Part shown: piece by piece, positions 1 through 34,986 of the stretch | How the letters are laid out: every line of letters starts with the position of its first letter | Numbering within the stretch: position 1 is the first letter of the stretch | Source of the DNA: a virus | Length of the DNA: 34,986 nucleotides | Virus genome (UHGV): UHGV-0285842 | Reading direction: 5' to 3' (one strand) | Position numbers and translations under genes: made by a program | The notes under the pieces: model-generated | What the model was told of the DNA's origin: nothing | Databases searched by the model: none | What the model saw: the letters and a program-made list of their open reading frames with translations, nothing else

Positions 1-2
1 AA

Positions 3-350
3 TTAAAGGTCTGCAAATTCCGCAATCGGTGCCATACCGCGAGATTCAAGGAAGTTCAGTAAGCGGCGCGGAGAAACATTCAAAATGCGCTCTGGCGGAA
101 AATCTACCGCGTCGAGGATTTTAAGACACTCTTCAAATTCCCCCATGGTAAACGCGGTGTGAGAATCCGAGCCTAATGCCACCCAACCTCCAGCATCACG
201 TACCGCTGCGGCTACCTCACGACAGTTGTCTTCACTGCCCTTACGTGAGTGTAAAAATGAGGAATTATTGATTTCCAGCGCCACCTGATGTTTCGCGGCT
301 GCTTCAGCAACGGCTTTCACATCTATTTCATATTTGGGATTCCCTAATAT
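3..350 (-). pseudogene. ycdX: 3' portion of a PHP-family phosphoesterase gene (YcdX-like), apparently truncated at the mobile-element junction
   Basis: Minus-strand ORF ends with stop at 3-5. The C-terminal ~115 aa ([10 protein letters not shown]...[12 protein letters not shown]...APIAEFADL) carry PHP-domain motifs and match my recollection of E. coli YcdX. The N-terminal 60 aa of the ORF (351-533) lack the PHP HxH motif and overlap a well-initiated plus-strand gene at 384. Gene symbol is from memory, not a search. Confidence 0.5.
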
Positions 351-383
351 CATGTACCCACAATAACACGAGGGGGTACAAAA

Positions 384-656
384 ATGAACATCGGCAAAGC
401 AATCATCAACTACGCAGCACGTCGCAACATGGACATTACCTTGATTGGCGATGAGACCGTAGCGTTCTGGGAAGCGGATAACGATTGTGAATGGATGTTC
501 TCCTACATGATTGGTAATGATGGTTTCCTCCACTTTAAAGGCAATGTGTATCTGCCGCAGGAGATTAAAGAAGAATTACCGGCGTGCATCGATACAGACA
601 AGAAGCTGAAAGAAGTAATCAACTTTATCGCTAAAGAGTTTATCAGCAAGAAGTAA
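384..656 (+). CDS. hypothetical acidic protein (90 aa), first gene of left-end cargo pair
   Basis: ATG at 384 preceded by GAGGGGG Shine-Dalgarno; stop at 654-656; next gene starts 12 nt downstream. Confidence 0.6.
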
Positions 657-668
657 GGCAGCAAAACA

Positions 669-1055
669 ATGTTCAATATCATGATTCGTAAATTTGGTGA
701 GATGACTTTCGAGAAAGCTGGTGTTGCGCGTACAGAAGAAGAAGCAATGGCCTTAGTTCTGGTAGCACTGAGATCATCACCTGAGATTATCGACGCTGAA
801 TATGTTGCGGCTGAGGGTGAGATTAAAGAGATTAAAGCGGTTGCTAAGGAATTAGGTGTTAAAGGTTTCCGTAAGCTGAAACTATCCCGCGAGACTTATG
901 TCATTGGACAGCAAGGACAATACCTAGATGAGAATAGCGCGATTGTCCTACTGAATAAGATCACCCGCTATGGTTTCCAGATTGAGCAATATAAAACGTG
1001 TTTCGAATTATACGAAAAAGGTTTGCTGGATACTCTGACCATCGTTCGCGCTTAA
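669..1055 (+). CDS. hypothetical protein (128 aa), second gene of left-end cargo pair
   Basis: ORF tightly coupled to 384-656 and followed by a rho-independent terminator at 1070-1095. Confidence 0.55.
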   Translation: MFNIMIRKFGEMTFEKAGVARTEEEAMALVLVALRSSPEIIDAEYVAAEGEIKEIKAVAKELGVKGFRKLKLSRETYVIGQQGQYLDENSAIVLLNKITRYGFQIEQYKTCFELYEKGLLDTLTIVRA

Positions 1056-1069
1056 TTAATTTCTAATTT

Positions 1070-1095
1070 GGTGGGTGTAATTCCCACCGCTTTTT
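1070..1095 (+). terminator. rho-independent terminator after the cargo gene pair
   Basis: Stem GGTGGG (1070-1075) / CCCACC (1083-1088), 7-nt loop, then GCTTTTT. Confidence 0.6.
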
Positions 1096-1111
1096 AAATG
1101 GAGAATCAAAC

Positions 1112-1192
1112 ATGTTAGCTTTTATCTCATTCGTGGGAGGTAGTCTCACAACCATGATTAGTCTTTCTTATATTGTCGTTAGTATGGGGTGA
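1112..1192 (+). CDS. tiny hydrophobic ORF (26 aa, MLAFISFVGGSLTTMISLSYIVVSMG)
   Basis: ATG 1112 with GGAG 9 nt upstream; entirely hydrophobic; below the ORF-track length cut-off. Sits directly after a terminator, so expression would need read-through. Confidence 0.25.
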   Translation: MLAFISFVGGSLTTMISLSYIVVSMG

Positions 1193-1195
1193 GCA

Positions 1196-1318
1196 ATGAA
1201 ACAATTTCATGATGGCATTTCATCTAAGACATTCAAGAAAGAATATTCGCTGTGTATTAACTGGATTGATTTGATTGGTGCGGTTGTGTTTGGGCTGATT
1301 ATTAGCATTAACTTTTAA
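1196..1318 (+). CDS. small C-terminally membrane-anchored ORF (40 aa, MKQFHDGISSKTFKKEYSLCINWIDLIGAVVFGLIISINF)
   Basis: ATG 1196, stop TAA 1316-1318; polar N-terminus followed by one predicted transmembrane segment. Confidence 0.3.
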   Translation: MKQFHDGISSKTFKKEYSLCINWIDLIGAVVFGLIISINF

Positions 1319-1363
1319 TGATATAAATATATCGTAATTCAAACAACAAGAGGAAATTCTACT

Positions 1364-1783
1364 ATGAAAAAGATTATCGCTGGTGTTGTTCTTGCTCTGG
1401 GTTTGGTTGGTGCTGCGAATGCTAATACCTATACCTATTATGTGTGCAATTCCTACTTCGAATATAAAGGAGATGATACACGCTACCTGAGTGATGGCGA
1501 CCGTTATTATCATGCGCCGTCTGGCAAATACCGTGGTTTTATCGGTGTAAAGGTTCGAGTGAATGATGATAATAGTCAATTTGCTTTCAACGATCCGGTA
1601 TATGATAAGACAATCAAAAGCCCTAAATTGAAAGAAGATAAGAACGAGAAAGAAGAATATTATGGTTCCGAAGATGGTAAAGCCTACATCAAATATCTGC
1701 ATTCTATTGATGGTTCTCCTATATTTGATGTTAAAAAAGGTGATACGTCTTATTCCCTGATTAGCTGCCGTGAAATTCTTTAA
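1364..1783 (+). CDS. secreted Tyr-rich protein with cleavable signal peptide (139 aa)
   Basis: AAGAGGAAA Shine-Dalgarno before ATG 1364. N-terminus MKKIIAGVVLALGLVGAANA is a classic Sec signal with AXA site and no lipobox cysteine; two Cys in the mature part. Confidence 0.7.
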   Translation: MKKIIAGVVLALGLVGAANANTYTYYVCNSYFEYKGDDTRYLSDGDRYYHAPSGKYRGFIGVKVRVNDDNSQFAFNDPVYDKTIKSPKLKEDKNEKEEYYGSEDGKAYIKYLHSIDGSPIFDVKKGDTSYSLISCREIL

Positions 1784-1797
1784 TCTTTAATCACCTA

Positions 1798-1833
1798 GCC
1801 CCTATCGTTATAATACGCGGTAGGGGCGTTTTT
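1798..1833 (+). terminator. rho-independent terminator after secreted-protein gene
   Basis: Stem GCCCCTA (1798-1804) / TAGGGGC (1821-1827) followed by GTTTTT. Confidence 0.55.
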
Positions 1834-1846
1834 GTTTGGAAATGGT

Positions 1847-3526
1847 ATGAAAACTAAACTGTATTCGTATATTCGCTTCTCGTCTATGCGTCAGAATGAT
1901 GGTTCGAGTTATGAACGACAAATCAGGATGGCGAGAGAGGTTGCGGCAAAGTATGACCTTGAACTGGTAAATGATTATCAGGATCTGGGTGTATCTGCGT
2001 TTAAGGGTGCTAACTCCAAAACAGGGGCGCTATCTCGTTTCCTTGATGCAATTGGTAGATCCGTTCCTGTTGGTAGCTGGCTATTCATTGAAAACTTGGA
2101 CCGCTTATCCCGTGCCGATATTGTCAGTGCGCAGGAGTTATTCCTTTCAATCATCCGTAGGGGGATAACCATTGTTACTGGCATGGATAACAAGATCTAC
2201 TCGCTGGATACTGTTACCGCTAACCCGATGGACCTGATGTTCTCCATCCTTTTATTCATCCGTGGTAATGAGGAAAGCCAGACTAAGCGCAATCGTACTA
2301 ACTCAAGCGCACTGATTAAGATTAAAGCCCATCAAGAAAATCCCCAGAATCCGGCAGTGGCAATCGAGGAAGTTGGAAAGAATATGTGGTGGACGGATAC
2401 CACTTCCGGTTATGTGTTGCCTCATCCTACATACTTCCCTGTTGTTCAGGAGATTGTGGAATTACGGAAGAATGGACGTTCAACCGCCGAAATACTGGAT
2501 CACCTTAACGAGACATATACACCGCCACCAGCGGTTAGTAATAAGAAGCATTCAAAATGGTCACGGGCAATGGTTGAAAGGTTGTTCCATACCCGCGCTT
2601 TGATTGGTATCAAGGAAGTCTCTGTAGATGGTGTTAACTATGAGTTAAAGGATTATTACCCTCGTGTTATTGATGATGCTACGTTCTATCACCTTAAGAA
2701 AAATATTGGTGCTAGAGCATGGAACTTTGGAGACAAGGAAGAAGTTAAACCGATCCCCCTGCTTAGTGGTATTGGCCTATTGAAATGTGATCATTGCGGT
2801 TGCGCTATGGTTAAAGTGAAGGGAACGAACAAACGTTCTGACCAGTATCGTTATACATGTGATGCGACCCGTTCACGTAGACTTGATTGCGAGCATCCAA
2901 ACTGGAGTTTTCGAGGTGATCAATTAGAGAAAGCTGTATTGCAATTGCTGGCTGATAAAATCTGGATTGCTGAGGACAAGGCTAATCCGGTTCCGGCGTT
3001 GAAAGTACAGGTTGATGAAATATCACGCAAGATTGATAACCTGATTGCCCTTTCTGCTATGACAGGAGCAACGAAGGAGCTAGCCGATCAGATTACTACC
3101 CTCAATAGCGAGCGTGAAACACTCTACAATCAGATCAAGATGGCAGAAGAGGAAATGTATTCTGTGGACTCTCAAGGCTGGGAGAAGCTCGCAGAATTTG
3201 ATTTAGAAGATGTTTATAACGAGGAACGACTAAAGGTCCGGTTTAAGATTAAGCAAGCTCTAAAGCGGATCGGGTGTAGCAGGATTGACAGAAATAAAAA
3301 CTTGTTTGTGCTGGAATACATCGATGGAAAGACCCAGAGAGTTGTAATAGAAAATTCAAGAGGAACGAGGAAAGGCCGGATATTCATTGATTTGAAAACT
3401 ATCAATGATAGGCAGATTCTGGAGAGTAACGGGCTTGTTTTGCATCCATGTTTAGACATGCTGACAGATAAGAACTGGAAACCAGAAGAGGAAATACCAG
3501 GTCCATTACAGGAATTTGGAATTTAA
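1847..3526 (+). CDS. large serine recombinase (integrase-type)
   Basis: N-terminal resolvase-type catalytic domain (YIRFSSMRQ, DLGVSAF, LDRLSR), central recombinase domain, Cys-rich zinc-ribbon (CDHCGCAMV...YTCDA...LDCEH) and C-terminal coiled coil. ATG 1847 preferred over the track's TTG at 1832. Confidence 0.85.
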   Translation: MKTKLYSYIRFSSMRQNDGSSYERQIRMAREVAAKYDLELVNDYQDLGVSAFKGANSKTGALSRFLDAIGRSVPVGSWLFIENLDRLSRADIVSAQELFLSIIRRGITIVTGMDNKIYSLDTVTANPMDLMFSILLFIRGNEESQTKRNRTNSSALIKIKAHQENPQNPAVAIEEVGKNMWWTDTTSGYVLPHPTYFPVVQEIVELRKNGRSTAEILDHLNETYTPPPAVSNKKHSKWSRAMVERLFHTRALIGIKEVSVDGVNYELKDYYPRVIDDATFYHLKKNIGARAWNFGDKEEVKPIPLLSGIGLLKCDHCGCAMVKVKGTNKRSDQYRYTCDATRSRRLDCEHPNWSFRGDQLEKAVLQLLADKIWIAEDKANPVPALKVQVDEISRKIDNLIALSAMTGATKELADQITTLNSERETLYNQIKMAEEEMYSVDSQGWEKLAEFDLEDVYNEERLKVRFKIKQALKRIGCSRIDRNKNLFVLEYIDGKTQRVVIENSRGTRKGRIFIDLKTINDRQILESNGLVLHPCLDMLTDKNWKPEEEIPGPLQEFGI

Positions 3527-3563
3527 GCGGCCTAAATCGACGTATAACGAGCTAAAACAGTTA

Positions 3564-3588
3564 AGGGGTACATCCGTACCCCTTTTTA
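3564..3588. terminator. hairpin terminator between convergent recombinase and nuclease-like genes
   Basis: Stem GGGGTAC (3565-3571) / GTACCCC (3576-3582), 4-nt loop, TTTTT downstream. Confidence 0.55.
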
Positions 3589-3599
3589 ATTTAATTGTA

Positions 3600-4598
3600 T
3601 TAAAGAGCCTCTAAAGGGCTTAAATCGAGTTCTAAGTCTTCCGGTGTTAAATCAGCTAACGGTGCATTCATCCACTGCGATAAATCTCGTTCTATGTCTT
3701 CATCACTAATGTAGTTGTTCAGATTGATTGCGTTGGTATCATCAAAATACATTGGCTTAGATGGGTTGGTGTGGATGTATTCATTGATGAATGATTTAAC
3801 ATCTTTCAGCTTGCTAATCGGTAGCGTTTCTGTGAATCCGCTATTCATTACCTTACGTGGGATTTTCTTGCCCTGAATATTCTTTTTAATCCCCATTTCT
3901 AAATCACCAGCTTTCCATCCAATGTTAAACAAATGTGAGCATTCAAAGGTGATTTTCTCGCTGGTGTGCTTCTGGTGTTCTCTTACCCGTTGCATCGGAT
4001 CTTTGCGAGTGGTAATTCCATATTTGAAAAACTTCTCGCCAACACGAATTAGATAAAAGTGCATAGGGCGCTGTGCAAACTTGTTTCTGATAACCTGTTT
4101 TCTACCATTCTGAATTGATTTAAGTACACCCCTAACCAAAGGGCATGTTAACCCGCCTTGTCTGCGGTTATTGTGTAAATCACCTTTCTTGTGAATCTTT
4201 CCGTGGCACTTACAACGAAGAATTAGTTTAGTGTCAACACCCTGATAAGGTTCAGCCAGACCTAACACATCCCACCCTATCGGCTTGTAGAACTTGCGAG
4301 CGTTTTCTAAGTGTTCTTCTTCGGTAAATCTAAACTTCTTCTTAGGCGGTGATACTCTATCTTTGCCAGTAAACTGACCAGTTAGAACATGACTAATACA
4401 TGGCGTTTTAACCTTTCCGTTAACTTCTATGCAAACTTTGGTGTTCTGGAATGGTTTCTTTACAGGAAGCACAAAACCACTGTATAACCATCCATGCACT
4501 TGACAAACTTTAATGATTCTGGTTTCATATTCGACCGGAGGGGTCGCACGTTTGCTTTTTGCGGTAAATTCGATATCCTTTGCTAAAGTAGTATTCAT
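3600..4598 (-). CDS. putative T5orf172 / GIY-YIG-like domain protein with Cys/His cluster (possible nuclease)
   Basis: Start ATG 4598 with GAGGAC Shine-Dalgarno (track ORF extends further upstream without a ribosome-binding site). Motif HFYLIRVGEKFFKYGITTRKDPMQRVREH resembles the T5orf172 signature; Cys/His cluster CKCHGKIHKKGDLHNNRRQGGLTCP upstream of it. Assignment from memory only. Confidence 0.4.
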   Translation of the reverse strand: MNTTLAKDIEFTAKSKRATPPVEYETRIIKVCQVHGWLYSGFVLPVKKPFQNTKVCIEVNGKVKTPCISHVLTGQFTGKDRVSPPKKKFRFTEEEHLENARKFYKPIGWDVLGLAEPYQGVDTKLILRCKCHGKIHKKGDLHNNRRQGGLTCPLVRGVLKSIQNGRKQVIRNKFAQRPMHFYLIRVGEKFFKYGITTRKDPMQRVREHQKHTSEKITFECSHLFNIGWKAGDLEMGIKKNIQGKKIPRKVMNSGFTETLPISKLKDVKSFINEYIHTNPSKPMYFDDTNAINLNNYISDEDIERDLSQWMNAPLADLTPEDLELDLSPLEAL

Positions 4599-4633
4599 AG
4601 TAGTGTCCTCGAAAATAATAAGTTCACTACTAT

Positions 4634-5074
4634 TTATTGAGAAAAATTTGTTGTAATGGTTGAAGACCACGGGCATGAGTAGTAACCACGACCGCCACCG
4701 ATCAAACAAATGGTCGGACGGAAACCAGTAAGATCACAAAATGAATCAGTGTCATGCGCAGGAGAACGATGCTCTGCTTCGTCAGAGAAAATGTTTGCCA
4801 CCGGAGATTCCACTTTAACTTCCGGTGCTTCTTCAACATCTGACTTAACTTCTTCAACCACTGGTTCAACTTCTGGAGATTCTTCTTTTGTTTCTTCAAT
4901 GACGATCTCAGGTTCTTTCATTGCTTCAACCAGAGACGGATCAACTTCGTCGAATACCACTTTATCATCTGCGGTATATTTGTCTATAATGAAAAAATGG
5001 TCAGAAATATAGCTAACGTCGCCAGCATATTCTAACAAAAAAGCGCCCACAAGAGGCGCTTTTGTTTTATCCAT
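4634..5074 (-). CDS. hypothetical acidic Glu/Val/Pro-rich protein; start uncertain
   Basis: ORF in a low-complexity region. Candidate ATG at 5074 overlaps the stop of the M15 gene and would place the 5043-5059 hairpin inside the coding sequence; alternative internal starts exist. Confidence 0.3.
   Translation of the reverse strand: MDKTKAPLVGAFLLEYAGDVSYISDHFFIIDKYTADDKVVFDEVDPSLVEAMKEPEIVIEETKEESPEVEPVVEEVKSDVEEAPEVKVESPVANIFSDEAEHRSPAHDTDSFCDLTGFRPTICLIGGGRGYYSCPWSSTITTNFSQ
5037..5063. terminator. bidirectional hairpin at the end of the late/lysis operon
   Basis: Stem GCGCC (5043-5047) / GGCGC (5055-5059), A-run upstream and T-run downstream; immediately 3' of the M15 gene stop (5067). 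Confidence 0.5.
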
Positions 5075-5420
5075 TCCACCGTGATTTTTTTGATCTGGAA
5101 TCAATATGCGTAAAGGTTTTATATTTTCCTAAGCCGTATTGAGTAGGATATTTCCCATCAAGATAAGCATGAACAATATCAGGCGAGACACCCTTGATAA
5201 CAATGTCAGCCGCACGGCCTCGAACATGATAGCTATTGGTTGCACCGCCAACATTCTTGTTATGAGTCGGGCAACGGTTGCCACTGTTAATAATCACTGG
5301 TTTACCGAAGTGCTCTCGTACATCCTCAAGAATCACCAGTAATTCAGCGTCGATTGTATCATAATCACATTTTCCGCATTTACATTTAAATTCCTTGCGA
5401 GAAAAATGCTTACTTAACAT
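5067..5420 (-). CDS. peptidase M15-family zinc peptidoglycan peptidase (candidate endolysin)
   Basis: FSRKEFKCKCGKCDY...SGNRCPTHNKNVGGATNSYHVRGRAADI...THID matches the M15A/YcbK-type zinc-binding pattern (H, D, H). ATG 5420 with GGGGG Shine-Dalgarno. Confidence 0.7.
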   Translation of the reverse strand: MLSKHFSRKEFKCKCGKCDYDTIDAELLVILEDVREHFGKPVIINSGNRCPTHNKNVGGATNSYHVRGRAADIVIKGVSPDIVHAYLDGKYPTQYGLGKYKTFTHIDSRSKKSRWNG

Positions 5421-5429
5421 ATTACCCCC

Positions 5430-5777
5430 TTAGATCATTTCGAAGATATAACCAATAAAGCGCATACCCTTGATATAATAAGGAGCAGTGCCTACACACA
5501 CCGCGCGTGCATCGCCCAGACAGTTAAAGCTATAAGGATTAACCACATCAACTTCTTGTCCTACACGAAAACGATACTTAGGACGTTTAGCCAATGTAGC
5601 GACACAAAACACGGTCCCTTTTTCATGATCGCGGATACATTCTTTATATTGTTTATGTTTAACTCTCTTCGCCTCAAAATCATGTGTCATAGATTCTGGG
5701 CTAATGCCATTAATAAAAATACCGGAAAGCTGATCGACCGGATAAGTAGGAAATTCAGTGAAAATATTTTTAGCCAT
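5430..5777 (-). CDS. hypothetical protein (115 aa)
   Basis: ORF with GGGGG Shine-Dalgarno 7 nt before ATG 5777; stop overlaps the ribosome-binding site of the M15 gene. Confidence 0.55.
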   Translation of the reverse strand: MAKNIFTEFPTYPVDQLSGIFINGISPESMTHDFEAKRVKHKQYKECIRDHEKGTVFCVATLAKRPKYRFRVGQEVDVVNPYSFNCLGDARAVCVGTAPYYIKGMRFIGYIFEMI

Positions 5778-5815
5778 GTTATACCCCCATAAGTTTCTAT
5801 GAGGGTATTTATGGA

Positions 5816-6499
5816 TTAAACGTATTTCATGCGCGATTTAATGTGCTTATTGATGTTTTCAAGCATCATTGCTTCGTTGCTTTCCCACGATCCTAGCGTC
5901 GAATAACGAGTAGAAATTTTATCCGATTTAACGGCAACAATTCGCTTGCTCTGTTTCTGTATGCGTTTCTCTAAGCGACGTTTTGCCACCGCCGATCCAT
6001 TCCTAGCGCGTTTGGTTCGGGATTTCTTAGGCTTGTACTTCTTCATGATAAAAGTCCCTTCCTTGTTCTCTACCTTGATGAAGTTGCCGTTTTCGAGGTT
6101 ACGCATCATCTTACCGCCTTTGATGGCCTTAATGTTCCCGTGGGCGTCTAAGACCTTACCGTTGGCGATTGGAACTAGCTTATTGATTTTGCCCCCATCG
6201 AAATAGTGTTTCAGATAGTCGTCCTGACTGCCGATCTTCTTATCCTTATCCCTTGCGCCCTTGATGAAGATTTGGTGTCTCGTCCCTGATCGGTTCTTGT
6301 AGTTGGTATTACCTACAGCTTGCTGAGTCCAGCGAGTAGGTCTATCAACATTCTTGTTAATCTTCTTCTGGAGTGCTCTGGAAGCAAAGATCGCCCCTTC
6401 CCCTAGTGCCCTTTCGAATGTATCGGTTGCCTTTTCAGACCATTGCCGTAACGCTTTCTTAGTCCTTAGAGCGTTTCGTTTATTGGTACTGGTTGCCAT
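5816..6499 (-). CDS. hypothetical highly basic Lys/Arg-rich protein (227 aa)
   Basis: ORF with AGGGGGCTAAC ribosome-binding site before ATG 6499; strongly basic composition. Confidence 0.55.
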   Translation of the reverse strand: MATSTNKRNALRTKKALRQWSEKATDTFERALGEGAIFASRALQKKINKNVDRPTRWTQQAVGNTNYKNRSGTRHQIFIKGARDKDKKIGSQDDYLKHYFDGGKINKLVPIANGKVLDAHGNIKAIKGGKMMRNLENGNFIKVENKEGTFIMKKYKPKKSRTKRARNGSAVAKRRLEKRIQKQSKRIVAVKSDKISTRYSTLGSWESNEAMMLENINKHIKSRMKYV

Positions 6500-6500
6500 G

Positions 6501-6671
6501 TTAGCCCCCTAATAACGAAAAGACCCCCGCCAGTGTCCTTAGCAATTGTTCATCCACGGTCATAGCCGGGAGTTCAAGCCCAAAGGACGTAAGCAGAGGT
6601 CTAATTGCTACGTTATAAGTGAGGGCGACAATCAAGAGATAACCAAAATATTTCTTAAGTTTATTCTTCAT
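6501..6671 (-). CDS. small single-pass membrane protein (56 aa), lysis-associated candidate
   Basis: Internal ATG 6671 preceded by AAGGGGTGAATAT; hydrophobic segment YFGYLLIVALTYNVAI. Confidence 0.4.
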   Translation of the reverse strand: MKNKLKKYFGYLLIVALTYNVAIRPLLTSFGLELPAMTVDEQLLRTLAGVFSLLGG

Positions 6672-6690
6672 ATATTCACCCCTTTTATTA

Positions 6691-6969
6691 TTATTTTTGT
6701 TTGAGTATGTCGAGAACTTGGTCAAACTTAGCGTCCATCGCAACCACTTTCTTCTCTATACCGTGTAGTGTTTGTTCCATTTGGTAAACACGTTCAGCAA
6801 TCTGAGTATGGTTATTCTGCATCGTCTCAAACTTCTGGTTTAACAATGCGTCGCTGGATTCCAATTTCGACAATCTATTTTCTGTGGCTAATTGATTTCG
6901 GTGAAGTCTCCAAAGCCCACCACAAATTAAGGCGATAACACCGATACCGCCATATATAATTTCAGTCAT
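6691..6969 (-). CDS. membrane protein with N-terminal transmembrane segment and coiled coil (holin- or i-spanin-like)
   Basis: ATG 6969 with GGGGGCG Shine-Dalgarno; transmembrane stretch IIYGGIGVIALICGGLW then heptad-rich periplasmic/cytoplasmic part. Confidence 0.45.
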   Translation of the reverse strand: MTEIIYGGIGVIALICGGLWRLHRNQLATENRLSKLESSDALLNQKFETMQNNHTQIAERVYQMEQTLHGIEKKVVAMDAKFDQVLDILKQK

Positions 6970-7011
6970 TACGCCCCCGATATTTTTATATAATTTAATG
7001 GCAGAATTATT

Positions 7012-7057
7012 TAGATAAAAATAATCCCGCCTAACTCAAAAGAATTAAGCGGGATTA
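7012..7057 (-). terminator. hairpin terminator downstream of the J-like gene
   Basis: Stem TAATCCCGC (7022-7030) / GCGGGATTA (7049-7057), 18-nt loop, U-run on the minus-strand transcript. Confidence 0.5.
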
Positions 7058-7074
7058 ATTATTAGAATTAAATT

Positions 7075-10000
7075 TTAAGAAACAGAAATACCAGTAGCGG
7101 CTTTCTTAGTTACCATTACCGTTAGATCGCTGATATATGCACTTGGGTTATAGTTGTTAACGCCCTTACAGTAAACTTCAAAAGTCATTGTTACTGCCCC
7201 GTGTCCGGCTGGCATGTCAATAACTCCACTGTACATACAGCCAGAAGTTGCAGTGCGATCATATAGAACACCACCATTTTTCTTAACGATTAGTCGGCAA
7301 GTATCCCAATGATCGCTACTTTCGCCACGACGAACAGACCCGTTATGATGAATCGCTGGAATCACTATTTGGCGATCGAATGGATGATCATCTTCGACCC
7401 TTACAGTGATTGCACCATCAGGCCAGTTTGGTTGGCGATGTGGGAAACTCCTACCAACCACTTTCACGAAGTCACCACGCACCTGATTAGCATCAAGCAT
7501 ACCCAAAATGCGGCAACTTGAATTAATCGTTACGTTGTTCATTTCGCCGGAATCAGCCACCAAATGACCACGAATATTAGCGTGTCTAAAATGACAAGTG
7601 CCATCTTTGCCGATATACCATCCATCGTTACCATTCCAGTTATAAGACTGGATATAGTTACCAATTTTAGCATTATCGATAGAGCCATCAATGATATGAC
7701 CTGTTCCGATCTGTGCGTGTTGGATGTGAGCGCCGTTAATCTGGGCTGTGCCGATCTTAGCCGTGGTGATACTAGCATCACTAATCTGGGCTGTGCCAAT
7801 TGCAGCATTACGAATCATCGCATTATCAAGATAAACTTTGTTATCTTCGATGCCAAACGGACAAACTTCTGATCCGTCTTGTGGAGCTACCGCGATTTTA
7901 TCAGCCGTAAAGATGATTCTTGTCGGTTCTGCCGGATCATTGGTTGCGCTCATATGAATACCAGCCACGCGACCATCTGCATTAACTGCCAGATTATATT
8001 TGCTGTTAATGGTTCCCTTCAAAGCATCGATTTTTACATCTGCTTCCTGATTCACACCAGCAATCTTGCCATCCATTTCTACCCGAACTTGATCAATCTT
8101 ACTTGCGCTTGCTGCCTCACTGGTAGCAATTGCTTGTTTCAGGGTAGTAGCGGATGCGCTAACTTCTTTGGTGATATCGCCTTTCAGTTCAGCTTTAACC
8201 TGATCAATCTTAGTTGCGCTGGCTTGCTCACTGGTAGCAATCAGACTCTTGAGAGTATCGGCTGAGGCTTGGACCGTCTGCCCTGTCTCGGTAGTAATCT
8301 GTTTATGCATTGCATCAATCTTAGCATCGGCATTAGCGCCAGCTTGAGCAATAGCATCCGCGATGGTTTCATCTAAGCGATCTTGTAAACCAATCAGGTC
8401 TTCCAGTGCTTCTTTGTCCTGATCGTCCCAGCTAATGGTAGATTTCATTTGCATGAAATACGGTTCAGACCAAACAGCATCATCCATGCCGAAAATATCA
8501 TAGTGAGCACCACGGATATAATAATCACCGTCAGCCAAATCAAAGGAAGTATGACTAACGCTATTGGTAGTCACTGCCCTTGCATCGGAGAAAGTATTAT
8601 CGGTTGCATACTGGATGATTGACCCTGCATAGTCATGTTCTACGTCATCCGCCCAGCTAACAAACGCAGTATTAAAGCCACCACGCGCACTAAAACCTTT
8701 CATCGGCTTATGTTGTGGGTTGATAGCCACTAAACGCGCTGGGGCGCTCTCTGAGTTGTTATAGCCCTTGACTGATACTTCTACCGTCAATTCACGGGAA
8801 AGGCCGTTAAACTGGTTCATATCAAGCGTATAAGTCCATGATTCAGGATCGCGGGTACGGTACTGAATAGACTTACCAGCCTTGTTAGTTACCTTGATAA
8901 TGTATGCTTCAAACAGGTCACTAAACTTGTTAGCTTCACCGTTGATCATCACATCTAATTGTTGCTGATTTTCCCATTCGATAATCAGATCATTGCCTTC
9001 GAAAGTACCAGGCGTGCTACCCTGATTTTTGATTCGAATAACCGGAGTCGGCAATTCATAGGTAACAGTAGGATTCTGGTTAACCAGTTCCACCCATTCG
9101 GAACGAGCAATAATACCGAAAGCACAAACGCGGTAATCGTAGGAGCGATCTTTTGCCAGTGCATTGATATTGAAAATTTGCTGTGAAGTCTGCCCCAGCT
9201 TAATCCAGTTAGGCGATCCACTTACACGGTAATCAATCTGGAAACCGTAGCGGTTAAAATCTTCCGGTGCATCCCATGTCAAAGTAACGTTTTTACCGTG
9301 GATTGTCTCACCAGTTGCCTTAATTCTGAAATTAGTAGGCTTCTGTACTGTCATTGAATCCGGTAAACCAGTAGGTCTATTGTCTGGAGTCGCCGCATAG
9401 TTCAGGTCAGTATAAACCTGAGAATTATATTCTGTAGCGGTGATAGTCATCATCCCAGCAATACCAGAATCAATCGAGCGATCAATTGCAGTAATACGCC
9501 ATAAGGAATTATTCAGCTTCAATTCATCATATGTTACGCTGATAACGTCCCAAACTTCGGCAGTGAATGCGTCAGTAGTCATAAAGCTGATAACCTGAGT
9601 GATACGAGATTTATTTCGTTCTACACTCGCTAGTTTATCAATCTGGGCTTTAGACTTAACAAAACGATATTCAATATCTTTAGCGATAATTCGACCATCT
9701 TGACGAATAGTAGCATCGTTTTCAGCATCAGCCGGATAACGTAGCATTTGCTCTGAATAGTCGATTGATGGTTCTTGATACATCGCGTTAATGGTATTGA
9801 AATAACCGTTAGTGCCACCTGTTTTCAGTGATACCTTACCCATCATGATATTGTCTTCATTGAAGGTATGCTTAACAATATCAGGAGCATCCAGTTTCAG
9901 CGTAATACGTCCAAAGGATTCGAACATCACCCCGCCGAAAGTCTGCATAAGGCTAGTTAAGTTCTCTTTAAAGCTGGCGTTCGGATCACATGCACCGTTG

Positions 10001-10821
10001 GAATGTAAATCCATCTGGCGTACTTGTTTACGCACTTTCAGGAATGAATCAACGTTAATATTTTCAATCGGTACACTAAGACCATACTTTGTATTTGTCA
10101 GATAATGGAAAATCTGGTCCACGCCGTTAGTGCTAGCCTCAATAGCATTGGTTTCAAGGTTACGAATCTTTAAGCCCATAACATCGACCGCTACCTGGCT
10201 ATTAGGCTGGAGAATATCAACACCAGCAGCCAAAGATTTGTCATCACGACGTAAAACAATACACATGGTCGCAATGCCGTTACCCTGATACCGATCATCC
10301 CAATCAGCGCCCAAATGATGTTTAGCTAAATCCAATGCAGTGTTAGGATTTTTACCCGTGCGAAACTCGACTTCTAAAACTTTGCGGTATTCGTCTTTAA
10401 TGTTTCCTTTATCGAGAATGCCATCACGAATTGTCATATTCTGGCTAATGAGAACGTTTTTATTATCGATGTGCAGTGCTTTAAAGTGATCGATCTCACC
10501 TTCGGCAATAGCAAAAATTTGTACCAGCTTGTTATTTTCACGCTGTGAAATTGCCTTGTAAACGCAGATTGCACCCGTGCGGGTAGTACCAAAAAGAACG
10601 GGTAATACTGTTTTCGGATCGTTTGATGTTCCTAGTGTCACCGCATTATCTGGGCTTTGTACTTTCGGTGTTTTTGGTGCGCCTACAGTGGAAGCGATCA
10701 AGGTCATTGCACCAGCAGCCATCCCGATAGCGACTGCGGTCATAACAGAAAATGTTGCGGCTGCCGCCATCCCCGCCGAAGCACCAGCGATCACCGCGCC
10801 TACTAATATTTCAAATCCCAT
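7075..10821 (-). CDS. central tail fibre / host-specificity protein, lambda gpJ-like (1248 aa)
   Basis: N-proximal block LVQIFAIAEGEIDHFKALHIDNKNVL resembles the lambda J N-terminus; fibronectin-III-like segment; C-terminal 120 aa (DDHPFDRQIV...MPAGHG...MVTKKAATGISVS) parallels the lambda J receptor-binding end as I recall it. Start overlaps the stop of the upstream gene (TAATG). Confidence 0.85.
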   Translation of the reverse strand: MGFEILVGAVIAGASAGMAAAATFSVMTAVAIGMAAGAMTLIASTVGAPKTPKVQSPDNAVTLGTSNDPKTVLPVLFGTTRTGAICVYKAISQRENNKLVQIFAIAEGEIDHFKALHIDNKNVLISQNMTIRDGILDKGNIKDEYRKVLEVEFRTGKNPNTALDLAKHHLGADWDDRYQGNGIATMCIVLRRDDKSLAAGVDILQPNSQVAVDVMGLKIRNLETNAIEASTNGVDQIFHYLTNTKYGLSVPIENINVDSFLKVRKQVRQMDLHSNGACDPNASFKENLTSLMQTFGGVMFESFGRITLKLDAPDIVKHTFNEDNIMMGKVSLKTGGTNGYFNTINAMYQEPSIDYSEQMLRYPADAENDATIRQDGRIIAKDIEYRFVKSKAQIDKLASVERNKSRITQVISFMTTDAFTAEVWDVISVTYDELKLNNSLWRITAIDRSIDSGIAGMMTITATEYNSQVYTDLNYAATPDNRPTGLPDSMTVQKPTNFRIKATGETIHGKNVTLTWDAPEDFNRYGFQIDYRVSGSPNWIKLGQTSQQIFNINALAKDRSYDYRVCAFGIIARSEWVELVNQNPTVTYELPTPVIRIKNQGSTPGTFEGNDLIIEWENQQQLDVMINGEANKFSDLFEAYIIKVTNKAGKSIQYRTRDPESWTYTLDMNQFNGLSRELTVEVSVKGYNNSESAPARLVAINPQHKPMKGFSARGGFNTAFVSWADDVEHDYAGSIIQYATDNTFSDARAVTTNSVSHTSFDLADGDYYIRGAHYDIFGMDDAVWSEPYFMQMKSTISWDDQDKEALEDLIGLQDRLDETIADAIAQAGANADAKIDAMHKQITTETGQTVQASADTLKSLIATSEQASATKIDQVKAELKGDITKEVSASATTLKQAIATSEAASASKIDQVRVEMDGKIAGVNQEADVKIDALKGTINSKYNLAVNADGRVAGIHMSATNDPAEPTRIIFTADKIAVAPQDGSEVCPFGIEDNKVYLDNAMIRNAAIGTAQISDASITTAKIGTAQINGAHIQHAQIGTGHIIDGSIDNAKIGNYIQSYNWNGNDGWYIGKDGTCHFRHANIRGHLVADSGEMNNVTINSSCRILGMLDANQVRGDFVKVVGRSFPHRQPNWPDGAITVRVEDDHPFDRQIVIPAIHHNGSVRRGESSDHWDTCRLIVKKNGGVLYDRTATSGCMYSGVIDMPAGHGAVTMTFEVYCKGVNNYNPSAYISDLTVMVTKKAATGISVS
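8088..8258. repeat. imperfect ~60-bp direct repeat (period ~111 bp) inside the J-like gene
   Basis: 8088-8148 and 8199-8258 are ~80% identical (both contain GATCAATCTTA...CTCACTGGTAGCAAT), encoding repeated ATSE-AS-KIDQV peptide units. Confidence 0.6.
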
Positions 10822-11240
10822 TATTCACCCCCGAATCTATAAACTTGTTCATAGTCAATGTCTGAAACAGGAATGGTCATCCAGATACCATCTTCTTCAA
10901 CGAGGCCATAACCGGAATAATGAGGAACTACGGAATAATATTTGCGGTTTCCTAATTTGTGGGCTGTGACCAGTAAGTCGCCGTCCTGTAAATCATCAGT
11001 GACTAATTTGAAATGTTTCTTAATTGGTTGAAGGATATTTGTGTATCCGCTTAATTCTTTGCAGATTTTCAAGCCTTCTTCTTTAGTTGAATATTTTTTA
11101 TAAAGAGAATTATATAGGTCAGTACCAGCGAGAATATCGATGATCTTACATGCAATTATATTGCAATCATTCTCGCCTTGAACGAACTCCTGACCTATTA
11201 AAGAATTGATGTAATCGGTGATAAGCCTAGTTTTTAGCAT
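10821..11240 (-). CDS. tail assembly protein, K-like position, with NlpC/P60-like Cys motif
   Basis: ATG 11240 with GGAGG Shine-Dalgarno (track ORF start at 11396 lies inside the upstream gene). GENDCNIIACKIID and downstream His residues suggest a small cysteine-peptidase fold; position between L-like and J-like genes. Confidence 0.45.
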   Translation of the reverse strand: MLKTRLITDYINSLIGQEFVQGENDCNIIACKIIDILAGTDLYNSLYKKYSTKEEGLKICKELSGYTNILQPIKKHFKLVTDDLQDGDLLVTAHKLGNRKYYSVVPHYSGYGLVEEDGIWMTIPVSDIDYEQVYRFGGE

Positions 11241-11286
11241 GTTGAATACCTCCATGCTGTTATTTACTAGGCTTAGGGAGAAGGGA

Positions 11287-11940
11287 TTATTTCTTCGATG
11301 AATGCCACTTGCTTTCCGATTGCCAGCGCCCGGTCCTTGAGAAGAATAGATCATTCTCGTTTCCGGCATAGGATCGGTGGATACCATCGGAGGCATGACT
11401 ACGAGCGTTTTTATCTAGAACTTCCCAGATACTATTAAGCTGAAATTCTGATTCGTTTTTACACTCATCATCTTCATGTTCGATGTTAATCCCGATGGAA
11501 TCGACTACCCCACGGAAAACAGGGTAAGTGGTTTCAACCTTGCCCGTGTTAGGGTTCAGGAACACCATTTCGATTTTCACATCTGATTTATCGAATTGCT
11601 TGTTTCGAATCAGGGTAATGTATTCCTCGCGAACGTTAGAAACGGTTACGTTAATCCCGTTGTTGTTAATCTCCTTCTCTTCGGTATTCGATGAGATTTG
11701 AAGAAAATCACCCGTTGCGAGATACGTAAATCCGTTATAGTCCAAATCGAAATACCCATCAGTAAGCCGTAGAACGTCCCCTGACGCTGTTATCACTTCG
11801 ATAATGTGAAACATCGATCCAGTGGAAAAAAGCTGCGGTAGCGTCAATCTAGTCACGTTCTGACCTGTCTGGTCGTTGTAGACCTCGATGAAGTCCAGAT
11901 TAGTGCATAGTTTGCTGAATGATTCCTGAATAGTTGCCAT
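11287..11940 (-). CDS. minor tail protein, L-like position (217 aa)
   Basis: ATG 11940 overlaps the stop of the upstream gene (TAATG); synteny with lambda L. Confidence 0.5.
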   Translation of the reverse strand: MATIQESFSKLCTNLDFIEVYNDQTGQNVTRLTLPQLFSTGSMFHIIEVITASGDVLRLTDGYFDLDYNGFTYLATGDFLQISSNTEEKEINNNGINVTVSNVREEYITLIRNKQFDKSDVKIEMVFLNPNTGKVETTYPVFRGVVDSIGINIEHEDDECKNESEFQLNSIWEVLDKNARSHASDGIHRSYAGNENDLFFSRTGRWQSESKWHSSKK

Positions 11941-12500
11941 TATACATTCTCCACTAATTCGAATTTCATCTTGCCAATCTGGGCGATCTTCCAATCGATG
12001 TTTTCAGTTTTGAGAACAAATTCACCTTCTACGTTCTGATACTTGATCACCTCACCCGCCAGGACGTTCTGACGCAAGTTAGGGAAGAGTTTCATTTCAC
12101 CACCTGATTTCACGTCTTCGGTGATCGTGTAGATTTTCTTGTGGTTCTCAAACTGGATGACAGTTCCCGCTTTCAGTGTTCCGGTGAAGTTGGAGATTCT
12201 CACCTTACGCCCACCGCGAGCAGTACCAGCAGCAGCCGTTACCATCTGGCGTACATCACCTGTATATTTTGAAAAGTAAGACAGTGGCACACTAAAAGGA
12301 CGACCAAAAAGGTGACGTGCTACAAATTCTTTTACTTCGTTAATATCCTGAGCCATGTAATTCGCGGTAAATTCTGCTTCGTAAAAATGGATGCCAGTAA
12401 AGCGACGCTGGAACTTACCGGAGATAGATTGCGCCTTGAAGAAAGGCTGTTTTGATTTAAGAGTAAAATCTGTGATTTTAATATTCTTGGATTTGAACAT
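11940..12500 (-). CDS. minor tail protein, M-like position (186 aa)
   Basis: ATG 12500 with GGGGG Shine-Dalgarno that lies in the 3' arm of the 12504-12547 hairpin; follows the tape measure gene. Confidence 0.45.
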   Translation of the reverse strand: MFKSKNIKITDFTLKSKQPFFKAQSISGKFQRRFTGIHFYEAEFTANYMAQDINEVKEFVARHLFGRPFSVPLSYFSKYTGDVRQMVTAAAGTARGGRKVRISNFTGTLKAGTVIQFENHKKIYTITEDVKSGGEMKLFPNLRQNVLAGEVIKYQNVEGEFVLKTENIDWKIAQIGKMKFELVENV

Positions 12501-12503
12501 AGA

Positions 12504-12547
12504 AAAGCCCCCATAGTTTTATGATTATTTATCACTATGGGGGCTTT
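12504..12547 (-). terminator. 13-bp perfect hairpin with U-tract immediately after the tape-measure stop; 3' arm contains the next gene's Shine-Dalgarno
   Basis: Arms AAAGCCCCCATAG (12504-12516) and CTATGGGGGCTTT (12535-12547), 18-nt loop; on the minus-strand RNA the stem is followed by UUUUCUAUG (start codon of the 11940-12500 gene). Confidence 0.6.
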
Positions 12548-12550
12548 TAA

Positions 12551-14980
12551 TTACATCTTACGACGCTGAACGTCTTCTATCGCCTGAGCAACAAACTTAG
12601 CGTGACGTTTGATAGCATCCATGACCATCTTGTCTGAGCTATTAACGTTGCCGTTAATGTTCAAAGGCGCATTTACTTCAATCGGCTGAGAGTTACCACC
12701 ACCTGATTTTTGAGCAGCAAGGAAGTCTTTCAAATCACCGTTAGTACGCTGATCAACTACTCGTTCACCCTTATCAAGCAACCATGTACCCTCACGAGGG
12801 ATGTTATCAATACCATCATGAGCCATACCGCTAACGTTAGTAGACTTGATGTTTGCGATGTTCCCCATGTTCTGAGAAACAGCCAATGCAGCAGCCGCGA
12901 TTTTTTGACCTGTGGTGACGTTGGTCGGATCGTTCCATGCATCGGTAGCAGCCGTCCACATGTTCACCGTCGCTTGTCCAATGGAGAATGCTTTATGAGC
13001 ATTGAAAGCCATCTGCATAGCTTTAGTGTTTTCCTGCCCGAAGAGAGTCATTGCAGCAGCAAAACCGCCGTACATATCATCGGCTATTGACTGGCGAGCA
13101 TCAGCATATTTCTTCTCAATTGCAGCCATTCGTTTTTGATGGTTTTCATTGAGTTTTTCTAATGCTTCCATCCGTTTAGCCGGATCATTAATACCGTCAA
13201 TCTTGAGTTTATCGGTCTTATAATCTTGTTCAGCATCCGATTTCTCTTTATCGATTGCATTAAATTTAGCAAACGGATTATTTGAGTCTTGATAATCATA
13301 ACCACTAGTTAATTGATTGGTTTTATAACCATCCATTCCCTGTAAAGAATTTTCAATCTGAGAATAGTTTTGCTCGGTATCGTTCACACGACGCATATAT
13401 TCTTCGTAGGAGATAGCTTTACCATCAAGTAACCGTTTATGGCTTTCTAGCTCGTTGTCCCTGATTTGTTGCAATTGTGTTAAAGCATTCAGAGCATCAA
13501 TCGGATCAGCACCCAACATCATTTTATAAACGTTTTCAGTATTCTGATCGATTAGCGCCTGGCGTTTCGCGGCTGCGTCTTCCTGAGAGATTAAGCCCAG
13601 AGCTAACGCGTCGTTCACATCTTTTAAGCTGTTTTGCAACTGGCTATTTTGAGAAGTGATAGACGCTGCAACTTGCCCTTGCAATTTAACATCAAGTGCA
13701 TTCAGTCGCTTGATTGCATCCTCGCGTGCTTTCTGTGCTTTTTCTGCGGCTTCCTTAGCCTTTTTAGCTGCCTCTTCCGCTTTCTTGCGTGCTTCTTCTT
13801 CGGCTTTCTTCTCATTACCAGACTTACCCAATGATTCTGGTCTTACTGGTTTATTTGGTATAGTCAAATCACGGTTAGGATCTGCCTTGCGGGTTAGATG
13901 TTCCCCGTTATCGACAACAATCAGAGAGCCATTTTTCTTATAAGAATCACCAAAACGTTTCTTAAATCCTTCAACATCAAAGCCAGCAGTACGAGGATCG
14001 ACACCAGCACCACGGATCGCGGCCTTTTCCCAATCTGCCAGATTATTCCAACGCTTTTCTTTATTGTACTTGTCAATAATTTTTTGAGCGTCTTTATGGT
14101 TGGCGTTAAGAATACCGCCAGTTGCGGTCTTGCCTTCTTTATTCAGTCGATCTAATGCCCTGAATAGAGAACTCTTTTCCCAATCAATATTAAACCAGTC
14201 AAATAACCAGTTTAAACTATCAACCAGCGGACCAGAAATGGTCATACCGACACCTTTCAGGTTATTTTCCAGCTTATTGATATTTTGAGAAAATTTATCA
14301 TATTTTTTAGCGTTTTCTTCGGTGACGTTAACAGATTGATTCTGAATAGCGATCATCGCCTCTTGAGCAGTATTATATTTCTCAAGCTGGCTGGTCATAT
14401 GGCTTGAATCACTGGCTAAAGATTCCATCATGAACTTGATTTCAGCCATTGATTTTCCGGCTTTCTTCATGTCATAGAACACTTGGATCGCCGCTTTCAT
14501 ACCACCTTGCGGATCAGTCATGAAGTGAGCATAGTTTTCTAACTTAAGGCCAACCGATTCTAAGTCATCGGCAATACCGCCACCGTTAGCCCATGCATCA
14601 CCCATTTTATCTAAGGTGTCTTTGTTGATATCACCAAATTTTTCAACTGTTAGGCCAGTGCCAGCAAATTCCTTTTCTAGTCTTTGAAGGGATTCAATCG
14701 AGAGTCCGGTCGCCTTAGATACTTCTGAATACTGTTTAACGTATTCCGCACCAGCTTTAGCGGCTGCAACCACTGCGGTCGCAACTAAGCCGATACCACC
14801 AGCAGCTAAACCAGCAGAGCCAGCAATACCACGAAGAGATCCAGTCAGACCAGACAAGCCACCACCAAAATCAATATTACTTGCCTTTTCAGACAAATCA
14901 TCGAGCAGGTCAGCGGCTTCACTAGTGCTTCTCTTTAGCCCTTTATTATCCCCTTCTATTGTTACTATATGTTTTGTCAT
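12551..14980 (-). CDS. tail tape measure protein (809 aa)
   Basis: Size and position after the G/T-like chaperones; N-terminal hydrophobic Gly/Ala segment, long coiled-coil Lys/Glu/Ala region. ATG 14980 with AAGGGGTAA. Confidence 0.8.
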   Translation of the reverse strand: MTKHIVTIEGDNKGLKRSTSEAADLLDDLSEKASNIDFGGGLSGLTGSLRGIAGSAGLAAGGIGLVATAVVAAAKAGAEYVKQYSEVSKATGLSIESLQRLEKEFAGTGLTVEKFGDINKDTLDKMGDAWANGGGIADDLESVGLKLENYAHFMTDPQGGMKAAIQVFYDMKKAGKSMAEIKFMMESLASDSSHMTSQLEKYNTAQEAMIAIQNQSVNVTEENAKKYDKFSQNINKLENNLKGVGMTISGPLVDSLNWLFDWFNIDWEKSSLFRALDRLNKEGKTATGGILNANHKDAQKIIDKYNKEKRWNNLADWEKAAIRGAGVDPRTAGFDVEGFKKRFGDSYKKNGSLIVVDNGEHLTRKADPNRDLTIPNKPVRPESLGKSGNEKKAEEEARKKAEEAAKKAKEAAEKAQKAREDAIKRLNALDVKLQGQVAASITSQNSQLQNSLKDVNDALALGLISQEDAAAKRQALIDQNTENVYKMMLGADPIDALNALTQLQQIRDNELESHKRLLDGKAISYEEYMRRVNDTEQNYSQIENSLQGMDGYKTNQLTSGYDYQDSNNPFAKFNAIDKEKSDAEQDYKTDKLKIDGINDPAKRMEALEKLNENHQKRMAAIEKKYADARQSIADDMYGGFAAAMTLFGQENTKAMQMAFNAHKAFSIGQATVNMWTAATDAWNDPTNVTTGQKIAAAALAVSQNMGNIANIKSTNVSGMAHDGIDNIPREGTWLLDKGERVVDQRTNGDLKDFLAAQKSGGGNSQPIEVNAPLNINGNVNSSDKMVMDAIKRHAKFVAQAIEDVQRRKM

Positions 14981-14991
14981 AAATTACCCCT

Positions 14992-15333
14992 TTAACCGCT
15001 TCTGAGTTTCTCAAGCAAAGATGAATCAAACATGTTCAGCATTGTCGCTTTACGTTCTTCTTCTTTCTTGCGTACAAGTTCTTCCTGTTCTTCTTTAGTT
15101 TTAAAGAGTTTTTCTTCTCTAATTAATTGGAATTGGCTAGGCTTGAGTTTCTTTGCAGTTTCACGAGTCATTCCTTGCGACGTCATATACATGGAATACT
15201 GCAACATCGCATTCTGCATATCATGAAACGCGGGGCTTTGTGGTTCTAAGTAGGTGTCGAAAATGTATAATTTCCAAAATAGAGTGATTGGCATATTATC
15301 CATTTCATCTTTACTAAGCCCCGATCTCATCAT
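14992..15333 (-). CDS. tail assembly chaperone, T-like downstream frame (113 aa)
   Basis: ORF in the -1 frame relative to the upstream G-like gene, no Shine-Dalgarno of its own, directly upstream of the tape measure gene. Confidence 0.5.
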   Translation of the reverse strand: MMRSGLSKDEMDNMPITLFWKLYIFDTYLEPQSPAFHDMQNAMLQYSMYMTSQGMTRETAKKLKPSQFQLIREEKLFKTKEEQEELVRKKEEERKATMLNMFDSSLLEKLRSG

Positions 15334-15362
15334 TTGCCGGAAATAGAAATTCAGAAGCGGGT

Positions 15363-15671
15363 TTACTTTACCTCGTTTTCAATTACCGCCGGATCTTGCA
15401 TCAATGAGGCTTGAGCAACCAAACCGATTAATTCACTGCGGACGTTAGTATACAGTGCCTTAACTTGTTCAATAGATTCAAATACTGGTTTACCGTCTTC
15501 ATCTTCAATACAACGAAGAATCGAACGTTCGTCACGGTCTTCTTTATCAGTATTAAAAACATGTTCGTTAAATTCTTTTACTGACATAGGGCGAGCATAG
15601 AAAGTGAATCCACCGATGGTCAGAGATTCGCGTTTCGGAGAGAGTGCGGCTAACATTTCGTTAATATTCAT
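15363..15671 (-). CDS. tail assembly chaperone, G-like (102 aa)
   Basis: Small acidic protein between tail tube and tape measure genes; AGAGGAAACAAGA before ATG 15671. Confidence 0.55.
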   Translation of the reverse strand: MNINEMLAALSPKRESLTIGGFTFYARPMSVKEFNEHVFNTDKEDRDERSILRCIEDEDGKPVFESIEQVKALYTNVRSELIGLVAQASLMQDPAVIENEVK

Positions 15672-15720
15672 TCTTGTTTCCTCTTAAGTTAATTAGATAT
15701 GTTTATTTAGAATTGGAAAC

Positions 15721-15744
15721 AAAAAAGCCACCCCGAAGGATGGC
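15721..15744 (-). terminator. intrinsic terminator (UUCG-loop hairpin plus U6) after the tail-tube gene
   Basis: Minus-strand RNA reads GCCAUCCUUCGGGGUGGC followed by UUUUUU. Confidence 0.65.
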
Positions 15745-15753
15745 TAGATAATA

Positions 15754-16224
15754 TTAGACTTTCTGGAAAACAGCTTGTTTAACCGGAGCACCATCTACTA
15801 CAAAGGTGAAGGTACGGCCTACTACAGCATCCTCACCACCGGTCATGGTAGTTTTAGACAGGAAGCCGTTATAAGCGATATGTACACCAGATTTTTTCGT
15901 AGCATCGATGTAGTAAGCAATTTTAAGCTGTACGCGCTTACCGTCTTCGGTTGCTTTAATCAGTTTTTCGTGTACTTCGTTACCAGGCATGTAGTTGATC
16001 GAAAGTTCGATATCCGGTACAGACATACGACCAACCAGCTTACGGTTATACGGACCACCGAAGTTAGGAACATCGATAGTAGAACGTTCTACACCAGTTT
16101 CCGGGAAAGCCGCACATTCTGGAATTTCCAGATAGCTTTCACTGTCAAGATCGGTGTTAGTTACTTCTTCATGCAGAAACAGACCAACGAGGCCACCAGA
16201 AAAAATATCAAATTTAGTAGTCAT
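15754..16224 (-). CDS. major tail tube protein (156 aa)
   Basis: Position immediately upstream of the chaperone pair, size and beta-rich composition; AAGGA Shine-Dalgarno; followed by a strong terminator as is common for abundant structural genes. Confidence 0.55.
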   Translation of the reverse strand: MTTKFDIFSGGLVGLFLHEEVTNTDLDSESYLEIPECAAFPETGVERSTIDVPNFGGPYNRKLVGRMSVPDIELSINYMPGNEVHEKLIKATEDGKRVQLKIAYYIDATKKSGVHIAYNGFLSKTTMTGGEDAVVGRTFTFVVDGAPVKQAVFQKV

Positions 16225-16278
16225 TATTCTTTTCCTTCTATTTTAAACAATAGGGCACATACCCGTAATTCTATTTAT

Positions 16279-16581
16279 TTAGCGGTTGCTCAAACGTCTA
16301 TAACGAAGATGAGCGATCCCCCTATTTGTGCTAACGGTAATTACCGCCCCTTGCGGTGCAATACAAGAATGAATCTGTCCCCAATCATGACCCTTATGGC
16401 TTCCAGAAACACACAAACCATGAATAAGCAATTCAGAGTCACCACCGCCACCACCGGAAGAATGAGCACAGAATGAAATAGTCCCGAAAGCGTCGGCTGT
16501 CCAACCGTTAGGAATATCAAACCATCCCTGATTTGCTTTACCCGCCCTATTCCCCAAAGCGCCATCTACCCAAAATGCCAT
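16279..16581 (-). CDS. small Gly-rich protein, paralog 3 of a tandem triplet (100 aa)
   Basis: AGGAGAA Shine-Dalgarno; start overlaps the stop of paralog 2; shares M-x-x-W, FDIPNGW, GL, WG and C-terminal aromatic/basic motifs with the two upstream genes. Confidence 0.6.
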   Translation of the reverse strand: MAFWVDGALGNRAGKANQGWFDIPNGWTADAFGTISFCAHSSGGGGGDSELLIHGLCVSGSHKGHDWGQIHSCIAPQGAVITVSTNRGIAHLRYRRLSNR

Positions 16582-16886
16582 TAGTGCATTCTCCTGAATT
16601 TAAAATAATGCAAACTACCTTTACCCAATGTAAAGCTAACGGTAGCACCAGCGCCAACTAAAGAACTAGCGCCCCAACTCCCAGCATCACCAGCATGATG
16701 ACCTGATTCAATCAATCCATTTACAGCCAATTCAGAATCAAGATCACCAGCACCGTTAATGGCTTCCATATGAGCAAAAACAATTCCGCATGAATCAGTA
16801 ACCCAGCCGTTGGGGATATCAAAATATCCACCATTAGCCCAAATACTAATAGCGTTTGACATTCTTTGATTTATCCATCCAGCCAT
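16581..16886 (-). CDS. small Gly-rich protein, paralog 2 of a tandem triplet (101 aa)
   Basis: GGAG Shine-Dalgarno before ATG 16886; conserved FDIPNGW block. Confidence 0.6.
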   Translation of the reverse strand: MAGWINQRMSNAISIWANGGYFDIPNGWVTDSCGIVFAHMEAINGAGDLDSELAVNGLIESGHHAGDAGSWGASSLVGAGATVSFTLGKGSLHYFKFRRMH

Positions 16887-16888
16887 AA

Positions 16889-17185
16889 TTAAAACTCCAT
16901 GAATTTAAAATATTCAACACCACCTTCACCCCCTAAACCAAAGGAGACGGTGCAGCCAGCAGGAACAAACGAATTTATAGTAGATCCCCAATTGGTCCCA
17001 CCACGACGACGAGCAACGGTCAAACCATCTACGTTAATATGTGCATCAGACCACCCACCACCAGCATTATGACGCATTACAGCGACACCAGCACGAGCAG
17101 TACCATAGCCGTTAGGAATATCAAATACATGCCATTTTAAAGCATCGATTTTAGTATTAATTTCACTACTTACCCAATATCCCAT
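16889..17185 (-). CDS. small Gly-rich protein, paralog 1 of a tandem triplet (98 aa)
   Basis: AAGGA Shine-Dalgarno before ATG 17185; conserved FDIPNGY block. Confidence 0.6.
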   Translation of the reverse strand: MGYWVSSEINTKIDALKWHVFDIPNGYGTARAGVAVMRHNAGGGWSDAHINVDGLTVARRRGGTNWGSTINSFVPAGCTVSFGLGGEGGVEYFKFMEF

Positions 17186-17223
17186 ATAAGAATCCTTAGC
17201 GGAGATTTCTCCCCGCTTTCCAA

Positions 17224-20200
17224 TTACCCTAATTTAGCTTCAATTGCAGCAAGACGTTCACGAAGAAGTTTATTTTCTTCGCTCATTTCTTGGACCGCTT
17301 TAATTAAAAGCGCGTTCACTGCGGAGTTTGAAATTGTTAAAATTTCTTCTGGGTTATCAAGACCACCAATTTTTGCGGTTTTAACAGCTTCCGGTAATAC
17401 CTCTTGTAAATCCTGTGCGATAATACCAATCTCATGACCTATAACTTCTCGGTCATTAAGAGATTTAACTTTATCGTAGGTTTTAACTTTGAGTTTATTT
17501 ACCTTATCCACCGCATTTTCTTCGTAATCTTCAACATTAATTTTCAGACGACCATCGGAACGAATATAAACATCGTTAAAGTTACCATTACCAGGAGAAT
17601 AGAAAGTACCATCATGATGGAACTCGAATACAGCTTGAGGATGACCAGCCGCTGGCGATGCCTCCGCAGATCCAACACGAATAATAGCTTGCCCCCAATT
17701 TTGAGGAACACGACGCATACCAAAATCGACGGCAGTTGTATACCCTTGATTGGTGATTAAACTTCTTCCTTTAATAATTGGATAATAGCTATCTGGTCCA
17801 ACATAGCCATGATCGACGAATATTGGAGCTTCTAATCCCCATTGATCGCCCCAACCTCCAGATTGGCTAGCAGTCCAACGTTCACCATGAACATAGAATC
17901 GAACGTTATTGACATGAGTCATTTCGACACCTTTTGGACTTAGCGCGATATCACCCGCGTTTGTAATATTGATAGCAGCATTAGTAGCATAGCTATAGAA
18001 CGCTAATCCATTATCAGCACCACCTTTACCGATATACCAGTTGTTATTATCAGCACAAGTACCCAGCAAATATATAGACGAATCACCCGTTTCGGCATTC
18101 ATGACGATTGCGTCAGAACCACGATTAACTTTAAGTTTCCCGAAGAAGGTGTTTTTAATGGTATTATCACCCAATCGTTCAAATTCTGCTAAAAATCCTT
18201 TTGAGTCACGAAGACTTAAAACGTTATTTCGACCTGTATTGCTTGCACCCCAATGGACGAGTTCCATATAGTCCATAGATTGACGAGAACCAGCTTTAAA
18301 GAACAGGTTGTCTTCGAGACGAGTGCTACCATCAATTCCAAGATGCAAACAACGAGCAGTTTCAGTGCCACCTAAATATAATCCACCGTCAGCAAAATTA
18401 TAGCTGAATGGTCTACGAGTATTCCACGGTCCAAATGAATCACCGAGATCTGTGGTAAGAATATGGAAGCCAACGCCATCATTTCTAAAAATTAAGCCAT
18501 AATTGCCACCTTTAACAGCCAAACGAGCATTTTCAGATAATGCAACTTCGCTATTCATTACAATTTTCTGGCCTTTACCGCCAGTAATATGCAATTCACC
18601 ATCTTCAATCAGGTTTATAGAGTTTTGACCGTTATCGTTCCACCAAATAAAATCTTTGGTCGTCAAATCACCAAAACCAAACCAACCATTACGAACATCT
18701 TGACCAGTGCGATAATCCATAAAATTAAAATGGCTTGATTCGTTTGGTCCTCGACGAATATCAATACCAGCATTACCAGTACCACCATCCAATGTTAATT
18801 TCTTGATATGTAACCCGGATGTTGCTGTCAGCAATAATTCCTGATTTGTATCTTCGTATCCAGTAGCAAGACGATATGCGTTATCATCAACTGTCTCATG
18901 CCAGATTGTAGCTGGTGCACAACTACGGAAGCGACGCAACATCTTTTTAGCATTTGTCGGTTGTTCGTTTAAATGCTCAATATCATATTGGCCTTGATGA
19001 TTGCCAGCAAAATTTAACGTCCCACGGTTGCTAAAGTTATTGAACGATGAAATGTTAAGAGCATCAAAAATTTCGTCTGCAACAGGTTTTTCACCACCCA
19101 GATATTCAGGAGTATCCAACAGGTTTAAAGAAACACCACCGGAAGAAACTTGATATTCTGCTAAAACAAATCCTGTATGTGCACCGTAGTAAGCGTAAAG
19201 ATCGTAATTGTCGCCATCGGTTGGAATAGCGCAAAAATGTTGTTCATAATGCCAAATAGTATAATACGCATTGAATACAACACCTTTCGGGCTATTGTTG
19301 CCGCATCGAATCACCAATTCGATAATATTGGCTTGTCCATTATGTCCTACGTTATAACCGTTACCACCAACCAAACGGATCTTAGCCGTGCGACCGTGTT
19401 GTTGTGGCATTGTCAAAGTGCCTAGTTTAAACCAACCACCCTCGATACCAAAATTAAGCGTCTTCTGGAACAGTCGGTCAATTTCTGCTTTCGAATATGC
19501 GCCAATTTCAGCCGGAGTAGGTTTATCGCCTTCATGATACATGCGGTGAGAATATGACAAATTACCTAATTCATCATAGCCGTATGTTCTTACAGTAGCA
19601 TGTGGATTAGACCCATAAGTGAACTCGAAGCCACGAGCATGATTAACACCAGATGGATGCGGAACATGCAAGATCATTGCAATATGACCCGCCAGGTCAT
19701 TCATGCGGAATGCACCAAAGTAATCAAGATTACGCGCATTTGGATCATCAAAATAGTTTGCGGTCTTAGACAGCAAATAACCATCAGTATAAGTGTTTAC
19801 GTGTTTTTTGATGTACTTGCCATCAGCAGATCCATCGGCTGCATCAATACGGCTTTCTAAACGTGCCAGTTCAGAATCAGTGTAAGACTTGTTATTGTCA
19901 ACTTTGCTATGAATTGCTGTATTTTTGGCTTCAACATCACGGGTTAATGCTGCGACGTTATCCGCTGCCTCTTGCTTATTGGCTGCAATCACACCAGTAA
20001 GGTTATTGTAGGTGTCAGTTAACTGATTTTCCGCATAGACTTTATTTGCTGCGATAGTGCGGTCAGTTTCTGCCTTAATCAAATCAACCTTGTCATTGAT
20101 TGCTTTGTCATTGCTTGCGATGGTTGCATCGGTGCGGGATTTAATATCATCAACTTTTTTATTGATGCGGGTGTCCAGTTCCTGAGTTGCTACAGCAGCC

Positions 20201-20631
20201 GCATTTTTATTAGCGTTGATGGTATCCGACAATTCAGCTTTAACACCAGCAAGGTCGGAAGCAGCTTTATTTTTATTGGCCTCGATTGTCGCGTCGGTTT
20301 CGCGTTTAATTACATCAACTTTATTGTTAATTTCTGCGTGATTTGCTGCGATGGTTGCATCAGTAGTTTGTTTAATTTCATCTACTTTAGCGTGAATATT
20401 GCGGTCATTTACTGCAATTGTGCTATCTAGTTCTTGTTTGTTAGCATCAACTTTAGATTCTAGTGCCGCGTGAGTTTCAGGAGAAACAGAGATTTGAACT
20501 ACTTCATGATCTCGGTCTTTGGTAAAAATAACATGGTCTTTAAGGTTGATTGCTACCTCACCGACCTGTAATTGTTCCGGCGTTGGTTTTTTGCCAGAAA
20601 CATTAGTTCGTTTAAATTGGATTGATTGCAT
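17224..20631 (-). CDS. side tail fibre (1135 aa) with C-terminal peptidase S74-type intramolecular chaperone domain
   Basis: N-terminal repeated KVDxIKxxTDATIxAN units, central beta-helix-like Gly/Asn-rich region, C-terminal ~110 aa (SDGRLKINVEDY...LLRERLAAIEAKLG) resembling autoproteolytic chaperone domains of phage fibres and endosialidases. GAGGTGA Shine-Dalgarno before ATG 20631. Confidence 0.8.
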   Translation of the reverse strand: MQSIQFKRTNVSGKKPTPEQLQVGEVAINLKDHVIFTKDRDHEVVQISVSPETHAALESKVDANKQELDSTIAVNDRNIHAKVDEIKQTTDATIAANHAEINNKVDVIKRETDATIEANKNKAASDLAGVKAELSDTINANKNAAAVATQELDTRINKKVDDIKSRTDATIASNDKAINDKVDLIKAETDRTIAANKVYAENQLTDTYNNLTGVIAANKQEAADNVAALTRDVEAKNTAIHSKVDNNKSYTDSELARLESRIDAADGSADGKYIKKHVNTYTDGYLLSKTANYFDDPNARNLDYFGAFRMNDLAGHIAMILHVPHPSGVNHARGFEFTYGSNPHATVRTYGYDELGNLSYSHRMYHEGDKPTPAEIGAYSKAEIDRLFQKTLNFGIEGGWFKLGTLTMPQQHGRTAKIRLVGGNGYNVGHNGQANIIELVIRCGNNSPKGVVFNAYYTIWHYEQHFCAIPTDGDNYDLYAYYGAHTGFVLAEYQVSSGGVSLNLLDTPEYLGGEKPVADEIFDALNISSFNNFSNRGTLNFAGNHQGQYDIEHLNEQPTNAKKMLRRFRSCAPATIWHETVDDNAYRLATGYEDTNQELLLTATSGLHIKKLTLDGGTGNAGIDIRRGPNESSHFNFMDYRTGQDVRNGWFGFGDLTTKDFIWWNDNGQNSINLIEDGELHITGGKGQKIVMNSEVALSENARLAVKGGNYGLIFRNDGVGFHILTTDLGDSFGPWNTRRPFSYNFADGGLYLGGTETARCLHLGIDGSTRLEDNLFFKAGSRQSMDYMELVHWGASNTGRNNVLSLRDSKGFLAEFERLGDNTIKNTFFGKLKVNRGSDAIVMNAETGDSSIYLLGTCADNNNWYIGKGGADNGLAFYSYATNAAINITNAGDIALSPKGVEMTHVNNVRFYVHGERWTASQSGGWGDQWGLEAPIFVDHGYVGPDSYYPIIKGRSLITNQGYTTAVDFGMRRVPQNWGQAIIRVGSAEASPAAGHPQAVFEFHHDGTFYSPGNGNFNDVYIRSDGRLKINVEDYEENAVDKVNKLKVKTYDKVKSLNDREVIGHEIGIIAQDLQEVLPEAVKTAKIGGLDNPEEILTISNSAVNALLIKAVQEMSEENKLLRERLAAIEAKLG
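20040..20420. repeat. imperfect tandem repeats (~48 bp units) in the fibre N-terminal shaft
   Basis: Recurring GCGATGGTTGCATC...TTTAAT-TCATC-ACTTT blocks, at least four copies, encoding the repeated KVDxIK-TDATI peptide motif. Confidence 0.5.
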
Positions 20632-20644
20632 CTAATCACCTCAC

Positions 20645-20677
20645 ATAAAACAGGAATAAGGGAGGCGTTAACCTCCC
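20645..20677 (-). terminator. hairpin terminator between the 277-aa gene and the fibre gene
   Basis: Stem GGGAGG (20660-20665) / CCTCCC (20672-20677); U-rich tract on the minus-strand transcript. Confidence 0.45.
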
Positions 20678-20702
20678 CGTCATGTTTTATTTAGAGAAGC
20701 AA

Positions 20703-21536
20703 TCAGTATTCCCCGAAATCGATCCGGTCATGGATAGAAACGGCTTCAATCTCGGCTGGTGTCGGTTTTTCTTCTGTGGAATACAATTTCACCCATCCAG
20801 AATTACCGTCTTTCTGGACTGTGCGAACTCGTAAACGTGGTGCACCAGAAGCGGTGCAAGTTAATTGCCATCCACCATCTTCATTAGGTTGAACGTGAAT
20901 TAGTGAAGTATCAGCACTAAATGGGTTAGATGCGCTCGATCCCTGATAGGTTACGAAACGGTTTCCGGCTAATGCTTCGCTATCAATCGGACCCGTGAAT
21001 GGATTTACACCAGCACCCAAACCAAAATCACCCTGACGTAAGATCCGGCCTTCGGTAGCAATACCGCGATCTAGAATCCCGCCATCAGGTTCTAATTTAA
21101 ACTCGATTGTAGTAACTTTGTTATCACCGGATTTTGTTTTATGTGACGAGACATAAGCGTCAAAAATGACGTAGTAACCTGTGTTAGCAGCACTGTAACC
21201 AGAGTTCACAACATAGAACATACGAAAGCGTAAAGGAGTTTTATCATTCACCGCTTTCATCAACATGTCTTGATGTTCGTCATCCAGAACACGGTTTACT
21301 ACTAACGTAGTTGATTCAAGTTTACGATAGCCAGCAAGTTTACCCGTAGCGTCCTGATCATACTCTTCTAACGTCTGGATCTCTGTGGATTCGGTTATCG
21401 TCGGGAATGCTGCGATGTTCTCGATAGGACTAAATGCAGGATCGAAAAAGTCCGGCTGGTTATCCACCATAGTAGACACGGAGACTTCAACATGCGACCC
21501 CGTGAAAATGTCTAAGTTATCTTGTGTAATATTCAT
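20703..21536 (-). CDS. virion structural protein (277 aa), possibly tail- or fibre-associated
   Basis: AAGGGGTAATA before ATG 21536; beta-rich; C-terminal EEKPTPAEIEAVS echoes KPTPAEIGAYS and KKPTPEQLQVGEVA in the adjacent fibre. Confidence 0.4.
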   Translation of the reverse strand: MNITQDNLDIFTGSHVEVSVSTMVDNQPDFFDPAFSPIENIAAFPTITESTEIQTLEEYDQDATGKLAGYRKLESTTLVVNRVLDDEHQDMLMKAVNDKTPLRFRMFYVVNSGYSAANTGYYVIFDAYVSSHKTKSGDNKVTTIEFKLEPDGGILDRGIATEGRILRQGDFGLGAGVNPFTGPIDSEALAGNRFVTYQGSSASNPFSADTSLIHVQPNEDGGWQLTCTASGAPRLRVRTVQKDGNSGWVKLYSTEEKPTPAEIEAVSIHDRIDFGEY

Positions 21537-21545
21537 TATTACCCC

Positions 21546-21968
21546 TTAAAAACGCGCTAGATAAGAAAATTTAAGGCTAAGTGTCCCAACGATACCCCCA
21601 TCACTAGAATCATCGTCATAATCGGTATTAGAAGCTACTGGAGTGATATCTGAAATAGAGAAGCCCAAATCTTTAAATCGTGGGTTATCTGGCTGAATCT
21701 GGATTATCTGGCAAATACCCTCATGAATTTTGGTTTCATGATTCTGAGAATACAACTGCATTTCGATAACGCATTCAGCTTGCATTGCATTACCACCACG
21801 GACCCTATTGTAAGTCTCATTCATTCCGGTAATCCAACAAACCACATCATCACTAAAGCCTTGCTGAGTTTGTTCTACGTTTAAAGCCAGACCTAAATCT
21901 TGTTCGATAATATCCTGCAAGGCGCGTTTGATTTTCAGTCTAGGCATATTATTAACGGTAGCGAGCAT
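21546..21968 (-). CDS. head-tail joining / tail completion protein (about 140 aa)
   Basis: ATG 21968 with GGGGG Shine-Dalgarno (track ORF start at 22016 lies inside the upstream gene); position after capsid and connector genes. Confidence 0.4.
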   Translation of the reverse strand: MLATVNNMPRLKIKRALQDIIEQDLGLALNVEQTQQGFSDDVVCWITGMNETYNRVRGGNAMQAECVIEMQLYSQNHETKIHEGICQIIQIQPDNPRFKDLGFSISDITPVASNTDYDDDSSDGGIVGTLSLKFSYLARF

Positions 21969-22242
21969 GTGTACCCCCTGCACGAGCAATAAAGCAATCA
22001 GTTGTATTGTCACCATTGCGCTTAACGTATTGAACTTTGAAACGCTGATTTTCTACAGTGACAATATCACCCTGCTTTAAGTCTCCCTCACGACAAAATA
22101 GAAATTCTGTCTCTGTCATTACCCCTGATTCGTCGGTAGTAGTAATTTCATGATAAGCACGAATTGATTTACCACCTTCCACCGAAAATACAGGAGCACT
22201 TCGGAACATTCTTGATAATTGTGATTCTGATAATTTGAACAT
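21952..22242 (-). CDS. head completion / connector protein (96 aa)
   Basis: AAGGGGGTAACT before ATG 22242; small protein directly downstream of the capsid gene. Confidence 0.45.
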   Translation of the reverse strand: MFKLSESQLSRMFRSAPVFSVEGGKSIRAYHEITTTDESGVMTETEFLFCREGDLKQGDIVTVENQRFKVQYVKRNGDNTTDCFIARAGGTHARYR

Positions 22243-22272
22243 AGTTACCCCCTTTATGGAGTATTTACATAC

Positions 22273-22298
22273 AAAAAAGCCCCACCGTTAGGCAGGGC
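22273..22298 (-). terminator. intrinsic terminator after the capsid gene
   Basis: Minus-strand RNA GCCCUGCC-UAAC-GGUGGGGC (8-bp stem with two G-U pairs) followed by UUUUUU. Confidence 0.6.
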
Positions 22299-22433
22299 TA
22301 ATTATTATTCTTTAGTTTTACGTTGTTTTTTAACTGTGGCTTTCGCCGTAACCGTCTGAGATTCTTCTTCCTGAGATGGAATCAGATTTTCTTCCCCCAA
22401 ATCGGGGGAAGGTTCAGAAGGTTCTACGCTAGT

Positions 22434-24440
22434 TCATTCAGCGGAGATGTGAAGAACTTTCAGAGCTTCCGGCTGAACTACGGTGAAGTCCAGGTCTACC
22501 CAGATACGCGGAACGATAGCAGACTGTGCACGGTAGGTAGTGTCATCCATATCCAGTTCCAGACCACCCCATTCGCCGATCATGATACCGGAGAAGTCAC
22601 CCAGAACGATGTGATCTGCCGGGATAACACCAGAAGTAACTACATCGTAACCAGCCAGTTTGCCGTTTTCGATGATATAACCGGAAACGCCGTTATCTTT
22701 CAGGGTAGATTCCAGTTCAGCAGCAGTTGCACCGCTCATTGCAAACTTGATGGACTGTGCCGGAACGCCAGCGTCGGTCAGTGCTGCAATTTCTTTCAGG
22801 AAGTCTTTGTAGCTAAAAGCGGCTTTCTTAGTAACGCGACCACCGTCTACCAGTTGCTTAACCAGACCTTTCGGACCGCGAGTATTGTCTTTGTCAGACA
22901 GAATCAGTTGTTCCAGTTTGATCCGGACAGCTTTGTTAATGTGATCAGTGATCAGAGTAGCAATATTCGGAACAGTTTTCAGAGACTGACGGCTGATCGG
23001 GTTGCCACCAGCAAACGTCTTAGGAGCCATTTTCACGTTTGCAAATTCAGCTTTGCTTTCCGGTGCAGCACCGTTTTCATCAACGAAACCGAAAGCATCT
23101 ACGCTGGAAGCAGTCATTTTCGGTACAGCAATCGGAGCATTCAGACCAGACAGAACAGTCACACCGAGGCGGCCTAAAACACTCTGAGGCAACAGCATTT
23201 CAACATAGGATTCGGTCAGCAGTTTTTCGTCGGTGATATCAGTCAGAGTAGCTTTGGTGTTACCATCAGCAGCAGCACGCAGAGCAGCAGCCGGAACGAA
23301 TACAGAGCCACCGCGAGCAGCACGACCACGCTGCATTGCAGCACCAGCAGCCATAGCGGAATATTCAGCTTCGTTAGCACCCAGAGCAGCACCATCTACC
23401 AGAGAGCGAATTACGTTGTTCAGGTCAAAAGTTTTTTCCATTTTAGAGTCCTTAATTTGTTGTTCGTTGTTACGTTGAGCAGTAGCGATTTTATTTAGTG
23501 CCTTAGTGCGGAATGCTTCCGGCGTCATATCTTTAACTGCCAATGCGCGTTCTAATTCTTCGTCGTTAATATTTAGCTCGCGTGCAATTTCGCGAATTTC
23601 TAATTCGTCTTCTTCGGAACGTTCAGCCACTTCTTCGATTTTTTCTTCTTCAACCGGAGCAGCTTCACGTTCTTCTTTTACTTCTTCTGCTTCCCGAACA
23701 GTTGAACTATCATCATCAACACTTTCAGGATGTTCAGCGTCTTTTCCGTCTTCGAGATTTTCATCTTCTTTATTCTCTTCAACTTGGCGCTCTTGAGTTT
23801 CTTCAACTTCCGGTTCTTTATTTTCTTCTACCGGAGTTTCTTCAACCTGAGCGGCTTCTTGTTCTTCTTTGATTTCTTCGATTTGTTCTTTAGTCATATC
23901 GCGTTTAGCCTCCAAATTAACTGTGATAGTATTTAGAGAGCGATTTAAACCGACAGAATCATCGGCAGGGACCGTCACAAATGAAATTTCAAAAGGTGCC
24001 CACTTAGTAACAATCAATTGCCCTTTGGCGTAATCGATTTGATATTCTTTAATGTCATAACCGACAGAAATTTTTTCCATCGTACCTTCAATGACTTTAT
24101 TGCGAATATCATTAGCCATAGTTCCATGCTTAGAGAATTTAACCAGAGCACGACCTACGTTATCCGCATCGATTCGAGCGTTACAAACGACACCAATGTG
24201 ATTATCGAAATTATGATTAAACAGCAACGGAGCGTTATTATTCAGACGAGACAGATCAACCGCTTCCGGTGTATGTACCAGAATTTCATCTAATACCACC
24301 ATTTCTTGATTTTGCTCATCCCAGAATTGGCGCTGATAAGGCTGTTCACTGGAGAAAGCAATTTCAAATTCGTATTGATCGTTCTGCCCTTCGTTAATAA
24401 CTCCACCGTAACCGTTAAGATCGCGGCGAAATTTAAGCAT
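22434..24440 (-). CDS. fused prohead protease (HK97 gp4 / S78-like), acidic scaffold segment and HK97-fold major capsid protein (668 aa)
   Basis: N-terminal ~170 aa with protease-like pattern (EFEIAFSS...LLFNHNFDNHIGVV...ISVGYDIKEY), central Glu/Lys coiled-coil low-complexity region, C-terminal ~330 aa capsid-like (SGVIPADHIVLGDFSGIMIGEWGGLELD...). AAGGTGA before ATG 24440. Confidence 0.75.
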   Translation of the reverse strand: MLKFRRDLNGYGGVINEGQNDQYEFEIAFSSEQPYQRQFWDEQNQEMVVLDEILVHTPEAVDLSRLNNNAPLLFNHNFDNHIGVVCNARIDADNVGRALVKFSKHGTMANDIRNKVIEGTMEKISVGYDIKEYQIDYAKGQLIVTKWAPFEISFVTVPADDSVGLNRSLNTITVNLEAKRDMTKEQIEEIKEEQEAAQVEETPVEENKEPEVEETQERQVEENKEDENLEDGKDAEHPESVDDDSSTVREAEEVKEEREAAPVEEEKIEEVAERSEEDELEIREIARELNINDEELERALAVKDMTPEAFRTKALNKIATAQRNNEQQIKDSKMEKTFDLNNVIRSLVDGAALGANEAEYSAMAAGAAMQRGRAARGGSVFVPAAALRAAADGNTKATLTDITDEKLLTESYVEMLLPQSVLGRLGVTVLSGLNAPIAVPKMTASSVDAFGFVDENGAAPESKAEFANVKMAPKTFAGGNPISRQSLKTVPNIATLITDHINKAVRIKLEQLILSDKDNTRGPKGLVKQLVDGGRVTKKAAFSYKDFLKEIAALTDAGVPAQSIKFAMSGATAAELESTLKDNGVSGYIIENGKLAGYDVVTSGVIPADHIVLGDFSGIMIGEWGGLELDMDDTTYRAQSAIVPRIWVDLDFTVVQPEALKVLHISAE

Positions 24441-24485
24441 TTAATCACCTTTAATTAATTGGGGGCATTGCGCCCCCGTTGGTTA

Positions 24486-32935: not shown

Positions 32936-32963
32936 AGCCTCCCTTGTTGCAGCAAAGGAGGCT
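32936..32963 (-). terminator. hairpin with U-tract on the minus strand
   Basis: AGCCTCC (32936-32942) / GGAGGCT (32957-32963); A-run on the plus strand upstream gives a U-run on the minus-strand RNA. Confidence 0.35.
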
Positions 32964-33009
32964 TGAAATGAACAATTAAAACTAACACAGCATTCAGGAG
33001 TATTTATAA

Positions 33010-34005
33010 ATGAAAAATTCTAAGCGCATCACCTTCAACCTGTTTATTAAATCCAACGGCAAACTGAACATTACCGTCATGGAAGGTAAAGCAAGCAAAC
33101 AAGACAAATCCTTTGAAGTAGTATCCGGTAAGACTCTGACCGAAATGCGTCAGAATGCTGGCATCAAAGACGGTGCTGAATGGCAGATCACTAACCGTTT
33201 CGACAAACGTCACGTTAAACCTACACTGGTAGAAGGTGAATCCGTTTATTGCTTCGCTCGTGCTGTTAAAGCCGATGAAACTTACTATCTCGCTGTTGTT
33301 AAAACTGCTTCCGGCTTCCGTGCTGTAATGCATCACAAGAGCAAGCGTAACGAATACGGCGTAGAGACCCAGGAAGTTGCTAAACGCTTCCGTACTGTTG
33401 CCACCGAATCCACTGTAAAAGATGTTTCTGGTACTGTTAACACCACTAAAGGCGGTTCCTTCTACAACCACGCATTACAGGTTACTTCCTCCTTCTTCTG
33501 CAAAAAAGAAGCACAGAAAGAAGTTGCTCCGGTAGTAGTTGAAGAAGTTAAAGAAGAAGTTGCAGTGGTTGAATCTTCCGAAGTTGAAGCACTGAAAGCA
33601 CGCATTGCTGAACTGGAAGCTGAAAACGCATCTCTGAAAGCTGAACTGGCAGCACAGGAAACCACTTTCGAAGTAGCAGCGGTTGAAGTTGAAGCAGTTG
33701 AAGAAAAATCCATTGATGAAGAACTGGAAGAACTCCTTAACTATCGCTGGGGTGTTGTTGCAGAAGTAGAACAAGAAGTTGCTCCGGTAGTTGTTCCGGT
33801 TGAAGTTGAAAAAGAATCCGCACCTGTTACTAACTTTGAATCCCTGCGCAATAACTTTATGGCTAAATTCAAAACCACTTGGGAAGATACCGAAGAAGAA
33901 CAAGAAGAGATTGAAGTAAACGAAGACGAGATCCGCGAAGCACAGATGGCACTGCATGACGCGATCTATGACACCAACTACAGCGCCTACGCACACGCAG
34001 CTTAA
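33010..34005 (+). CDS. acidic repeat protein (331 aa): N-terminal globular domain, Glu/Val/Ala-rich repeats and coiled coil
   Basis: CAGGAG Shine-Dalgarno before ATG 33010; codon choice (CGT, CTG, GGT, GAA, AAA, ACC) looks host-optimised compared with neighbours; internal EVAPVVV repeats and ALKARIAELEAENASLKAELAAQE heptads. Confidence 0.65.
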   Translation: MKNSKRITFNLFIKSNGKLNITVMEGKASKQDKSFEVVSGKTLTEMRQNAGIKDGAEWQITNRFDKRHVKPTLVEGESVYCFARAVKADETYYLAVVKTASGFRAVMHHKSKRNEYGVETQEVAKRFRTVATESTVKDVSGTVNTTKGGSFYNHALQVTSSFFCKKEAQKEVAPVVVEEVKEEVAVVESSEVEALKARIAELEAENASLKAELAAQETTFEVAAVEVEAVEEKSIDEELEELLNYRWGVVAEVEQEVAPVVVPVEVEKESAPVTNFESLRNNFMAKFKTTWEDTEEEQEEIEVNEDEIREAQMALHDAIYDTNYSAYAHAA

Positions 34006-34020
34006 TAGAGAGGTAATTCT

Positions 34021-34263
34021 ATGATTAATCAAAACAAAGAATTTCTGGGTAATCTGATGTTAGAAATTACCAAAATGAAAGAAAGAATGGTAGCGATGGA
34101 ATCAGAGATTAAAACACTTAAAGCTGATAATAAGGCGTTGAGAAAGTCCTTAAAGCTGATTGATGAGACTAATGCGGTTATGATGGATCATGTATTCCCT
34201 GAGTGGCGAAATGAAACTAAACCTACACAACATAAGAAACTTACACTTCGAATTGTTGCATAA
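34021..34263 (+). CDS. small coiled-coil protein (80 aa)
   Basis: AGAGAGGTAA before ATG 34021; heptad-rich; followed by a hairpin at 34269-34286. Confidence 0.55.
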   Translation: MINQNKEFLGNLMLEITKMKERMVAMESEIKTLKADNKALRKSLKLIDETNAVMMDHVFPEWRNETKPTQHKKLTLRIVA

Positions 34264-34286
34264 AAAAAGGGACTCCGAAGAGTCCC
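34262..34286. terminator. hairpin terminator (GGGACTC-CGAA-GAGTCCC) flanked by an A-run
   Basis: 7-bp stem; A7 upstream on the plus strand gives a U-tract for leftward transcripts; weaker T-rich tract downstream for rightward ones. Confidence 0.5.
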
Positions 34287-34363
34287 TAGTAAGTTTAGGT
34301 TAGGTTTGCACAACAAAGATGAGGTTATAATGAACATAATGCTACATTATTCTTTAAAGCCAG

Positions 34364-34388
34364 AAAAATAACCGCCCCGAAGGGCGGG
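34364..34388 (-). terminator. intrinsic terminator (UUCG-loop hairpin plus U-tract) for leftward transcripts
   Basis: Minus-strand RNA CCGCCC-UUCG-GGGCGG followed by UUAUUUUU. Confidence 0.55.
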
Positions 34389-34546
34389 AGGATTAATACT
34401 CAATCTATACTTGTTATGTTTTTATGTTGTATAGATCCTGACTATGAAAACACTGTACTGGAAGTGTGTTTTTATGGCTTTTAATCGGGAATCCTCAAAG
34501 AAGATCCCCTGTTAATAACCATAAGGAGAAAAGGCAGATTACACTA

Positions 34547-34720
34547 TTATTTAGTATCCTTTTTACAGCAACTAAAAAGAATAAACAAAAAGAAGCATAC
34601 CCAGCCGTAAGGCGTACCGATTAGAAATTTGAAAAACACCACCAGCGATATAAAAATCAATTTAATGCCAGCGACGATAGTCAAAAACAGCAGAGTAGCA
34701 AAGTAGACAAAAAGATCCAT
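34547..34720 (-). CDS. small hydrophobic membrane protein (57 aa)
   Basis: AGAGGAT Shine-Dalgarno before ATG 34720; sequence MDLFVYFATLLFLTIVAGIKLIFISLVVFFKFLIGTPYGWVCFFLFILFSCCKKDTK predicts two transmembrane segments; below the ORF-track length cut-off. Confidence 0.45.
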   Translation of the reverse strand: MDLFVYFATLLFLTIVAGIKLIFISLVVFFKFLIGTPYGWVCFFLFILFSCCKKDTK

Positions 34721-34773
34721 AGATAATCCTCTTTGAAAACGACCATCATCTATAGTTCAATTCATCGATTTAA

Positions 34774-34875
34774 TTAATGATACTTGAAAGCGTTACACAA
34801 AGTAGAAATGCCAATATGTGCCAGTGAATATACGATAGTTAATCCTACAGCCAGATAAATCAAAAATTCAACCAT
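34774..34875 (-). CDS. small membrane protein (33 aa)
   Basis: GAGGAT Shine-Dalgarno before ATG 34875 (track ORF 34774-34986 runs to the window edge without a ribosome-binding site); hydrophobic core FLIYLAVGLTIVYSLAHIGI. Confidence 0.35.
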   Translation of the reverse strand: MVEFLIYLAVGLTIVYSLAHIGISTLCNAFKYH

Positions 34876-34905
34876 AGGTAAATCCTCAAATAAGAAAAAG
34901 GTTAG

Positions 34906-34924
34906 CGGGGGATGTTCTCCCCCG
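34906..34924 (-). terminator. hairpin (CGGGGGA / TCCCCCG) with U-rich tail on the minus strand
   Basis: 7-bp stem; the minus-strand RNA continues CUAACCUUUUUCUU just before the 34875 gene ribosome-binding site. Confidence 0.4.
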
Positions 34925-34986
34925 TAGACGTTGACCAGCTCAACATCCTTCACGTATATATTTAGTATAGAAATTTTAAGACACAT

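Follow-up and report, generated by a model that had tools for sequence, protein, structure and literature searches.

The first few hundred bases of the virus genome UHGV-0285842 raise the question whether they are phage DNA at all, or a piece of the host chromosome left beside an integrated phage. In the latter case it has to be asked where exactly the two meet, which enzyme joined them, and what the insertion did to the host gene. We analysed the whole stretch of 34,986 nucleotides (hereafter the window). An earlier note, made from the sequence alone, had proposed that its left end holds the junction of a serine-integrase element inserted into a PHP phosphoesterase gene. Our analysis makes it very probable that window positions 1-383 contain the attL of a temperate tailed phage of ∼36-37 kb, integrated in E. 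coli ycdX by its own large serine recombinase.

The left end of the window is a fragment of ycdX

Positions 3..341 of the window (minus strand) match the 3' portion of ycdX of E. coli K-12 (b1034), which encodes a PHP-family trinuclear-zinc phosphatase, with 339 of 339 nucleotides identical. The stop codon of this fragment lies at 3-5, and codons 135-245 are host DNA. At the protein level, tblastn matched YcdX residues 133-245 with 113 of 113 residues identical, and the earlier estimate that ∼115 C-terminal codons of a PHP gene are present was therefore right to within about 3 codons. The first mismatch to K-12 ycdX falls at 342, beyond which window and ycdX are unrelated. The window holds YcdX residues 134-245 only and thus lacks a complete PHP domain. 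YcdX structures with the same sequence are available (PDB 1M65, 1M68 and 1PB0), and the same segment is labelled 'zinc-binding phosphatase, missing N-terminus' by PGAP in NZ_CP038857 and NZ_CP024131. The GC content is 0.487 for positions 1-341, 0.395 for 342-1831 and 0.416 for the remaining window, which agrees with the earlier remark that the left ∼350 bp is more GC-rich than what follows.

The minus-strand open reading frame (3..533, 176 aa) stays open past the junction, its phage-derived part reaching to a GTG at 533. It has no Pfam match at E<=0.01; the earlier note had stated that the frame enters sequence without PHP motifs. That note had also described a well-initiated plus-strand gene overlapping the frame from position 384, and this gene (384..656, 90 aa, function not assigned) indeed has an ATG at 384 preceded by GAGGGGG at 370-376, and it matches phrog_6147 (E=4.8e-33) while having no Pfam family. 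It is the first phage gene after attL, and the spurious continuation of the ycdX frame is its antisense strand.

An apparent YcdX homology past the junction, which surfaced as PGAP pseudogenes and in tblastn comparisons with two complete E. coli relatives and Salmonella, was rejected as an artefact, since it amounts to a few identities, needs an 8-residue gap and runs into a stop codon in Salmonella. The recurring '(G/A)(N/D)VH' in this stretch is the antisense of the ATG-AAC-ATC start of the first phage gene. The same few identities, gap, stop codon and antisense relation rule out a partial reconstitution of ycdX by the phage end. Both points on which a junction at this place could have foundered were checked: the left 350 bp does have PHP homology, being 100% K-12 ycdX over 3..341, and no intact PHP gene continues through 350-533, since YcdX identity ends at 341.

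The junction has a TT dinucleotide core

To map the junction, the empty K-12 site was compared with the attL of the window and with attL and attR of four complete genomes (NZ_CP038857, NZ_CP024131, NZ_CP069522 and NZ_LS992166). The alignment to the uninterrupted K-12 locus, which the earlier note had called for, fixes the breakpoint at 341/342. In this comparison, attB, attL and attR share no bases at the breakpoint other than TT (window 340-341; AA on the ycdX coding strand), which we regard as the central crossover dinucleotide. The junction had been placed near 340-383 and is hence found at the left edge of that bracket. The short duplicated core that was to be sought at the other end consists of this 2-bp TT alone, as seen from attR in the related complete genomes. 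Around the core, attB reads GGGA[TT]TCCGGG, and the four genomes have GGGA[TT]CCCTAA at attL and xGGG[TT]TCCGGG at attR. As proposed, the insertion lies within the coding sequence of the PHP gene, namely in YcdX codon Asn134: on the coding strand the dinucleotide provides the first two, host-derived bases of this codon, directly after His131-Pro-Gly, and the codon is rebuilt across the core.

Over a longer stretch, attB in ycdX reads …CATATTTGGGA-TT-TCCGGGATGG…, attL reads …CATATTTGGGA-TT-CCCTAATATC…, and attR in the relatives reads …CGTT(A/C/T)GGG-TT-TCCGGGATGG…. Based on the typical sizes of large serine recombinase sites, the functional attL would extend over 319..367 and comprise the host half-site B ACATCTATTTCATATTTGGGA (319-339), the TT, and the phage half-site P' CCCTAATATCATGTACCCACAATAAC (342-367); the extents of attP and attB are estimated in the same way. 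The P' half-site is kept in all prophages at the ycdX site and in those at the hicB site described below. The reconstructed attP, GTTATTAGGGGTTGACTACGTTAGGG-TT-CCCTAATATCATGTACCCACAATAAC, is an imperfect palindrome centred on the TT, and its half-sites agree at 18 of 26 positions when P' is read inward against the phage half of attR, where chance would give ∼6.5. With 7 of 21 matching positions, the attB half-sites are much less symmetric than those of attP. Large serine recombinases such as those of phiC31, Bxb1 and A118 are known for this combination of a 2-bp crossover, a palindromic attP and an attB that does not resemble it. No RNA gene was detected anywhere in the window by Rfam or tRNA searches, so this is not an attachment site of the tRNA type.

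A large serine recombinase gene lies 1.5 kb inside the junction

The earlier prediction of a serine-integrase element was confirmed by a gene that lies 1.5 kb inside the junction (1847..3526, plus strand) and encodes a protein of 559 aa from an ATG at 1847; its open reading frame (564 aa) opens with a TTG at 1832. The protein matches Pfam families Resolvase (PF00239, E=9.6e-15, residues 11-158 of the 564-aa frame), Recombinase (PF07508, E=4.1e-9) and Zn_ribbon_recom (PF13408, E=2.4e-10). It also matches phrog_95 'integrase' (E=1.3e-63) and, more weakly, a PHROGs 'DNA invertase', and PGAP lists it in all four relatives as a 559-aa 'recombinase family protein'. By analogy, Ser12 in YIRFSSMRQ is predicted to be the catalytic serine (Arg10/Ser12, the R-x-S motif); an LDRLSR motif follows further along the translation, and a coiled coil is suggested by heptad-like sequence at ∼385-445, as judged by eye. 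The protein and its sites thus combine the sequence features of a large serine recombinase, that is, a catalytic domain, recombinase and zinc-ribbon domains, a 2-bp crossover and dyad symmetry of attP. In the species-representative genomes the sole match to this integrase was a 512-bp Actinacidiphila contig, which shares 99% identity with the enzyme of E. coli and almost certainly reflects contamination.

One could argue that another agent made the insertion (a tyrosine integrase, a transposase, or illegitimate or homologous recombination) and that the recombinase is a passenger, for instance an invertase or resolvase. Such a role could be read from the weaker match to a DNA invertase and from the nearest phage-borne relatives, YbcK-like lambdoid proteins (∼32% identical), which are not known as the integrases of those phages. 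However, the annotations of the related prophages list no recombinase besides the recombinase family protein, and no tyrosine integrase or transposase except for secondary IS1 insertions in two of them, these being the only other mobile-element genes annotated. Moreover, a 2-bp overlap with neither a target-site duplication nor a long shared core is what a serine recombinase leaves behind, the full set of large serine recombinase domains is present, and variation in the DNA-binding domains tracks the insertion site (see below). We therefore regard insertion by another agent as extremely unlikely, and consider the 559-aa protein itself the probable catalyst.

Gene content of the prophage

The prophage body occupies 342..34986, and the window ends ∼1.2 kb before attR, as estimated from synteny with NZ_CP038857. 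Neither attR nor the right half of ycdX is present in the window, and all attR data were taken from related genomes. The two halves of ycdX are 23.5-37.6 kb apart in the relatives with a phage gene set between them, and the full prophages in two complete relatives measure 36.7-37.6 kb. Among the strains with a full-length prophage are 14EC007, TO6 and UTME-9. Genes typical of tailed phages are encoded on the minus strand (terminase, portal, capsid, tail-tube, tape-measure-like, tail-tip and endolysin), and the main structural genes and the endolysin gene are full length when compared to a related complete prophage. Searches of the phage collection with the backbone gave a megablast coverage of at most 11%, all of it in tail-fibre modules. 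The capsid likewise found no close match there, with 27-46% identity to those of Rhodobacter, Dinoroseobacter and Halomonas-type siphoviruses.

The slot between attL and the integrase gene holds variable cargo, with different genes in the relatives. In the window, the first gene is followed by a second one (669..1055, plus strand, 128 aa, function not assigned) that matches phrog_14908 (E=9.4e-19); a gene of this family is the first after attL in several hicB-site phages. An entry of 139 aa in the open reading frame list (1364..1783, plus strand) has a signal-peptide-like N-terminus, MKKIIAGVVLALGLVGAANA, and matches neither Pfam nor PHROGs; a terminator-like hairpin follows it at 1798-1827. 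A promoter and terminator scan of positions 1-2000 returned 4 sites, against 5.2 expected from shuffled sequence, and none of these sites is placed to read out of the phage into the ycdX fragment.

The insertion splits ycdX

In the relatives, the N-terminal 405 nt of ycdX lie at the attR end, where the frame continues as …SHPGN-PNVVNP(Q)-stop, giving an N-terminal product of 140-141 aa. The C-terminal fragment at attL (112 codons) has no start codon of its own. Judged from these frames, ycdX is split and not reconstituted, in agreement with the earlier proposal that the host gene is interrupted. The zinc ligands of YcdX are presumably His7, His9, His15, His40, Glu73, His101 and His131, all of which fall in the attR-side half in the related genomes, together with Asp192 and His194; the YcdX sequence has His, Glu or Asp at exactly these nine positions. 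On that basis the split would divide the ligands 7 + 2 between the halves.

These observations can be joined in a mechanism. The 559-aa recombinase would bind the ∼50-bp imperfectly palindromic attP (GTTATTAGGGGTTGACTACGTTAGGG-TT-CCCTAATATCATGTACCCACAATAAC) and a ∼40-bp attB inside ycdX (…CATATTTGGGA-TT-TCCGGGATGG…), make 2-bp staggered cuts at the central TT of both sites, rotate the half-sites and religate them. The products would be attL (window ∼319-367) and attR (beyond the window), and YcdX would be left as residues 1-134 followed by PNVVNP(Q) and a stop, plus a promoter-less C-terminal part comprising residues 135-245. Neither half should be able to form the trinuclear zinc site, whereby the gene would be inactivated. 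Excision presumably needs a recombination directionality factor of the phage and, because serine recombination is conservative, it would restore ycdX exactly. The joined attP that excision would leave was found neither in IMG/VR, with strict 40-nt and looser 22-nt patterns, nor in the metagenome collection, so excision is something that we infer. A single metagenome match to the joined attP was dismissed as a chance hit, as it covered the pattern itself only and had unrelated, AT-rich flanks.

The gene order at this locus is ghrA-ycdX-ycdY-ycdZ, and ycdWXYZ has been described as an operon (PMC7046640). The insertion may thus have a polar effect on ycdY and ycdZ. The cost to the host is probably small, consisting of the loss of a PHP phosphatase that the literature links to swarming via ycdY.

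The junction recurs across genomes and genera

Using a match over at least 80% of window bases 1-700 as the criterion, the junction was present in 27 of 5,426 complete E. coli genomes. The reciprocal search gave a consistent picture: a continuous attB was present in 5,379 of the 5,406 matching E. coli genomes and missing in 27. The carriers represent 0.5% of E. coli genomes and come from varied hosts and countries. The phages that occupy the site range from 99.7% down to ∼85% nucleotide identity over the junction region, and phages no more than 84-88% identical in nucleotide sequence use the same TT.

The same insertion site is occupied outside E. coli, as seen among roughly 670 homologues of the integrase. 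In Salmonella enterica, prophages with a 71-76% identical integrase follow csgG-ycdZ-ycdY and interrupt ycdX at …GGATT|CCCTAATATT…. In Edwardsiella tarda, a prophage with a 61% identical integrase has a ycdY-like gene as its neighbour and interrupts ycdX in the same codon, at …ATGATT|GCCAAACAT…. The Salmonella and Edwardsiella junctions have species-specific host flanks. In addition, a pan-genome table for Cronobacter sakazakii lists 'Prophage (Csak) – ycdX' (Grim et al. 2013, PMC3680222). This conservation of the site across genera probably reflects the invariant active-site segment HPGN(P/H)KY that is encoded there.

The recurrence bears on the possibility that the prophage is a fixed, immobile remnant and that the junction is a historical scar, passed on vertically or by homologous recombination of the locus. 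Several observations would fit such a scenario: the attP form is missing from the viral and metagenome collections, no close cultured phage is at hand, and some relatives are decaying, as the prophage in NZ_CP038857 has shrunk to 23.5 kb by an IS1-associated deletion and that in NZ_CP024131 carries an IS1 insertion. By contrast, the ycdX fragment in the window is undecayed (339/339 nt identical to K-12) and the major structural genes are all full length. In addition, phages that differ by 12-16% use the same TT, as do the prophages of Salmonella and Edwardsiella within host-specific flanks, and the rarity of the junction (0.5% of E. coli genomes), with carriers of diverse host and country of origin, fits sporadic acquisition. 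A mere remnant therefore seems unlikely to us, and integration by a phage that repeatedly uses this site remains the preferred reading.

Related phages occupy hicB and codB

The phage-side half of attL was found joined to another host sequence, hicB, in three IMG/VR contigs. At this site hicB, the antitoxin gene of hicAB, is split into 312 nt + 120 nt while hicA is intact, and the same arrangement is present in about 30 complete E. coli genomes. The hicB attB, CTCCTGTTTAGGT-TT-GCCAATTCGCC, is consistent with a TT crossover, although a 9-bp shared run prevents narrowing it to 2 bp. A third target is codB, which is occupied by E. fergusonii relatives whose integrase is 73% identical and whose attB, GGTTGCC-TT-ACCCACC, is again consistent with TT. 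When phages of the ycdX type are compared to those of the hicB type, the right half of attP is identical and the left half differs.

A comparison of the integrases was restricted to those 15 that could be assigned to a site (8 ycdX, 7 hicB), all of which are 559 aa long and align without gaps at 85-100% identity. Among their 101 variable positions, 22 fully separate the ycdX-type from the hicB-type enzymes. All 22 discriminating residues lie at 196-351, within the recombinase and zinc-ribbon domains (Fisher p=2.6e-8), and none was found among the 34 variable positions of the catalytic domain or the 16 of the coiled coil and C-terminal region. The ycdX-site integrase of NZ_CP069522 is a mosaic in this respect: overall it is 90.9% identical to some hicB-type enzymes and 88.6% identical to that of the window, and it nevertheless has the ycdX-type residue at 22 of 22 discriminating positions. 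Both phage types occur together in strain UTME-9, where each occupies its cognate site. A hicB-type enzyme is represented by WP_024233971 of strain H2.

In the established model, reportedly due to Rutherford and Van Duyne, recognition of the att half-sites falls to the recombinase and zinc-ribbon domains. The correlation between integrase and site, as seen in these alignments, fits a model in which half-sites are read by these two domains, and it could in part be due to linkage, the relevant stretch being co-inherited as a block rather than causing target choice. Taken one step further, the phages may form a natural retargeting series in which close integrases (85-94% identical; 73% for the codB type) hit ycdX, hicB and codB, and in which the switch between ycdX and hicB would come down to at most 22 substitutions at 196-351 plus one attP half-site. 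We give this reading a little less than an even chance. If it holds, swapping the block would reprogramme target choice, and these integrases would provide a compact and tractable map of specificity determinants in a system native to E. coli. A further possibility is that disruption of the hicB antitoxin gene or of ycdX gives the lysogen a selectable phenotype.

The choice of targets is also relevant for the idea that the prophage acts as a reversible switch ('active lysogeny'), in which a precise and non-lethal excision would restore ycdX and possibly the expression of ycdY and ycdZ. The intragenic position within a conserved operon, the exactness of excision that follows from conservative serine recombination, and the retention of ycdX as a target across three genera are all compatible with this idea, and serine recombinases are likewise at work in the best-known switch prophages. 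On the other hand, the public collections that were searched contain no attP form, no regulatory link to ycdX function is visible, and the sister phages sit in the unrelated genes hicB and codB, which suggests that sequence conservation, and not the biology of the gene, decides which targets are used. Furthermore, ycdX is dispensable in many settings and is frameshifted in Salmonella lineages (PMC7046640). A switch of this kind is accordingly very unlikely in our view.

Significance and comparison with known systems

The prophage junction is real and ordinary in kind, and the ycdX/hicB/codB series adds modest value to it. With regard to annotation, bases 1-341 of the window are host DNA and phage sequence begins at 342, while the ycdX of this strain is a genuine pseudogene caused by insertion. 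For a serine integrase that is native to E. coli, Salmonella and Edwardsiella, the junction also defines attB, attL and attR, and it allows an attP centred on TT to be predicted. Such integrases are wanted as orthogonal tools for genome engineering, and the sister lineages in ycdX, hicB and codB offer a ready-made comparison for how serine integrases change their targets.

In the literature on ycdX or hicB in connection with prophages or serine recombinases, we found no description of this system apart from the Cronobacter table. That entry concerns the same locus in a single line and gives neither the integrase type nor the att sites or the breakpoint (PMC3680222). Our reconstruction of attB and attP follows the same logic of comparing occupied with empty genomes as Durrant et al. 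2022 (PMC10083194). According to that paper, the targets of most large serine recombinases are conserved positions within coding sequences, and even close orthologs may insert into divergent genes. The att sequences reported here have no match in the supplementary text of PMC10083194, and they may be listed elsewhere in that work.

Among elements that split a coding gene which precise excision would restore, the ycdX prophage resembles A118 and phi10403S (comK), SPbeta with SprA (spsM) and the skin element with SpoIVCA (sigK). For those elements a regulated excision tied to host physiology has been demonstrated, whereas for the ycdX prophage insertion alone is seen. Unlike the integrases of phiC31, Bxb1, TP901-1 and A118/LI, which stand for a group characterised mostly from Gram-positive and actinomycete hosts, the enzyme described here comes from an enterobacterial host. 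Its likeness to them is known here from sequence and is distant: the phage collection holds no close relative, identity to any integrase there being 22-32%. What these integrases have in common with the enzyme at ycdX is the same set of resolvase (R-x-S), recombinase and zinc-ribbon domains, and likewise a 2-bp crossover, a ∼50-bp imperfectly palindromic attP and a different, less symmetric attB.

Related phages use additional attachment sites in hicB and codB

The interior of hicB, which encodes the antitoxin of the toxin-antitoxin pair HicAB, was found to be the insertion site of sister phages in ∼30 complete E. coli genomes. In strain H2 (NZ_CP028733; locus L034), the two pieces of the split gene lie at 1066-1185 and 36350-36661 of that locus, and further hicB-site loci are L017, L021, L030 and L039-L041. 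The integrases of these sister phages are 85-94% identical to that of the window. The prophage cuts hicB into pieces of 312 and 120 nt such that the C-terminal part of the HicB protein is lost, while the toxin gene hicA is intact.

A third attachment site is located inside codB, which encodes cytosine permease, on two E. fergusonii contigs (L046 and L047, 4041-4990). Here, the integrase is 73% identical to that of the window, and what is left of codB at the prophage is a C-terminal fragment of 301 aa, which begins near CodB residue 119-122. The junction reads GGTTGCC-TT-GCCTAACAT, compared to GGTTGCC-TT-ACCCACC in K-12.

Strain UTME-9 (NZ_CP157110) is a double lysogen that carries family members at both ycdX (L038, at 3380273) and hicB (L039, at 2773187). 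In both prophages the integrase type fits the insertion site, with identities to the window's integrase of 99.6% (L038) and 87.3% (L039). Since a single strain holds both prophages, each with a site-matching integrase, this suggests that the ycdX and hicB integration systems are orthogonal and that there is no mutual exclusion between the two phages.

Two further observations concern loci L004 and L033. In FDAARGOS_1267 (NZ_CP069522; L004), ∼50 bp of the host-side ycdX sequence adjoining attL (790-841) is unlike the E. coli allele and reads GNPRYPIDFKAVSE, while the ycdX fragment outside this patch is E. coli-like. The patch may be foreign ycdX sequence that was carried in with the phage; recombination, or an excision in another species that was imprecise, are examples of how this could have happened. 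Secondly, a 512-bp contig labelled Actinacidiphila cocklensis (JANCAF010000145.1; L033) encodes an integrase fragment that is 99% identical to the E. coli phage integrase; this contig is almost certainly contamination in the actinomycete assembly.

A putative origin or operator region, a variable cargo slot and the tail-fibre module

The ∼1.5-kb stretch at 31480-32990 of the window lacks any ORF of more than 64 aa, and Rfam and tRNA scans gave no match within it. A TAGTGTAGGTTT-like iteron is present at least five times (32036-32148), accompanied by strong GC skew, and a GC-poor stretch (GC 0.30) comes after it. Three copies of a 20-25-nt motif, GTATTTATA..GAAAAA, lie at the borders of the region, which looks like a replication origin and/or operator region. 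Its counterpart is without annotation in all related prophages.

Directly downstream of the integrase lies a variable cargo slot (3600-5100), which in the window holds a 369-aa endonuclease-like protein (phrog_681). The same slot was recognized in L003, L004, L036 and L043-L047, and the cargo of relatives includes a GIY-YIG nuclease, a UvsW-like DEAD-box helicase and a UvsY-like recombination mediator. The latter two are T4-type recombination genes, which are unusual for a temperate phage.

The tail-fibre module (16569-19419; a minus-strand ORF of 1135 aa at 17224..20631 plus small ORFs at 16279-17185) shares 97.1% nucleotide identity across 2.1 kb with Escherichia virus KFS-EC. Genes for a 'receptor recognizing protein Gp38' are present in relatives. 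In virulent T-even phages, the matching sequence corresponds to the distal subunit of the long tail fibre (gp37-like) and the neighbouring gene. It looks as if this temperate phage and a lytic myovirus swapped receptor-binding modules very recently.

Follow-up and report, generated by a model that had tools for sequence, protein, structure and literature searches.

Between the left junction of an Escherichia coli prophage and its integrase gene lie five short plus-strand open reading frames, which a sequence-only reading had taken for one accessory system in the usual place for lysogenic-conversion, superinfection-exclusion or anti-phage cargo. We asked what these genes are, and in which state of the phage they would be expressed. 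The 34,986-nucleotide stretch analysed (UHGV virus genome UHGV-0285842, hereafter the window) belongs to a 36-kb E. coli prophage with a large serine integrase, inserted in ycdX.

The prophage and its attachment sites

The features of the locus are collected in Table 1. All five open reading frames were found again between the junction and the integrase, and gp90 is indeed tightly coupled to gp128, with a 12-nt gap and the same frame. Both terminators that had been proposed, after gp128 and after gp139, were confirmed as a hairpin with a T-run. The hairpin at 1069-1089 has a folding energy of -11.4 kcal/mol (z -3.5 vs shuffles) and the one at 1798-1827, ahead of int, -20.5 kcal/mol (z -2.6 vs shuffles). 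The loop of the latter contains TATAAT (1809-1814), and the loop sequence is kept in Salmonella. The integrase start had been placed at TTG 1832 and was corrected to ATG 1847. A search of the whole window against Rfam at the gathering threshold gave no RNA family.

Table 1 Features of the junction-to-integrase region (positions in the window)
Feature	Position	Strand	Basis
ycdX 3' fragment (host, PHP-family phosphatase), interrupted by the prophage	3..341	-	ORF translation, RefSeq relatives, attB reconstruction
attL crossover, central TT	340..341	.	attB/attL/attR comparison
attP right half-site kept at attL, ccctaatatcatgtacccacaataa	342..366	+	dyad symmetry with left half-site
-10 hexamer TATCAT of proposed attP-spanning promoter	348..353	+	homology to -10/leader of gp90 homologues
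Shine-Dalgarno GAGGGGG ahead of gp90	371-377	+	
gp90, acidic, 90 aa, pI 4.9	384..656	+	phage early-gene family member
gp128, 128 aa	669..1055	+	two-module fusion
Intrinsic terminator or attenuator 3' of gp128	1069..1097	+	hairpin 1069-1089, then TTTTT
ORF26, tiny hydrophobic peptide, 26 aa	1112..1192	+	same-length ORFs in other lineages
ORF40, micropeptide, 40 aa	1196..1318	+	third-position substitutions; annotated in RefSeq relatives
gp139, Tyr-rich (15 Tyr), 139 aa	1364..1783	+	Sec-type signal encoded at 1364-1423
Strong hairpin and T-run directly 5' of int	1798..1837	+	folding energy
Large serine integrase, 559 aa	1847..3526	+	Pfam Resolvase, Recombinase, Zn_ribbon_recom; phrog_95

The attachment sites attB (gggaTTtccggg), attL (gggaTTccctaa) and attR (tagggTTtccggg) were defined to the base. 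When the left side of attL, where the minus-strand ycdX part ends at 341, was joined to the right side of a relative's attR, an intact ycdX was obtained that was 100% identical to the uninterrupted gene; the uninterrupted site was present in 5369 of 5426 complete E. coli genomes. Comparison of the sites indicated that attP and attB are identical in the TT dinucleotide only. With the left half-site taken from attR of relatives, the rebuilt attP measured 52 bp and was dyad-symmetric at 17 of 25 positions around TT, a value as high as which was reached by 0 of 20,000 shuffles. The palindrome arms TTAGGG and CCCTAA flank the TT and, with a 2-nt centre, form no stable stem-loop. The sequence marks of serine-integrase sites were present: an imperfect dyad of ~50 bp, a central dinucleotide, conservative exchange and a cognate integrase nearby. 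From these, positions 342..366 together with the attR half-site are predicted to recombine as a large-serine-integrase att site. The attP form of this phage type gave 0 exact-pattern matches in viral contigs and metagenome contigs. The integrase is 92% identical to that of relatives targeting hicB. The idea that two different E. coli phage bodies carry the attL-to-int module was rejected, as ES2 was the same phage with another gene in the slot after int.

The encoded proteins and the cargo question

None of the five ORFs matched a morphogenesis or replication function, in agreement with the sequence-only reading, and searches of Pfam, NCBIfam, PADLOC and PDB sequences gave nothing significant for any of them. 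The remote-homology and structure check that it had suggested did yield matches and folds for the first two proteins. gp90 matched phrog_6147 (E 5e-33), a family found in 422 phage records of virulent types. Its homologues are widespread in phages without integrases and are always preceded by a strong predicted sigma-70 early promoter. In gp128, a basic C-module (residues 51-128) is fused to an acidic N-module (1-50), each with a small alpha/beta fold; the C-terminal half of the protein matched phrog_14908 (E 9e-19), and the C-module occurs in 57 RB49-group records. In ECD7, the homologues of gp90 and of the gp128 C-module each have an early promoter of their own, as predicted from sequence. 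Because virulent phages have the homologues as early genes, each with its own predicted promoter, gp90 (with gp128), the conserved core, is unlikely to be lysogenic-conversion cargo. A toxin-antitoxin pair was likewise rejected, as gp128 is dispensable and elsewhere the homologues stand as separate genes.

The confident fold model of gp90 is RWD/UBC-like (alpha-beta4-alpha); the fold matches are generic, and sequence identity to RWD/UBC-like domains is ~10%. When BFVD was searched by fold, the matches were uncharacterised members of the family only. Alignment of 24 members of the family identified the conserved motifs EWMFSY and GNxYLP..IKEELP, and neither an invariant Cys nor an HPN motif, so that the E2/UBC enzyme signature (catalytic Cys, HPN) is absent from the family. 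C35 is semi-conserved only; since it is not invariant, no catalytic cysteine can be assigned. We infer that the most likely role of gp90 is to bind a host protein and neutralise it at an early stage of infection, in host takeover or anti-defence.

The two very small hydrophobic ORFs are conserved across lineages, which indicates more than chance. ORF26 had looked spurious in a DNA alignment, a view overturned by same-length ORFs in three lineages; the ORF at the same position encodes 26 aa in Salmonella and in the un-integrated relative L008, and 29 aa in L028. Its identity is 35-42% in three lineages with DNA that is ~50% diverged, and 9-11 of 26 amino acids are identical in frame vs 3-6 of 25 out of frame. 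ORF26 is preceded at 1100-1111 by GGAGAATCAAAC, the ribosome-binding leader that characterises the cassettes of the RB49 group. ORF40 combines an N-terminus that is invariant (MKQFHDGISSKTFKK) with a transmembrane segment at the C-terminus, and is conserved in Salmonella and one free-phage lineage; substitutions in its first 15 codons number 0, 0 and 8 by codon position. It lies 5' of int in all examined lineages with this integrase, with only the moron slot between, and tblastn against phage genomes gave no match for it. The two ORFs encode conserved membrane micropeptides upstream of int. ORF26 starts just past the 1069-1089 hairpin, where a promoter would not fit in between, and both ORFs are probably fed by read-through of that hairpin and a weak internal promoter.

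gp139 begins with a Sec-type signal, read by eye as MKKIIAGVVLALGLVGAANA before N, as had been claimed for this Tyr-rich protein. By inspection its n-h-c layout is MKK-IIAGVVLALGLVG-AANA followed by N, with an AXA motif, and export is predicted from it. The mature part contains two Cys. In relatives, the same 20 signal residues precede a different mature protein, and the slot is either unoccupied or taken up by an 81-aa protein that shares the signal peptide, by this protein together with one of 113 aa, or by a nuclease-like protein of 348 aa. gp139 is an exchangeable moron in a hot-swap slot, and the only good candidate for lysogenic conversion.

Could the whole cluster nevertheless be prophage cargo expressed in the lysogen, as a conversion, superinfection-exclusion or anti-phage operon? 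The location between junction and integrase favours this, as the interval from the small terminase to the integrase is a variable accessory region with many exported proteins; elsewhere it encodes OmpW/Ail-like barrels and an exported LprI-like protein. gp139 is predicted to be exported from a variable slot and has a weak PADLOC match (PDC-M63A, E 0.005), and the ORF26 and ORF40 micropeptides could act at the membrane. However, gp90, gp128, ORF26 and ORF40 had no match among defence or toxin-antitoxin models (PADLOC, Pfam, NCBIfam), and the first two have the virulent-phage homologues described above and a promoter-like sequence split at attL (see below). Moreover, the five ORFs do not co-vary as a unit: five loci of relatives (L033-L037), where the integrase is 94-99% identical (99% at four of these loci), lack gp128 and carry a gp90 allele of 68% identity. 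We consider cargo expressed from the prophage an unlikely account of the cluster. The earlier assignment to an accessory or conversion location holds for the variable region and the moron-like gp139, and fails for gp90 (with gp128); instead of a single accessory system, we found a mosaic of three parts, with gp128 missing in relatives with close integrases and the gp139 slot variable.

A promoter-like sequence across attP

In the prophage, ~42 nt of phage DNA lie upstream of the gp90 ATG, and attL retains only the -10 (TATCAT) and the leader of a promoter-like sequence. The -35 (TTGACT), an A/T-rich UP-like stretch and a terminator are located at attR, 36 kb away and outside the window. In the rebuilt attP these parts join as TTGACT-17-TATCAT (10/12), preceded by the A/T-rich ttttttattggaaaaatttagttatta and coincident with the 52-bp dyad; transcription is predicted to start near 360. 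TTGACT-17/18-TATCAT was rebuilt in three lysogen types that differ in their inner att bases, and in all three the DNA just 5' of the -35 contains an A/T-rich stretch and a terminator hairpin (~25 nt away at attR). In L008, the same upstream flank, TTGACC-17-TAATAT and a gp90 homologue are contiguous. Pattern searches gave 0 matches for the L008 promoter in viral contigs and, for the attR terminator with the -35, only chance matches in unrelated taxa in genome contigs. Furthermore, the -10 and downstream sequence at the window's attL are homologous to the gp90-homologue promoters of virulent phages, which score 11/12 (aligned -10/leader: ECD7, TTGACA-17-CATAATacacccatcgaaac; Salmonella attL, TATTATacacccatcgaaac; T1-likes, CATAATgtacccatcgaaac; window, TATCATgtaccca). 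The gp90/gp128 promoter thus appears to span the phage attachment site and to be cut in two by integration.

The hybrids formed at attL score 8/12 in ycdX (ATTTCA-17-TATCAT), 7/12 in hicB and 7/12 in Salmonella, and have no A/T-rich upstream element. Because they reach only 7-8/12 vs 10/12 at attP, integration should switch gp90/gp128 off. With the UP-like element, the -35 and the terminator ahead of them all at the far end of the prophage, the pair is predicted to be off in the lysogen and should stay silent until excision, the reverse of what cargo expressed by a prophage would do. Some residual expression in lysogens is possible, since the ycdX hybrid keeps 8/12 and one hicB attL variant has a perfect TATAAT. 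A leader hairpin sequestering the ribosome-binding site (GTACCC/GGGTAC) was rejected, its fold being no better than shuffles (z -0.9). Literature searches on a promoter within attP, the accession numbers and the PHROG ids found nothing relevant, and those on ycdX and prophages gave unrelated matches only.

The likeness to -35 and -10 might instead be a by-product of integrase half-sites, with gp90/gp128 transcribed by read-through or from another promoter and integration of no regulatory meaning. Both hexamers do lie inside the 52-bp attP, and their conservation might partly reflect integrase-binding constraints; promoter-like matches are also common in A/T-rich DNA, and 9/12 sites were fewer than expected from shuffles. 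However, the hexamers occupy the non-symmetric part of attP, the -10 and the sequence downstream are shared with promoters of phages that have no integrase, a terminator stands directly 5' of the -35 at attR, and sites of at least 10/12 number only 8 in the window (70 kb, both strands). We regard this explanation as improbable.

Still less probable is that the integrase has gp90 (or gp128) as its recombination directionality factor (RDF), which would explain the linkage to attP and int: an RDF is required by large serine integrases, RDFs have no conserved sequence or fold and may also have lytic functions (PMC12286644), none was identified in the phage, and gp90 accompanies the integrase in E. 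coli, Salmonella and a free-phage lineage, but neither protein co-varies with the integrase at L033-L037, which argues against co-evolution, the gp90 family is widespread in integrase-less phages, and a promoter active at attP would supply the RDF on infection, where it blocks integration, and withhold it in the lysogen, where it is needed. That gp90 always travels with attP and int would be accounted for by the position of attP inside the predicted gp90 promoter, not by a role in integration.

Known systems and a proposed switch

The PeSLs (promoter-early stem-loops) of the T4-like phages RB49 and phi1 are strong sigma-70 promoters by experiment, with A/T-rich upstream sequence and a G/C stem-loop mostly between -35 and -10, and their authors left a link to site-specific recombination as a question (Arbiol et al. 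2010, PMC2839356). The present locus resembles them in its strong sigma-70-like promoter sequence (hexamers, spacing within 16-18 nt, A/T-rich upstream), in the G/C palindrome between -35 and -10 at attP, and in the terminator hairpin between cassettes. It also shares with them a Shine-Dalgarno sequence and start codon of a small ORFan directly after the promoter, the ribosome-binding leader GGAGAATCAAA before a small ORFan, and gp90 and gp128 C-module homologues in RB49-group genomes. This leader occurs nine times in 12 kb of ECD7 (eight exact, one with one mismatch) and as one exact copy before ORF26 in the window. The differences are that the phage here is temperate and 36 kb long, that here a serine-integrase attP has the palindrome (TTAGGG-TT-CCCTAA) as its core, without a stable stem-loop, and that promoter and terminator activity were demonstrated for the RB49/phi1 PeSLs only, whereas here they are read from the DNA.

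Circles of IS911, IS2 and IS30 have junction promoters whose -35 and -10 come from opposite element ends. A hybrid promoter is reported for ISPpu9 circles as well (bioRxiv 10.1101/2025.01.17.633520). The likeness is close, with the -35 in one end and the -10 in the other and a promoter only when they are joined, lost on insertion; here, in contrast, the element is a phage with a large serine integrase, and the promoter lies upstream of accessory early genes and not demonstrably of the recombinase gene. Integration-dependent immunity in mycobacteriophages, reportedly described by Broussard et al. in 2013, and the split-operon idea that Bertani is said to have proposed for P2 int in 1970, are similar in that attP within a transcription unit makes expression depend on the integration state. 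Those phages use tyrosine integrases and have attP in coding sequence or between promoter and gene, whereas here attP would lie inside the promoter spacer itself.

Taken together, we think it probable that the cluster is the attP-proximal piece of a hyperplastic PeSL-like array, made up of a split-promoter early unit, micropeptides and an exported moron. The accessory array would be built from promoter/stem-loop-plus-ORFan cassettes of the PeSL kind of RB49-type virulent phages. gp90 and gp128 would be transcribed early as a unit of two genes, with the 1069-1089 terminator at its end, followed by the micropeptides, with gp139 as a swappable moron separate from that unit. The sigma-70 promoter of gp90/gp128 would be co-extensive with the 52-bp attP: the left half-site would supply the A/T-rich element and the -35, the right half-site the -10, and the TT would fall in the 17-nt spacer. 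On a circular genome, whether newly infecting or excised, the promoter should be fired at once by host RNA polymerase, and the small, acidic gp90 would neutralise its host protein early. Integrase bound at attP is expected to occlude the promoter, and integration would move the -35 36 kb away and turn gp90/gp128 off with no need of a repressor.

More tentatively, and with less than even confidence, we propose that an early promoter of the PeSL type serves the serine integrase as attP, giving a natural recombination-gated switch. Infection or excision would put together a strong promoter for host RNA polymerase ahead of the early ORFan genes, which possibly also feeds the micropeptides and int by read-through, and integration would physically dismantle it.

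If this switch is true, the mobile promoter/stem-loop cassettes of T4-type phages would be tied to site-specific recombination, and a concrete site-specific recombinase would be available for comparison with PeSL-like sites. If the split promoter works, early functions that are possibly toxic or anti-defence would be confined to the non-integrated state without a repressor, a natural counterpart of synthetic serine-integrase logic gates. The homologies suggest that ORFan cassettes, and a tail-fibre segment, are exchanged by a temperate E. coli phage and virulent phages of the RB49 type. For studies of target specificity, the integrases that target ycdX and hicB form a compact natural pair, and the gp90 family, with over 400 phage genomes and a confident fold model, is a reasonable candidate for host-takeover or anti-defence screening.

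Composition and variation of the cluster

The five plus-strand ORFs and two hairpin/T-run terminators that the sequence-only reading had placed between the junction and the integrase gene (int) were all found, and its acidic 90-aa protein (gp90, pI 4.9) and secreted Tyr-rich protein (gp139, with a predicted Sec-type signal and 15 Tyr) were recovered. None of the five ORFs had a match in Pfam, NCBIfam, PADLOC or PDB sequences. Comparison of approximately 60 related loci showed that the cluster is a mosaic. Its ORFs are ordinary ORFans. The first gene past the junction was always gp90. The second, gp128, was missing in relatives with a 99%-identical integrase, whose gp90 allele was only 68% identical; in Salmonella it was divided between two genes, one for the C-module (81 aa) and one for the N-module (62 aa).

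Features at the left prophage end
Feature	Position	Strand	Details
ycdX, 3′ part	up to 341	-	ORF translation and junction comparison
gp90	384-656	+	
gp128	669-1055	+	
Terminator hairpin and T-run	1069-1089	+	folds at -11.4 kcal/mol
ORF26	1112-1192	+	
ORF40	1196-1318	+	
gp139	1364-1783	+	
Terminator hairpin and T-run	1798-1827	+	folds at -20.5 kcal/mol
int, large serine recombinase	1847-3526 (ATG start)	+	Resolvase, Recombinase and Zn-ribbon domains

ORF40 was conserved in E. coli, Salmonella and a free-phage lineage (L008). Its N-terminus, MKQFHDGISSKTFKK, was invariant among the E. coli lineages and L008, and 2 of 15 N-terminal residues differed in the Salmonella homologue; substitutions over 15 codons were concentrated at the third position (0, 0 and 8 by codon position). 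ORF26 was initially read as noise because its DNA aligns only among close relatives. This reading was dropped: a 26-aa hydrophobic ORF occupied the same place in three lineages with approximately 50% diverged DNA, and amino-acid identity was 35–42% in frame versus 12–24% out of frame. A fourth variant was a 29-aa ORF overlapping ORF40 by ATGA. Given this conservation, both micropeptides are probably real.

The slot that holds gp139 lies between ORF40 and the hairpin next to int. In relatives it was empty or encoded one of three alternatives: an 81-aa protein whose 20-residue signal peptide is identical but whose mature part is unrelated, this protein plus a 113-aa membrane protein, or a 348-aa nuclease-like protein. 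A second hot-swap slot directly follows int (3600–4709, minus strand); it holds a 369-aa nuclease-like ORF here (phrog_681, E 7e-20; weak CapR/MUG113 and PD-Lambda-1 matches) and a DEAD/DEAH (UvsW-like) helicase or GIY-YIG nuclease in relatives. The position just left of attP (the rebuilt circular-phage site) on the circular map, at the right prophage end outside the window (related loci L006 5105–5410; L007 11377–12156), was variable as well, with cargo that was either a 101-aa ORFan or an exported, LprI-like protein of 259 aa. Next to it, a 184-aa minus-strand gene encodes a small terminase subunit (phrog_57); the gene for the large subunit is distant (26578–28482).

The insertion site and the candidate gp90 promoter

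The window covers the left-hand 35 kb of an approximately 36-kb prophage that interrupts E. coli ycdX; the 5′ part of the gene lay approximately 36 kb rightward in the complete relatives PigCaeca_2 and ES2. Comparison of the uninterrupted site attB (gggaTTtccggg) with the prophage ends attL (gggaTTccctaa) and attR (tagggTTtccggg) placed the crossover at the TT at 340–341. Joining the left part of attL to the right part of attR restored the YcdX reading frame in full, with 100% identity to uninterrupted ycdX, and the uninterrupted site was present in 5369 of 5426 complete genomes.

A sister lineage sits in hicB and has a 92%-identical integrase. The 43 differences between the two types (hicB-type integrase at L001 5516–7192) clustered at residues ~195–360, the recombinase and zinc-ribbon DNA-binding domains, and their attP sites differed in a few inner bases plus one extra central base; the two integrases form a natural pair for target-specificity studies. 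In hicB-type lysogens (L007 12410–12940; L001 3896–4015), the antitoxin gene hicB is interrupted by the prophage: its 5′ part remains with hicA at attR, its 3′ part is found at attL, and excision would restore the antitoxin.

Only approximately 42 nt of phage DNA (ccctaaTATCATgtacccacaataacacGAGGGGGtacaaaaATG) precede the gp90 ATG (384) in the window. The hexamer in it and the sequence downstream share homology with the corresponding -10 and leader in the gp90 genes of virulent phages (T1-likes CATAATgtacccatcgaaac; ECD7 CATAATacacccatcgaaac) and in the Salmonella attL (TATTATacacccatcgaaac). The matching -35 was located at the opposite prophage end, where the attR side consists, in order, of a terminator hairpin, ttttttattggaaaaatttagttattagggg, TTGACT and acgttagggTT. 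In the rebuilt attP, the two hexamers were TTGACT and TATCAT, 17 nt apart in two ycdX-type phages and 18 nt apart in the hicB type, with different inner att bases; in an un-integrated relative (contigs L008–L013), TTGACC-17-TAATAT was part of one contiguous stretch, with the homologous flank before it and the gp90 homologue after it. Sites matching the sigma-70 -35 and -10 hexamers at at least 10 of 12 positions numbered only 8 in 70 kb (both window strands), and the attL hybrids matched at 8 (ycdX) or 7 (hicB, Salmonella) and lacked the A/T-rich element. The 25-nt attP arms around TT had a dyad symmetry of 17/25, reached by no shuffle, and both hexamers fell outside the symmetric positions. 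The candidate gp90 promoter is co-extensive with attP and would be split by integration.

The window's two best sigma-70 matches (11/12 each; starts at 30965, minus strand, and 32343, plus strand) were associated with an ORF-poor 1.2-kb stretch between them (31480–32699). No repressor or replication gene was recognised in 28.5–35 kb, the sole match being a Rha/Ant-like 276-aa protein. Small proteins of 64 aa (32699–32893, plus strand) and 86 aa (29175–29435, plus strand) were paralogous (35% identity, E 2e-9), with a common RPxxF...FYK.MKK motif; a similar motif was seen by eye at the C-terminus of a 200-aa ORF (28570–29172). None of the three had a family match.

Relationship of gp90 and gp128 to virulent phages

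By tblastn, gp90 homologues were identified in 422 phage records, including T1-like Drexlerviridae, Sortsnevirus, 146–152-kb phi92-like phages, the 163–170-kb RB49 (Krischvirus) group and RaK2, and all were annotated as hypothetical. The gp128 C-module occurred in 57 RB49-group records, and its profile search returned 35 clusters, mainly stand-alone proteins of 76–105 aa. In ECD7 (locus L067), gp90 and C-module homologues lie 700 nt apart, each with its own TTGACA-17-(C/T)A(T/C)AAT promoter and a leader ..cgaaac..AGGAGAATCAAAcaATG. These units are promoter-early stem-loop (PeSL) cassettes as known from RB49/phi1. PeSLs are strong sigma-70 promoters, one wild-type clone giving approximately 13,000 Miller units; upstream they are A/T-rich, a G/C stem-loop is present, mostly between -35 and -10, and they flank ORFans in hyperplastic regions (PMC2839356). 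In T1-like phages (L003, L018, L039–L078), the gp90 homologue is preceded by an extended -10 (TGgCATAAT) and, ~15–20 nt further upstream, by a conserved palindromic motif, AATAGCACTTTTTGCTAAAAC. For the early genes of T1-like phages, this motif could serve as a promoter element or bind a regulator.

We concluded that gp90 and gp128 belong to the early genes of virulent phages. The anatomy given by the sequence-only reading was correct; its view of the cluster as a single cargo system was only partly so. Expression of the whole cluster as cargo from the lysogen is unlikely: it would suit gp139 and perhaps the micropeptides, and does not suit gp90 and gp128. That gp90 or gp128 serves as the recombination directionality factor of the serine integrase is improbable: gp90 did not co-vary with the integrase and its family is widespread in integrase-free phages, gp128 was absent in close relatives, and the promoter logic speaks against it. 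A toxin-antitoxin pair was not supported. The gp90 family lacks an invariant cysteine, and gp128 consists of two small ferredoxin-like modules with generic structural matches only. For gp90, binding to a host protein at an early stage of infection is our best guess.

Within the tail-fibre gene (17224–20631, minus strand), a 2.1-kb segment (16918–19035) was 97% identical in DNA to the sequence for the distal subunit of the long tail fibre in the virulent Krischvirus KFS-EC. The phage group of KFS-EC also carries gp90 and gp128 C-module homologues, so a temperate phage and a T4-type phage have recently exchanged DNA.

A proposed switch at attP

In the circular genome, during infection or after excision, the promoter would be intact and host RNA polymerase would transcribe gp90–gp128 up to the hairpin at 1069. 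Integration would part the -35 from the -10 and silence this unit with no repressor needed, and attP-bound integrase should compete with polymerase too. ORF26 starts 15 nt past the terminator T-run, behind a GGAGAATCAAAC leader and with no room for its own promoter, and int starts 10 nt past the T-run of the second hairpin; these positions make some read-through from the attP promoter into ORF26, ORF40, the moron and int plausible. Alternatively, a weak internal candidate at 1145–1174 (9/12) or a TATAAT in the int-proximal hairpin loop may drive these genes. This TATAAT (1809–1814) lies within the 8-nt loop of the hairpin before int (1798–1837), whose loop sequence is kept in Salmonella (cccctatcgTTATAATggtagggg) and not in L008; the hairpin may act both as a terminator and as the promoter of int.

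Integration-dependent switches are known in the form of IS junction promoters, integration-dependent immunity and the split-operon idea. The arrangement proposed here would be a variant of these, and its unusual feature is that the attP of a serine integrase appears to lie within an early promoter of PeSL-like type.

Follow-up and report, generated by a model that had tools for sequence, protein, structure and literature searches.

Probable insertion of an E. coli prophage into ycdX by a large serine integrase, at a two-base TT crossover

The stretch of DNA analysed here (UHGV virus genome UHGV-0285842, 34,986 nucleotides; hereafter the window) comes from a siphovirus-type prophage of about 35-36 kb in E. 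coli, and begins with the 3' part of the host gene ycdX (1-341, minus strand; codon 134 to stop), which is cut by the insertion and corresponds to a partial ycdX pseudogene in relatives. Positions 1-344 are 99.7% identical to K-12 ycdX, and the junction between host and element lies at 340-341. Between this junction and the recombinase gene int are, all on the plus strand, a 90-aa gene (384-656; phrog_6147), a 128-aa gene (669-1055; phrog_14908) followed by a terminator at 1069-1089, a 40-aa small membrane peptide read from the sequence, with the motif ISSKTF and a hydrophobic tail (1197-1319), and a 139-aa gene with an N-terminal signal peptide and no family match in Pfam or PHROG (1364-1783). 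An intrinsic-terminator-like hairpin with a T-run (1798-1837, plus strand; 11 bp, -20.5 kcal/mol) ends 10 nt before the int ATG and is kept in other lineages, with different stems; no sigma-70-like promoter was found between this hairpin and int. The int gene (1847-3526, plus strand) is separated by a bidirectional terminator (3563-3584) from a convergent gene at 3600-4709. A fragment of a T4-like inh gene also lies next to int.

The int ATG is 1,505 bp from the crossover, in agreement with the distance of about 1.5 kb given in a preliminary description of this DNA, which also held that a cargo cluster separates int from the junction. Comparison with relatives bears out the latter point: the genes at 384-656, 669-1055 and 1364-1783 are accessory; HeN100 is missing the first of them, and the int of Edwardsiella begins about 240 bp from the junction, with a counterpart of the 40-aa membrane peptide located between attL and int.

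The int ORF, which starts with an ATG at 1847 and whose stop codon ends at 3526, encodes a protein of 559 aa. The TTG at 1832 given as the start in a mechanical ORF list was rejected, as this codon falls within the terminator T-run and RefSeq relatives start at the ATG. Three Pfam domains were found above their curated cut-offs, Resolvase (PF00239; residues 6-153, E=9e-15), Recombinase (PF07508; residues 198-287, E=4e-9) and Zn_ribbon_recom (PF13408; residues 310-368, E=1e-10), and the protein matched PHROG 95, 'integrase', with E=4e-63. From Pfam, PHROG, homolog alignment, AlphaFold2 and Foldseek, Int was divided into a catalytic domain (residues ~1-125, with Ser12), helix E (127-164), a recombinase domain (~180-290), a zinc ribbon (~311-372, with C314, C317, C338 and C348), a coiled coil (382-439) and a C-terminal domain (444-559). 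An alignment of 33 homologs, the most distant at 23-30% identity, shows S12, R10, Q16, D85, R86 and R89, as well as the four cysteines, to be invariant. The AlphaFold2 model (pLDDT 81.5) contains a long helix at 127-164, a helical domain at 196-287 and antiparallel long helices at 382-406 and 410-439 that form the predicted coiled coil, which agrees with the full-length structural alignment of the model to the SPbeta and PhiC31 integrases. The top Foldseek matches were full-length serine integrases (9dxf/9dxh, E=1e-17; PhiC31 9rah, E=5e-15), and a large serine recombinase (LSR)-DNA complex, 4kis, was matched with E=6e-9; phmmer found no match to Int among PDB sequences, the relation being visible by fold search instead.

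With a Ser-containing catalytic domain, a recombinase domain, a four-Cys zinc ribbon and a predicted coiled coil, Int has the features of a serine integrase and fits the initial account of a 560-aa serine recombinase with zinc ribbon and coiled coil. Small serine invertases and resolvases such as Hin, Gin and Tn3 resolvase are proteins of ~180-200 aa with a C-terminal HTH and neither recombinase nor zinc-ribbon domain, an identity rejected for a protein of 559 aa that has both of these domains and a coiled coil; the match to PHROG 125, 'DNA invertase' (E=2e-11), is partial and far weaker than that to the integrase family. The dN/dS of int among lineages (0.15-0.19) points to purifying selection on the gene. 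The int product is a genuine large serine integrase and an uncharacterised addition to a well-known enzyme family.

No other recombinase was found in Pfam and PHROG scans of essentially all ORFs in the window: the Pfam-scanned ORFs include no Phage_integrase-type domain, and the PHROG scans returned no integrase family for any gene but int. The complete relatives PEC41 and 14EC017, which also cover the 1.2 kb that the window lacks, likewise have no annotated tyrosine integrase. Int is thus the sole recombinase in the window and of the serine, not the tyrosine, type, as first proposed, and neither the window nor the complete relatives hold the tyrosine integrase that would leave Int the part of an invertase or resolvase.

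The attL site was placed at 316-366 (outer limits approximate), comprising a host half-site at ~316-339, TT at 340-341 and the phage P' half-site CCCTAATATCATGTACCCACAATAAC at 342-366. The window stops ~1.23 kb before the element does, and attR was therefore taken from relatives, the source being PEC41 (96% identical). The preliminary description had proposed mapping from both prophage ends; in a three-way comparison of attL from the window, attR from PEC41 and attB from K-12 ycdX, only TT is common, at codon 134, and TT alone is likewise common to an attL/attR pair from Salmonella. The ycdX attB around the crossover reads ...CATATTTGGGA-TT-TCCGGGATGG..., and the reconstructed attP, TTATTAGGGGTTGACTACGTTCGGG-TT-CCCTAATATCATGTACCCACAATAAC, has arms that form an imperfect inverted repeat, matching at 16 of 25 positions; part of this ~50-bp site reads …TTATTAGGGGTTGACTACGTTCGGGTTCCCTAATATCATGTACCCACAATAAC…. 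Short sites, an imperfect dyad and the lack of a long identical core are att features of a serine integrase, and TT would be the 2-bp crossover expected of such an enzyme. The same ycdX position is occupied in relatives from E. coli, Salmonella, Edwardsiella and Proteus, with Int 61-100% identical. Junctions with TT alone in common, the absence of a tyrosine integrase and purifying selection together support the int product as the integrase of the element.

The predicted attP junction had no exact match among the contigs of viral, metagenome and genome collections, the last of which comprises one genome per species. The IMG/VR contigs with the integrase (28 loci) appear to be prophage cut-outs ending near the att site and were not a source for the attP sequence. 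A 35.9-kb assembly contig from Edwardsiella is broken at a point 27 nt from the crossover, a pattern that occupied and empty sites in one culture would produce, and weakly suggests such a mixture.

Close variants of Int are located in hicB or codB, and TT is also present at those junctions. The hicB-type elements have a common core of 7 bp, TTGCCAA, which contains TT, and a 2-bp crossover is assumed for them. Of the 44 amino-acid differences that separate the ycdX-type Int from one hicB-type Int, the recombinase and zinc-ribbon domains account for 33 and the catalytic domain for 2, and dS is 0.39-0.57 in the recombinase/zinc-ribbon module compared with 0.06 in the catalytic domain. The concentration of differences in the module and the dS contrast speak for a possible natural retargeting series, in which exchange of the module may shift insertion among ycdX, hicB and codB with a GGN-TT-NCC core retained. 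The ycdX-type and hicB-type variants also provide a ready data set on target choice by such enzymes.

The insertion of this E. coli prophage into ycdX, at a 2-base TT crossover, is most likely the work of Int, and the best explanation of the locus, with a probability of roughly 85%, is that Int acted as the prophage's integrase, by attP x attB recombination. Catalysis, the synapsis mechanism, the need for a directionality factor (RDF) and current activity of the copy in the window are inferred. By analogy with the serine integrase family, the steps would be as follows. On the circular form of the phage genome, the ~50-bp attP would be flanked by the last gene of the right end and the first of the accessory genes. 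Int dimers would bind this site, and further dimers would bind the ~40-bp attB within ycdX at codon 134, with the coiled coils tethering one site to the other. Each subunit would then cleave through its Ser12, so that all four strands are cut at the central TT, half of the complex would turn 180 degrees and the ends would be rejoined, the non-palindromic TT setting the orientation. The products would be the attL observed at 340-341 and an attR ~1.2 kb past the window end. The insertion truncates YcdX after residue 134. Excision would require a phage-encoded RDF binding the zinc-ribbon/coiled-coil region.

It is unlikely that the element is instead a decaying, immobile prophage in which the recombinase gene is an inactive relic of a past integration and no RDF is needed. 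Some relatives have IS insertions (IS1, IS5, IS3), a truncated int (C325) or annotations suggesting damage, and individual copies of the element may be defective; the absence of an attP-containing sequence from the public contigs, the lack of an isolated phage resembling the element and the inh fragment beside int, suggestive of deletion and decay in the region, all agree with this scenario. Against it, the morphogenesis and lysis ORFs of the window are all present and intact, without IS, and its int is of full length, retains every catalytic and zinc residue and shows the low dN/dS given above. The element type is also found in three target genes and four genera with precise junctions, indicating repeated recent integration, and the contig break in Edwardsiella argues weakly in the same direction. 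A resolvase or invertase role of Int in an internal phage function, with integration carried out by another enzyme or a host system, is highly improbable: it would agree with the partial PHROG 125 match, with the 1.5 kb between int and the junction and with the nearest phage homologs, YbcK of lambdoid phages (31.6% identity), which occur in phages that integrate via tyrosine integrases, but it is at odds with the integrase architecture (recombinase domain, zinc ribbon and coiled coil in place of ~190 aa with a C-terminal HTH), the lack of any other integrase in the element, the 2-bp microhomology at the junction, the concentration of differences between ycdX-type and hicB-type Int in the DNA-binding domains, and the position of the Edwardsiella int, which adjoins attL.

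The integration mediated by Int in this reading concerns a prophage to which the term lambda-like, used of its morphogenesis genes in the preliminary description, applies only in part. The PHROG order in the window is terminase large subunit, head-tail joining protein, portal and major head protein, and precomputed Pfam annotations of relatives include GpA_ATPase/GpA_nuclease, Phage_portal_2 and a Peptidase_S78 + Phage_capsid fusion. Packaging and head genes therefore follow the lambda-type order (terminase A, W-like, portal B), and the label stands for the packaging and portal genes and their order; it does not extend to the protease-capsid fusion or to regulation, as no lambdoid early or regulatory genes (CI/Cro, N, O/P, Q) were found in the window, where the early arm consists of a Rha/Ant-like gene and orphan proteins, and there is no close sequenced phage. 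DNA similarity to 50,697 phage records was limited to a 630-bp stretch (71%, phage DCP80) and the T4-like inh fragment, and an Rfam scan of the window found no RNA family. The Int family is carried by ~1% of complete E. coli genomes, which thus harbour a prophage lineage without a sequenced phage relative and with a largely orphan early region.

Among known systems, the best full-length structural match to Int (Foldseek E=1e-17, ~580 aligned columns) is the SPbeta integrase SprA, represented with its RDF SprB by cryo-EM structures (9dxf/9dxd/9dxh; PMC11722253). SprA (534-545 aa) has the same domain order as Int, including the coiled coil, and both prophages are inserted inside a host protein-coding gene, which is inactivated, but sequence identity is just 13-14%. 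Unlike SPbeta, the element studied here has a Gram-negative enterobacterial host and no recognisable SprB-like RDF in the window, and developmentally regulated excision, a feature of SPbeta, is not known for it. The integrases of Listeria A118/LI (4kis) and PhiC31 (9rah, 4bqq) share with Int the N-terminal catalytic Ser, recombinase domain, zinc ribbon and coiled coil, as well as short, imperfectly palindromic att sites with a 2-bp crossover, but are 12-16% identical to it and have different att sequences; homologs of their RDFs, Gp44 and gp3, were not detected in the window. A118 targets a coding gene, comK. The nearest homologs among sequenced phages are the YbcK-type LSRs of E. coli lambdoid phages (4A7, Perceval, DLP12) and those of Burkholderia phages JC1, Bcep22 and Bcep176 (28-32% identity over 80-94% of the protein), which are far more distant than uncharacterised chromosomal homologs of Int (60-98% identity) and belong to other phage types, with the lambdoid YbcK genes lying away from the prophage end.

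A computational catalogue of LSR/att pairs, in which TT cores are reported, was presented by Durrant et al. 2022 (PMC10083194). Like Int, the LSRs in this catalogue lie near the prophage end and have a short identical 'centre' holding the core dinucleotide, and related LSRs share or switch target genes. The Int peptide, accession and att strings are absent from the supplementary text of that study, and a literature search that covered the RefSeq accession and the use of ycdX, hicB or codB as targets of serine integrases returned nothing relevant and no record of Int being tested. Characterised examples of serine integrases native to E. coli and related bacteria are scarce, and enzymes of this class are valued as tools for genome engineering; Int has att sites resolved to the base and natural variants using two other chromosomal genes, and codon 134 of ycdX emerges as a conserved site of prophage insertion in four enterobacterial genera.

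No directionality factor had been evident next to int. Searches of the small early proteins with Pfam (even at E<=5), PHROG and PADLOC, and a fold search with the model of protein B (below), gave no match to a known RDF. Three small proteins, all encoded on the plus strand, are candidate RDFs or regulators, although their candidacy as RDFs is only a guess: protein A (28570-29172; 200 aa), which has two copies of a lineage-specific ~55-aa domain, protein B (29208-29435; 75 aa), modelled as three helices and a beta-hairpin (pLDDT 80), and protein C (32714-32893; 59 aa), a paralog of B encoded by the first gene of the rightward early operon. All three are conserved across the lineage, unlinked to Int. 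Their earlier description as HTH-like paralogs holds for the paralogy (B vs C, E=6e-9; two domain copies in A) but the HTH is not supported: the three had no significant match to an HTH or known RDF, and the model of B, though winged-helix-like in topology, had its best PDB matches (DNA-binding domains of AhrC, SloR, Fur and MarR) at E>0.6. If A, B or C were the excision factor, it would represent an RDF family unrelated to any known, and the joint proposal that one integrase scaffold forms a natural retargeting series and that the excision factor is among these paralogs is a tentative one, more likely wrong than right. Upstream of gene C are three CACTG-N10-CAG palindromes, one of which is a perfect CTGT-N8-ACAG. 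They raised the idea that LexA controls the early operon, which was not adopted: across the window such palindromes are no more frequent than chance would give, and the Salmonella and Proteus relatives lack the boxes, so that an operator specific to the element is no less likely.

The insertion of this enterobacterial prophage lineage in the host gene ycdX is most likely accounted for by its predicted large serine integrase, Int, acting at a TT crossover. The 3' part of K-12 ycdX, in reverse orientation, is found with 99.7% identity at window positions 1-344, and E. coli PEC41, whose Int protein is identical to that of the window and whose element DNA is ~96% identical, carries split ycdX halves on both sides of a 36.5-kb insert, which includes two IS elements not in the window. 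The window ends ~1.23 kb short of the PEC41-equivalent right junction, and attR was therefore read from PEC41. The intact K-12 site (attB) reads ...CATATTTGGGA TT TCCGGGATGG..., attL in the window ...CATATTTGGGA TT CCCTAATATC... and attR in PEC41 ...ACGTTCGGG TT TCCGGGATGG.... Thus, attL equals attB through the TT and diverges afterwards, and attR equals attB from the TT rightward and diverges directly left of it, making the TT at window 340-341 the sole sequence common to all three sites in a three-way alignment. Such a 2-bp overlap, without a longer identical core, is the outcome of serine integrases; a longer identical core is usual for tyrosine integrases.

The attP reconstructed from attL and PEC41 attR is TTATTAGGGGTTGACTACGTTCGGG-TT-CCCTAATATCATGTACCCACAATAAC, whose arms match as an inverted repeat at 16 of 25 positions (pattern CCC.AA..T..T..ACCC..AATAA). 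Read on the coding strand of ycdX, the crossover corresponds to the AA in codon 134 (Asn, ...SHPGN|PKYE...). The 5' fragment in a lysogen would code for residues 1-134 followed by six foreign residues, so that insertion inactivates ycdX, and both halves are annotated as pseudogenes by PGAP in PEC41.

Int (559 aa) is encoded at 1847-3526 (+). A mechanical ORF list starts the gene at TTG 1832, but ATG 1847 was preferred because the TTG lies inside a terminator T-run and RefSeq relatives use the ATG. The protein contains the Pfam domains Resolvase (residues 6-153, E=9e-15), Recombinase (198-287, E=4e-9) and Zn_ribbon_recom (310-368, E=1e-10), all over their curated cut-offs, and residues 2-484 match PHROG 95 'integrase' (E=4e-63), the 'DNA invertase' PHROG match being far weaker. 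In an alignment of 33 homologs, with identity down to 23-30%, the invariant positions include R10, S12, Q16, D85, R86 and R89, of which S12 falls in the YxRxS motif and is the expected nucleophile, as well as the zinc-ribbon cysteines C314, C317, C338 and C348. An AlphaFold2 model made from this alignment (mean pLDDT 81.5) has a catalytic alpha/beta domain joined by a long helix (127-164) to a helical domain (196-287), then a linker of poor order (291-298) leading to the beta-rich zinc-ribbon region, a coiled coil in which the long helices 382-406 and 410-439 run antiparallel, and an additional C-terminal domain. Its top Foldseek matches in the PDB are full-length serine integrases, namely the SPbeta-type complexes 9dxf/9dxd/9dxh (E ~1e-17), PhiC31 integrase 9rah (E=5e-15) and the Listeria LSR-DNA complex 4kis (E=6e-9), whereas matches to small resolvases are confined to the N-terminal domain. 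A sequence-only search against PDB sequences gave no match, which places Int on a divergent branch.

A tyrosine integrase elsewhere in the element, next to the true attachment site, was what the preliminary description had named as refuting this assignment. PHROG or Pfam scans of essentially all window ORFs of at least 60 aa, including ORFs overlapping real genes, found no tyrosine recombinase and, Int aside, no recombinase of another kind. In the complete elements of PEC41 and 14EC017, including the right-end 1.2 kb missing from the window, no other integrase is annotated; the one exception, an 'integrase core domain' protein of PEC41, is an IS-borne transposase that the window lacks. Domains, fold, the TT junction and the absence of a rival integrase thus agree with the preliminary description, which had proposed a serine recombinase with zinc ribbon and coiled coil. 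The prophage lineage is uncharacterised; the enzyme belongs to a known family and its mechanism is not new. What is added are base-resolved att sites, conservation of the target across genera and a natural ycdX/hicB/codB series with module-level divergence.

The Int family is common, with 756 clusters at E<=1e-10, the largest with 975 member sequences, and its named members are all annotated merely as 'recombinase family protein'. Homologs are found in Escherichia/Shigella (87-98% identity), Salmonella (69-77%), E. fergusonii (73%) and Edwardsiella (61%), with remoter ones in Enterobacter and Citrobacter (38%); the family is present in 57 of 5,426 complete E. coli genomes. In Salmonella, ycdX is broken at the same nucleotide as in E. 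coli, and TT is the sole sequence common to one Salmonella attL/attR pair (GGA TT CCC vs GGG TT TCC). The Edwardsiella tarda junction lies at the homologous place in ycdX with the int start ~240 bp away, and in Proteus mirabilis the right end adjoins a fragment of a PHP-domain (ycdX-like) gene (...GTTAGGA TT TCCCGG...). Insertions in hicB (for example in E. coli 14EC017, HeN100 and C325) lie at nt ~300 of 417, in the part coding for the C-terminal part of the antitoxin, and the stretch common to the att sites of this type is 7 bp long (TTGCCAA), which leaves the exact crossover ambiguous; E. coli 06-00048 has an insertion at nt ~360 of codB. TT with GGN-TT-NCC flanks is kept at all these junctions, and the coding-strand targets in ycdX and hicB are alike (GGAAATCCCAAATAT vs GGCAAACCTAAACAG). 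The toxin gene hicA is intact beside the prophage end in the hicB-inserted relatives (L004/L041, which is 14EC017, L005 and L012). A whole relative is also carried by the 35,941-bp Edwardsiella tarda Logan contig SRR5866647_268 (L007), which starts 27 nt host-side of the TT. Such a start (L007 1-30) is expected where a de Bruijn graph branches because occupied sites (attL) and empty ones (attB) are both present, and it hints at spontaneous excision in that culture.

The change of target between ycdX and hicB is accompanied by 44 differences in 559 residues between the window Int and that of 14EC017; 20 of them fall within the recombinase domain and 13 within the zinc ribbon, against two in the catalytic domain and none in helix E. 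Synonymous divergence (dS) is 0.06 in the N-terminal part versus 0.39 for the recombinase domain and 0.57 for the zinc ribbon, making it likelier that the DNA-binding module was swapped by recombination than that it drifted by point mutation. Overall dN/dS across four lineages is 0.14-0.19, which argues for a working gene. Insertion site and lineage are imperfectly tied: FDAARGOS_1267 (87% nucleotide identity) is in ycdX and HeN100, of the same class, is in hicB.

As previously described, a cargo cluster separates int from the junction. It encodes two small proteins of no informative family (384-656 and 669-1055), a secreted 139-aa protein (1364-1783) and tiny membrane peptides, and none of the genes between crossover and int has a PADLOC match or an informative family. 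This gene set differs among relatives and is missing in Edwardsiella, identifying it as an accessory 'moron' region inserted between attP and int, which explains the distance from int to the junction. A ~40-aa tail-anchored membrane peptide with the motif ISSKT[FY] (window 1197-1319 (+); 4875-5015 in the relative L006) is kept between attL and int in both E. coli and Edwardsiella, the remaining accessory cluster being different.

Terminators bracket int: a strong intrinsic-terminator-like hairpin with a T-run (1798-1837) ends 10 nt before the int ATG, and a bidirectional terminator (3563-3584) lies 3' of the gene. Salmonella, Edwardsiella and a divergent E. coli lineage also have the upstream hairpin, though the stem sequences differ. 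In every lineage examined it ends 10-20 nt ahead of the int start (L006 5023-5050, L008 9956-9990, L011 3962-3985), which implies that int expression is under tight and unusual control, and its loop is TATAAT in three lineages. There is no sigma-70-like promoter between this hairpin and the ATG; int may be expressed by read-through or from a promoter overlapping the hairpin.

The genes adjacent to int include none resembling a recombination directionality factor (RDF), in line with the preliminary description, which had offered three small 'paralogous HTH-like' proteins, A (28570-29172), B (29208-29435) and C (32714-32893), as candidates. Paralogy was borne out, as B (75 aa) matches C (59 aa) with E=6e-9 and the ~55-aa domain common to both occurs twice in A (200 aa); the HTH label was not, there being no significant PDB or Pfam match (none in Pfam even at E<=5). 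In the B model (pLDDT 80), three helices combine with a beta-hairpin in a winged-helix-like topology, and the model's best PDB matches, the DNA-binding domains of ArgR/AhrC, SloR, Fur and MarR, are not significant (E>0.6). The family is confined to Enterobacterales (71 clusters in Escherichia/Shigella, Salmonella, Proteus and Providencia), its named members are all 'hypothetical protein', and the contexts examined are all from the present prophage lineage, with Salmonella and Proteus keeping the order terminase, A, B, ..., C, a 320-340-aa protein and a ~80-aa protein. The RDFs known so far differ widely in structure, and they are now identified by whether they are predicted to bind the zinc-ribbon/coiled-coil region (PMC12286644, PMC11795197, PMC11722253). 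The evidence favours A, B and C as RDF candidates no more than the other conserved early orphans.

On the other side of int lies a 312-bp internal piece of inh, the prohead-protease inhibitor gene of T4-like phages (Krischvirus), with 95.5-98% DNA identity, in frame within a 156-aa ORF (4634-5104 (-), core 4666-4977). Relatives carry uvsW (~70% nucleotide identity to phage Phi1) and uvsY (88%) at this spot in the T4 order inh(-), uvsW(+), uvsY(-), and an Edwardsiella relative has a T4-spanin match there (the region in relatives being L008 13604-15540, L011 7491-9308 and L006 7135-7386), suggesting that this temperate lineage may have exchanged DNA with virulent T4-like phages. A 369-aa protein convergent with int (3600-4709 (-)) has weak T5-type 'endonuclease / homing endonuclease' matches (phrog_681, E=7e-20; Pfam MUG113/T5orf172, E=0.14); some relatives have a GIY-YIG nuclease gene in this region, and the protein may be linked to the nearby T4-like DNA. 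A second T-even-like module is represented by the 1135-aa tail-fibre protein between the head and tail genes (17224-20631 (-)), which over its C-terminal ~500 residues matches phrog_1699, a 'long tail fiber distal subunit' of the T4 gp37 type (E=2e-127).

The morphogenesis genes had been called lambda-like, which holds for the packaging genes and their order and not for the rest. PHROG matches in the window include the terminase large subunit, head-tail joining protein, portal, major head protein, tail tube, tape measure, distal tail and tail-tip proteins and an M15 peptidase endolysin; Pfam assigns those of relatives to GpA_ATPase/GpA_nuclease (terminase), Phage_portal_2, Peptidase_S78 with Phage_capsid (a protease-capsid fusion) and Phage_Tail_Tip. 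No close relative was found among 50,697 phage genomes, the nearest phage capsids being 27-46% identical and the DNA search returning one 630-bp stretch with 71% identity to phage DCP80.

In the early arm (28483-34986; L002 36237-37393), no gene for a repressor, replication, antitermination or the small terminase can be recognised; its sole recognisable gene encodes a Rha/Ant-like protein (29629-30459), the others are orphans, and a 183-aa right-end protein of relatives faintly resembles Nu1 at its N terminus (E=0.018). Within this arm, a 1.2-kb gene-free stretch (31480-32714) contains six or seven GTGTAGG-type iterons (32023-32148) and, 120-223 nt upstream of gene C, three CACTG-N10-CAG palindromes (32491-32618), one of which is a perfect CTGT-N8-ACAG (LexA-box core). 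E. coli relatives keep the palindromes, which the Salmonella and Proteus relatives lack. The stretch looks like a putative origin/operator region, and its position is kept in the Salmonella and Proteus relatives.

Follow-up and report, generated by a model that had tools for sequence, protein, structure and literature searches.

A putative T5orf172-family nuclease gene at the end of an Escherichia coli prophage, beside DNA apparently exchanged with T-even phages

In homing endonucleases of the T5orf172 type, zinc-finger repeats are lined up like beads on a string ahead of a T5orf172 domain, and the CapR domain among these repeats is a zinc finger with a CxxC...CxC motif (PMC10448857). The gene considered here, HEG1, shares with described representatives such as gp165 and gp174 of phage ICP1 the bead-like CapR/DUF723/DUF4379 zinc-finger repeats and the C-terminal T5orf172 domain, and also a free-standing position at the borders of exchanged DNA and the shuffling of domains between alleles (PMC10448857). 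However, the ICP1-type genes lie near an essential gene of a lytic phage, whereas HEG1 lies in a temperate prophage next to the integrase gene, and HEG1 also differs in having a first repeat without zinc ligands, an extra conserved acidic tail and a syntenic position in three host genera. The same Cys-containing type of DNA-binding domain (PF21817) occurs in CapR of the Vibrio cholerae satellite PLE, a repressor that consists of only the N-terminal DNA-binding domain of such endonucleases (PMC8096241), while HEG1 keeps a full nuclease-type domain. Odn of ICP1 (PMC10448857; see also PMC8263062) is a T5orf172 nuclease engaged in conflict between mobile elements, with a swappable DNA-binding module that sets its specificity; it differs from HEG1 in its acquired RepA_N DNA-binding domain and its demonstrated target.

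Among phage proteins, the nearest homologue of HEG1 in this analysis is JK32_00173 of Krischvirus ('endonuclease', RB49ORF239c-like), which is 35% identical to HEG1 over residues 152–287 and 34% identical over its full length to the allele of a related prophage (L008). It is located between Krischvirus uvsW and uvsW.1, about 2 kb from inh, and fragments of this same segment flank HEG1. The product of gene T5.141 of phage T5 (likewise 'endonuclease', RB49ORF239c-like) is 27% identical to HEG1, and both homologues differ from HEG1 in their low identity, their other DNA-binding parts and their lytic-phage hosts. No sequence similarity to HEG1 was detectable in the T4 GIY-YIG enzymes (I-TevI and the Seg proteins) or in SLX1, which have other DNA-binding domains; unlike in these proteins, the 'GIY' and 'YIG' motifs of HEG1 read FYL and KYG.

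The DNA analysed (34,986 nucleotides of virus genome UHGV-0285842, hereafter the window) is an E. coli prophage integrated in ycdX, with HEG1 at the prophage end (Table 1). The ORF encodes 332 amino acids on the minus strand (ATG 4598–4596, TAA 3602–3600); a TTG-started version of 369 codons was discarded as an artefact of upstream extension, and the 999-bp version is annotated by RefSeq in an E. coli chromosome 98.9% identical to the window. A protein cluster of 396 sequences matches the HEG1 protein at 100% identity. A gene for a large serine recombinase (559 amino acids, with Resolvase, Recombinase and Zn_ribbon_recom domains) converges on HEG1 and ends at 3526. Flanked by two hairpin terminators, and with a GAGGA ribosome site and a promoter-like element of its own, HEG1 is apparently its own transcription unit, in agreement with the preliminary description, which had called it a separate unit at the distal end. 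That description had further placed the gene behind a terminator closing the lysis cluster: the bidirectional hairpin is real (z −3.4 and −4.1 for the stretch 5030–5072), but it lies about 440 bp upstream, and gene relics overlooked in that description fill 4634–5038. In relatives, a terminator of this type also closes HEG2, a second nuclease-type gene described below, or uvsW.1.

Table 1. Features of HEG1 and its surroundings in the window (., no strand assigned)
Feature	Position	Strand	Basis or description
Hairpin terminator between HEG1 and serine recombinase gene	3563..3584	.	Strong for + strand; weaker U-run for HEG1
HEG1, T5orf172-family nuclease gene, intact	3600..4598	-	ORF and translation, PHROG 681, family profile, structure model
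Acidic, low-confidence C-terminal tail ...APLADLTPEDLELDLSPLEAL, codons 285–332	3603..3746	-	Alignment; pLDDT ~50–60
Putative T5orf172/MUG113-type GIY-YIG-like nuclease domain, codons ~176–280	3759..4073	-	Y182, K192-Y-G194, R204, E234, E257
Second CapR-type repeat with Cys/His cluster, codons ~92–157	4128..4325	-	Sub-threshold Pfam CapR; family matches
First CapR-like repeat, degenerate, codons ~18–75	4374..4547	-	Model and family consensus repeat pattern
HEG1 initiation region	4596..4643	-	Promoter-like element, invariant motif, inverted repeat
inh relic, internal T-even inh piece (Inh residues 84–186)	4666..4977	-	312 bp, Krischvirus match
HEG2 relic, last 18 codons (FVYNEKMVRNIANVASIF) and stop	4979..5035	+	Intact HEG2 of sibling prophages
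Bidirectional terminator closing the lysis cluster	5039..5063	.	Endolysin stop at 5067; U-runs on both strands
Second copy of promoter-region motif, TAAATACTAGTGAACTTA	31482..31499	-	Ahead of 149-aa ORF heading the Rha-containing operon

Assignment of HEG1 to this nuclease family draws on profile and structure comparisons. PHROG 681 ('endonuclease') matches residues 87–292 (4e-20), and Foldseek against viral models (BFVD) returned 112 matches at E ≤ 0.001, many of them named for CapR homology, T5 Orf172, GIY-YIG or homing endonuclease. The Pfam scan gave no direct match at the curated threshold; below it were CapR (residues 102–134, E 0.014, 16 bits vs a threshold of 24.2) and MUG113 (residues 192–273, E 0.13, 13.4 bits vs 22.3). 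No NCBIfam model matched HEG1, and the PDB yielded nothing either to Foldseek with the whole HEG1 model or to a profile search of its sequences. Close HEG1 clusters numbered only 18 in a set of 5.8 billion proteins, all enterobacterial, and a profile built from 18 homologues found 2003 representatives (E ≤ 0.001). CapR was present in 93 of the 118 top members of this search (E ≤ 0.001), alongside DUF4379 (40), MUG113 (28), DUF723 (22) and T5orf172 (9). The CapR threshold is passed by homologues P0014 (39.1 bits) and P0018 (72 bits), and P0014–P0018 carry a precomputed PF21817 match. Judged by these matches, the domain make-up of the family appears to be exactly the published T5orf172 homing endonuclease architecture (PMC10448857). 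The preliminary description, made from the letters alone, had reported a T5orf172/GIY-YIG-like motif and a Cys/His cluster and had proposed a profile search and structure prediction: both motifs are borne out, the first by the agreement of PHROG 681, the family profile and the BFVD fold matches although Pfam stayed below threshold, and nuclease-fold similarity was found.

The AlphaFold model of HEG1 (pLDDT 78.7) comprises small helix-plus-sheet domains at residues ~18–75 and ~92–157, a third domain at ~176–280 and the poorly ordered acidic tail. In the first repeat (helix 21–35, strands 38–64, pLDDT 83–93), the zinc ligands are mostly lost and C32 is invariant. The Cys/His cluster of the second repeat reads R-C129-K-C131-H132-G...C152-P, with C129, C131 and C152 invariant or nearly so in the family; the family's fourth zinc ligand, C155, is Val in the HEG1 subfamily, and C131 is a possible stand-in for it. 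Across the 118 family sequences, conservation is complete at G194, R204 and E234 of the third domain and reaches at least 90% at Y182, K192, E257 and T258, and we propose, assigning catalytic roles by analogy, that the conserved residues form the set expected for an active GIY-YIG-type site. The acidic tail is nearly identical even between HEG1 alleles of 37% overall identity, and the last 88 nt of the gene are part of a conserved flank (window 1054–3687, 94.7% identical to L008). The idea that the tail is a remnant of a T-even gene was dropped, as no similarity was found.

Upstream of HEG1, the window contains DNA of T-even type. A megablast search with window positions 3000–6000 against 50,697 phage records returned 59 Krischvirus and related T-even genomes, all of them matching at 4666–4977 (most at 96–98% nucleotide identity, best 98.1%), and the phage feature matched is the gene for Inh, the prohead protease inhibitor. 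Next to this relic is the stump of HEG2, which in sibling prophages is intact and encodes a CapR+T5orf172 protein of 193 amino acids. By comparison with the order in prophage L002 (endolysin, terminator, HEG2, mini-inh, HEG1), the form in the window appears to have arisen through a 676-bp deletion, in which the body of HEG2 and the front of the truncated inh ('mini-inh') were lost and HEG1 was left intact. The annotated 'hypothetical protein' at 4634–5074 is a chimeric pseudo-ORF with the inh relic inside it. None of the sampled Krischvirus genomes has HEG1 or HEG2 beside inh.

The same place is variable in related prophages. Those compared have HEG1 alleles of 37–65% identity and include prophages of E. 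coli, Salmonella and Proteus; they share a frame of tail-tip gene, small genes, M15 endolysin gene, terminator, variable slot, HEG1, terminator and serine recombinase gene, with a T5orf172 gene at the HEG1 position in all diverged relatives examined. Where their chromosomal flanks are visible, the prophages lie beside ycdY/ycdZ/csgG (in ycdX), with L031 and L033 in other contexts. The slot holds HEG2 followed by T-even-type uvsW and uvsW.1 in L008 and HEG2 with uvsW only in L010 (Salmonella), the uvsW-type DNA being in both cases about 75% nucleotide identical to Krischvirus; HEG2 and a mini-inh ORF in L002, L032 and L035; mini-inh without HEG2 in L031; and HEG2 with a piece 58% identical to Hoc residues 198–324 in L030. 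A truncated uvsW is found in L033, in which a third CapR-type gene is inserted before the endolysin gene, and L034 has an inh scrap and an ORF resembling an Ig-type (Hoc-like) domain, for which BLASTP matched neither Inh nor Hoc. Every piece that was identified can be traced to a single contiguous T-even segment, hoc-inh-uvsW-uvsW.1, with T-even order and orientation preserved, and HEG1 and HEG2, a divergent gene pair, sit at the borders of these pieces.

We compared the inh copies with those of present-day phages. In all cases, the mini-inh ORF begins at the position of Inh Met49; in most such prophages, it ends near residue 186. Its product in E. coli L002 is 100% identical in amino acids to Krischvirus Inh, while those of L031, L032 and L035 are 48–54% identical. 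Between the E. coli inh copy and Makalu_002, dN was 0 and dS 0.13, and identity to other Krischvirus isolates was up to 99.5% over 182 bp. The junction between mini-inh and the HEG1 promoter (tails SSTITTNFSQ, SSLINPNNL) is shared by the window, L002 and L032 and is therefore old; for the near-identity of the E. coli copy to present-day Krischvirus, the best explanation is that an infecting phage recently replaced or converted it. The view of mini-Inh as a clearly functional prophage gene was downgraded, as no ribosome site precedes the ORF in any relative, and its low dN/dS may be due to inheritance from T-even donors. The tail-fibre gene of the prophage, with up to 97% nucleotide identity to Krischvirus gp37, apparently records a second, independent exchange, which implies repeated contact between the prophage and Krischvirus. 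The HEG1 site would be a spot of recent DNA swapping between temperate and lytic phages, an exchange hotspot bracketed by nuclease genes. A search of the literature library used here found no paper on prophage-borne inh/uvsW together with T5orf172 genes.

On balance, we lean towards HEG1 being an active homing-endonuclease-type T5orf172 nuclease within a T-even-derived island, promoting exchange at the island's borders. From its sequence, we infer a nuclease activity and target as follows. The two CapR-type repeats would read a specific DNA sequence, the second probably binding zinc via C129/C131/H132/C152, and a linker would join them to the GIY-YIG-like domain (Y182, K192-x-G194, R204, E257), which would cut nearby DNA. 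With HEG2, the gene brackets DNA derived from hoc-inh-uvsW-uvsW.1, an island between the lysis genes and the integrase gene. HEG1 would probably cut the homologous, HEG-less segment in the DNA of a superinfecting T-even phage, and recombinational repair of such breaks may drive phage–prophage exchange at exactly these borders. Several points temper this reading. Against it stand the sub-threshold Pfam matches, the empty NCBIfam and PDB comparisons, the Val at C155, the absence of HEG1 and HEG2 beside inh in the sampled Krischvirus genomes, and, for the expression signals described below, the promoter's 9/12 match and the non-significant covariation of the hairpin. Homology to T-even DNA is one-sided at HEG1, so classical two-armed homing is impossible from the present arrangement. 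Moreover, HEG1 is syntenic in prophages of E. coli, Salmonella and Proteus rather than sporadic, and a retained useful gene therefore fits as well as a selfish one.

We also determined the distribution of HEG1. The gene was present in 18 of 5426 complete E. coli genomes (95.5–98.7% nucleotide identity), while 13 of the same genomes had a deletion scar and one had IS1 in the region. The 'empty' form is a further deletion of window positions 3646–4907, and its one examined case, L003, has a 65-aa ORF in which an inh-derived part ending in ...DEVDPSLVEVMKEPE is joined, over a 6-bp overlap, to the HEG1 tail DLELDLSQL. HEG1-less relatives were therefore rejected as empty target sites, and the clean insertion for which the preliminary description had suggested comparing related prophages did not appear: the form without HEG1 is a scar in which the final codons of the gene survive. 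When viral contigs were scanned with the HEG1 protein or alignment, only the same prophage and one locus with a distant homologue (37% identical) were found, and no T-even context; a scan of species-representative genomes with HEG1 gave no match.

Alleles are exchanged within the gene. The recombinase and endolysin proteins of the window and L008 are 97–98% identical vs only 37% for HEG1, and nucleotide homology between the two prophages ends inside HEG1, after the first ~11 codons, to resume for the last ~29; for the window and Salmonella L010, the corresponding values were 74% and 50%. Nor is HEG1 a structural component, the outcome that would have spoken against the preliminary description: it is an accessory cassette, and prophages that are otherwise 97–98% identical carry different versions of its central part. 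The hedged view in that description of the gene as nuclease-like, either homing-type or with a defence or anti-defence role, likewise gains support from family, fold and this accessory-cassette behaviour. Between HEG1 alleles, dN/dS was 0.10–0.30 where dS could be estimated (a rough value, dS being saturated in many pairs), and the protein is therefore apparently under constraint; in comparably diverged prophage pairs, HEG1 dN exceeded recombinase dN by a factor of about 1.2–2.3.

These data also fit, with somewhat low probability in our estimation, a domesticated nuclease that serves the lysogen as part of an anti-phage module (HEG1 and HEG2, with UvsW and mini-Inh in relatives) against superinfecting T-even phages. 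Such a role would be in keeping with the stable position of HEG1 next to the integrase gene in prophages of three genera and with the constraint on its sequence; a DNA-reading centre that is swapped between near-identical prophages and a dN exceeding that of the recombinase would suit an arms race, and the neighbouring DNA points to physical contact with Krischvirus. T5orf172 nucleases also have precedents in such conflicts, for example ICP1 Odn and the PLE nucleases (PMC10448857; see also PMC8263062). However, models of PADLOC-DB 2.0 had no significant match to HEG1 (the best was PD-Lambda-1, E 0.005–0.007 over 22–44 residues) and none to HEG2 or P0014. The module also decays readily, HEG2 being lost in the window and only the scar being left in 13 complete E. 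coli genomes vs 18 with the gene, and the mini-inh ORFs are without ribosome sites.

A broader proposal, which we consider unlikely, is that the prophage end holds a module of captured T-even genes that has been turned against T-even phages or kept in exchange with them. Its parts would be the two T5orf172 nucleases, to which fuller versions would add mini-Inh, as a truncated prohead-protease inhibitor, and the UvsW/UvsW.1 helicase. On superinfection by Krischvirus-like phages, the nucleases would cleave the hoc-inh-uvsW segment of the incoming genome; the attacker's genes would in turn renew the captured copies through gene conversion, which would account for the 100% amino acid identity of E. 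coli mini-Inh to Krischvirus Inh. If true, the lytic phage would be excluded, or the prophage would be a reservoir that seeds homing endonucleases into lytic phages.

We also examined the signals from which HEG1 may be expressed. The promoter-like element consists of TTCTCA (4643–4638), 17 nt and TATTAT (4620–4615), a 9/12 match to consensus, and the GAGGA ribosome site is at 4610–4606. Nearly all structural and lysis genes of the window have ribosome sites of GGGGG/AGGGG type, whereas GAGGA/AGAGGA sites are also found at accessory or early-looking genes (30548–30880, 31001–31450 and 15363–15671), and the contrast with the late genes drawn in the preliminary description is correct. The 15-bp identity that it had seen between the HEG1 and Rha starts is equally exact: ACTACTATGAATACT occurs at the HEG1 start (4590–4604) and twice at the Rha start (30451–30465 and 30433–30447), giving three matches in the window vs 0.01 expected. 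For another 15-mer, GAGGACACTACTATG, only a 13/15 match (31448–31462) was found.

Between TTCTCA and TATTAT lies an invariant motif, TAAATAGTAGTGA, and in a comparison of nine diverged prophage loci the form TAAATA(G/A)TAGTGA occurred upstream of every HEG1 allele, once per locus and 25–40 nt before the start. Since the 18-nt motif of this promoter region also heads the Rha-containing operon, HEG1 appears to be tied in to the kind of promoter used by the prophage itself. For the TAAATA element, a T4-type late promoter (TATAAATA) is no more than a lead, as this motif also stands before an operon belonging to the prophage (31482–31499). When viral contigs were scanned for exact 15-mer matches to the promoter motif, 93 scattered matches turned up, which were taken as chance.

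An inverted repeat, ATAGTAGTG (4633–4625) and CACTACTAT (4605–4597), encloses the −10 element, GAGGA and ATG. As RNA, it forms a predicted hairpin (dG −12.8 kcal/mol, z −4.9), the pairing of which is retained in 95% of cells across the nine loci, with one covarying pair (not significant). We infer both promoter use and a role of this hairpin in the control of HEG1: in read-through transcripts from upstream, the ribosome site and AUG would be folded into the hairpin, while transcripts begun at the proximal promoter would not include the 5' arm (4625–4633), and HEG1 would be translated only from these. Comparable control is known for the T4 genes e and I-TevI, the starts of which are hidden by a hairpin in read-through transcripts.

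It is improbable that HEG1 is mainly a DNA-binding regulator, comparable to CapR or to I-TevI in its autorepression, that acts at two sites, the HEG1 promoter and the start of the Rha operon, with the TAAATA-N-TAGTGA / ACTACT elements as proposed binding sites and with cleavage lost or secondary. This proposal draws on the 18-nt motif, which has exactly two sites in the window, each preceding a GAGGA-type gene, on the three copies of ACTACTATGAATACT common to the HEG1 and Rha starts, on the conserved inverted repeat spanning the −10 element and start codon, and on precedents in CapR, a repressor derived from this DNA-binding domain, and in I-TevI autorepression (PMC8096241). However, the proposed catalytic residues are invariant or nearly so, and the motif is invariant though the DNA-binding parts of the alleles diverge, down to 37% identity and with an extra repeat in P0014. 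Because the motif stands unchanged ahead of such different DNA-binding parts, RNA polymerase or a conserved factor of the prophage is a likelier candidate than HEG1 for reading it.

That HEG1 is an inert, hitch-hiking remnant of an old T-even capture is very improbable, for although the genes beside it are clearly relics (a truncated inh and the stump of HEG2) and deletion derivatives are common, the ORF itself is unbroken, both here and in every diverged relative examined, and 396 sequences have it in identical form; estimable dN/dS values are well below 1, and both the proposed catalytic residues (invariant or nearly so) and the upstream signals (invariant) are conserved.

As a gene, HEG1 enlarges by one the T5orf172/CapR class of phage homing endonucleases, a class described only recently. 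Its context outweighs the gene itself: it points to a concrete and datable flow of DNA linking a temperate prophage with Krischvirus, a T-even lineage that is strictly lytic, and the case for this flow rests on the 96–99.5% nucleotide identity of the inh fragment, on borders that fall exactly at nuclease genes, and on the exchange of the tail-fibre gene. An E. coli lysogen together with RB49-like phages would be a tractable system in which to ask whether homing endonuclease genes of a prophage exclude lytic phages or seed them.

The slot directly upstream of HEG1, the gene for a T5orf172-family nuclease predicted to be of the homing-endonuclease type, holds DNA shared with lytic phages. A fragment there is 96-98% identical to the interior of inh, which encodes the inhibitor of the prohead protease in lytic Krischvirus/RB49-like phages. 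The annotated ORF around this fragment is a chimera: it combines terminator antisense, antisense of the stump of HEG2 (a second CapR+T5orf172 gene) and the codons for Inh residues 84-186, and it reads through into the HEG1 promoter.

Prophages from different genera carry a truncated inh copy, mini-Inh, in the same slot. It starts at Inh Met49 in every case and ends near residue 186 in most prophages. Identity to Krischvirus Inh is 100% in the E. coli relative L002 and 48-54% in three others. The dN/dS of mini-Inh is 0.16-0.31, and no ribosome site was found upstream of the ORF. Mini-Inh may be a functional decoy or inhibitor, or else a relic that has been refreshed repeatedly. The slot of the STEC1575 prophage contains a Hoc piece in place of the inh piece, with 58% identity to residues 198-324 of the Krischvirus head outer capsid protein. 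Other variants of this end include deletion-scar prophages, in which ~258 bp absent from the window follow the recombinase stop, ahead of the terminator region (L003 2030-2286), and strain 39EVA (NZ_CP138416), which has IS1A within the HEG1 region.

Features of the window and of relative prophage loci (L numbers)
Feature	Location	Strand	Remarks
18-nt motif TAAATA-N-TAGTGAACTTA	window 4619-4636 and 31482-31499	(-)	
18-nt tandem duplication (ACTACTATGAATACTGTT x2)	window 30433-30465	(-)	at Rha gene start
HEG2 stump	window 4979-5035	(+)	final 18 codons and stop of CapR+T5orf172 gene
Third CapR-type gene and truncated uvsW	L033 2836-3873 and 4258-4929		
inh fragment	window 4666-4977	(-)	312 bp; inside annotated ORF 4634-5074
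gp37-like tail-fibre region	window 16263-19768		within/downstream of ORF 17224-20631 (-)
HEG1 acidic C-terminal tail (…APLADLTPEDLELDLSPLEAL)	window 3603-3746	(-)	
Mini-Inh ORF	L002 3135-3581; L031 5503-5943; L032 4487-4957; L035 4587-4943		directly upstream of HEG1
Hoc-like ORF	L030 7127-7531 (STEC1575 prophage)		134 aa; slot upstream of HEG1

E. coli and Salmonella prophages that are siblings of this one have HEG2 intact (188-195 aa), with HEG1 and HEG2 in divergent orientation. In some siblings HEG2 is the first gene of the uvsW operon, expanded by uvsW.1 in L008, and the promoter of this HEG2-headed operon is TTGCAT-17-TATAAT. A third CapR-type gene in L033, whose 345-aa product contains the nuclease-type motif KYGIT, is inserted between the 115-aa gene and the endolysin, in a locus where uvsW is truncated to 223 aa. 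This end of the prophage is therefore a place where T5orf172 genes have multiplied.

HEG1 also has sequence in common with the Rha region. The 18-nt motif is found at just two sites in the window, upstream of HEG1 and upstream of a 149-aa ORF that is the first gene of the Rha-containing operon, and is probably a promoter or operator element common to both. The latter copy includes TATAAATA (window 31492-31499), which matches the T4 late-promoter consensus. Because of the duplication at the Rha start, from which the protein begins MNTVTTMNT, the 15-mer common to the HEG1 start is present twice there. Across the whole window, ribosome sites fall into two classes, GGGGG/AGGGG at nearly all structural and lysis genes and GAGGA/AGGA at accessory, early-looking and some tail-region genes, which suggests modules differing in origin.

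The acidic tail of HEG1 is almost unchanged between alleles with just 37% overall identity, and had no match in the T-even loci compared with it. It may bind a partner or be autoinhibitory, or may merely be a piece of recombination flank.

Elsewhere in the window, the tail-fibre protein (1135 aa) matches the gp37 region of the T-even distal long tail fibre over its C-terminal half, as do the small downstream ORFs, with up to 97% nucleotide identity to Krischvirus KFS-EC. Here prophage and Krischvirus have recently exchanged DNA for a second time, independently of the first.

Follow-up and report, generated by a model that had tools for sequence, protein, structure and literature searches.

The virus genome UHGV-0285842, analysed here over a stretch of 34,986 nucleotides (the window), encodes on the minus strand a J-like central tail-tip or baseplate hub protein of 1248 amino acids (7075..10821; a complete gene, stop codon counted), whose first residues, MGFEILVGAVIAGASAGMAAAATFSVMTAVAIGMAAGAMTLIASTVGAPK..., agree with those quoted from the open reading frame listing in a first-pass annotation. 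That annotation had described a hydrophobic, Ala/Gly-rich N-terminal extension of about 90 residues preceding the region alignable to the start of the lambda gpJ chain, a short K-like gene upstream and no I-like gene, and it proposed either an I-J fusion or an added membrane-interacting leader. The question raised by this locus is what the N-terminus corresponds to in better-known tails, and whether it was joined to J or was, conversely, separated from J in lambda.

The N-terminal extension

The Ala/Gly-rich hydrophobic segment comprises residues 1-47 (10681..10821, minus strand), as delimited by 19-residue Kyte-Doolittle means, composition and comparison with gpI. Across the 1248 residues these means exceed 1.6 at window centres 10-39 only (residues ~1-48), with values of 1.4-1.9 over residues 1-47; Ala and Gly make up 44% of residues 1-50, vs 16% of the remainder. 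The first 49 residues carry a single charge, E4, no Lys or Arg being found before residue 50, and two GxxxG motifs are present (G13, G33). GC content of the corresponding DNA (10681..10821) is 55%, compared with 42% in the window. The AlphaFold2 (AF2) monomer of J has pLDDT <50 over residues 1-62 and gives no usable model there.

Alignment to gpJ starts at residue 96: in an hhalign comparison of alignment A1 with gpJ, residues 21-56 of the lambda protein were paired with J 96-127 (LVQIFAIAEGEIDHFKALHIDNKNV; 10441..10536, minus strand), with E=6.4e-4 and a low probability. Since gpJ 21-56 aligns to this stretch, the extension relative to lambda gpJ amounts to ~95 amino acids. The extension reported earlier is confirmed, together with the strong hydrophobicity of its first ~50 residues, but the hydrophobic character ends at about residue 47 and residues 48-95 consist of a polar linker followed by beta-strands.

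Homology to the C-terminal module of lambda gpI

The polar, Pro/Lys-containing linker APKTPKVQSPDNAVTLGTSNDPKT (residues 48-71; 10609..10680, minus strand) aligns to the plug region of gpI (about residues 156-190), the plug itself having been assigned to gpI residues 159-175 (PMC11101478). The strand motif that follows, LPVLFGTTRTGAICVYKAI (LPVLFG...R.G; residues 72-95; 10537..10608, minus strand), aligns with the beta-strands at the gpI C-terminus as well as with T5 pb3 residues 262-285. Several searches converge on this relationship: BLASTP pairs J 48-107 with gpI 156-223 (E=5e-6), hhalign pairs J 50-104 with gpI 160-220 (probability 95.3%, E=2.4e-8), and a search of PDB sequences with a profile of 22 N-termini retrieves gpI 117-222 (E=1.2e-6, profile positions 7-104) and T5 pb3 262-315 (E=1.5e-8), the latter contiguous over J residues 72-125. 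The profile was required, the gpI match being marginal when the single J sequence was searched against the PDB (E=0.066). Across the 22 diverse homologues G78 of the strand motif is invariant, while Y/F77 and G83 are nearly so; in the AF2 model strands 79-83 and 85-91 are predicted with pLDDT about 90 and are joined to the hub domain.

The hydrophobic segment is a different case. Its likeness to H1/H2 of gpI is one of composition, length and position, since the hhalign alignment to gpI begins at residue ~48; HMMER extends the alignment to gpI 117-158, where the similarity is compositional. By comparison with gpI, residues 1-47 would form a two-helix hairpin equivalent to H1/H2, which are predicted transmembrane helices in lambda (PMC11101478).

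The order of elements is the same as in gpI (PDB 8IYK, 8K35, 8XCG and 9E7M, tail tip assembly or 'insertion' protein I), where an Ala/Gly-rich hydrophobic two-helix segment is followed by a PK..P..Q plug/linker and by LPVLYG..RVG strands; the gpI plug/strand module (APK..TP.IQ ... LPVLYGEMRVG) thus has a counterpart in the J N-terminus, and in both systems the module lies directly ahead of a gpJ-type N-terminus. The differences are equally clear: the module forms the beginning of the J chain, whereas gpI is a separate protein of 223 amino acids, and the ubiquitin-like domain of gpI (PF06805, residues 14-97) is missing. Indeed, PF06805 (Lambda_tail_I) does not match the N-terminal part of J at a threshold as loose as E<=10, while the same model finds gpI 14-97 with 1.1e-28; this model covers the ubiquitin-like N-domain of gpI only, there is no Pfam model for the C-terminal module, and Pfam scans of 130-residue N-terminal fragments returned noise only. 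Likewise, tblastn of lambda gpI against the window matches gpI 121-222 to J residues 25-106 only (E=1e-4), with no match anywhere in the window for gpI residues 1-100. Judged by these alignments, J residues ~1-95 share ancestry with the gpI C-terminal module (H1/H2, plug and beta-strands), and what is present of gpI is this module only (about residues 100-220), the ubiquitin-like N-domain being absent.

A separate I gene is also absent, as the first-pass annotation had noticed: the first codon of J overlaps the stop of the gene upstream and no open reading frame lies between them, an arrangement also found in L002, L003, L004 and L005.

The hub, the fibre and the receptor-binding end

Downstream of the extension, J resembles known siphophage tip proteins. 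Pfam detects Ig_GpJ_C (1.6e-34) and Phage_Tail_Tip (4.4e-17), with weak matches to Phage-tail_3 and fn3. The C-terminal receptor-binding domain (residues 1073-1248; 7078..7605, minus strand) is 41% identical to gpJ 952-1131 (BLASTP E=2e-34), and is found by tblastn as well. An AF2 model of residues 1-520 has a pLDDT of 76 and is confident over residues 66-520 as one hub fold, which includes strands 79-91; used as a Foldseek query it matches T5/DT57C pb3 best (about 1e-26; pb3 4e-26), then gpJ (7e-17) and RcGTA g15 (5e-16), and also tip proteins from phages Chi, JBD30 and T1. According to this model, J carries the hub-domain fold of lambda J and of the siphophage baseplate hub (HD II-IV).

The neighbouring tail genes

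The gene in the K position (10821..11255, minus strand) codes for a DUF6950 protein of about 144 amino acids (Pfam DUF6950, 9.7e-12); its true start is probably the Met at 11255 or 11240 and not that at 11396, homologues being 138-148 amino acids long. Pfam found DUF6950 alone and no JAB/MPN domain in this protein, and by sequence it is not significantly similar to gpK (hhalign, 1.3% probability) or to PDB sequences. In the AF2 model (pLDDT 82) the top Foldseek matches are NlpC/P60 peptidases, Spr/MepS, an assignment made by fold comparison only and at modest E-values (about 8e-3 to 2e-2, TM about 0.5-0.56); residues C31 and H99 are invariant. The earlier description of the upstream gene as K-like is thus borne out by its position, its predicted NlpC/P60 fold and the invariant Cys and His, and the modelled product would be a bare NlpC/P60 fold lacking the JAB half that characterizes lambda gpK. 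Versions of K with the NlpC/P60 domain alone have been described (PMC1779556).

Further upstream, 11287..11940 (minus strand) codes for a gpL-like hub protein with a baseplate hub N-terminal attachment domain of the RcGTA g13/phiJL001 gp84 type (PF09931, 1e-5); the same protein matches phrog_2048 ('tail protein', 8e-28) and is labelled 'DUF2163 domain-containing' by PGAP. Upstream of it in turn lie the genes of a distal tail protein, Dit (11940..12500, minus strand; phrog_1302 'distal tail protein', 1.3e-16, with a weak match to the B-domain of T5 pb9), and of a tape measure protein of 809 amino acids (12551..14980, minus strand), recognized by size, position and coiled-coil content and syntenic in DCP80, L003 and L004. 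By analogy with the contact between the gpH C-terminus and gpI in lambda (PMC10721106, PMC12617516), the plug is expected to have the C-terminal end of this tape measure protein as its partner.

Comparison with megatrons and T5 pb3

A close parallel for the arrangement is offered by the megatron proteins of the gene transfer agent RcGTA (g15; PDB 6TBA/6TEH) and of roseophage R4C (gp16; 8GTC), in which a hydrophobic N-terminal segment of ~45 residues forms part, in cis, of the hub or central protein. The helices of this segment close the channel as an iris, and penetration of the outer membrane has been proposed for them (PMC7296036, PMC10276861); descriptions of this in-cis 'iris/penetration domain' appeared in 2020 and 2023 (PMC7296036, PMC10276861). 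A profile search of the PDB did not find RcGTA g15 at E<=1. With N-termini taken from PDB sequences, hhalign of A1 against g15 1-140 aligned g15 65-140 to J 66-123 (81.7%, E=1.1e-5), and the match to the R4C megatron was weak (14.8% probability, E=1.8e-3). In g15 the hydrophobic residues 1-46 directly precede the aligned region, with the same layout at the R4C N-terminus, and the motifs that follow in g15 (WGRMRVAG...CEGEI) are also shared; J residues 1-47 sit where the iris/penetration domain sits. Gene order is shared too, from a hub protein with a PF09931 attachment domain to a small peptidase and a large tip protein. Differently from the megatrons, the C-terminal two thirds of J carry FN3, Phage_Tail_Tip and Ig_GpJ_C domains (Pfam), apparently in place of adhesin-like, peripheral and fibre-binding domains; moreover, the host is E. 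coli and not an alphaproteobacterium, and the peptidase is here a DUF6950 protein.

The best fold match, pb3 of T5/DT57C (7ZHJ, 8HQZ), has in common with J the strand pair PVVYG...AEGEIDGF, contiguous in one chain. It differs in that it also contains a gpL-like HD I and, ahead of the motif (262-315), a globular plug domain, and in that T5 pb3 has no N-terminal hydrophobic hairpin. The set formed by gpL, gpI and the gpJ N-terminus has already been equated with pb3 (PMC10721106).

Occurrence among relatives

In related phages the extension is not a separate gene: it is part of J in DCP80, in the Salmonella prophage L004 and in Vibrio phage 2.058.O. In DCP80 (42% identity) this N-terminus is just as hydrophobic; that of Vibrio phage 2.058.O is shorter, with one hydrophobic stretch. 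Matching synteny is found in DCP80, Vibrio phage 2.058.O, the Salmonella prophage, Providencia phage PSTCR4 and Pseudomonas phage Lebethron. When 1.84 billion representatives were searched with HMMER, 26 hits were obtained; in almost every case the match lay at residues ~4-130 of a protein 650-2330 amino acids long. Long J-like proteins with the same N-terminus account for nearly all database relatives. The in-cis layout also occurs in proteins at 20-35% identity, among marine and alphaproteobacterial-type sequences.

A word-indexed protein search, queried with the J sequence alone and also with the profile, returned only short proteins; considered as candidate stand-alone I genes, these proved to be pieces of long J-like proteins truncated by contig ends or frameshifts, and such short matches were left out of the evidence on a separate gene. 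Megablast of the tail-tip region gave no match in phage and plasmid collections; the E. coli genome collection was matched, and about 1% of the complete genomes of E. coli carry the prophage.

The finding is therefore real but ordinary, the in-cis layout being already known from gene transfer agents and from many other phages.

A proposed role in plugging and penetration

The interpretation that we consider likely is that J residues ~1-95 are the in-cis equivalent of both the gpI C-terminal module and the RcGTA/R4C iris/penetration domain, with a plug/penetration role and with the unsplit state as the probable ancestral one. The module would comprise a helical hydrophobic hairpin of ~47 residues, a Pro/Lys-rich plug/linker and beta-strands of the hub sheet that run into the gpJ-like N-terminus. 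By analogy with the structures of lambda, T5 and RcGTA/R4C, three J N-termini would lie in the virion within the tail-tip cone, touching the tape measure C-terminus and keeping the channel shut; binding of the receptor by the C-terminal domain would open the hub, and the hairpins, once freed, may insert into the outer membrane and provide a path for the tape measure protein and the DNA. In lambda, binding to LamB frees the gpI plug, and in the LamB-bound open state H1/H2 exit the cone and aim toward the membrane (PMC11101478). Membrane insertion is, for lambda gpI and RcGTA g15 as well, still a hypothesis (PMC11101478, PMC7296036, PMC12617516).

The N-terminus might instead be a lumenal plug or assembly element only, whose helices bundle together, and with the tape measure C-terminus as well, shutting the channel and nucleating tip assembly, and never enter a membrane. 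Such a role, which we regard as unlikely, agrees with the resolved gpI trimer of lambda, a tripod on which the gpH coiled coil rests and which obstructs the exit, with the iris observed in RcGTA/R4C, and with the moderate hydrophobicity of an Ala/Gly-rich segment; insertion has not been directly observed, and in situ maps of Ur-lambda did not resolve gpI. It fits less well with the position of the gpI helices out of the cone and toward the membrane when LamB is bound, and with the conservation, in very divergent relatives, of two successive, nearly chargeless GxxxG segments of ~20 residues; that this character is kept despite sequence drift fits selection for a membrane-like nature over a specific protein interface.

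Joined or split

The proposal of an I-J fusion or of an added leader captured the domain arrangement and the homology to gpI; what is probably wrong is the direction implied by both words, because pb3 and g15 have the strand motifs contiguous within a single chain, and in g15 and R4C the hydrophobic N-terminus belongs to the tip protein itself. Lambda, in this comparison, looks like the split state. A recent, lineage-specific fusion, in which an ancestral separate I lost its ubiquitin-like domain and joined J, has precedents: TAPI-TAPJ fusions were reported in some prophages by Iyer, Burroughs and Aravind in 2006 (PMC1779556), and these share with the present protein an I-type C-terminal domain joined to J. 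Unlike it, they belong to a family in which TAPI is defined by the ubiquitin-like domain, absent here. A separate I gene is, in addition, very common in cultured phages, among which 1284 records match the gpI C-terminal module (40 of 40 sampled annotated ones being named tail assembly or tail protein). Against a recent fusion stand the in-cis layout of proteins as distant as 20-35% identity, of RcGTA g15 and, for the strand part, of T5 pb3; neither a ubiquitin-like remnant nor an intergenic scar is seen, and the hub and peptidase genes next to J are RcGTA-like and not lambda-like. A fusion of this kind thus seems quite improbable. Conversely, the unsplit state is probably common or ancestral, with lambda-type phages having split off gpI and gained the ubiquitin-like domain and the JAB domain of gpK; this direction is read from distribution.

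The segment in the producing cell and the start of translation

The hydrophobic segment might also act in the producing cell, as a secretion signal or an inner-membrane anchor that is removed or retained in the membrane and does not become part of the virion. It is indeed N-terminal and hydrophobic, and in the distant relatives P0034 and P0036 a signal-peptide-like leader such as MKIRNIILFLSALFFTGSIFA precedes the same module; however, inspection of the J sequence found none of the hallmarks of secretion signals. A positively charged n-region is missing, the sole charge being E4, as is a lipobox Cys, the first Cys being C86, and the hydrophobic span of ~47 residues is twice the length of a signal peptide. 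Moreover, tail proteins are assembled in the cytoplasm, and both the megatron N-terminus and the homologous portion of gpI can be seen in virions; such a signal or anchor is accordingly very hard to credit.

The gene start is sound. The ATG (10819-10821) shares one base with the TAA stop of the upstream gene (TAATG), a Shine-Dalgarno-like element read from the sequence, GGGGGTGA, lies 5' of it (10825..10832, minus strand), and PGAP annotates in E. coli ES2 an identical CDS of 3747 nt with the same start. The Salmonella homologue (L004) starts at the same codon, with GGAGGTGA at the Shine-Dalgarno position, and over codons 1-47 it differs from J by 20 synonymous and 6 non-synonymous changes. 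These codon differences, the Shine-Dalgarno element, the stop-start overlap and the concordant PGAP call indicate that the hydrophobic part is translated. An antisense open reading frame (10577-10969, plus strand) overlaps the start region.

Initiation downstream, with the hydrophobic frame untranslated, had been named as the outcome that would overturn the first-pass annotation; apart from the general possibility of a mis-annotated start and the antisense frame across the region, nothing speaks for it, and it has a negligible chance, given purifying selection on codons 1-47, a coupled start kept in homologues down to 42% identity, and in-frame alternatives past the hydrophobic part (GTG-61 and ATG-129 only) that have no Shine-Dalgarno site, the second of which would also remove the conserved hub strands of J.

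Implications for siphophage tail tips

One J protein aligns to the H1/H2-plug module of gpI, to contiguous strands of pb3 and to the region of g15 that follows the iris/penetration domain, and this alignment to three systems supports the existence of one device, variously split or joined among phages; two structural literatures are thereby joined at the level of sequence. For annotation, an I gene is not to be expected in tails of this type, and a hydrophobic J N-terminus should not be trimmed. With an E. coli host, the prophage is tractable for testing the entry of the hairpin into the outer membrane.

More tentatively, and with somewhat less than even confidence, it can be suggested that the membrane-active plug module of gpI functions simply as an extension at the N-terminus of the tip protein, needing neither a ubiquitin-like domain nor a JAB peptidase, the hairpin being ancestral and the Ubl-JAB pair a later acquisition. 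If this were true, the lambda Ubl-JAB pair would be an accessory added later, such as a removable chaperone for the solubility or assembly of the freed module, and the Ala/Gly 'glycine-zipper' hairpin would be an ancestral outer-membrane opener common to lambda-like phages, megatron-type phages and gene transfer agents.

The tail module and its temperate element

The window is a temperate element: the genes for a large serine recombinase (1832-3526, plus strand; Resolvase, Recombinase and Zn_ribbon_recom domains) and for a D-Ala-D-Ala carboxypeptidase-type endolysin (5067-5420, minus strand; Peptidase_M15) are both consistent with an integrated temperate phage. A siphophage tail module is found on the minus strand and encodes a tail tube protein (15754-16224), a tape measure protein (12551-14980), a distal tail protein, Dit (11940-12500), a hub protein with a "baseplate hub N-terminal attachment domain" (PF09931; 11287-11940), a DUF6950 protein of ~144 aa (10821-11255) and a J-like protein of 1248 aa (7075-10821). 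The tail tube gene is separated from the tape measure gene by two tail-assembly chaperone ORFs with weak matches to Phage_TAC_13 and Phage_tail_T (15363-15671 and 14992-15333, minus strand), probably a G/T-type pair; in E. coli ES2 the first of them (locus L005, 11565-11873) is labelled "cytochrome" by PGAP, which looks like a mis-annotation. A 1135-aa fibre protein (17224-20631, minus strand) contains trimerisation domains of the T4 gp34/gp37 type and has an S74 intramolecular chaperone at its C-terminus. Its gene lies upstream of those for the tail tube and neighbouring proteins; such a location is unusual for a side fibre, as it comes before the tail tube gene instead of following J. Of 5426 complete E. 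coli genomes, 56 carry the tail-tip region on the chromosome (megablast, at least 80% identity), and Salmonella has close relatives.

The DUF6950 protein is modelled with an NlpC/P60-type papain-like fold, in which C31 and H99 are invariant; Foldseek ranks Spr/MepS first (E about 8e-3 to 2e-2, TM about 0.5-0.56). The protein has no JAB domain; thus, it can be called "K-like" solely with respect to the NlpC/P60 half of gpK. Direct sequence comparison with gpK is not significant. NlpC/P60-only versions of K have been described (Iyer et al. 2006, PMC1779556). The mechanically predicted ORF (10821-11396, minus strand) encodes 191 aa from ATG 11396 and shares ~110 nt with the hub gene, and the PGAP call in E. 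coli ES2 is also long (534 nt); since homologues in other phages and prophages have 138-148 aa, translation probably begins at a Met further in, at 11255 or 11240.

The hydrophobic N-terminus of J

The first-pass annotation had reported a hydrophobic, Ala/Gly-rich extension of ~90 aa at the N-terminus of J. The extension exists, with the N-terminal sequence quoted there, and comprises ~95 residues, but just ~47 of them are hydrophobic, residues 48-95 forming a polar linker and a beta-strand. The Kyte-Doolittle average over 19 residues exceeds 1.6 at residues ~1-47 and nowhere else in J, Ala and Gly account for 44% of residues 1-50 versus 16% elsewhere, and a single charged residue and two GxxxG motifs precede K50. 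An equally hydrophobic N-terminus is found in the homologue from Escherichia phage DCP80 (42% identity), and a shorter one in that of Vibrio phage 2.058.O.

The start codon of J is well supported. It is preceded by a Shine-Dalgarno site, GGGGGTGA, and shares one base with the upstream stop (TAATG); the PGAP CDS in E. coli ES2 is identical, and the Salmonella homologue has the same start, with 20 synonymous versus 6 non-synonymous differences in codons 1-47. Past the hydrophobic part, the only in-frame starts, GTG-61 and ATG-129, are both devoid of a Shine-Dalgarno site, and initiation at ATG-129 would remove conserved, confidently modelled hub strands. The sequence features and the substitution pattern contradict a wrongly called start as well as a signal peptide. 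Some distant J-like proteins, the metagenomic relatives P0034 and P0036, have an additional signal-peptide-like leader (MKIRNIILFLSALFFTGSIFA...) before the same hydrophobic module; this may be a true variant or result from an incorrect start call. An antisense ORF of 130 aa (10577-10969, plus strand) runs across the start of J and the end of DUF6950; the simplest explanation for it is not a gene but a reverse complement poor in stops, opposite GCN/GGN-rich codons (local GC 55% versus 42% for the window).

Relationship to lambda gpI, T5 pb3 and megatron proteins

No separate I gene is present in the window, as the first-pass annotation had stated: J abuts the DUF6950 gene, and lambda gpI matches by tblastn only J residues 25-106. 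The ubiquitin-like domain of gpI is absent from the window, being found neither by this search nor with Pfam Lambda_tail_I, which covers gpI 14-97 only and corresponds to that domain. From residue ~100, gpI contains a Gly/Ala-rich hydrophobic stretch, followed by "APKARTPRIQTTDN..." and "NVLPVLYGEMRVGSRVV", and the same order of elements is found in the J N-terminus. Homology to gpI is supported by three comparisons: J 48-107 matches gpI 156-223 by BLASTP (E=5e-6), J 50-104 aligns with gpI 160-220 by hhalign (95.3% probability, E=2.4e-8), and a profile of 22 diverse J N-termini (A1) retrieves gpI 117-222 among PDB sequences (E=1.2e-6). At the domain level, the proposal of an I-J fusion or membrane-interacting leader is essentially correct, but the gpI C-terminal module alone is present, and the architecture is known and widespread rather than a peculiarity.

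The same profile matches T5 pb3 262-315 across J 72-125 (E=1.5e-8), lambda gpJ 21-56 aligns weakly with J 96-127, and AF2 places strands 79-91 and 98-118 in one domain (pLDDT about 90). These alignments indicate that in J and T5 pb3 the LPVLFG...R.G strands and the AIAEGEID strands after them make up a single contiguous element, whereas in lambda it is split between the gpI end and the gpJ start. In lambda, gpL, gpI and gpJ's N-terminal portion have jointly been considered the counterpart of T5 pb3 (PMC10721106).

The "megatron" proteins of RcGTA (g15) and roseophage R4C carry in cis an iris/penetration domain (N-terminal residues 1-46), which shuts the channel and for which an outer-membrane pore has been proposed; their genes follow those for the hub and the peptidase, in that order (PMC7296036, PMC10276861). 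Using N-termini from PDB sequences, g15 65-140 aligns with J 66-123 (hhalign, 81.7%, E=1.1e-5), so that the hydrophobic segment of J occupies the position of the iris/penetration domain; the match of the J N-terminal profile to the R4C megatron is weak.

Distribution

When 1.84 billion representative proteins were searched by HMMER with J 1-130, 26 matched at E<=1e-3, nearly all at residues ~4-130 of proteins of 650-2330 aa. In their common layout, a hydrophobic stretch (~20-60 residues) precedes a linker, which is followed by [ILV]P[IV][IV]YG and then EGEI. Among the cultured examples are Escherichia phage DCP80, Vibrio phages, Pseudomonas phage Lebethron and Providencia phage PSTCR4, all with the gene order Dit, hub, small protein, J. 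Short proteins retrieved by word-indexed searches are fragments of such long J-like proteins and not I genes. The gpI C-terminal module is also present in 1284 phage records, and in 40 of 40 sampled annotated records, from lambda-, T1- and related phages, the match is annotated as a tail assembly or tail protein gene; thus, both arrangements are common.

Among cultured phages, DCP80 (PQ671644.1; locus L002, 4100-9700) has the tail-tip module most closely related to that of the window (42% identity). This 141 kb record is classified as Straboviridae/Gaprivervirus, a T4-like myovirus group, yet it has a siphophage-type TMP, Dit, hub, DUF6950 and J module; its classification or assembly may be wrong. 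The Dit (L002 4143-4703) and DUF6950 (L002 5499-5915) genes are not annotated in it.

Fold, proposed mechanism and evolution

The AF2 model of J 1-520 (mean pLDDT 76) predicts a hub fold, with Foldseek matches to T5/DT57C pb3 (E about 1e-26), lambda gpJ (7e-17) and RcGTA g15 (5e-16); FN3 repeats and a tail-tip fibre domain are also present. The last ~180 residues (7078-7605, minus strand) share 41% identity with the gpJ receptor-binding domain (E=2e-34), a likeness that suggests a porin-type outer-membrane receptor. J is thus a mosaic, its N-terminal hub being nearer to T5 pb3 and GTA-type proteins and its C-terminus gpJ-like.

In lambda, gpI is an "insertion" or plug protein, whose residues from 101 onward comprise two predicted transmembrane helices (H1, H2), a plug (159-175) and strands threading gpJ gaps; its trimer props the tape measure protein's C-terminal coiled coil, and upon LamB binding the plug loosens and H1/H2 exit the cone in the direction of the outer membrane (PMC11101478, PMC10721106, PMC12617516). 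In the most likely mechanism for J, by analogy, three N-termini would lie inside the tip cone, plugging it and gripping the tape measure protein C-terminus; receptor binding by the C-terminal domain would rearrange the hub, shift the strands and loosen the plug, and the Ala/Gly hairpins would then be released and enter the outer membrane. The principal rival explanation assigns to the N-terminus purely a lumenal plug and assembly role, with no such insertion.

TAPI was described as a ubiquitin-like domain, a glycine-rich region and a C-terminal domain; some prophages have a TAPI-TAPJ fusion, and the JAB domain of K was predicted to cleave off the ubiquitin-like domain (Iyer et al. 2006, PMC1779556). 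Since the ubiquitin-like and JAB domains are absent together and the in-cis form is broadly distributed, lambda is suggested to represent a derived, split state, on the basis of distribution and not of a tree. The value of the finding is modest: J provides a sequence-level bridge linking gpI, pb3 and the megatron iris domain, and the prophage is a possible test system in E. coli.

Follow-up and report, generated by a model that had tools for sequence, protein, structure and literature searches.

The known late promoters of the T4 type belong to T4-like myoviruses, whose genomes encode gp55, gp33 and gp45. Their consensus is TATAAATA in T4 and KVP40 and NATAAATA in cyanomyoviruses (PMC2984593). 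At T4 e, soc, I-TevI and segB, as well as at Aeh1 mobE, such a promoter is nested with a stable stem whose 3′ strand contains the Shine-Dalgarno sequence (SD); transcripts arriving from upstream are untranslatable, and promoter-initiated transcripts lack the inhibitory strand (PMC3014915, PMC2988022). Here we describe a hairpin in an E. coli/Salmonella prophage that resembles the e/soc/I-TevI class in that the SD of the distal tail protein (Dit) gene lies in its 3′ strand and a box of the TATAAATA type occupies, or immediately precedes, the part that encodes the 5′ strand or loop. It departs from that class in its setting (a temperate prophage of siphovirus type, 35 kb long, in which gp55, gp33 and gp45 went undetected and transcript starts are predicted), in its added features of an intrinsic terminator (A-run, GC stem and U-run immediately behind the preceding stop codon), and in the gated gene, which encodes an essential tail part and not a lysis protein or homing endonuclease. 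Our preferred reading, with a probability of roughly one half, is that a terminator and a promoter have been compacted here into one cassette where two late transcription units meet.

The window, i.e., the whole stretch analyzed (34,986 nt, virus genome UHGV-0285842), corresponds to a ~35-kb prophage that resides in ycdX, is integrated by a serine recombinase, and encodes a large terminase, a portal, a head-protease fusion, a T4-like long tail fiber, tail tube, tape measure, tail tip and endolysin. Among 5,426 complete E. coli genomes, 62 carry it, including those of ETEC and pig isolates, and its genes bear hypothetical annotations there; the family is also present in Salmonella and Proteus. 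A phage DNA search yielded short matches to the tape-measure gene and no close relative among isolates, and protein searches of a phage collection with Dit and the capsid matched solely DCP80 (43–46% identity), a GenBank record filed as a T4-like phage that contains a triplicated rIIA and other signs of scrambled assembly. Separately, a scan of genome contigs returned a single locus, in a dubious bin. Our literature search found no description of this prophage family, nor of a promoter inside a terminator loop. The Dit gene opens the tail-tip block and is followed by the hub-N, DUF6950 and J-like genes (Table 1); given these neighbors and the functional assignment of Dit, the M-like label of the initial annotation is acceptable and its M/L/K/J-like naming of the block is fair.

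Table 1 Features of the window that bear on the tape-measure/Dit hairpin, with the stem versions found in relatives
Feature	Coordinates	Strand	Details
Tape-measure protein gene, 809 aa	12551-14980	(-)	PHROG tape-measure families, best 4e-67
5′ arm of hairpin, AAAAGCCCCCATAGT	12534-12548	(-)	15/15 complementary to 3′ arm; C-run pairs with SD; compensatory changes in relatives
Box in loop, GATAAATA	12526-12533	(-)	Resembles T4 late promoter (N/T)ATAAATA; predicted transcript start ~12520, just 5′ of 3′ arm
16-nt hairpin loop, GATAAATAATCATAAA	12518-12533	(-)	Possible inner 3-bp helix GAT/ATC; TGAT/ATCA in relatives
3′ arm of hairpin, ACTATGGGGGCTTTT	12503-12517	(-)	Holds SD GGGGG 12512-12508 and U-tract start 12506-12503
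U-rich tail, UUUUCUAUGUUC	12495-12506	(-)	Overlaps start codon ATG 12500-12498; U4 or U5 in relatives
Distal tail protein (Dit) gene, lambda M-like position, 186 aa	11940-12500	(-)	phrog_1302, 1.3e-16; N-terminus MFKSKNIK conserved
Hub-N (Gp84_N) gene	11287-11994	(-)	Pfam match; tail-tip block
DUF6950 gene	10821-11396	(-)	Pfam match; tail-tip block
J-like gene, 1248 aa	7075-10821	(-)	Tail-tip block
Module after major head gene	22262-22299	(-)	Hairpin + T6 22299-22278; TAAATA 22267-22262; SD GGGGG; ATG 22242
Module after major tail protein (tail tube) gene	15704-15745	(-)	Hairpin AGCCATCC-TTCG-GGGTGGCT + T6 15745-15726; TAAATA 15709-15704; SD; ATG 15671
Module after J-like gene	7008-7057	(-)	16-bp hairpin + T5 7057-7022; TAAATA 7013-7008; SD GGGGG; ATG 6969
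Second SD-masking hairpin, arms similar	5784-5812	(-)	ATAAATA 5812-5806, directly followed by CCCTCATAG-aaac-TTATGGGGG 5805-5784; ATG 5777
Back-to-back ATAAATA boxes in 87-nt divergent region	28512-28543	both	28518-28512 (-) before large terminase gene (first late gene); 28537-28543 (+) before 200-aa ORF
Stem version, window			GCCCCCATAGT/ACTATGGGGGC
Stem version			GCCCTC.../...GGGGGC; U·G pair
Stem version			GCCTCC.../...GGAGGC; both sides changed, giving canonical GGAGG SD
Stem version			GACCCCCTAGTT/AACTAGGGGGTC
Stem version			ATACCCCCTAGTT/AACTAGGGGGTAT
Stem version			ATACCCTCTAGTTT/AAACTAGGGGGTAT
Stem version, L081			AACCCCCT/AGGGGGGTT

All genes around the junction lie on the minus strand, on which the junction, only 50 nt long, from the tape-measure stop codon (TAA, 12553-12551) to the Dit start codon (ATG, 12500-12498) reads TAA tt AAAAGCCCCCATAGT gataaataatcataaa ACTATGGGGGCTTTT ct ATG. 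An inverted-repeat search identified two 15-nt arms (12548-12534/12517-12503) with 100% complementarity and a 16-nt spacer, the longest perfect inverted repeat of the window; by a hand calculation that assumes equal base frequencies and spacers of ≤40 nt, ~1e-3 perfect 15-bp repeats would be expected in 35 kb. The core stem GCCCCCAUAGU/ACUAUGGGGGC supplies 11 bp, rising to 15 bp once A-U pairs are counted, and is followed by the tail UUUUCUAUGUU, such that the RNA past the stem reads UUUU C U AUG UU. The initial annotation had described a perfect 13-bp hairpin at 12504-12547, 4 nt after the tape-measure stop: the stem is indeed perfect, its length is 15 bp (the earlier span being the same stem minus one A-U pair), and the distance from the stop codon measures 2–3 nt. 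The same annotation correctly located the GGGGG SD in the 3′ arm, 7 nt from the Dit ATG; the AUG itself sits 2 nt outside the stem. GGGGG is a genuine SD type in this prophage, as (A)GGGGG(T) occurs 5–8 nt before the ATG of several other genes. Folding of 91 nt of RNA across the junction gave −32.4 kcal/mol (z = −8.1), a stability reached by 0 of 200 shuffled sequences. The hairpin is unlisted by the terminator scan because that scan admits loops of 3–8 nt only, and a search of the whole window against Rfam 15 produced no match reaching the gathering score, with only chance-level matches (E ~0.8) near the hairpin. An overlapping 67-aa ORF (12332-12535, minus strand) was considered as coding and rejected; near-identical relatives differ by single-nucleotide indels in their runs of T, C and G, which break every frame and show the hairpin segment to be non-coding.

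The junction was compared across 33 near-identical viral contigs together with E. coli, Salmonella and metagenome relatives having 62–91% Dit identity. The hairpin is kept in all relatives that have the tape-measure gene upstream, in seven stem versions (62–99% Dit identity; Table 1). Each 5′ arm pairs with its own partner at 12–14 of 14 positions, as against only 7–10 of 14 when arms are exchanged between the window-type (ATAGT) and L040/L039/L044-type (TAGTT) families. When the raw junctions were aligned with MAFFT and folded with RNAalifold, the two stem versions fell out of register and no pairs beyond those of the C/G runs emerged, so a helix-anchored alignment was used instead. In this alignment, which is fitted to the helix and favors structure, 98% of cells were paired; the figure for shuffles was 77%, none of 500 reached the observed level, and nine pairs were altered on both sides. 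One-sided C-to-U changes in the 5′ arm (L002, L044) leave U·G pairs in the sense RNA and would produce A-C mismatches in the antisense RNA; because pairing is preserved only in the former, the selected structure is that of the minus-strand transcript, not of DNA or antisense RNA. With the fold and the repeat search, these comparisons support a genuine stem-loop, selected as sense-strand RNA. Furthermore, a T-run of 4–5 follows the stem in all tape-measure-adjacent relatives whose Dit identity is 69% or more. In L103 the A-run no longer pairs and the core stem is retained, and in L039 and L044 the tape-measure stop lies 11–12 nt upstream of the stem.

Within the loop, the hexamer TAAATA is invariant across an alignment of 14 distinct junctions in which both arms and the remaining loop vary, and in four lineages 8 nt separate it from the 3′ arm. 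The heptamer ATAAATA is not enriched in the window (12 copies against 10.6 expected); its placement alone is non-random. Each of the 12 lies outside coding sequence and on the strand of the gene that follows, compared to a non-coding share of just 38% for the occurrences of 21 heptamers of the same composition (binomial P ~9e-6 for 12 of 12), and the ten copies with an identified downstream start precede it by 25–47 nt (25–34 nt in eight). Additional TAAATA copies are found in late intergenic regions besides the 12 exact heptamers. Divergent intergenic regions have boxes too, one facing each gene; at 28512-28543, a divergent region at the head of the late operon where two boxes stand back to back, promoters must exist.

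Four other late-region junctions, following the head, tail-tube, J-like and terminase genes, share a common order of elements: stop codon, GC hairpin, T-run, 5–11 nt, TAAATA, 19–38 nt, SD and ATG (the T-run being poor after the terminase gene). The tail-tube module is kept in relatives and in the structural module of DCP80, with TAAATA invariant. Among these junctions, that of Dit is the one case with the box inside the hairpin loop. A second SD-masking hairpin, at 5812-5784, copies the nested-promoter layout of T4 more closely than the Dit site does. A T4-type start 6 nt after its box would leave out precisely the C-run whose partner is the SD. The 115-aa gene behind this second hairpin was considered as a holin by analogy to T4 e, an idea that was dropped, as the sequence is without a hydrophobic segment.

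The box persists in more distant relatives (35–51% Dit identity). In all, about a dozen lineages, with identities as low as 35%, have it 23–31 nt ahead of the Dit start, both where the tape-measure gene precedes Dit and where a divergent gene does. In L094/L130 (35% identity), the tape-measure/Dit junction carries a textbook terminator, AAACCCGC-cacgt-GCGGG-T7, with ATAAATA directly after it. The gene upstream of Dit is divergent in L095, L096, L129 and the L083-L092 group; in the last of these it is lysozyme-like, the box is mirrored with one copy per gene, and the two SDs complete an inverted repeat. Among these distant relatives, the box is absent from the Dit junction in L093, the DCP80 module and L097-99 only. 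DCP80 itself holds a colinear relative of the structural module, in which UUCG-loop terminators are followed by perfect TATAAATA.

Taken as promoters, the boxes are of the T4 late type in form. The window consensus, nATAAATA, matches the cyanomyovirus version NATAAATA (PMC2984593); an 8-mer (T/N)ATAAATA core stands without a −35 element in non-coding sequence, on the coding strand a few tens of nucleotides ahead of late genes, and frequently right after a terminator. Since T4 late transcripts start at the sixth nucleotide after the box (PMC3014915), the Dit transcript is predicted to begin at ~12520. A σ70 scan covering 5,000-24,000 called no σ70-type site among the boxes of that stretch. σ70 needs a T at −7; the box has neither this T nor a −35 element, and was not retained as a σ70 promoter, and an apparent extended −10 (TG-n-TAAATA) seen in some relatives was discarded, the dinucleotide being TC in 13 close relatives.

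Two points weigh against the promoter reading and set the boxes apart from known T4-type late promoters. The main weakness is the factor: no gp55-, gp33- or σ-like protein was found in the prophage by PHROGs, Pfam and NCBIfam profiles on ~30 ORFs, a PDB sequence search and tblastn, and the same profile, PDB and Foldseek searches found no encoded set of gp55-type σ, gp33 and sliding clamp. An AlphaFold2 model (pLDDT 75) of the 200-aa ORF that adjoins the late promoter region had no Foldseek match; structure modeling covered this ORF, and a divergent specificity factor may exist among the small ORFs. Secondly, boxes also precede apparent early genes, the integrase operon included, which one would not expect of a promoter used only late. 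A broader proposal, speculative and quite unlikely in our estimate, is that this prophage family runs its genes from T4-type NATAAATA promoters without recognizable gp55, gp33 or gp45, the boxes being read by an unrecognized encoded factor or by the late machinery of a superinfecting T-even phage. Were this wiring true, the nested hairpins at Dit and 5812-5784 would limit translation to box-initiated RNAs. The combination of T4-like genes and a colinear module in DCP80 could be a trace of association with T-even phages, or merely a chimeric assembly.

As a terminator, the Dit hairpin has most of the expected form. Like the intrinsic terminators that phage late operons have behind highly expressed structural genes, of which canonical examples follow the head, tail-tube and J-like genes here, it has a GC-rich stem (longer than the customary minimum of 5 bp) directly before a U-tract, lies at the sense-strand 3′ end of a unit directly after a stop codon, has U·G variants that fit only sense RNA, and would have a partial-termination role. 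It differs from the usual intrinsic terminator in its 16-nt loop, in a U-tract of 4–5 U that runs into a start codon, and in its conserved loop motif. Loops of intrinsic terminators are usually 3–8 nt, and one of 16 nt is unusual for efficient termination; the effective loop could shrink to 5–6 nt, with a 5-nt bulge, through an inner helix, GAT/ATC here and TGAT/ATCA in relatives of the L040 type. To the initial annotation, the element looked like a strong intrinsic terminator. Position and form fit a terminator (location after the stop, GC stem, U4-5 tail, the hairpin series in the operon, the terminator of L094/L130), whereas "strong" does not follow, the loop being atypical and strength not readable from sequence.

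As a translational gate, the hairpin has the arrangement seen in T4 on long transcripts, where the SD is paired in a stable stem: in the predicted fold of read-through RNA, the unpaired probability is 0.00 for each of the five SD guanines, and opening the segment from SD to AUG would cost 25.3 kcal/mol. At the sequence level, the late-promoter motif is inside the hairpin, 8 nt before the 3′ arm. For an RNA starting at 12520, the SD is predicted to be accessible, with an unpaired probability of 0.4–0.6 and an opening cost of 4.6 kcal/mol.

The observed structure, its conservation, the motif and the motif placement are consistent with the following course of events. Upstream transcripts (major tail protein, chaperones, tape measure) would fold the 15-bp stem on emergence, and the stem with its U4-5 may end a fraction of them, or at least give them a protective 3′ hairpin. 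RNA that reads through would carry both arms, with the Dit SD locked by the pairing described and Dit poorly translated, to an extent that we infer from thermodynamics. A polymerase starting ~6 nt past the box would produce a Dit-hub-K-J message from the base of the 3′ arm, with no 5′ arm, a free SD and a leader of ~20 nt, as suggested by motif distribution, conservation and the T4 precedent. The loop box thus probably restarts transcription, and the tail-tip genes are probably made from hairpin-free message; their expression would rest mainly on the internal promoter and not on read-through. A start in the loop would supply the expression route that is needed because an essential tail gene lies behind a stem of about −25 kcal/mol. 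The initial annotation had proposed that the distal tail genes require read-through and ribosome-mediated melting, a requirement that lapses if transcription begins at GATAAATA, since such a start would omit the 5′ arm and leave nothing to melt.

The alternative that survives best, possible but unlikely in our view, is a plain terminator with SD masking and no internal promoter, in which tail-tip expression comes from read-through, the SD is opened by ribosomes finishing the tape-measure gene, and the output of distal tail genes is lowered. The terminator-like form and the SD pairing agree with it, and the stop codon lies just 2–3 nt from the stem. The ribosomal mRNA channel reaches ~+13 to +15 from the P site. 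By this geometry, a terminating ribosome would cover 12550 to ~12542 and open 5–7 of the 15 bp, freeing the A-U pairs and two of the five SD guanines, but 8–10 GC-rich pairs would survive it. In coupling hairpins such as that of MS2 coat-replicase and those of several E. coli operons, the downstream SD likewise pairs with sequence next to the upstream stop; the Dit SD differs in that its partner lies after the stop and not inside the upstream ORF, and ribosomes would reach only the outer third of the stem. Nor is the geometry conserved, given the 11–12 nt that separate stop and stem in L039 and L044, and coupling is impossible in relatives with a divergent upstream gene, yet there the box and an SD-containing inverted repeat persist. 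This alternative also leaves the invariant loop TAAATA and its genome-wide placement unexplained. The motive offered for such an arrangement by the initial annotation, stoichiometry control, is weak, because the tape measure and the distal tail protein are both low-copy parts.

Another explanation, which we regard as improbable, is an RNA processing or stability element, with the hairpin protecting a 3′ end after cleavage and the AUAAAUA boxes acting as RNase E-type sites, whereby a cut in the loop would separate the arms and free the SD. In its favor, the boxes are strand-specific and AU-rich, are predicted to be unpaired, and adjoin stable hairpins, which is the setting that RNase E sites usually have; no σ factor would be needed to explain them. 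Against this, the arms would still form a 15-bp duplex after a loop cut, and strict invariance over 6–7 nt exceeds what RNase E needs. The mirrored boxes of the 47–87-nt divergent regions fit promoters, and as RNA motifs would need promoters inside the neighboring ORFs. The motif, moreover, equals the T4-type late promoter consensus (PMC2984593).

Finally, the element could act as DNA: a palindromic operator, bound by a dimeric regulator of the phage, would flank and control the box promoter, and the RNA hairpin would be incidental. We consider this highly improbable: a perfect inverted repeat does bracket the box, and in the lysozyme-divergent relatives spans both boxes and both SDs, yet the one-sided C-to-T changes keep pairing only as U·G in sense RNA, the arms differ between close relatives by paired substitutions and indels with which a protein would have to co-evolve, the other 11 boxes are without such arms, and the conserved T-run and A-run are terminator features.

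For annotation, the locus indicates that long-loop hairpins skipped by terminator finders can be real and that a conserved loop sequence is worth reading. For the prophages, a fairly common and uncharacterized family of E. coli and Salmonella carries putative T4-late-like promoters, which raises the question of the factor that reads them. If the terminator-promoter model is true, a single 46-nt element ends one late unit, starts the next and limits translation to the correctly initiated message, which would be unusually compact, and a trick specific to T4 would extend to temperate siphovirus-type prophages, with a terminator fused in.

The hairpin at the junction of the tape-measure gene and Dit, the distal tail protein gene (12503-12548, - strand), was compared among near-identical prophages, and in five of them (L008, L010, L018, L021 and L116) the lengths of its C-run, G-run and T-run were found to differ by 1 nt, leaving single-base bulges; these differences could reflect slippage or homopolymer sequencing error. 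In L011/L059 (IMGVR_UViG_2690316210_000001, positions ~1-96), the 5′ edge of the hairpin is adjoined by an IS1 end (…GGTGATGCTGCCAACTTACTGATTTAGTGTATGATGGTGTTTTTGAGG, reverse complement), which stands in place of the tape-measure 3′ end and the A-run, and in E. coli PigCaeca_2 the same prophage is cut off upstream of the fibre gene by another IS1.

Another hairpin masking a Shine-Dalgarno sequence is located at 5784-5812 (- strand), with arms (CCCTCATAG and TTATGGGGG) that resemble those of the Dit hairpin. An ATAAATA box lies immediately 5′ of it, and a 115-aa ORF (5430-5777), itself ahead of the endolysin gene (5067-5420), lies 3′. The leader of the fibre gene (20632-20702, - strand) presents the reversed order, in that a TAAATA box (20693-20688) precedes the hairpin. 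The latter, GGGGAGG-ttaa-CGCCTCCC followed by a U-rich tail, may function in the leader as an attenuator or stabilise the 5′ end.

The fibre-like gene is itself flanked on both sides by phrog_158 genes (see table), an odd arrangement for a siphovirus-type tail module. The interval from the fibre-like gene to the tail tube gene contains three paralogous ORFs in tandem (16279-17185, - strand), each ~100 aa long and with an FDIPNGW motif in common; none of them gave a family match.

Family matches in the tail module surrounding the fibre-like gene
Feature	Length (aa)	Coordinates	Strand	Basis
Major tail protein, phrog_158	156	15754-16224	-	family match
T4 long-tail-fibre distal subunit, phrog_1699 (2e-127)	1135	17224-20631	-	family match
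Major tail protein, phrog_158	277	20703-21536	-	family match

Homologues of Dit and of hub-N, the next tail-tip gene, also occur as an isolated pair (46-51% identity) in L045, L046, L088-L092 and L121-L128, where no tape-measure or J-like gene is present for several kb around. Its neighbours are a lysozyme-like gene, oriented divergently, and a serine recombinase, a setting unusual for tail-tip genes. A siphovirus-type structural module colinear with that of the window prophage was found in the 141-kb record of Escherichia phage DCP80 (PQ671644.1; L105-L108), classed as a T4-like Gaprivervirus. Its proteins are 43-46% identical to those of the prophage, and the module contains both UUCG terminators and perfect TATAAATA boxes. 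Among the T4 genes of this record are fragmented and triplicated ones (rIIA in three copies, spackle in two, terminase truncated); the record probably represents a chimeric assembly, perhaps joining two phages out of one lysate.

The left end of the window (3-533, - strand; see also L100) is a fragment from the C-terminal part of ycdX, a host gene with a PHP domain. The prophage splits this gene, and the serine recombinase gene (1832-3526) is adjacent. Towards the other end, a ~1.5-kb AT-rich stretch (31500-33010; GC 0.34) holds no convincing ORF and carries three ATAAATA boxes (32443+, 32643+ and 33007-); several of these bear an upstream TTTTTTC-N3-4 extension, common to the boxes at 31500, 4637 and 30535. 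This stretch may serve in regulation, act as an origin or encode small RNAs.

Follow-up and report, generated by a model that had tools for sequence, protein, structure and literature searches.

Background

Prediction and engineering of host range in T-even-like phages now assume either gp37 alone (T4 type) or gp37 in combination with gp38 (T2 type). The gp38 proteins of the T2/T6/RB49/S16/PP01 type (PDB 6F45 chain D, 9V85) consist of a single monomer of ~250-260 aa, composed of an N-terminal attachment domain and a polyglycine sandwich with hypervariable segments. Their gene is located right after a gp37-type fibre gene with a Peptidase_S74 (S74) domain, in a slot whose content is interchangeable, and T2-type gp38 (T2 gene 38) is needed not only for adhesion but also for assembly of the fibre. 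Other small proteins encoded directly after fibre genes are the tail-fibre chaperones (T4 gp38, gp57A and Tfa of lambda, Mu and P2), some of which remain bound at the fibre tip. S74 chaperones, e.g. those of endosialidase and T5 pb1, let their fibres fold unaided. In RB49 and most T-even-like phages, gp37 possesses a C-terminal chaperone of this self-cleaving S74 type, and one gp38 monomer attaches after its removal (PMC9569957).

Fibre-fused C1q/TNF-like knobs, present in models of Edwardsiella MSW-3 and eiAU, Acinetobacter Acj61 and Achromobacter Motura (BFVD) and in structures of BclA-type and Bdellovibrio fibre tips (PDB), form the distal end of a trimeric fibre, facing the host; there they constitute the C-terminal domain of the fibre chain and are presumably homotrimeric. 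The C1q/TNF-like jelly roll is the fold of trimeric fibre knobs, and the superfamily also comprises the heterotrimeric C1q head (chains A, B and C) and the NC1 domains of collagen VIII/X. In the virophage DSLV2 and related Synechococcus phages, three consecutive paralogs form one 1:1:1 heterotrimeric receptor-binding fibre according to co-purification and modelling; these proteins are elongated, gp37-needle-like fibres of about 58 kDa in total and are not accessories of S74 fibres (PMC12724248).

Here we describe a cassette of three small genes, c1, c2 and c3, that follows an S74-terminated fibre gene in an Escherichia coli prophage. On the basis of synteny and structure models, it probably constitutes a new kind of fibre-tip module.

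The prophage and its fibre gene

The window, i.e. the whole stretch of 34,986 nucleotides analysed here (UHGV-0285842), corresponds to a temperate siphovirus prophage of E. coli that is almost complete. Genes for a serine recombinase and an M15 endolysin are accompanied by those for a J-like tip protein, tape measure and tail tube and for a protease-capsid fusion, portal and large terminase. Relatives of the prophage are present in 57 of 5426 complete E. coli genomes.

The fibre gene (17224..20631, minus strand, 1135 aa) matches the Pfam families Gp34_trimer, gp37_trimer and Peptidase_S74 and shares 82-97% nucleotide identity with Krischvirus gp37 genes. Residues 1 to ~287 of its product are a prophage-specific coiled coil, and from ~288 on the protein is T-even gp37-like, with a distal tip of the T2/RB49 type (...FEFHHDGTFYSPGNGNFNDVYIRS). 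The C-terminal intramolecular chaperone occupies residues 1026-1135 (17224..17556, minus strand), with the Pfam match to Peptidase_S74 at residues 1025-1084 (E 5e-14), and contains the cleavage motif S-D-x-R-L-K in the form DVYIRS|DGRLK. Autocleavage is expected after Ser1025 within this motif, a site that we presume from known S74 domains (endosialidase, T5 pb1).

Directly downstream of the cassette lies a lambda-type tail tube gene (15754..16224, minus strand, 156 aa), recognised by Pfam and PHROG tail-tube matches and followed by an intrinsic-terminator-like site (15745..15726, minus strand) in a terminator scan. An earlier reading of the window, made from the sequence only, had placed the three genes between a chaperone-bearing fibre and a tail-tube gene, and the S74 match upstream and the tail-tube families downstream confirm this placement.

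The cassette genes

The three genes are encoded on the minus strand. The first, c1 (17185..16889, minus strand), encodes 98 aa with the C-terminus ...FKFMEF, c2 (16886..16581, minus strand) 101 aa ending in ...FKFRRMH, and c3 (16581..16279, minus strand) 100 aa ending in ...YRRLSNR. The TAA stop codon of c1 is separated by a 2-nt gap from the ATG of c2, and the stop of c2 and the start of c3 overlap as TAATG. Each gene possesses its own Shine-Dalgarno sequence (AAGGA for c1, GGAG for c2, AGGAG for c3), of which that of c2 is located within the final codons of c1 (ATG GAG TTT TAA). Pairwise BLASTP comparisons among the three proteins yield E-values of 1.8e-12, 6.2e-9 and 9.4e-15, and their paralogy is therefore not due to chance. 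ORFs, junctions and BLASTP together bear out the sequence-only reading of three tandem, translationally coupled paralogs of ~100 aa, and with 16-17% glycine the proteins are Gly-rich, as that reading had noted.

The three-way alignment contains 19 invariant columns, including M1, W4, F21-D-I-P-N-G26, G54-L55 and W66-G67. The motifs proposed to be shared (the M-x-x-W start, FDIPNG, GL and WG) are accordingly invariant among the three proteins of the window. In wider family alignments only I23, P24, G33, G54 and G77 are near-invariant, and the 'WG' of c2 is offset relative to the 'WG' of c1 and c3. Residues specific to the c1 orthogroup are K17, R31, I50, A72 and E97. Some orthogroup-specific residues are charge-complementary, with R31/E97 in c1 against D30/R97 in c2/c3. 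A search of c1, c2 and c3 for hydrophobic segments fit for a signal peptide or a membrane helix found none.

Database searches

None of the three proteins matches a family in Pfam, PHROGs, NCBIfam or PADLOC, the last searched at E up to 1, and the family profile finds nothing among PDB sequences; the earlier remark that the family was not recognised thus stands. In Pfam, c1 and c2 lack any match and c3 has only a sub-threshold match to an unrelated beta-barrel family. The Caudo_TAP/Tfa, T4 gp38 chaperone and gp57A families in Pfam, PHROGs and NCBIfam are likewise unmatched. In the papers found on Krischvirus and gp38, on UPWr_E1, on the gp37 intramolecular chaperone and on C1q/heterotrimeric tail fibres, the family is undescribed.

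A word-indexed search of 5.8 billion proteins retrieves 35 clusters, all of them 'hypothetical proteins' of ~100-130 aa from E. coli, Shigella and Salmonella. The exhaustive HMM search of 1.84 billion representative proteins yields only about 15 true clusters, all of small proteins, and no natural fusion of the cassette domain to a fibre. Larger proteins among the HMM matches were taken as spurious: P0046, P0052 and P0053 are ankyrin, NHL or other repeat proteins, and P0054 has one short matching stretch and lacks any Pfam domain. A family-profile scan of genome contigs gives 47 pattern matches with zero true relatives, and a metagenome scan with alignment A2 gives four true loci and one spurious locus (L037). 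The cassette is rare, being present in 3 of 50,697 phage records and in 22 of 5426 complete E. coli genomes (~0.4%); in 22 of these 22 genomes it appears as three 'hypothetical' genes.

Predicted structure and comparison with known systems

AlphaFold models (pLDDT 82 and 88) display a compact C1q/TNF-like jelly roll; the model of c3 has a pLDDT of 87.7 and a pTM of 0.73. The models are globular, with an ~80-residue beta sandwich of 7-8 strands and a short N-terminal helix. The top PDB matches of c3 in Foldseek are lymphotoxin-alpha, cerebellins, C1QL1-3 and collagen X/VIII NC1, and the best viral structural matches are fibre-fused C1q/TNF-like knobs (TMq 0.6-0.7, BFVD models). The Foldseek likeness to C1q/TNF is at topology level only (E 4e-3 and weaker), carbohydrate-binding modules score equally well, and sequence identity to trimers of the C1q/TNF superfamily is 5-15%.

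In predicted fold the cassette proteins resemble the C1q/TNF superfamily, whereas sequence profile and size set them apart: Pfam C1q (PF00386) and TNF (PF00229) remain unmatched, and C1q/TNF domains comprise 130-150 residues and 10 strands, against ~80 residues and 7-8 strands in the cassette domain. In contrast to the fibre-fused knobs, the cassette encodes a free-standing domain in three diverged versions, and its fibre ends in a cleavable chaperone. The three consecutive paralogous genes of DSLV2 are the closest precedent for the stoichiometry proposed below for the cassette; however, the cassette models are globular and lack the elongated gp37-needle fold. With the tail-fibre chaperones the trio shares the small size and the gene position directly after the fibre gene, but there is no sequence match, the predicted fold is another one, and the fibre of the cassette has a built-in chaperone.

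Compared with gp38, the cassette occupies the same position after a gp37-type S74 fibre gene. When the family alignment (A2) is matched by hhalign against that of three gp38 sequences (A3), 9 columns align, at a probability of 0.4%. A correspondence between the N-terminus of the cassette proteins (M-x-x-W-I ... W) and the gp38 attachment domain (VPGWIGSS...W) was considered and rejected on the same hhalign probability (0.4%). Where gp38 is one monomer, the cassette comprises three ~100-aa proteins, predicted to be jelly rolls and devoid of hypervariable segments. Of the known systems, gp38 comes closest to the trio in position and presumed timing, but homology to gp38 is not detected, and size and architecture differ.

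Distribution, copy number and selection

The family HMM was run on all 37 fetched loci. The cassette is carried by eight divergent lineages (E. coli and Salmonella prophages, Krischvirus and metagenomic contigs, one of them T7-like). Every intact locus, whether in prophages of E. coli and Salmonella, three Krischvirus phages, contigs from IMG/VR and metagenomes or four remote metagenomic lineages, contains three family genes, neither more nor fewer, arranged as c1-c2-c3, and the tight coupling and the gene spacing are kept across cassette loci. Amino acid identity is 39-100% within orthologue groups against 20-43% between them, and in the four remote metagenomic lineages the locus position predicts the orthogroup of 11 of the 12 proteins. 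The orthologue groups and their order being fixed, the three-way split and the gene order must predate every known lineage. The notion of an old triplication is therefore supported, and the suggested survey of relatives for copy-number variation reveals always three genes in intact loci.

Wherever upstream sequence is present, the gene before c1 encodes a protein whose C-terminus is an S74 chaperone containing the motif R-S-D-x-R-L-K. The remote contig L031 is T7-like and encodes a fibre with a Phage_T7_tail N-terminus and an S74 domain, then c1-c2-c3, then a class II holin. Together with the prophage and Krischvirus loci, it establishes the unit [S74-terminated fibre][c1][c2][c3] in siphovirus, myovirus and podovirus genomes. 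Most S74 fibres lack a cassette, including that of the sister prophage DEC5A, which has the same tip type. The absence of the cassette from most S74 fibres, its degeneration in the lytic phage KFS-EC and the topology-level nature of the fold similarity are points against a heterotrimeric tip.

Comparison of c1, c2 and c3 with orthologues at dS of 0.08 to about 2 gives dN/dS values of 0.04-0.35 (c2 0.05-0.22, c3 0.08-0.29), which identifies the three as expressed protein genes under purifying selection; c3 is the most conserved paralog. Hypervariable segments are absent from c1, c2 and c3, in which variability is evenly spread. The diversifying selection that had been supposed for the trio is not borne out by these values. 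Loops at the presumed distal end of the sandwich exceed those at the end bearing both termini only slightly in variability (1.31 against 0.91 bits, one-sided p = 0.03), a polarity derived from strand order and not from coordinates. The hypervariable loops typical of adhesins are lacking in all three proteins, and this, too, counts against a heterotrimeric tip.

It had been suggested that the paralogs are alternative distal tip or adaptor subunits giving three receptor specificities. Such an arrangement, with each paralog forming its own homotrimeric tip, is improbable. The C1q/TNF-like fold is usually homotrimeric, each protein is a complete domain, and the cassette is located in an adhesin slot, all of which agrees with separate tips; gain and loss of copies would then be expected, however, whereas the copy number is never 1, 2 or 4 in intact loci of eight divergent lineages and the order is fixed. 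Purifying selection with low variability, above all in c3, fits poorly with three specificities, and the charge-complementary orthogroup-specific residues suggest that the paralogs touch each other. Given the invariant copy number and the translational coupling, one obligate three-component unit is a better fit than three independent tips, and three specificities from alternative tips are doubtful.

Exchange with gp38

The cassette and the 3' end of the fibre gene are 97% identical to the T4-like Krischvirus G37-3. The match begins inside the gp37/fibre gene and stops at 16263, 16 nt beyond the stop codon of c3; the rest of positions 1-25000 has no match among the phages of the collection at megablast sensitivity. 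That a prophage and a lytic T4-like phage are nearly identical in this region is evidence of a very recent exchange of the fibre module. In G37-3, G2248 and UPWr_E1, the three genes are located between gp37 and a conserved 79-aa ORF followed by the holin gene, so that the Krischvirus slot has the layout [gp37][c1c2c3 or gp38][79-aa ORF][holin]. The equivalent slot holds the gp38 adhesin in Krischvirus MIZ4 and Tequatrovirus DalCa (PMC12032242).

Members of the prophage family have one of three alternatives between their fibre and tail tube genes: the cassette (PK8568 and 21 other genomes), a gp38 of the T2/PP01 type (ETEC4085 and LS992166, matching PDB 9V85 at E 6e-135) or nothing (DEC5A). Both prophages with gp38, ETEC4085 and LS992166, retain a leftover 3' piece of c3 beside gp38; the gp38 module therefore replaced the cassette in place. 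The fibre-linked role that had been proposed for the three genes is strongly backed by this replacement in the same slot and by the invariant synteny with S74 fibres.

A function unrelated to the fibre (late anti-defence, exclusion or lysis-associated), with the cassette travelling along with the fibre gene through a recombination hot spot, is the least probable of the alternatives considered. The cassette does adjoin the holin gene in myovirus and podovirus genomes and is dispensable in KFS-EC, but prophage cassettes lie between the fibre and tail tube genes, far from the lysis genes, and the cassette therefore follows the fibre, not the holin. Further points against such a function are the synteny with S74 fibres, which is invariant across three genome architectures, the lack of a PADLOC match, a signal peptide or a membrane segment, and the replacement of the cassette by the adhesin gp38 in the same slot.

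Fibre tips associated with the cassette

Fibre tips were compared across loci over the 130 residues preceding the cleavage site. Most cassette loci share an uncharacterised distal domain, here 'type B' (...WGR..MDVH.PG...), whose carriers include E. coli, Salmonella, T7-like and other remote lineages and which is 38-100% identical to the tip of PK8568. The type B tip has no Pfam family and no solved homologue by sequence search, in which only the chaperone part was matched (S16 gp37).

The window instead has a tip of the T2/RB49 type (...FEFHHDGTFYSPGNGNFN|DVYIRS), fused to the cassette-linked chaperone variant and 96-97% identical to the tips of ETEC4085 and MIZ4, where gp38 comes next. This hybrid is confined to six near-identical loci (the window, L013, L014, L019, L035 and phage KFS-EC), and within this group the cassette is damaged twice: c2 of L014 is truncated, and c1 of KFS-EC is joined out of register to c3. 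In contrast, 17 of 17 cassettes are intact in type B loci, a difference that is only suggestive since the loci are not phylogenetically independent. This distribution leads us to infer that type B tips are the cognate partners of the cassette. The window is most likely a recent recombinant, and its pairing of cassette and tip may be non-cognate because a gp38-type tip became joined to the cassette, most likely by recent recombination.

One and the same cassette allele (99.9% identity) occurs behind fibre tips that are unrelated to one another, and the combinations of allele and tip are reshuffled across loci, which suggests that specificity is determined mainly by the fibre tip and not by the trio. 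Within type B, too, tip subtypes and cassette alleles occur in shuffled combinations, and the cassette of L035 is itself recombinant. The shuffling within type B counts against a simple lock-and-key picture of tip and cassette. KFS-EC, a lytic phage, has a degenerate cassette and no gp38; the trio is therefore dispensable, at least on the hosts of KFS-EC.

The main rival to a tip structure, itself rather unlikely, is a non-structural assembly or maturation factor for S74-type fibres, above all those with a type B tip, which would be absent from the virion and would aid folding, trimerisation or release of the chaperone in the manner of T4 gp38 and gp57A. The association of the cassette with the constant S74 region while the upstream tips vary is consistent with such a factor, as are the purifying selection, the lack of hypervariable loops, the missing cassette of the sister prophage DEC5A and the dispensable or decaying cassettes of KFS-EC and L014; T2-type gp38, moreover, is itself needed for assembly besides adhesion. 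However, S74 fibres fold by themselves and most of them lack a cassette, a jelly-roll knob matching distal fibre domains is unlike known fibre chaperones, and there are zero matches to Caudo_TAP or other Tfa families. Three distinct, stoichiometrically coupled subunits are also hard to explain for a chaperone. If the trio were nevertheless an assembly factor, it would represent a new class of helpers for self-chaperoned fibres.

Proposed tip structure

We tentatively favour a 1:1:1 heterotrimeric knob, formed by c1, c2 and c3 and supplied in trans to the processed fibre end. This proposal is based on the gp38 position of the genes, the chaperone upstream, the knob-like predicted fold, the three fixed and coupled genes, the complementary charges and the absence of fusions to fibres; hetero-oligomerisation, presence in the virion, docking site and receptor-binding activity of the trio are all putative. 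The three proteins would act as one unit on tail fibres with an S74 chaperone. The fibre would trimerise and the chaperone would cut itself off after Ser1025, while translational coupling would lead to equal amounts of c1, c2 and c3, which would assemble 1:1:1 into a pseudo-threefold heterotrimeric knob. The knob would dock on the newly exposed fibre end via the N-terminal helices and a conserved base (the FDIPNGW loop and the C-terminal tails) and would remain as the distal host-facing tip, in the role of the monomeric gp38 on T2-type fibres. A knob in the same chain, located after the chaperone, would be cleaved off together with it and would have to be a separate product for this reason; the need for supply in trans would make sense of the absence of fusions between the cassette domain and the fibre. 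The narrower version, in which the trio caps the fibre as an asymmetric, C1q-like heterotrimer and recognises the C-terminus newly created by S74 autocleavage, is less probable.

As a fibre tip, the cassette would represent a third, unannotated arrangement beside those of the T4 and T2 types, present in the cultured phages G37-3, G2248 and UPWr_E1. A heterotrimeric tip would show how a trimeric fibre with a discarded C-terminus can gain a distal knob, by means of a compact module (about 900 bp) moving among lytic myoviruses, temperate siphoviruses and T7-like podoviruses. With an asymmetric cap, there would be a second way, independent of monomeric gp38, to equip a trimeric fibre with a receptor-binding tip encoded in trans, and one portable among myo-, sipho- and podoviruses. 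Such a cap would be the first heterotrimeric knob of the jelly-roll type on the fibre of a tailed phage and would provide a new module for the engineering of host range.

Intergenic hairpin

A GC-rich 8-bp hairpin without a T-run (17199..17218, minus strand) is located between the stop codon of the fibre gene and the Shine-Dalgarno sequence of c1, with an RNA fold of -14.7 kcal/mol (z = -2.4). It could be an element of transcript stability or attenuation. Phage G2248 has a hairpin in the equivalent intergenic position, which its annotation gives as a putative terminator.

Mosaic fibre gene and its genomic position

The fibre gene and the cassette of three small paralogous genes that follows it (c1, c2 and c3) lie within positions 15754-21536 of the window. 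They are flanked by the head-tail joining genes on one side and the tail tube gene on the other, rather than following the J-like tip gene (7075-10821). Such a position is unusual, and the same placement is kept in the E. coli and Salmonella relatives. The fibre gene itself (17224-20631, minus strand) is a mosaic. Residues ~288-1135 share 82-97% DNA identity with gp37 of lytic T4-like Krischvirus phages, and its prophage-specific part comprises the first ~287 residues, a coiled coil. This mosaic pattern suggests that a temperate siphovirus and lytic myoviruses exchanged fibre sequence very recently.

Downstream of the fibre stop codon and ahead of the ribosome-binding site of c1 is an 8 bp GC hairpin without a T-run (17199-17218, minus strand); a hairpin at the equivalent position of phage G2248 is annotated as a putative terminator. 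A 233 aa open reading frame (15775-16476, plus strand) lies opposite c3 and the tail tube gene, in antisense orientation; it overlaps these confirmed genes and is most likely spurious.

Fibre ends accompanying the cassette

In distant lineages alike, the cassette is usually paired with a "type B" distal fibre domain with the motif ...WGR..MDVH.PG..., as in the fibre gene of locus L007 (6225-9755, minus strand; fibre residues ~900-1066) and in loci L001, L010-L012 and L030-L033. This domain is uncharacterised: it belongs to no Pfam family, and no homologue of it has a solved structure. A third fibre end, found in G2248 (L002, 6947-9991, minus strand), L003 and L023, consists, in this order, of a T2-like tip, an extra domain of ~100 residues and a divergent S74 chaperone, and accompanies the cassette allele of ~80% identity.

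Replaced, degenerate and recombinant cassettes

In the E. coli ETEC4085 chromosome (L005, 5555-6337) and in NZ_LS992166, a temperate siphovirus prophage contains a gene for a T2/PP01-type gp38 adhesin, adjoining a residual 3' piece of c3. Such a prophage gp38 beside a c3 remnant occurs in only two of 5,426 complete E. coli genomes. The cassette of Krischvirus KFS-EC (L004, 5015-5444) is degenerate, with an out-of-register junction between c1 residues 1 to ~89 and the distal portion of c3; this viable lytic O157 phage lacks gp38 and carries a T2-type gp37 tip. Locus L035 (1425-2331) combines c1 from one allele with c2 and c3 from the other, i.e. recombination within the cassette, and an IMG/VR prophage (L014, 6300-6521) contains a truncated c2 of 73 aa. 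A 709 aa metagenomic protein (L037, 3543-5672) includes HVFDIPNGYGT, the exact sequence of c1 residues 19-29; this motif was selected for by the search pattern, and the match is taken as chance between unrelated proteins.

Further features of the prophages

The capsid gene of the window (22434-24440, minus strand) encodes a 668 aa fusion protein in which an S78 prohead protease is joined to the major capsid protein. In several related prophages, IS elements (ISVsa5, IS421, IS3 family) have inserted into the tail gene region, e.g. at 2948-4156 of L022, and because these interrupt that region, some of the copies are probably defective.

Follow-up and report, generated by a model that had tools for sequence, protein, structure and literature searches.

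The E. coli prophage analysed here (UHGV virus genome UHGV-0285842, a window of 34,986 nucleotides) probably carries a side-fibre module native to its lineage of temperate siphophages, in which a paralog of the tail-tube protein would hold a self-cleaving fibre of the T4 type on the tail. The evidence comes from domain homologies, synteny, gene fusions in relatives and mosaic boundaries. Its members combine a gpA-type terminase with a fused protease-capsid gene and a tail tip of the GTA/lambda-like kind. The phage also encodes a lambda-J-like central fibre (1248 aa) in which the C-terminal receptor-binding domain of J was recognized (E 1.6e-34), and the 1135-aa fibre of the module is thus an accessory one, in line with the side-fibre reading of an earlier note on this DNA.

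Layout of the module

All open reading frames of the block lie on the minus strand, and ORF calling recovered both the 277-aa and the 1135-aa genes that had been described before (Table 1). The limits first given for the block, 17224-21536, hold for these two genes and not for a triplet of small paralogs that had been counted with them, which sits outside at 16279-17185. The block was rightly placed between head and tail genes: it is flanked on one side by a stopper-like gene and a ~140-aa gene, and on the other by the canonical tail-tube gene, directly downstream of which lies a tail-assembly-chaperone gene (phrog_344). The place and size of the 140-aa gene (132-141 aa) are kept in all relatives, and a metagenomic ortholog of the 156-aa tube protein bears a C-terminal Ig-like domain. 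The description of the block as terminator-bounded did not hold, because the coding strand has its good terminator-like sites off the edges: one follows the capsid gene, two genes upstream of the block (22299-22278), and the other follows the tail-tube gene, past the block (15745-15726). On the same strand, no other hairpin was found at the block boundary or inside it except a weak one, with a poor T tail, between the two large genes. Nor does the block stand out in base composition, GC being 0.40-0.44 throughout.

Table 1. Features of the side-fibre module and its surroundings, in order of transcription except for the last row.
Feature	Position	Strand	Basis
140-aa gene, upstream slot boundary; candidate tail terminator or completion protein	21546..21968	-	position, size
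Anchor gene, 277 aa, tail-tube paralog with fibre-like C-terminal part	20703..21536	-	ORF; phrog_158
Tail-tube-fold domain, anchor residues 1-162	21051..21536	-	
Conserved Gly-rich linker GDFGxGAG...GNR, anchor residues 163-192	20961..21050	-	18-sequence alignment
Fibre-shaft knob module, anchor residues 193-249	20790..20960	-	31% identity to fibre residues 300-380
gp36-type C-terminal connector (KLYSTEEKPTPAEIEAVSIHDRIDFGEY), anchor residues 250-277	20706..20789	-	Krischvirus G37-3 gp36 alignment
GC-rich hairpin, weak terminator or attenuator	20659..20678	-	between anchor and fibre genes
Side-fibre gene, 1135 aa	17224..20631	-	ORF; phrog_1699 'long tail fiber distal subunit' E 2e-127
gp37-type N-terminal head, fibre residues 1-55; predicted anchor docking site	20467..20631	-	T4 gp37 similarity
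Repetitive, probably coiled-coil spacer, fibre residues 56-265; prophage-clade-specific	19837..20466	-	repeats
gp37-type shaft and tip, fibre residues 266-1024	17560..19836	-	Krischvirus gp37 colinearity, DNA identity
S74 intramolecular chaperone, fibre residues 1025-1135	17227..17559	-	Pfam PF13884
Triplet paralog 1, 98 aa	16889..17185	-	positional ortholog in Salmonella prophage and Krischvirus G37-3
Triplet paralog 2, 101 aa; predicted N-terminal helix and C1q/TNF-like jelly roll	16581..16886	-	
Triplet paralog 3, 100 aa	16279..16581	-	
Canonical major tail tube gene, 156 aa, downstream slot boundary	15754..16224	-	phrog_158 E 3.2e-20; weak Pfam lambda-type TTP matches
Mosaic segment shared with virulent Krischvirus (T4-like) phages	16263..19768	.	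blastn, megablast

A tube paralog that ends in a fibre connector

The 277-aa protein folds like a tail-tube subunit, yet it is a paralog of the tube protein and not that protein itself. Its residues 11-154 match phrog_158 ('major tail protein', E 1.9e-10), and its homologues form 82 clusters in Enterobacterales, nearly all of 275-281 aa. The linker region that follows contains eleven residues invariant in an alignment of 18 sequences (G163, G169, D170, G172, G174, G176, G182, D185, G191, N192 and R193); residues 163-192 are modelled with low confidence, and pLDDT is below 50 for most of residues 163-277. The knob module beyond the linker is repeated 3-8 times within the long fibre proteins found by a search of representatives. 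Similarity between the 277-aa protein and the fibre spans ~80 residues (31% identity, pairwise E 3e-4). The KPTPAEI motif reported as common to both proteins is indeed present (residue 257 of the former, residue 370 of the latter), and any 7-mer was shared with the fibre in 14 of 20000 shuffles of the 277-aa protein. We rejected the idea that the motif is a recombination scar: it belongs to the fibre module that ends in the gp36-type connector.

This connector aligns end-to-end with the C-terminal 28 residues of gp36 from Krischvirus G37-3 (14/28 identical, 50%, pairwise E 9e-6), a likeness limited to ~28 residues. BLASTP against T4 gp36 itself gave no significant match, and the two have only the terminal DFG-aromatic motif in common (T4 gp36 ends in ...SVQDFGYY); an (I/V)D(F/L)Gxx ending is present in 7/7 anchor homologs examined. 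Within the fibre head, in turn, residues 1-50 are 42% identical to T4 gp37 residues 4-53 (pairwise E 6e-16), and such a head is kept in every fibre downstream of an anchor. In T4, the N-terminal region of gp37 is bound by trimeric gp36 (PMC3004832). Each of ten related or T-even loci has one place where a 'DFGxx-stop' tail gives way at once to an 'xQFKRT...GE..INL.D..IFTKD' head; Proteus has two, its fibre being split into proteins of 198 and 675 aa.

Gene fusions link the two proteins further. The tube-like domain and the knob form the N-terminus of a 400-1563-aa protein in 106 of the 149 best representatives; 30 carry an IMC-like motif and 14 end in a gp36-type tail. Three fused tube-like/fibre genes occupy the same genomic slot. 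The gp37-type head of the fibre and these more distant relatives, in which tube-like domain and fibre form one polypeptide, make it most likely that the 277-aa protein anchors the fibre in the virion. Its N-terminal domain would seat it in or on the tail tube, and its C-terminal part is a short piece of fibre shaft tipped by the T-even gp36 connector, on which the gp37-type head would dock. In this way a joint like that of gp36 and gp37 in the T4 long tail fibre would recur in a siphophage. Physical docking, the position of the ring in the virion and the number of fibres per virion are what we infer from these homologies. Hexameric tube-type rings and trimeric fibres do not map simply onto each other; six arms would give two fibres.

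The fibre and its chaperone

After the head, the fibre runs through a clade-specific, probably coiled-coil spacer into a gp37-type shaft and tip. The spacer has NxKVDxIKxxTDATIAAN repeats and a low-level apolipoprotein-like match; its homologue in the Proteus relative is a protein of its own, of 198 aa, and its DNA resembles the Salmonella prophage only. From residue 266 to 1024 the fibre is colinear with Krischvirus gp37 (from ~residue 60 of the latter), and Pfam Gp34_trimer matches residues 644-744. The S74-type chaperone recognized earlier at the C-terminus was confirmed: Peptidase_S74 matches residues 1025-1084 (E 5e-14, 52.8 bits vs a cutoff of 22), and the region also matches S16 gp37 (PDB 6f45, E 1.7e-4). 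SDGRLK begins at residue 1025, so that the C-terminal piece has 111 aa, and DVYIR^SDGRLKI is identical to the site aligned with the S16 gp37 autocleavage site (PMC7917993). Self-cleavage is predicted between R1024 and S1025; the chaperone would drive trimer folding and then cut itself off, exposing the tip. By sequence, no difference was detected from the Peptidase_S74 chaperones of K1F endosialidase, T5 pb1 and S16 gp37, with which it shares a score above the Pfam threshold, the Ser-x4-Lys pair (S1025, K1030), the C-terminal position and a length of ~111 aa, autoproteolysis being predicted here.

Comparison with known fibres

The module resembles the distal long tail fibre of T4 and the T-even phages (a gp36 trimer joined to a gp37 trimer, with gp38 or an intramolecular chaperone at the tip) in its gp37 head, in a gp37-type shaft with up to 97% DNA identity to Krischvirus, in its S16/fPS-type chaperone and cleavage site, in the accessory slot at the gp38 position, and in the gp36 connector that ends the anchor. 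Both systems also have a hairpin or terminator between the two genes, a terminator being annotated between gp36 and gp37 in Krischvirus G37-3. It differs in that this prophage, a temperate siphophage, lacks gp34, gp35, knee and contractile baseplate, in that a tail-tube-fold domain replaces the N-terminal part of gp36, and in the ~210-residue coiled-coil spacer between head and shaft.

The side tail fibres of Ur-lambda (Stf) and T5 (pb1, with the p132 collar) are likewise non-essential accessory fibres, on siphophages with a central J-type or pb5-type receptor binder, and their distal parts are also related to T-even gp37; T5 pb1 bears an S74 chaperone as well. Their genes follow the tip genes, whereas the fibre genes described here are upstream of the tube gene, and no Stf-N or p132-type domain was detected in the module. 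The fibres of lambda and T5 are held by a 12-subunit collar around the tube, at its junction with the distal tail protein (PMC12617516), in contrast to an anchor with the fold of the tube subunit itself.

The accessory triplet

The three small ORFs are true paralogs, as had been noted, with 35% identity, an invariant W4 and an FDIPNG motif. They are predicted to adopt C1q/TNF-like jelly-roll folds. The compact jelly roll of the model, whose best matches are C1q/TNF members, recalls the C1q A/B/C heterotrimer, C1q-like phage fibre tips and BclA, and C1q is likewise encoded by three tandem paralogous genes. The triplet fills the gene slot held by gp38 adhesins in sister prophages and T-even phages. 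Most tentatively among the steps that we propose, it may attach to the exposed tip and serve there as an accessory adhesin, a role that we infer from its fold and position.

A serious alternative, if not the one we lean to, is that the triplet is non-virion cargo linked to the fibre cassette (for example exclusion, immunity or assembly factors) that does not take part in receptor binding. In KFS-EC, a lytic phage isolate, only a paralog 1/3 hybrid remnant is left, an accessory gene is absent from EC416 and from the Providencia relative, and searches of Pfam, PHROG and PADLOC gave no match. Moreover, the fibre tip is here of the type paired with gp38 in ETEC4085, unlike the type that accompanies the triplet in G37-3 and Salmonella. 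Yet the genes sit exactly in the gp38 adhesin position, their predicted fold is typical of fibre tips, there are always three of them with positional orthology kept among Salmonella, E. coli and Krischvirus, and inspection of the N-termini revealed no signal peptide or lipobox. Given the KFS-EC remnant and the gp38-pairing tip type, the triplet may be dispensable, or non-cognate in this prophage.

Where the anchor might sit

One variant of the anchor explanation fixes its location: the 277-aa protein would be the tail terminator or the ring just below, and the fibres would start at the neck or collar and fold down over the tail, in the manner of T4 whiskers or of the collar spikes seen in Vibrio phage XM1. 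The gene order (stopper, 140-aa gene, anchor, fibre, tube) fits, given that in lambda-type clusters the genes for head-proximal parts come first and those for the tip last. Matches of the knob to the XM1 collar spike protein (E 0.27-0.36) and to the gp34 C-terminus are weak and non-significant. The tape measure protein has 809 aa, which at ~0.15 nm per residue implies a ~120 nm tail, along most of which a 1024-aa fibre could reach. Because the 140-aa neighbour matches nothing among families or in the PDB, the anchor may itself have a terminator-like role. We regard this placement as rather unlikely.

It is less probable still that the 277-aa protein serves as a tube subunit, either major or co-polymerising, and that its C-terminal domain is mere surface decoration, comparable to the Ig domain of lambda gpV or SPP1 gp17.1*, with the fibre attached elsewhere, e.g. 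at the tail tip. The fold and the phrog_158 match would suit such a role, as would the hairpin after the anchor gene, similar to the terminators after the capsid and tube genes. Flexible C-terminal domains are also common in tube proteins: lambda gpV, SPP1 gp17.1* and Sf11 gp24 (238 aa, only residues 7-161 resolved) share with the anchor a ~155-residue N-terminal tube-fold domain followed by a flexible peripheral domain. However, what the anchor adds to the tube fold is a fibre-shaft module that bears an inter-protein connector, relatives having a whole fibre in its place, and the next gene begins with the gp37 partner. The anchor coexists with a separate canonical tube gene that adjoins the chaperone genes and whose ortholog has the usual Ig-type decoration. 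Finally, in most relatives the tube-like domain starts long fibres, often with a chaperone, which is unfit for a ~180-copy subunit.

A probably native slot with exchanged fibre ends

The same gene order, with the slot between the ~140-aa gene and the tail-tube gene, was found in 13 loci from E. coli, Salmonella, Providencia, Edwardsiella and Proteus (five enterobacterial genera) and from metagenomes. As the slot is filled in all 13, the block is not a recent insertion. The earlier note had viewed the block as a cassette inserted into a lambda-like order, and had tied an ancestral order to the 277-aa protein being the tail tube; we found the same slot and the same anchor-then-fibre order in every relative examined, and a protein with the tail-tube fold that is a tube paralog rather than the tube. 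A recent insertion of a foreign cassette (277-aa protein, fibre and triplet) between head-completion and tail genes of a lambda-like phage is thus very improbable: its distal 3.5 kb is 89-97% identical to Krischvirus phages and its position is unusual relative to lambda, but the slot is occupied across genera, the only matches to the anchor gene and to fibre codons 1 to ~280 are in prophage relatives, and both a compositional break and bounding terminators are absent.

The mosaic joint suggested earlier is real, and narrower than the whole block. Positions 16263-17578 are 95.3% identical to G37-3 (blastn), and 16918-19768 are 89.2% identical to KFS-EC (blastn), reaching 97.1% over 16918-19035 (megablast). 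This DNA, which matches the Krischvirus gp37 region, takes in the fibre body, the chaperone and the triplet, and its flanks match prophage relatives only. The 277-aa gene and the first ~280 fibre codons have no T-even counterpart; they are clade-specific, with 68% identity to the Salmonella prophage. Within E. coli, one anchor and fibre N-terminus is joined to three distal cassettes (triplet, gp38 or none). DNA identity indicates that only the outer part of the fibre is swapped in from T4-like phages. The anchor and the N-terminal third of the fibre would be inherited vertically, while shaft, tip, chaperone and accessory genes would be traded as a cassette with virulent T4-like phages, and this exchange would change host range.

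Gene order and setting of the side-fibre module

The 277-aa protein that we call the anchor and the 1135-aa fibre are both open reading frames of a prophage of ~36 kb in E. coli, and they lie where the earlier note had put them (table). The note had read them, with three ~100-aa paralogs (the triplet), as a terminator-bounded foreign cassette inserted into a lambda-like gene order. Our synteny comparison speaks against such an insertion: the slot between the ~140-aa gene and the tube gene is filled, in the same order, in 13 of 13 related loci, so this order is essentially the ancestral one. Nor is the block bounded by terminators: the convincing terminator-like sites of the coding strand follow the capsid and the tube genes, and only a weak hairpin lies between the anchor and fibre genes. 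Base composition was tried as a sign of foreign DNA and has no break. The name of side-fibre module is appropriate, because a J-type central fibre is separately present, which makes the 1135-aa protein an accessory, or side, fibre. The triplet genes are real paralogs (35% pairwise identity), but they fall outside the range that the note had given to the block. Overall, the original observation was largely confirmed and its interpretation partly supported.

Features of the window and segments of DNA similarity (gene assignments from the ORF map and family scans)
Feature	Coordinates	Strand	Remarks
gpA-type large terminase	26578-28482	-	
Head-tail joining protein, 165 aa		-	after the terminase
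Portal		-	after the head-tail joining protein
Fused protease-capsid gene	22434-24440	-	
Terminator-like site	22299-22278	-	follows the capsid gene
FII/stopper-like protein, 96 aa		-	after protease-capsid
140-aa protein	21546-21968	-	after the stopper-like gene; no family assigned
Anchor, 277 aa	20703-21536	-	
Weak hairpin	20678-20659		between anchor and fibre genes
Fibre, 1135 aa	17224-20631	-	after the anchor
Triplet, three ~100-aa genes	16279-17185	-	after the fibre
Tail tube protein, 156 aa	15754-16224	-	after the triplet
Terminator-like site	15745-15726	-	follows the tube gene
Two chaperone-position genes		-	after the tube gene
Tape measure protein, 809 aa		-	
Distal tail protein, hub, DUF6950 protein		-	after the tape measure
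Central fibre, 1248 aa		-	lambda J C-terminal receptor-binding domain (E 1.6e-34)
Endonuclease-like protein, 369 aa	3600-4709	-	phrog_681
AT-rich region	31481-32698		GC 0.34-0.36
Repeat array	32036-32148		15-nt direct repeat
Similarity to Krischvirus G37-3	16263-17578		95.3% DNA identity
Similarity to Krischvirus KFS-EC	16918-19768		89.2% DNA identity
Similarity to Krischvirus KFS-EC	16918-19035		97.1% DNA identity
Similarity to Salmonella prophage only	19801-21275		68% DNA identity

Of 5426 complete E. coli genomes, 59 carry related DNA, which in 22 of these carriers covers at least 80% of a 9.6-kb query around the anchor and fibre genes. Several carriers have IS elements (IS421, ISVsa5, IS3, IS903B) or a GIY-YIG nuclease gene within this 9.6-kb region, and in some 'cytochrome' is annotated there. 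In UTAK-14 the same element lies inside ycdX, with a large serine recombinase. The cargo beside the recombinase is the endonuclease-like protein in the window and a DEAD/DEAH helicase in UTAK-14 (6677-8167, plus strand); neither matched the PADLOC defence models. The window has no Rfam families or tRNAs. Its 1.2-kb AT-rich region lacks any ORF of at least 60 aa and includes at least four copies of the direct repeat TTATAGTGTAGGTTT (spacings 22, 44 and 13 nt), an array like replication-origin iterons or operators.

Two genes upstream of the anchor gene have features of their own. Prohead protease (S78) and major capsid protein share a single 668-aa ORF, with a strongly acidic, Glu/Lys-rich linker of ~170 residues (about residues 180-350). 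The nearest cultured phages for this fused protein, at ~30% identity, are marine and alpha-proteobacterial ones (R4C, phiHAP-1, VP882 and RcCronus). The longest ORF of the ~140-aa gene encodes 156 aa from an ATG at 22016 and has 65 nt in common with the end of the stopper-like gene (21952-22016); with the RefSeq start of the UTAK-14 ortholog, the product has 140 aa and the overlap 17 nt. This protein is at most a candidate tail terminator: it has no similarity to the R4C terminator and no match in PDB, Pfam or PHROG searches.

A tube paralog with a gp36-type tail

The first 154 residues of the anchor match phrog_158 ('major tail protein' in PHROGs), the family that the 156-aa tube protein also matches, and the two proteins are 20% identical (pairwise E 3e-4). 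The anchor has the tail-tube (Hcp-like) fold, but the position typical of the siphophage major tube protein, directly 5' of the tail assembly chaperone genes, is held by its 156-aa paralog. Major tube proteins often have a C-terminal Ig-like domain. A metagenomic ortholog of the 156-aa protein has such a domain, which supports this protein, rather than the anchor, as the bulk tube subunit.

The tube domain of the anchor is followed by an invariant Gly-rich linker and by a module of ~60 residues, the knob, which resembles fibre residues 300-380 and recurs in long fibres. The motif KPTPAEI, which the earlier note had seen in both proteins, starts at anchor residue 257 and fibre residue 370, and belongs to a similarity of ~80 residues; any common 7-mer arose in 14 of 20000 shuffles. 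The anchor ends with the tail KLYSTEEKPTPAEIEAVSIHDRIDFGEY, which can be aligned over its full length with the final 28 residues of Krischvirus G37-3 gp36 (...ELYHEGHKPTPAEVGAVPLNAVIDFGTF), 14 of 28 being identical. T4 gp36 ends in ...SVQDFGYY, and the anchor has the C-terminal connector of T-even gp36, ending ...DFG-x-aromatic. Beyond these 28 residues there is no significant similarity to gp36, whose gp35-joining N-terminal part is replaced by the tube fold. Sequence searches of the PDB with the whole anchor and with a C-terminal profile gave non-significant matches only (XM1 collar spike, E 0.27-0.36; gp34 C-terminus, E 0.63), Pfam gave none for the C-terminal domain, and the C-terminal half of the predicted structure is unreliable. 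A fusion of anchor and fibre by read-through was rejected, because the TGA is followed by further in-frame stops.

A gp37-type side fibre with a predicted self-cleaving chaperone

The first 50 residues of the fibre, its head, match T4 gp37 residues 4-53 at 42% identity (E 6e-16). The head is followed by a repetitive spacer of ~210 residues, by a body that runs colinear with gp37 of Krischvirus (from about residue 60), and by the chaperone. Shaft and tip are homologous to T-even gp37 (phrog_1699, E 2e-127; 89-97% DNA identity to Krischvirus gp37), and residues 644-744 match the Pfam family Gp34_trimer. The distal half-fibre of T4 is formed by a gp36 trimer bound to the N-terminal part of gp37 (PMC3004832), so the C-terminus of the anchor and the N-terminus of the fibre represent the two sides of a known joint. 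PDB searches with the fibre N-terminus and with Krischvirus gp36 found no solved structure for either. In contrast with T-even gp37, the fibre of the window is not part of a gp34-gp35-gp36-gp37 fibre on the baseplate of a contractile tail: the ORF map and family scans revealed no gp34 or gp35 homologs in the window, and its tail genes are of siphophage type (tube, chaperones, tape measure, distal tail protein, hub and J).

The S74-type chaperone that the earlier note had placed at the C-terminus is borne out by Pfam (Peptidase_S74, PF13884, at residues 1025-1084; 52.8 bits against a cutoff of 22). Since SDGRLK starts at residue 1025, the C-terminal piece has 111 aa. The S-D-x-R-x-K signature is present as S1025 and K1030 in DVYIR^SDGRLKI, and these two residues are presumably the catalytic dyad, by analogy with work on the K1F endosialidase. 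The motif is identical to the sequence aligned with the experimentally known autocleavage site of S16 gp37, where cleavage exposes the gp38 docking surface (PMC7917993), and the chaperone region matches S16 gp37 in PDB 6f45. We predict that the fibre is cut between R1024 and S1025.

Split and fused forms of the anchor and the fibre

In the window and in Salmonella, Providencia and Edwardsiella, a product with the C-terminus (I/V)D(F/L)Gxx directly precedes one that starts with xQFKR(T/S)...GE..IN..D..I(F/Y). The same pair occurs in one metagenomic contig, in the DCP80 record, in two Krischvirus phages and in T4. A Proteus prophage has it twice, with two proteins in place of the single fibre of the window: one of 198 aa (head, coiled coil and DFGTF tail) and one of 675 aa (head and gp37-type body).

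Searching 1.84 billion representative proteins with an anchor-family profile gave 308 matches at E <=1e-3, and at least 148 clusters (50% identity level) at <=1e-10. Among the best 149 of the 308 matches, 106 begin with the tube-like domain and the knob and have 400-1563 aa in all, and six have both in fewer than 400 aa. Ten are plain tube proteins (nine of 151-252 aa and a 942-aa outlier), 23 have knob repeats only, mostly within long fibres of 605-1898 aa (two are short fragments), and four have other architectures. Within the same best matches, 112 proteins combine tube-like domain and knob; close to the C-terminus, 30 of these 112 show a chaperone-like S(D/N)x(R/K)xK motif, and 14 of the 112 end in a gp36-type tail. 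The three fused proteins that we located all lie in the gene order typical of the lineage, in the slot bounded by a ~135-aa gene and the tube gene. These architectures and their slot indicate that tube-like domain and fibre are one chain in most of the lineage; in the enterobacterial branch they are split and would be rejoined non-covalently.

Members of the family are mostly annotated as 'hypothetical protein' at NCBI. In 50,697 phage records, tblastn with the anchor and with the N-terminus of a fused relative found a single match, Escherichia phage DCP80. Although classed as a T4-like Gaprivervirus, this 141-kb record (PQ671644.1) carries at positions 1-25000 the full structural module of a siphophage from the lineage of the window, with terminase, portal, protease-capsid, a 698-aa anchor with tube domain, a 745-aa fibre, tube and tape measure. 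It seems to be either a chimera made in assembly or a hybrid of an unusual kind.

Exchange of distal fibre cassettes with T4-like phages

The mosaic proposed by the earlier note holds for the distal part, which is 89-97% identical in DNA to Krischvirus, but not for the anchor and the fibre N-terminus, which are native and resemble only a Salmonella prophage. The upstream breakpoint lies at about 19768-19800 (fibre residue ~280-288), at the start of the gp37-type body, and the downstream one is intergenic, before the tube gene. It is this distal cassette that the lineage exchanges with T4-like virulent phages. In E. coli genomes, one and the same anchor and fibre N-terminus occur with three distal cassettes: chaperone and triplet (window, UTAK-14), chaperone and a true gp38 adhesin (ETEC4085), and chaperone without accessory gene (EC416).

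The chaperone subtype (window 17560 region) tracks the accessory genes, with SDGRLKINVEDYEE beside the triplet, SDDRLKINKEALEN or SDGRLKINRQRVEN beside gp38, and SDERLKINKEELEE where the accessory gene is absent; either type of tip can stand just upstream of the chaperone. These combinations point to a hotspot of recombination at the conserved NDVYIR^SD.RLKIN junction.

The triplet in the position of gp38

The triplet occupies the gene position of gp38. It matches neither GP38 nor Gp38_N in Pfam, and sister prophages carry true gp38 genes. The predicted fold of the triplet proteins may be a jelly roll of the C1q/TNF type. In the 50,697 phage records, the same three genes occur only in three T4-like (Straboviridae) phages, G37-3, G2248 and UPWr_E1, and a word-indexed homolog search found only 10 clusters. 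The Salmonella prophage has positional orthologs; each paralog best matches its counterpart (scores of 224-354, against 78-141 for the other two), which argues for an old triplication with non-redundant copies. Tryptophan is conserved at position 4 in every copy, and gp38 of the sister prophage has three N-terminal tryptophans. Those of S16 gp38 have been described as 'prongs' (PMC7917993). One might speculate that each of three triplet subunits provides one such prong.

Several observations count against the triplet being an essential adhesin. In KFS-EC, gp37 is followed by one 107-aa gene (3945-4268), in which paralog 1 (residues 1-88) is fused to a fragment of paralog 3; it is the deletion product of recombination between tandem paralogs, and this phage keeps only that hybrid remnant. 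Besides, the tip of the window is of the KFS-EC/ETEC4085 type, not of the type that accompanies the triplet in G37-3 and Salmonella, and the triplet has no PHROG, Pfam or PADLOC family.

Implications for side-fibre anchoring

The side fibres of Ur-lambda and T5 are anchored via 12-subunit collars around the tube at the distal junction (PMC12617516). The anchor of the window differs in having the fold of a tube subunit, and its fibre genes precede the tube gene. Pfam and PHROG identified no Stf N-terminal collar domain or p132-like collar protein in anchor or fibre, and the fibre starts with a gp37-type head. Taken singly, joint, fibre body and chaperone are known elements. We searched the literature for tube-like anchors of fibres and for second tube proteins without relevant results, and found no description of these parts combined with a tube-fold anchor, or of the wide spread of this combination in uncultured phages.

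In our reading, the side-fibre module is native to a prophage lineage, and its tube-paralog anchor probably uses the T4 gp36-gp37 joint; the docking, the formation of a ring, its position in the tail and the number of fibres are inferred. A complete picture can be drawn, although we hold it unlikely to be right as a whole. An uncultured lineage of temperate siphophages would mount its side fibres on a dedicated ring of tail-tube paralogs within the tube, not on a collar around it. The enterobacterial fibre would have split off and been re-attached via the gp36-gp37 joint, into which T4-type distal fibres plug directly. The three C1q-like paralogs would cap the chaperone-cleaved tip as a heterotrimer, each with one N-terminal tryptophan prong, against three in the monomeric gp38.

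If the anchor works as proposed, a duplicated and extended tube subunit would be a third solution to side-fibre anchoring in siphophages, besides the lambda and T5 collars, and the triplet would be a testable alternative to gp38 adhesins. A large unannotated family can now be annotated as tube-domain fibre anchors. The gp36-gp37 joint appears to be a plug and socket that works outside myophages too. Such a portable joint would explain how a temperate prophage and virulent T4-like phages can trade receptor-binding cassettes at 89-97% DNA identity, and it bears on host-range prediction and fibre engineering.
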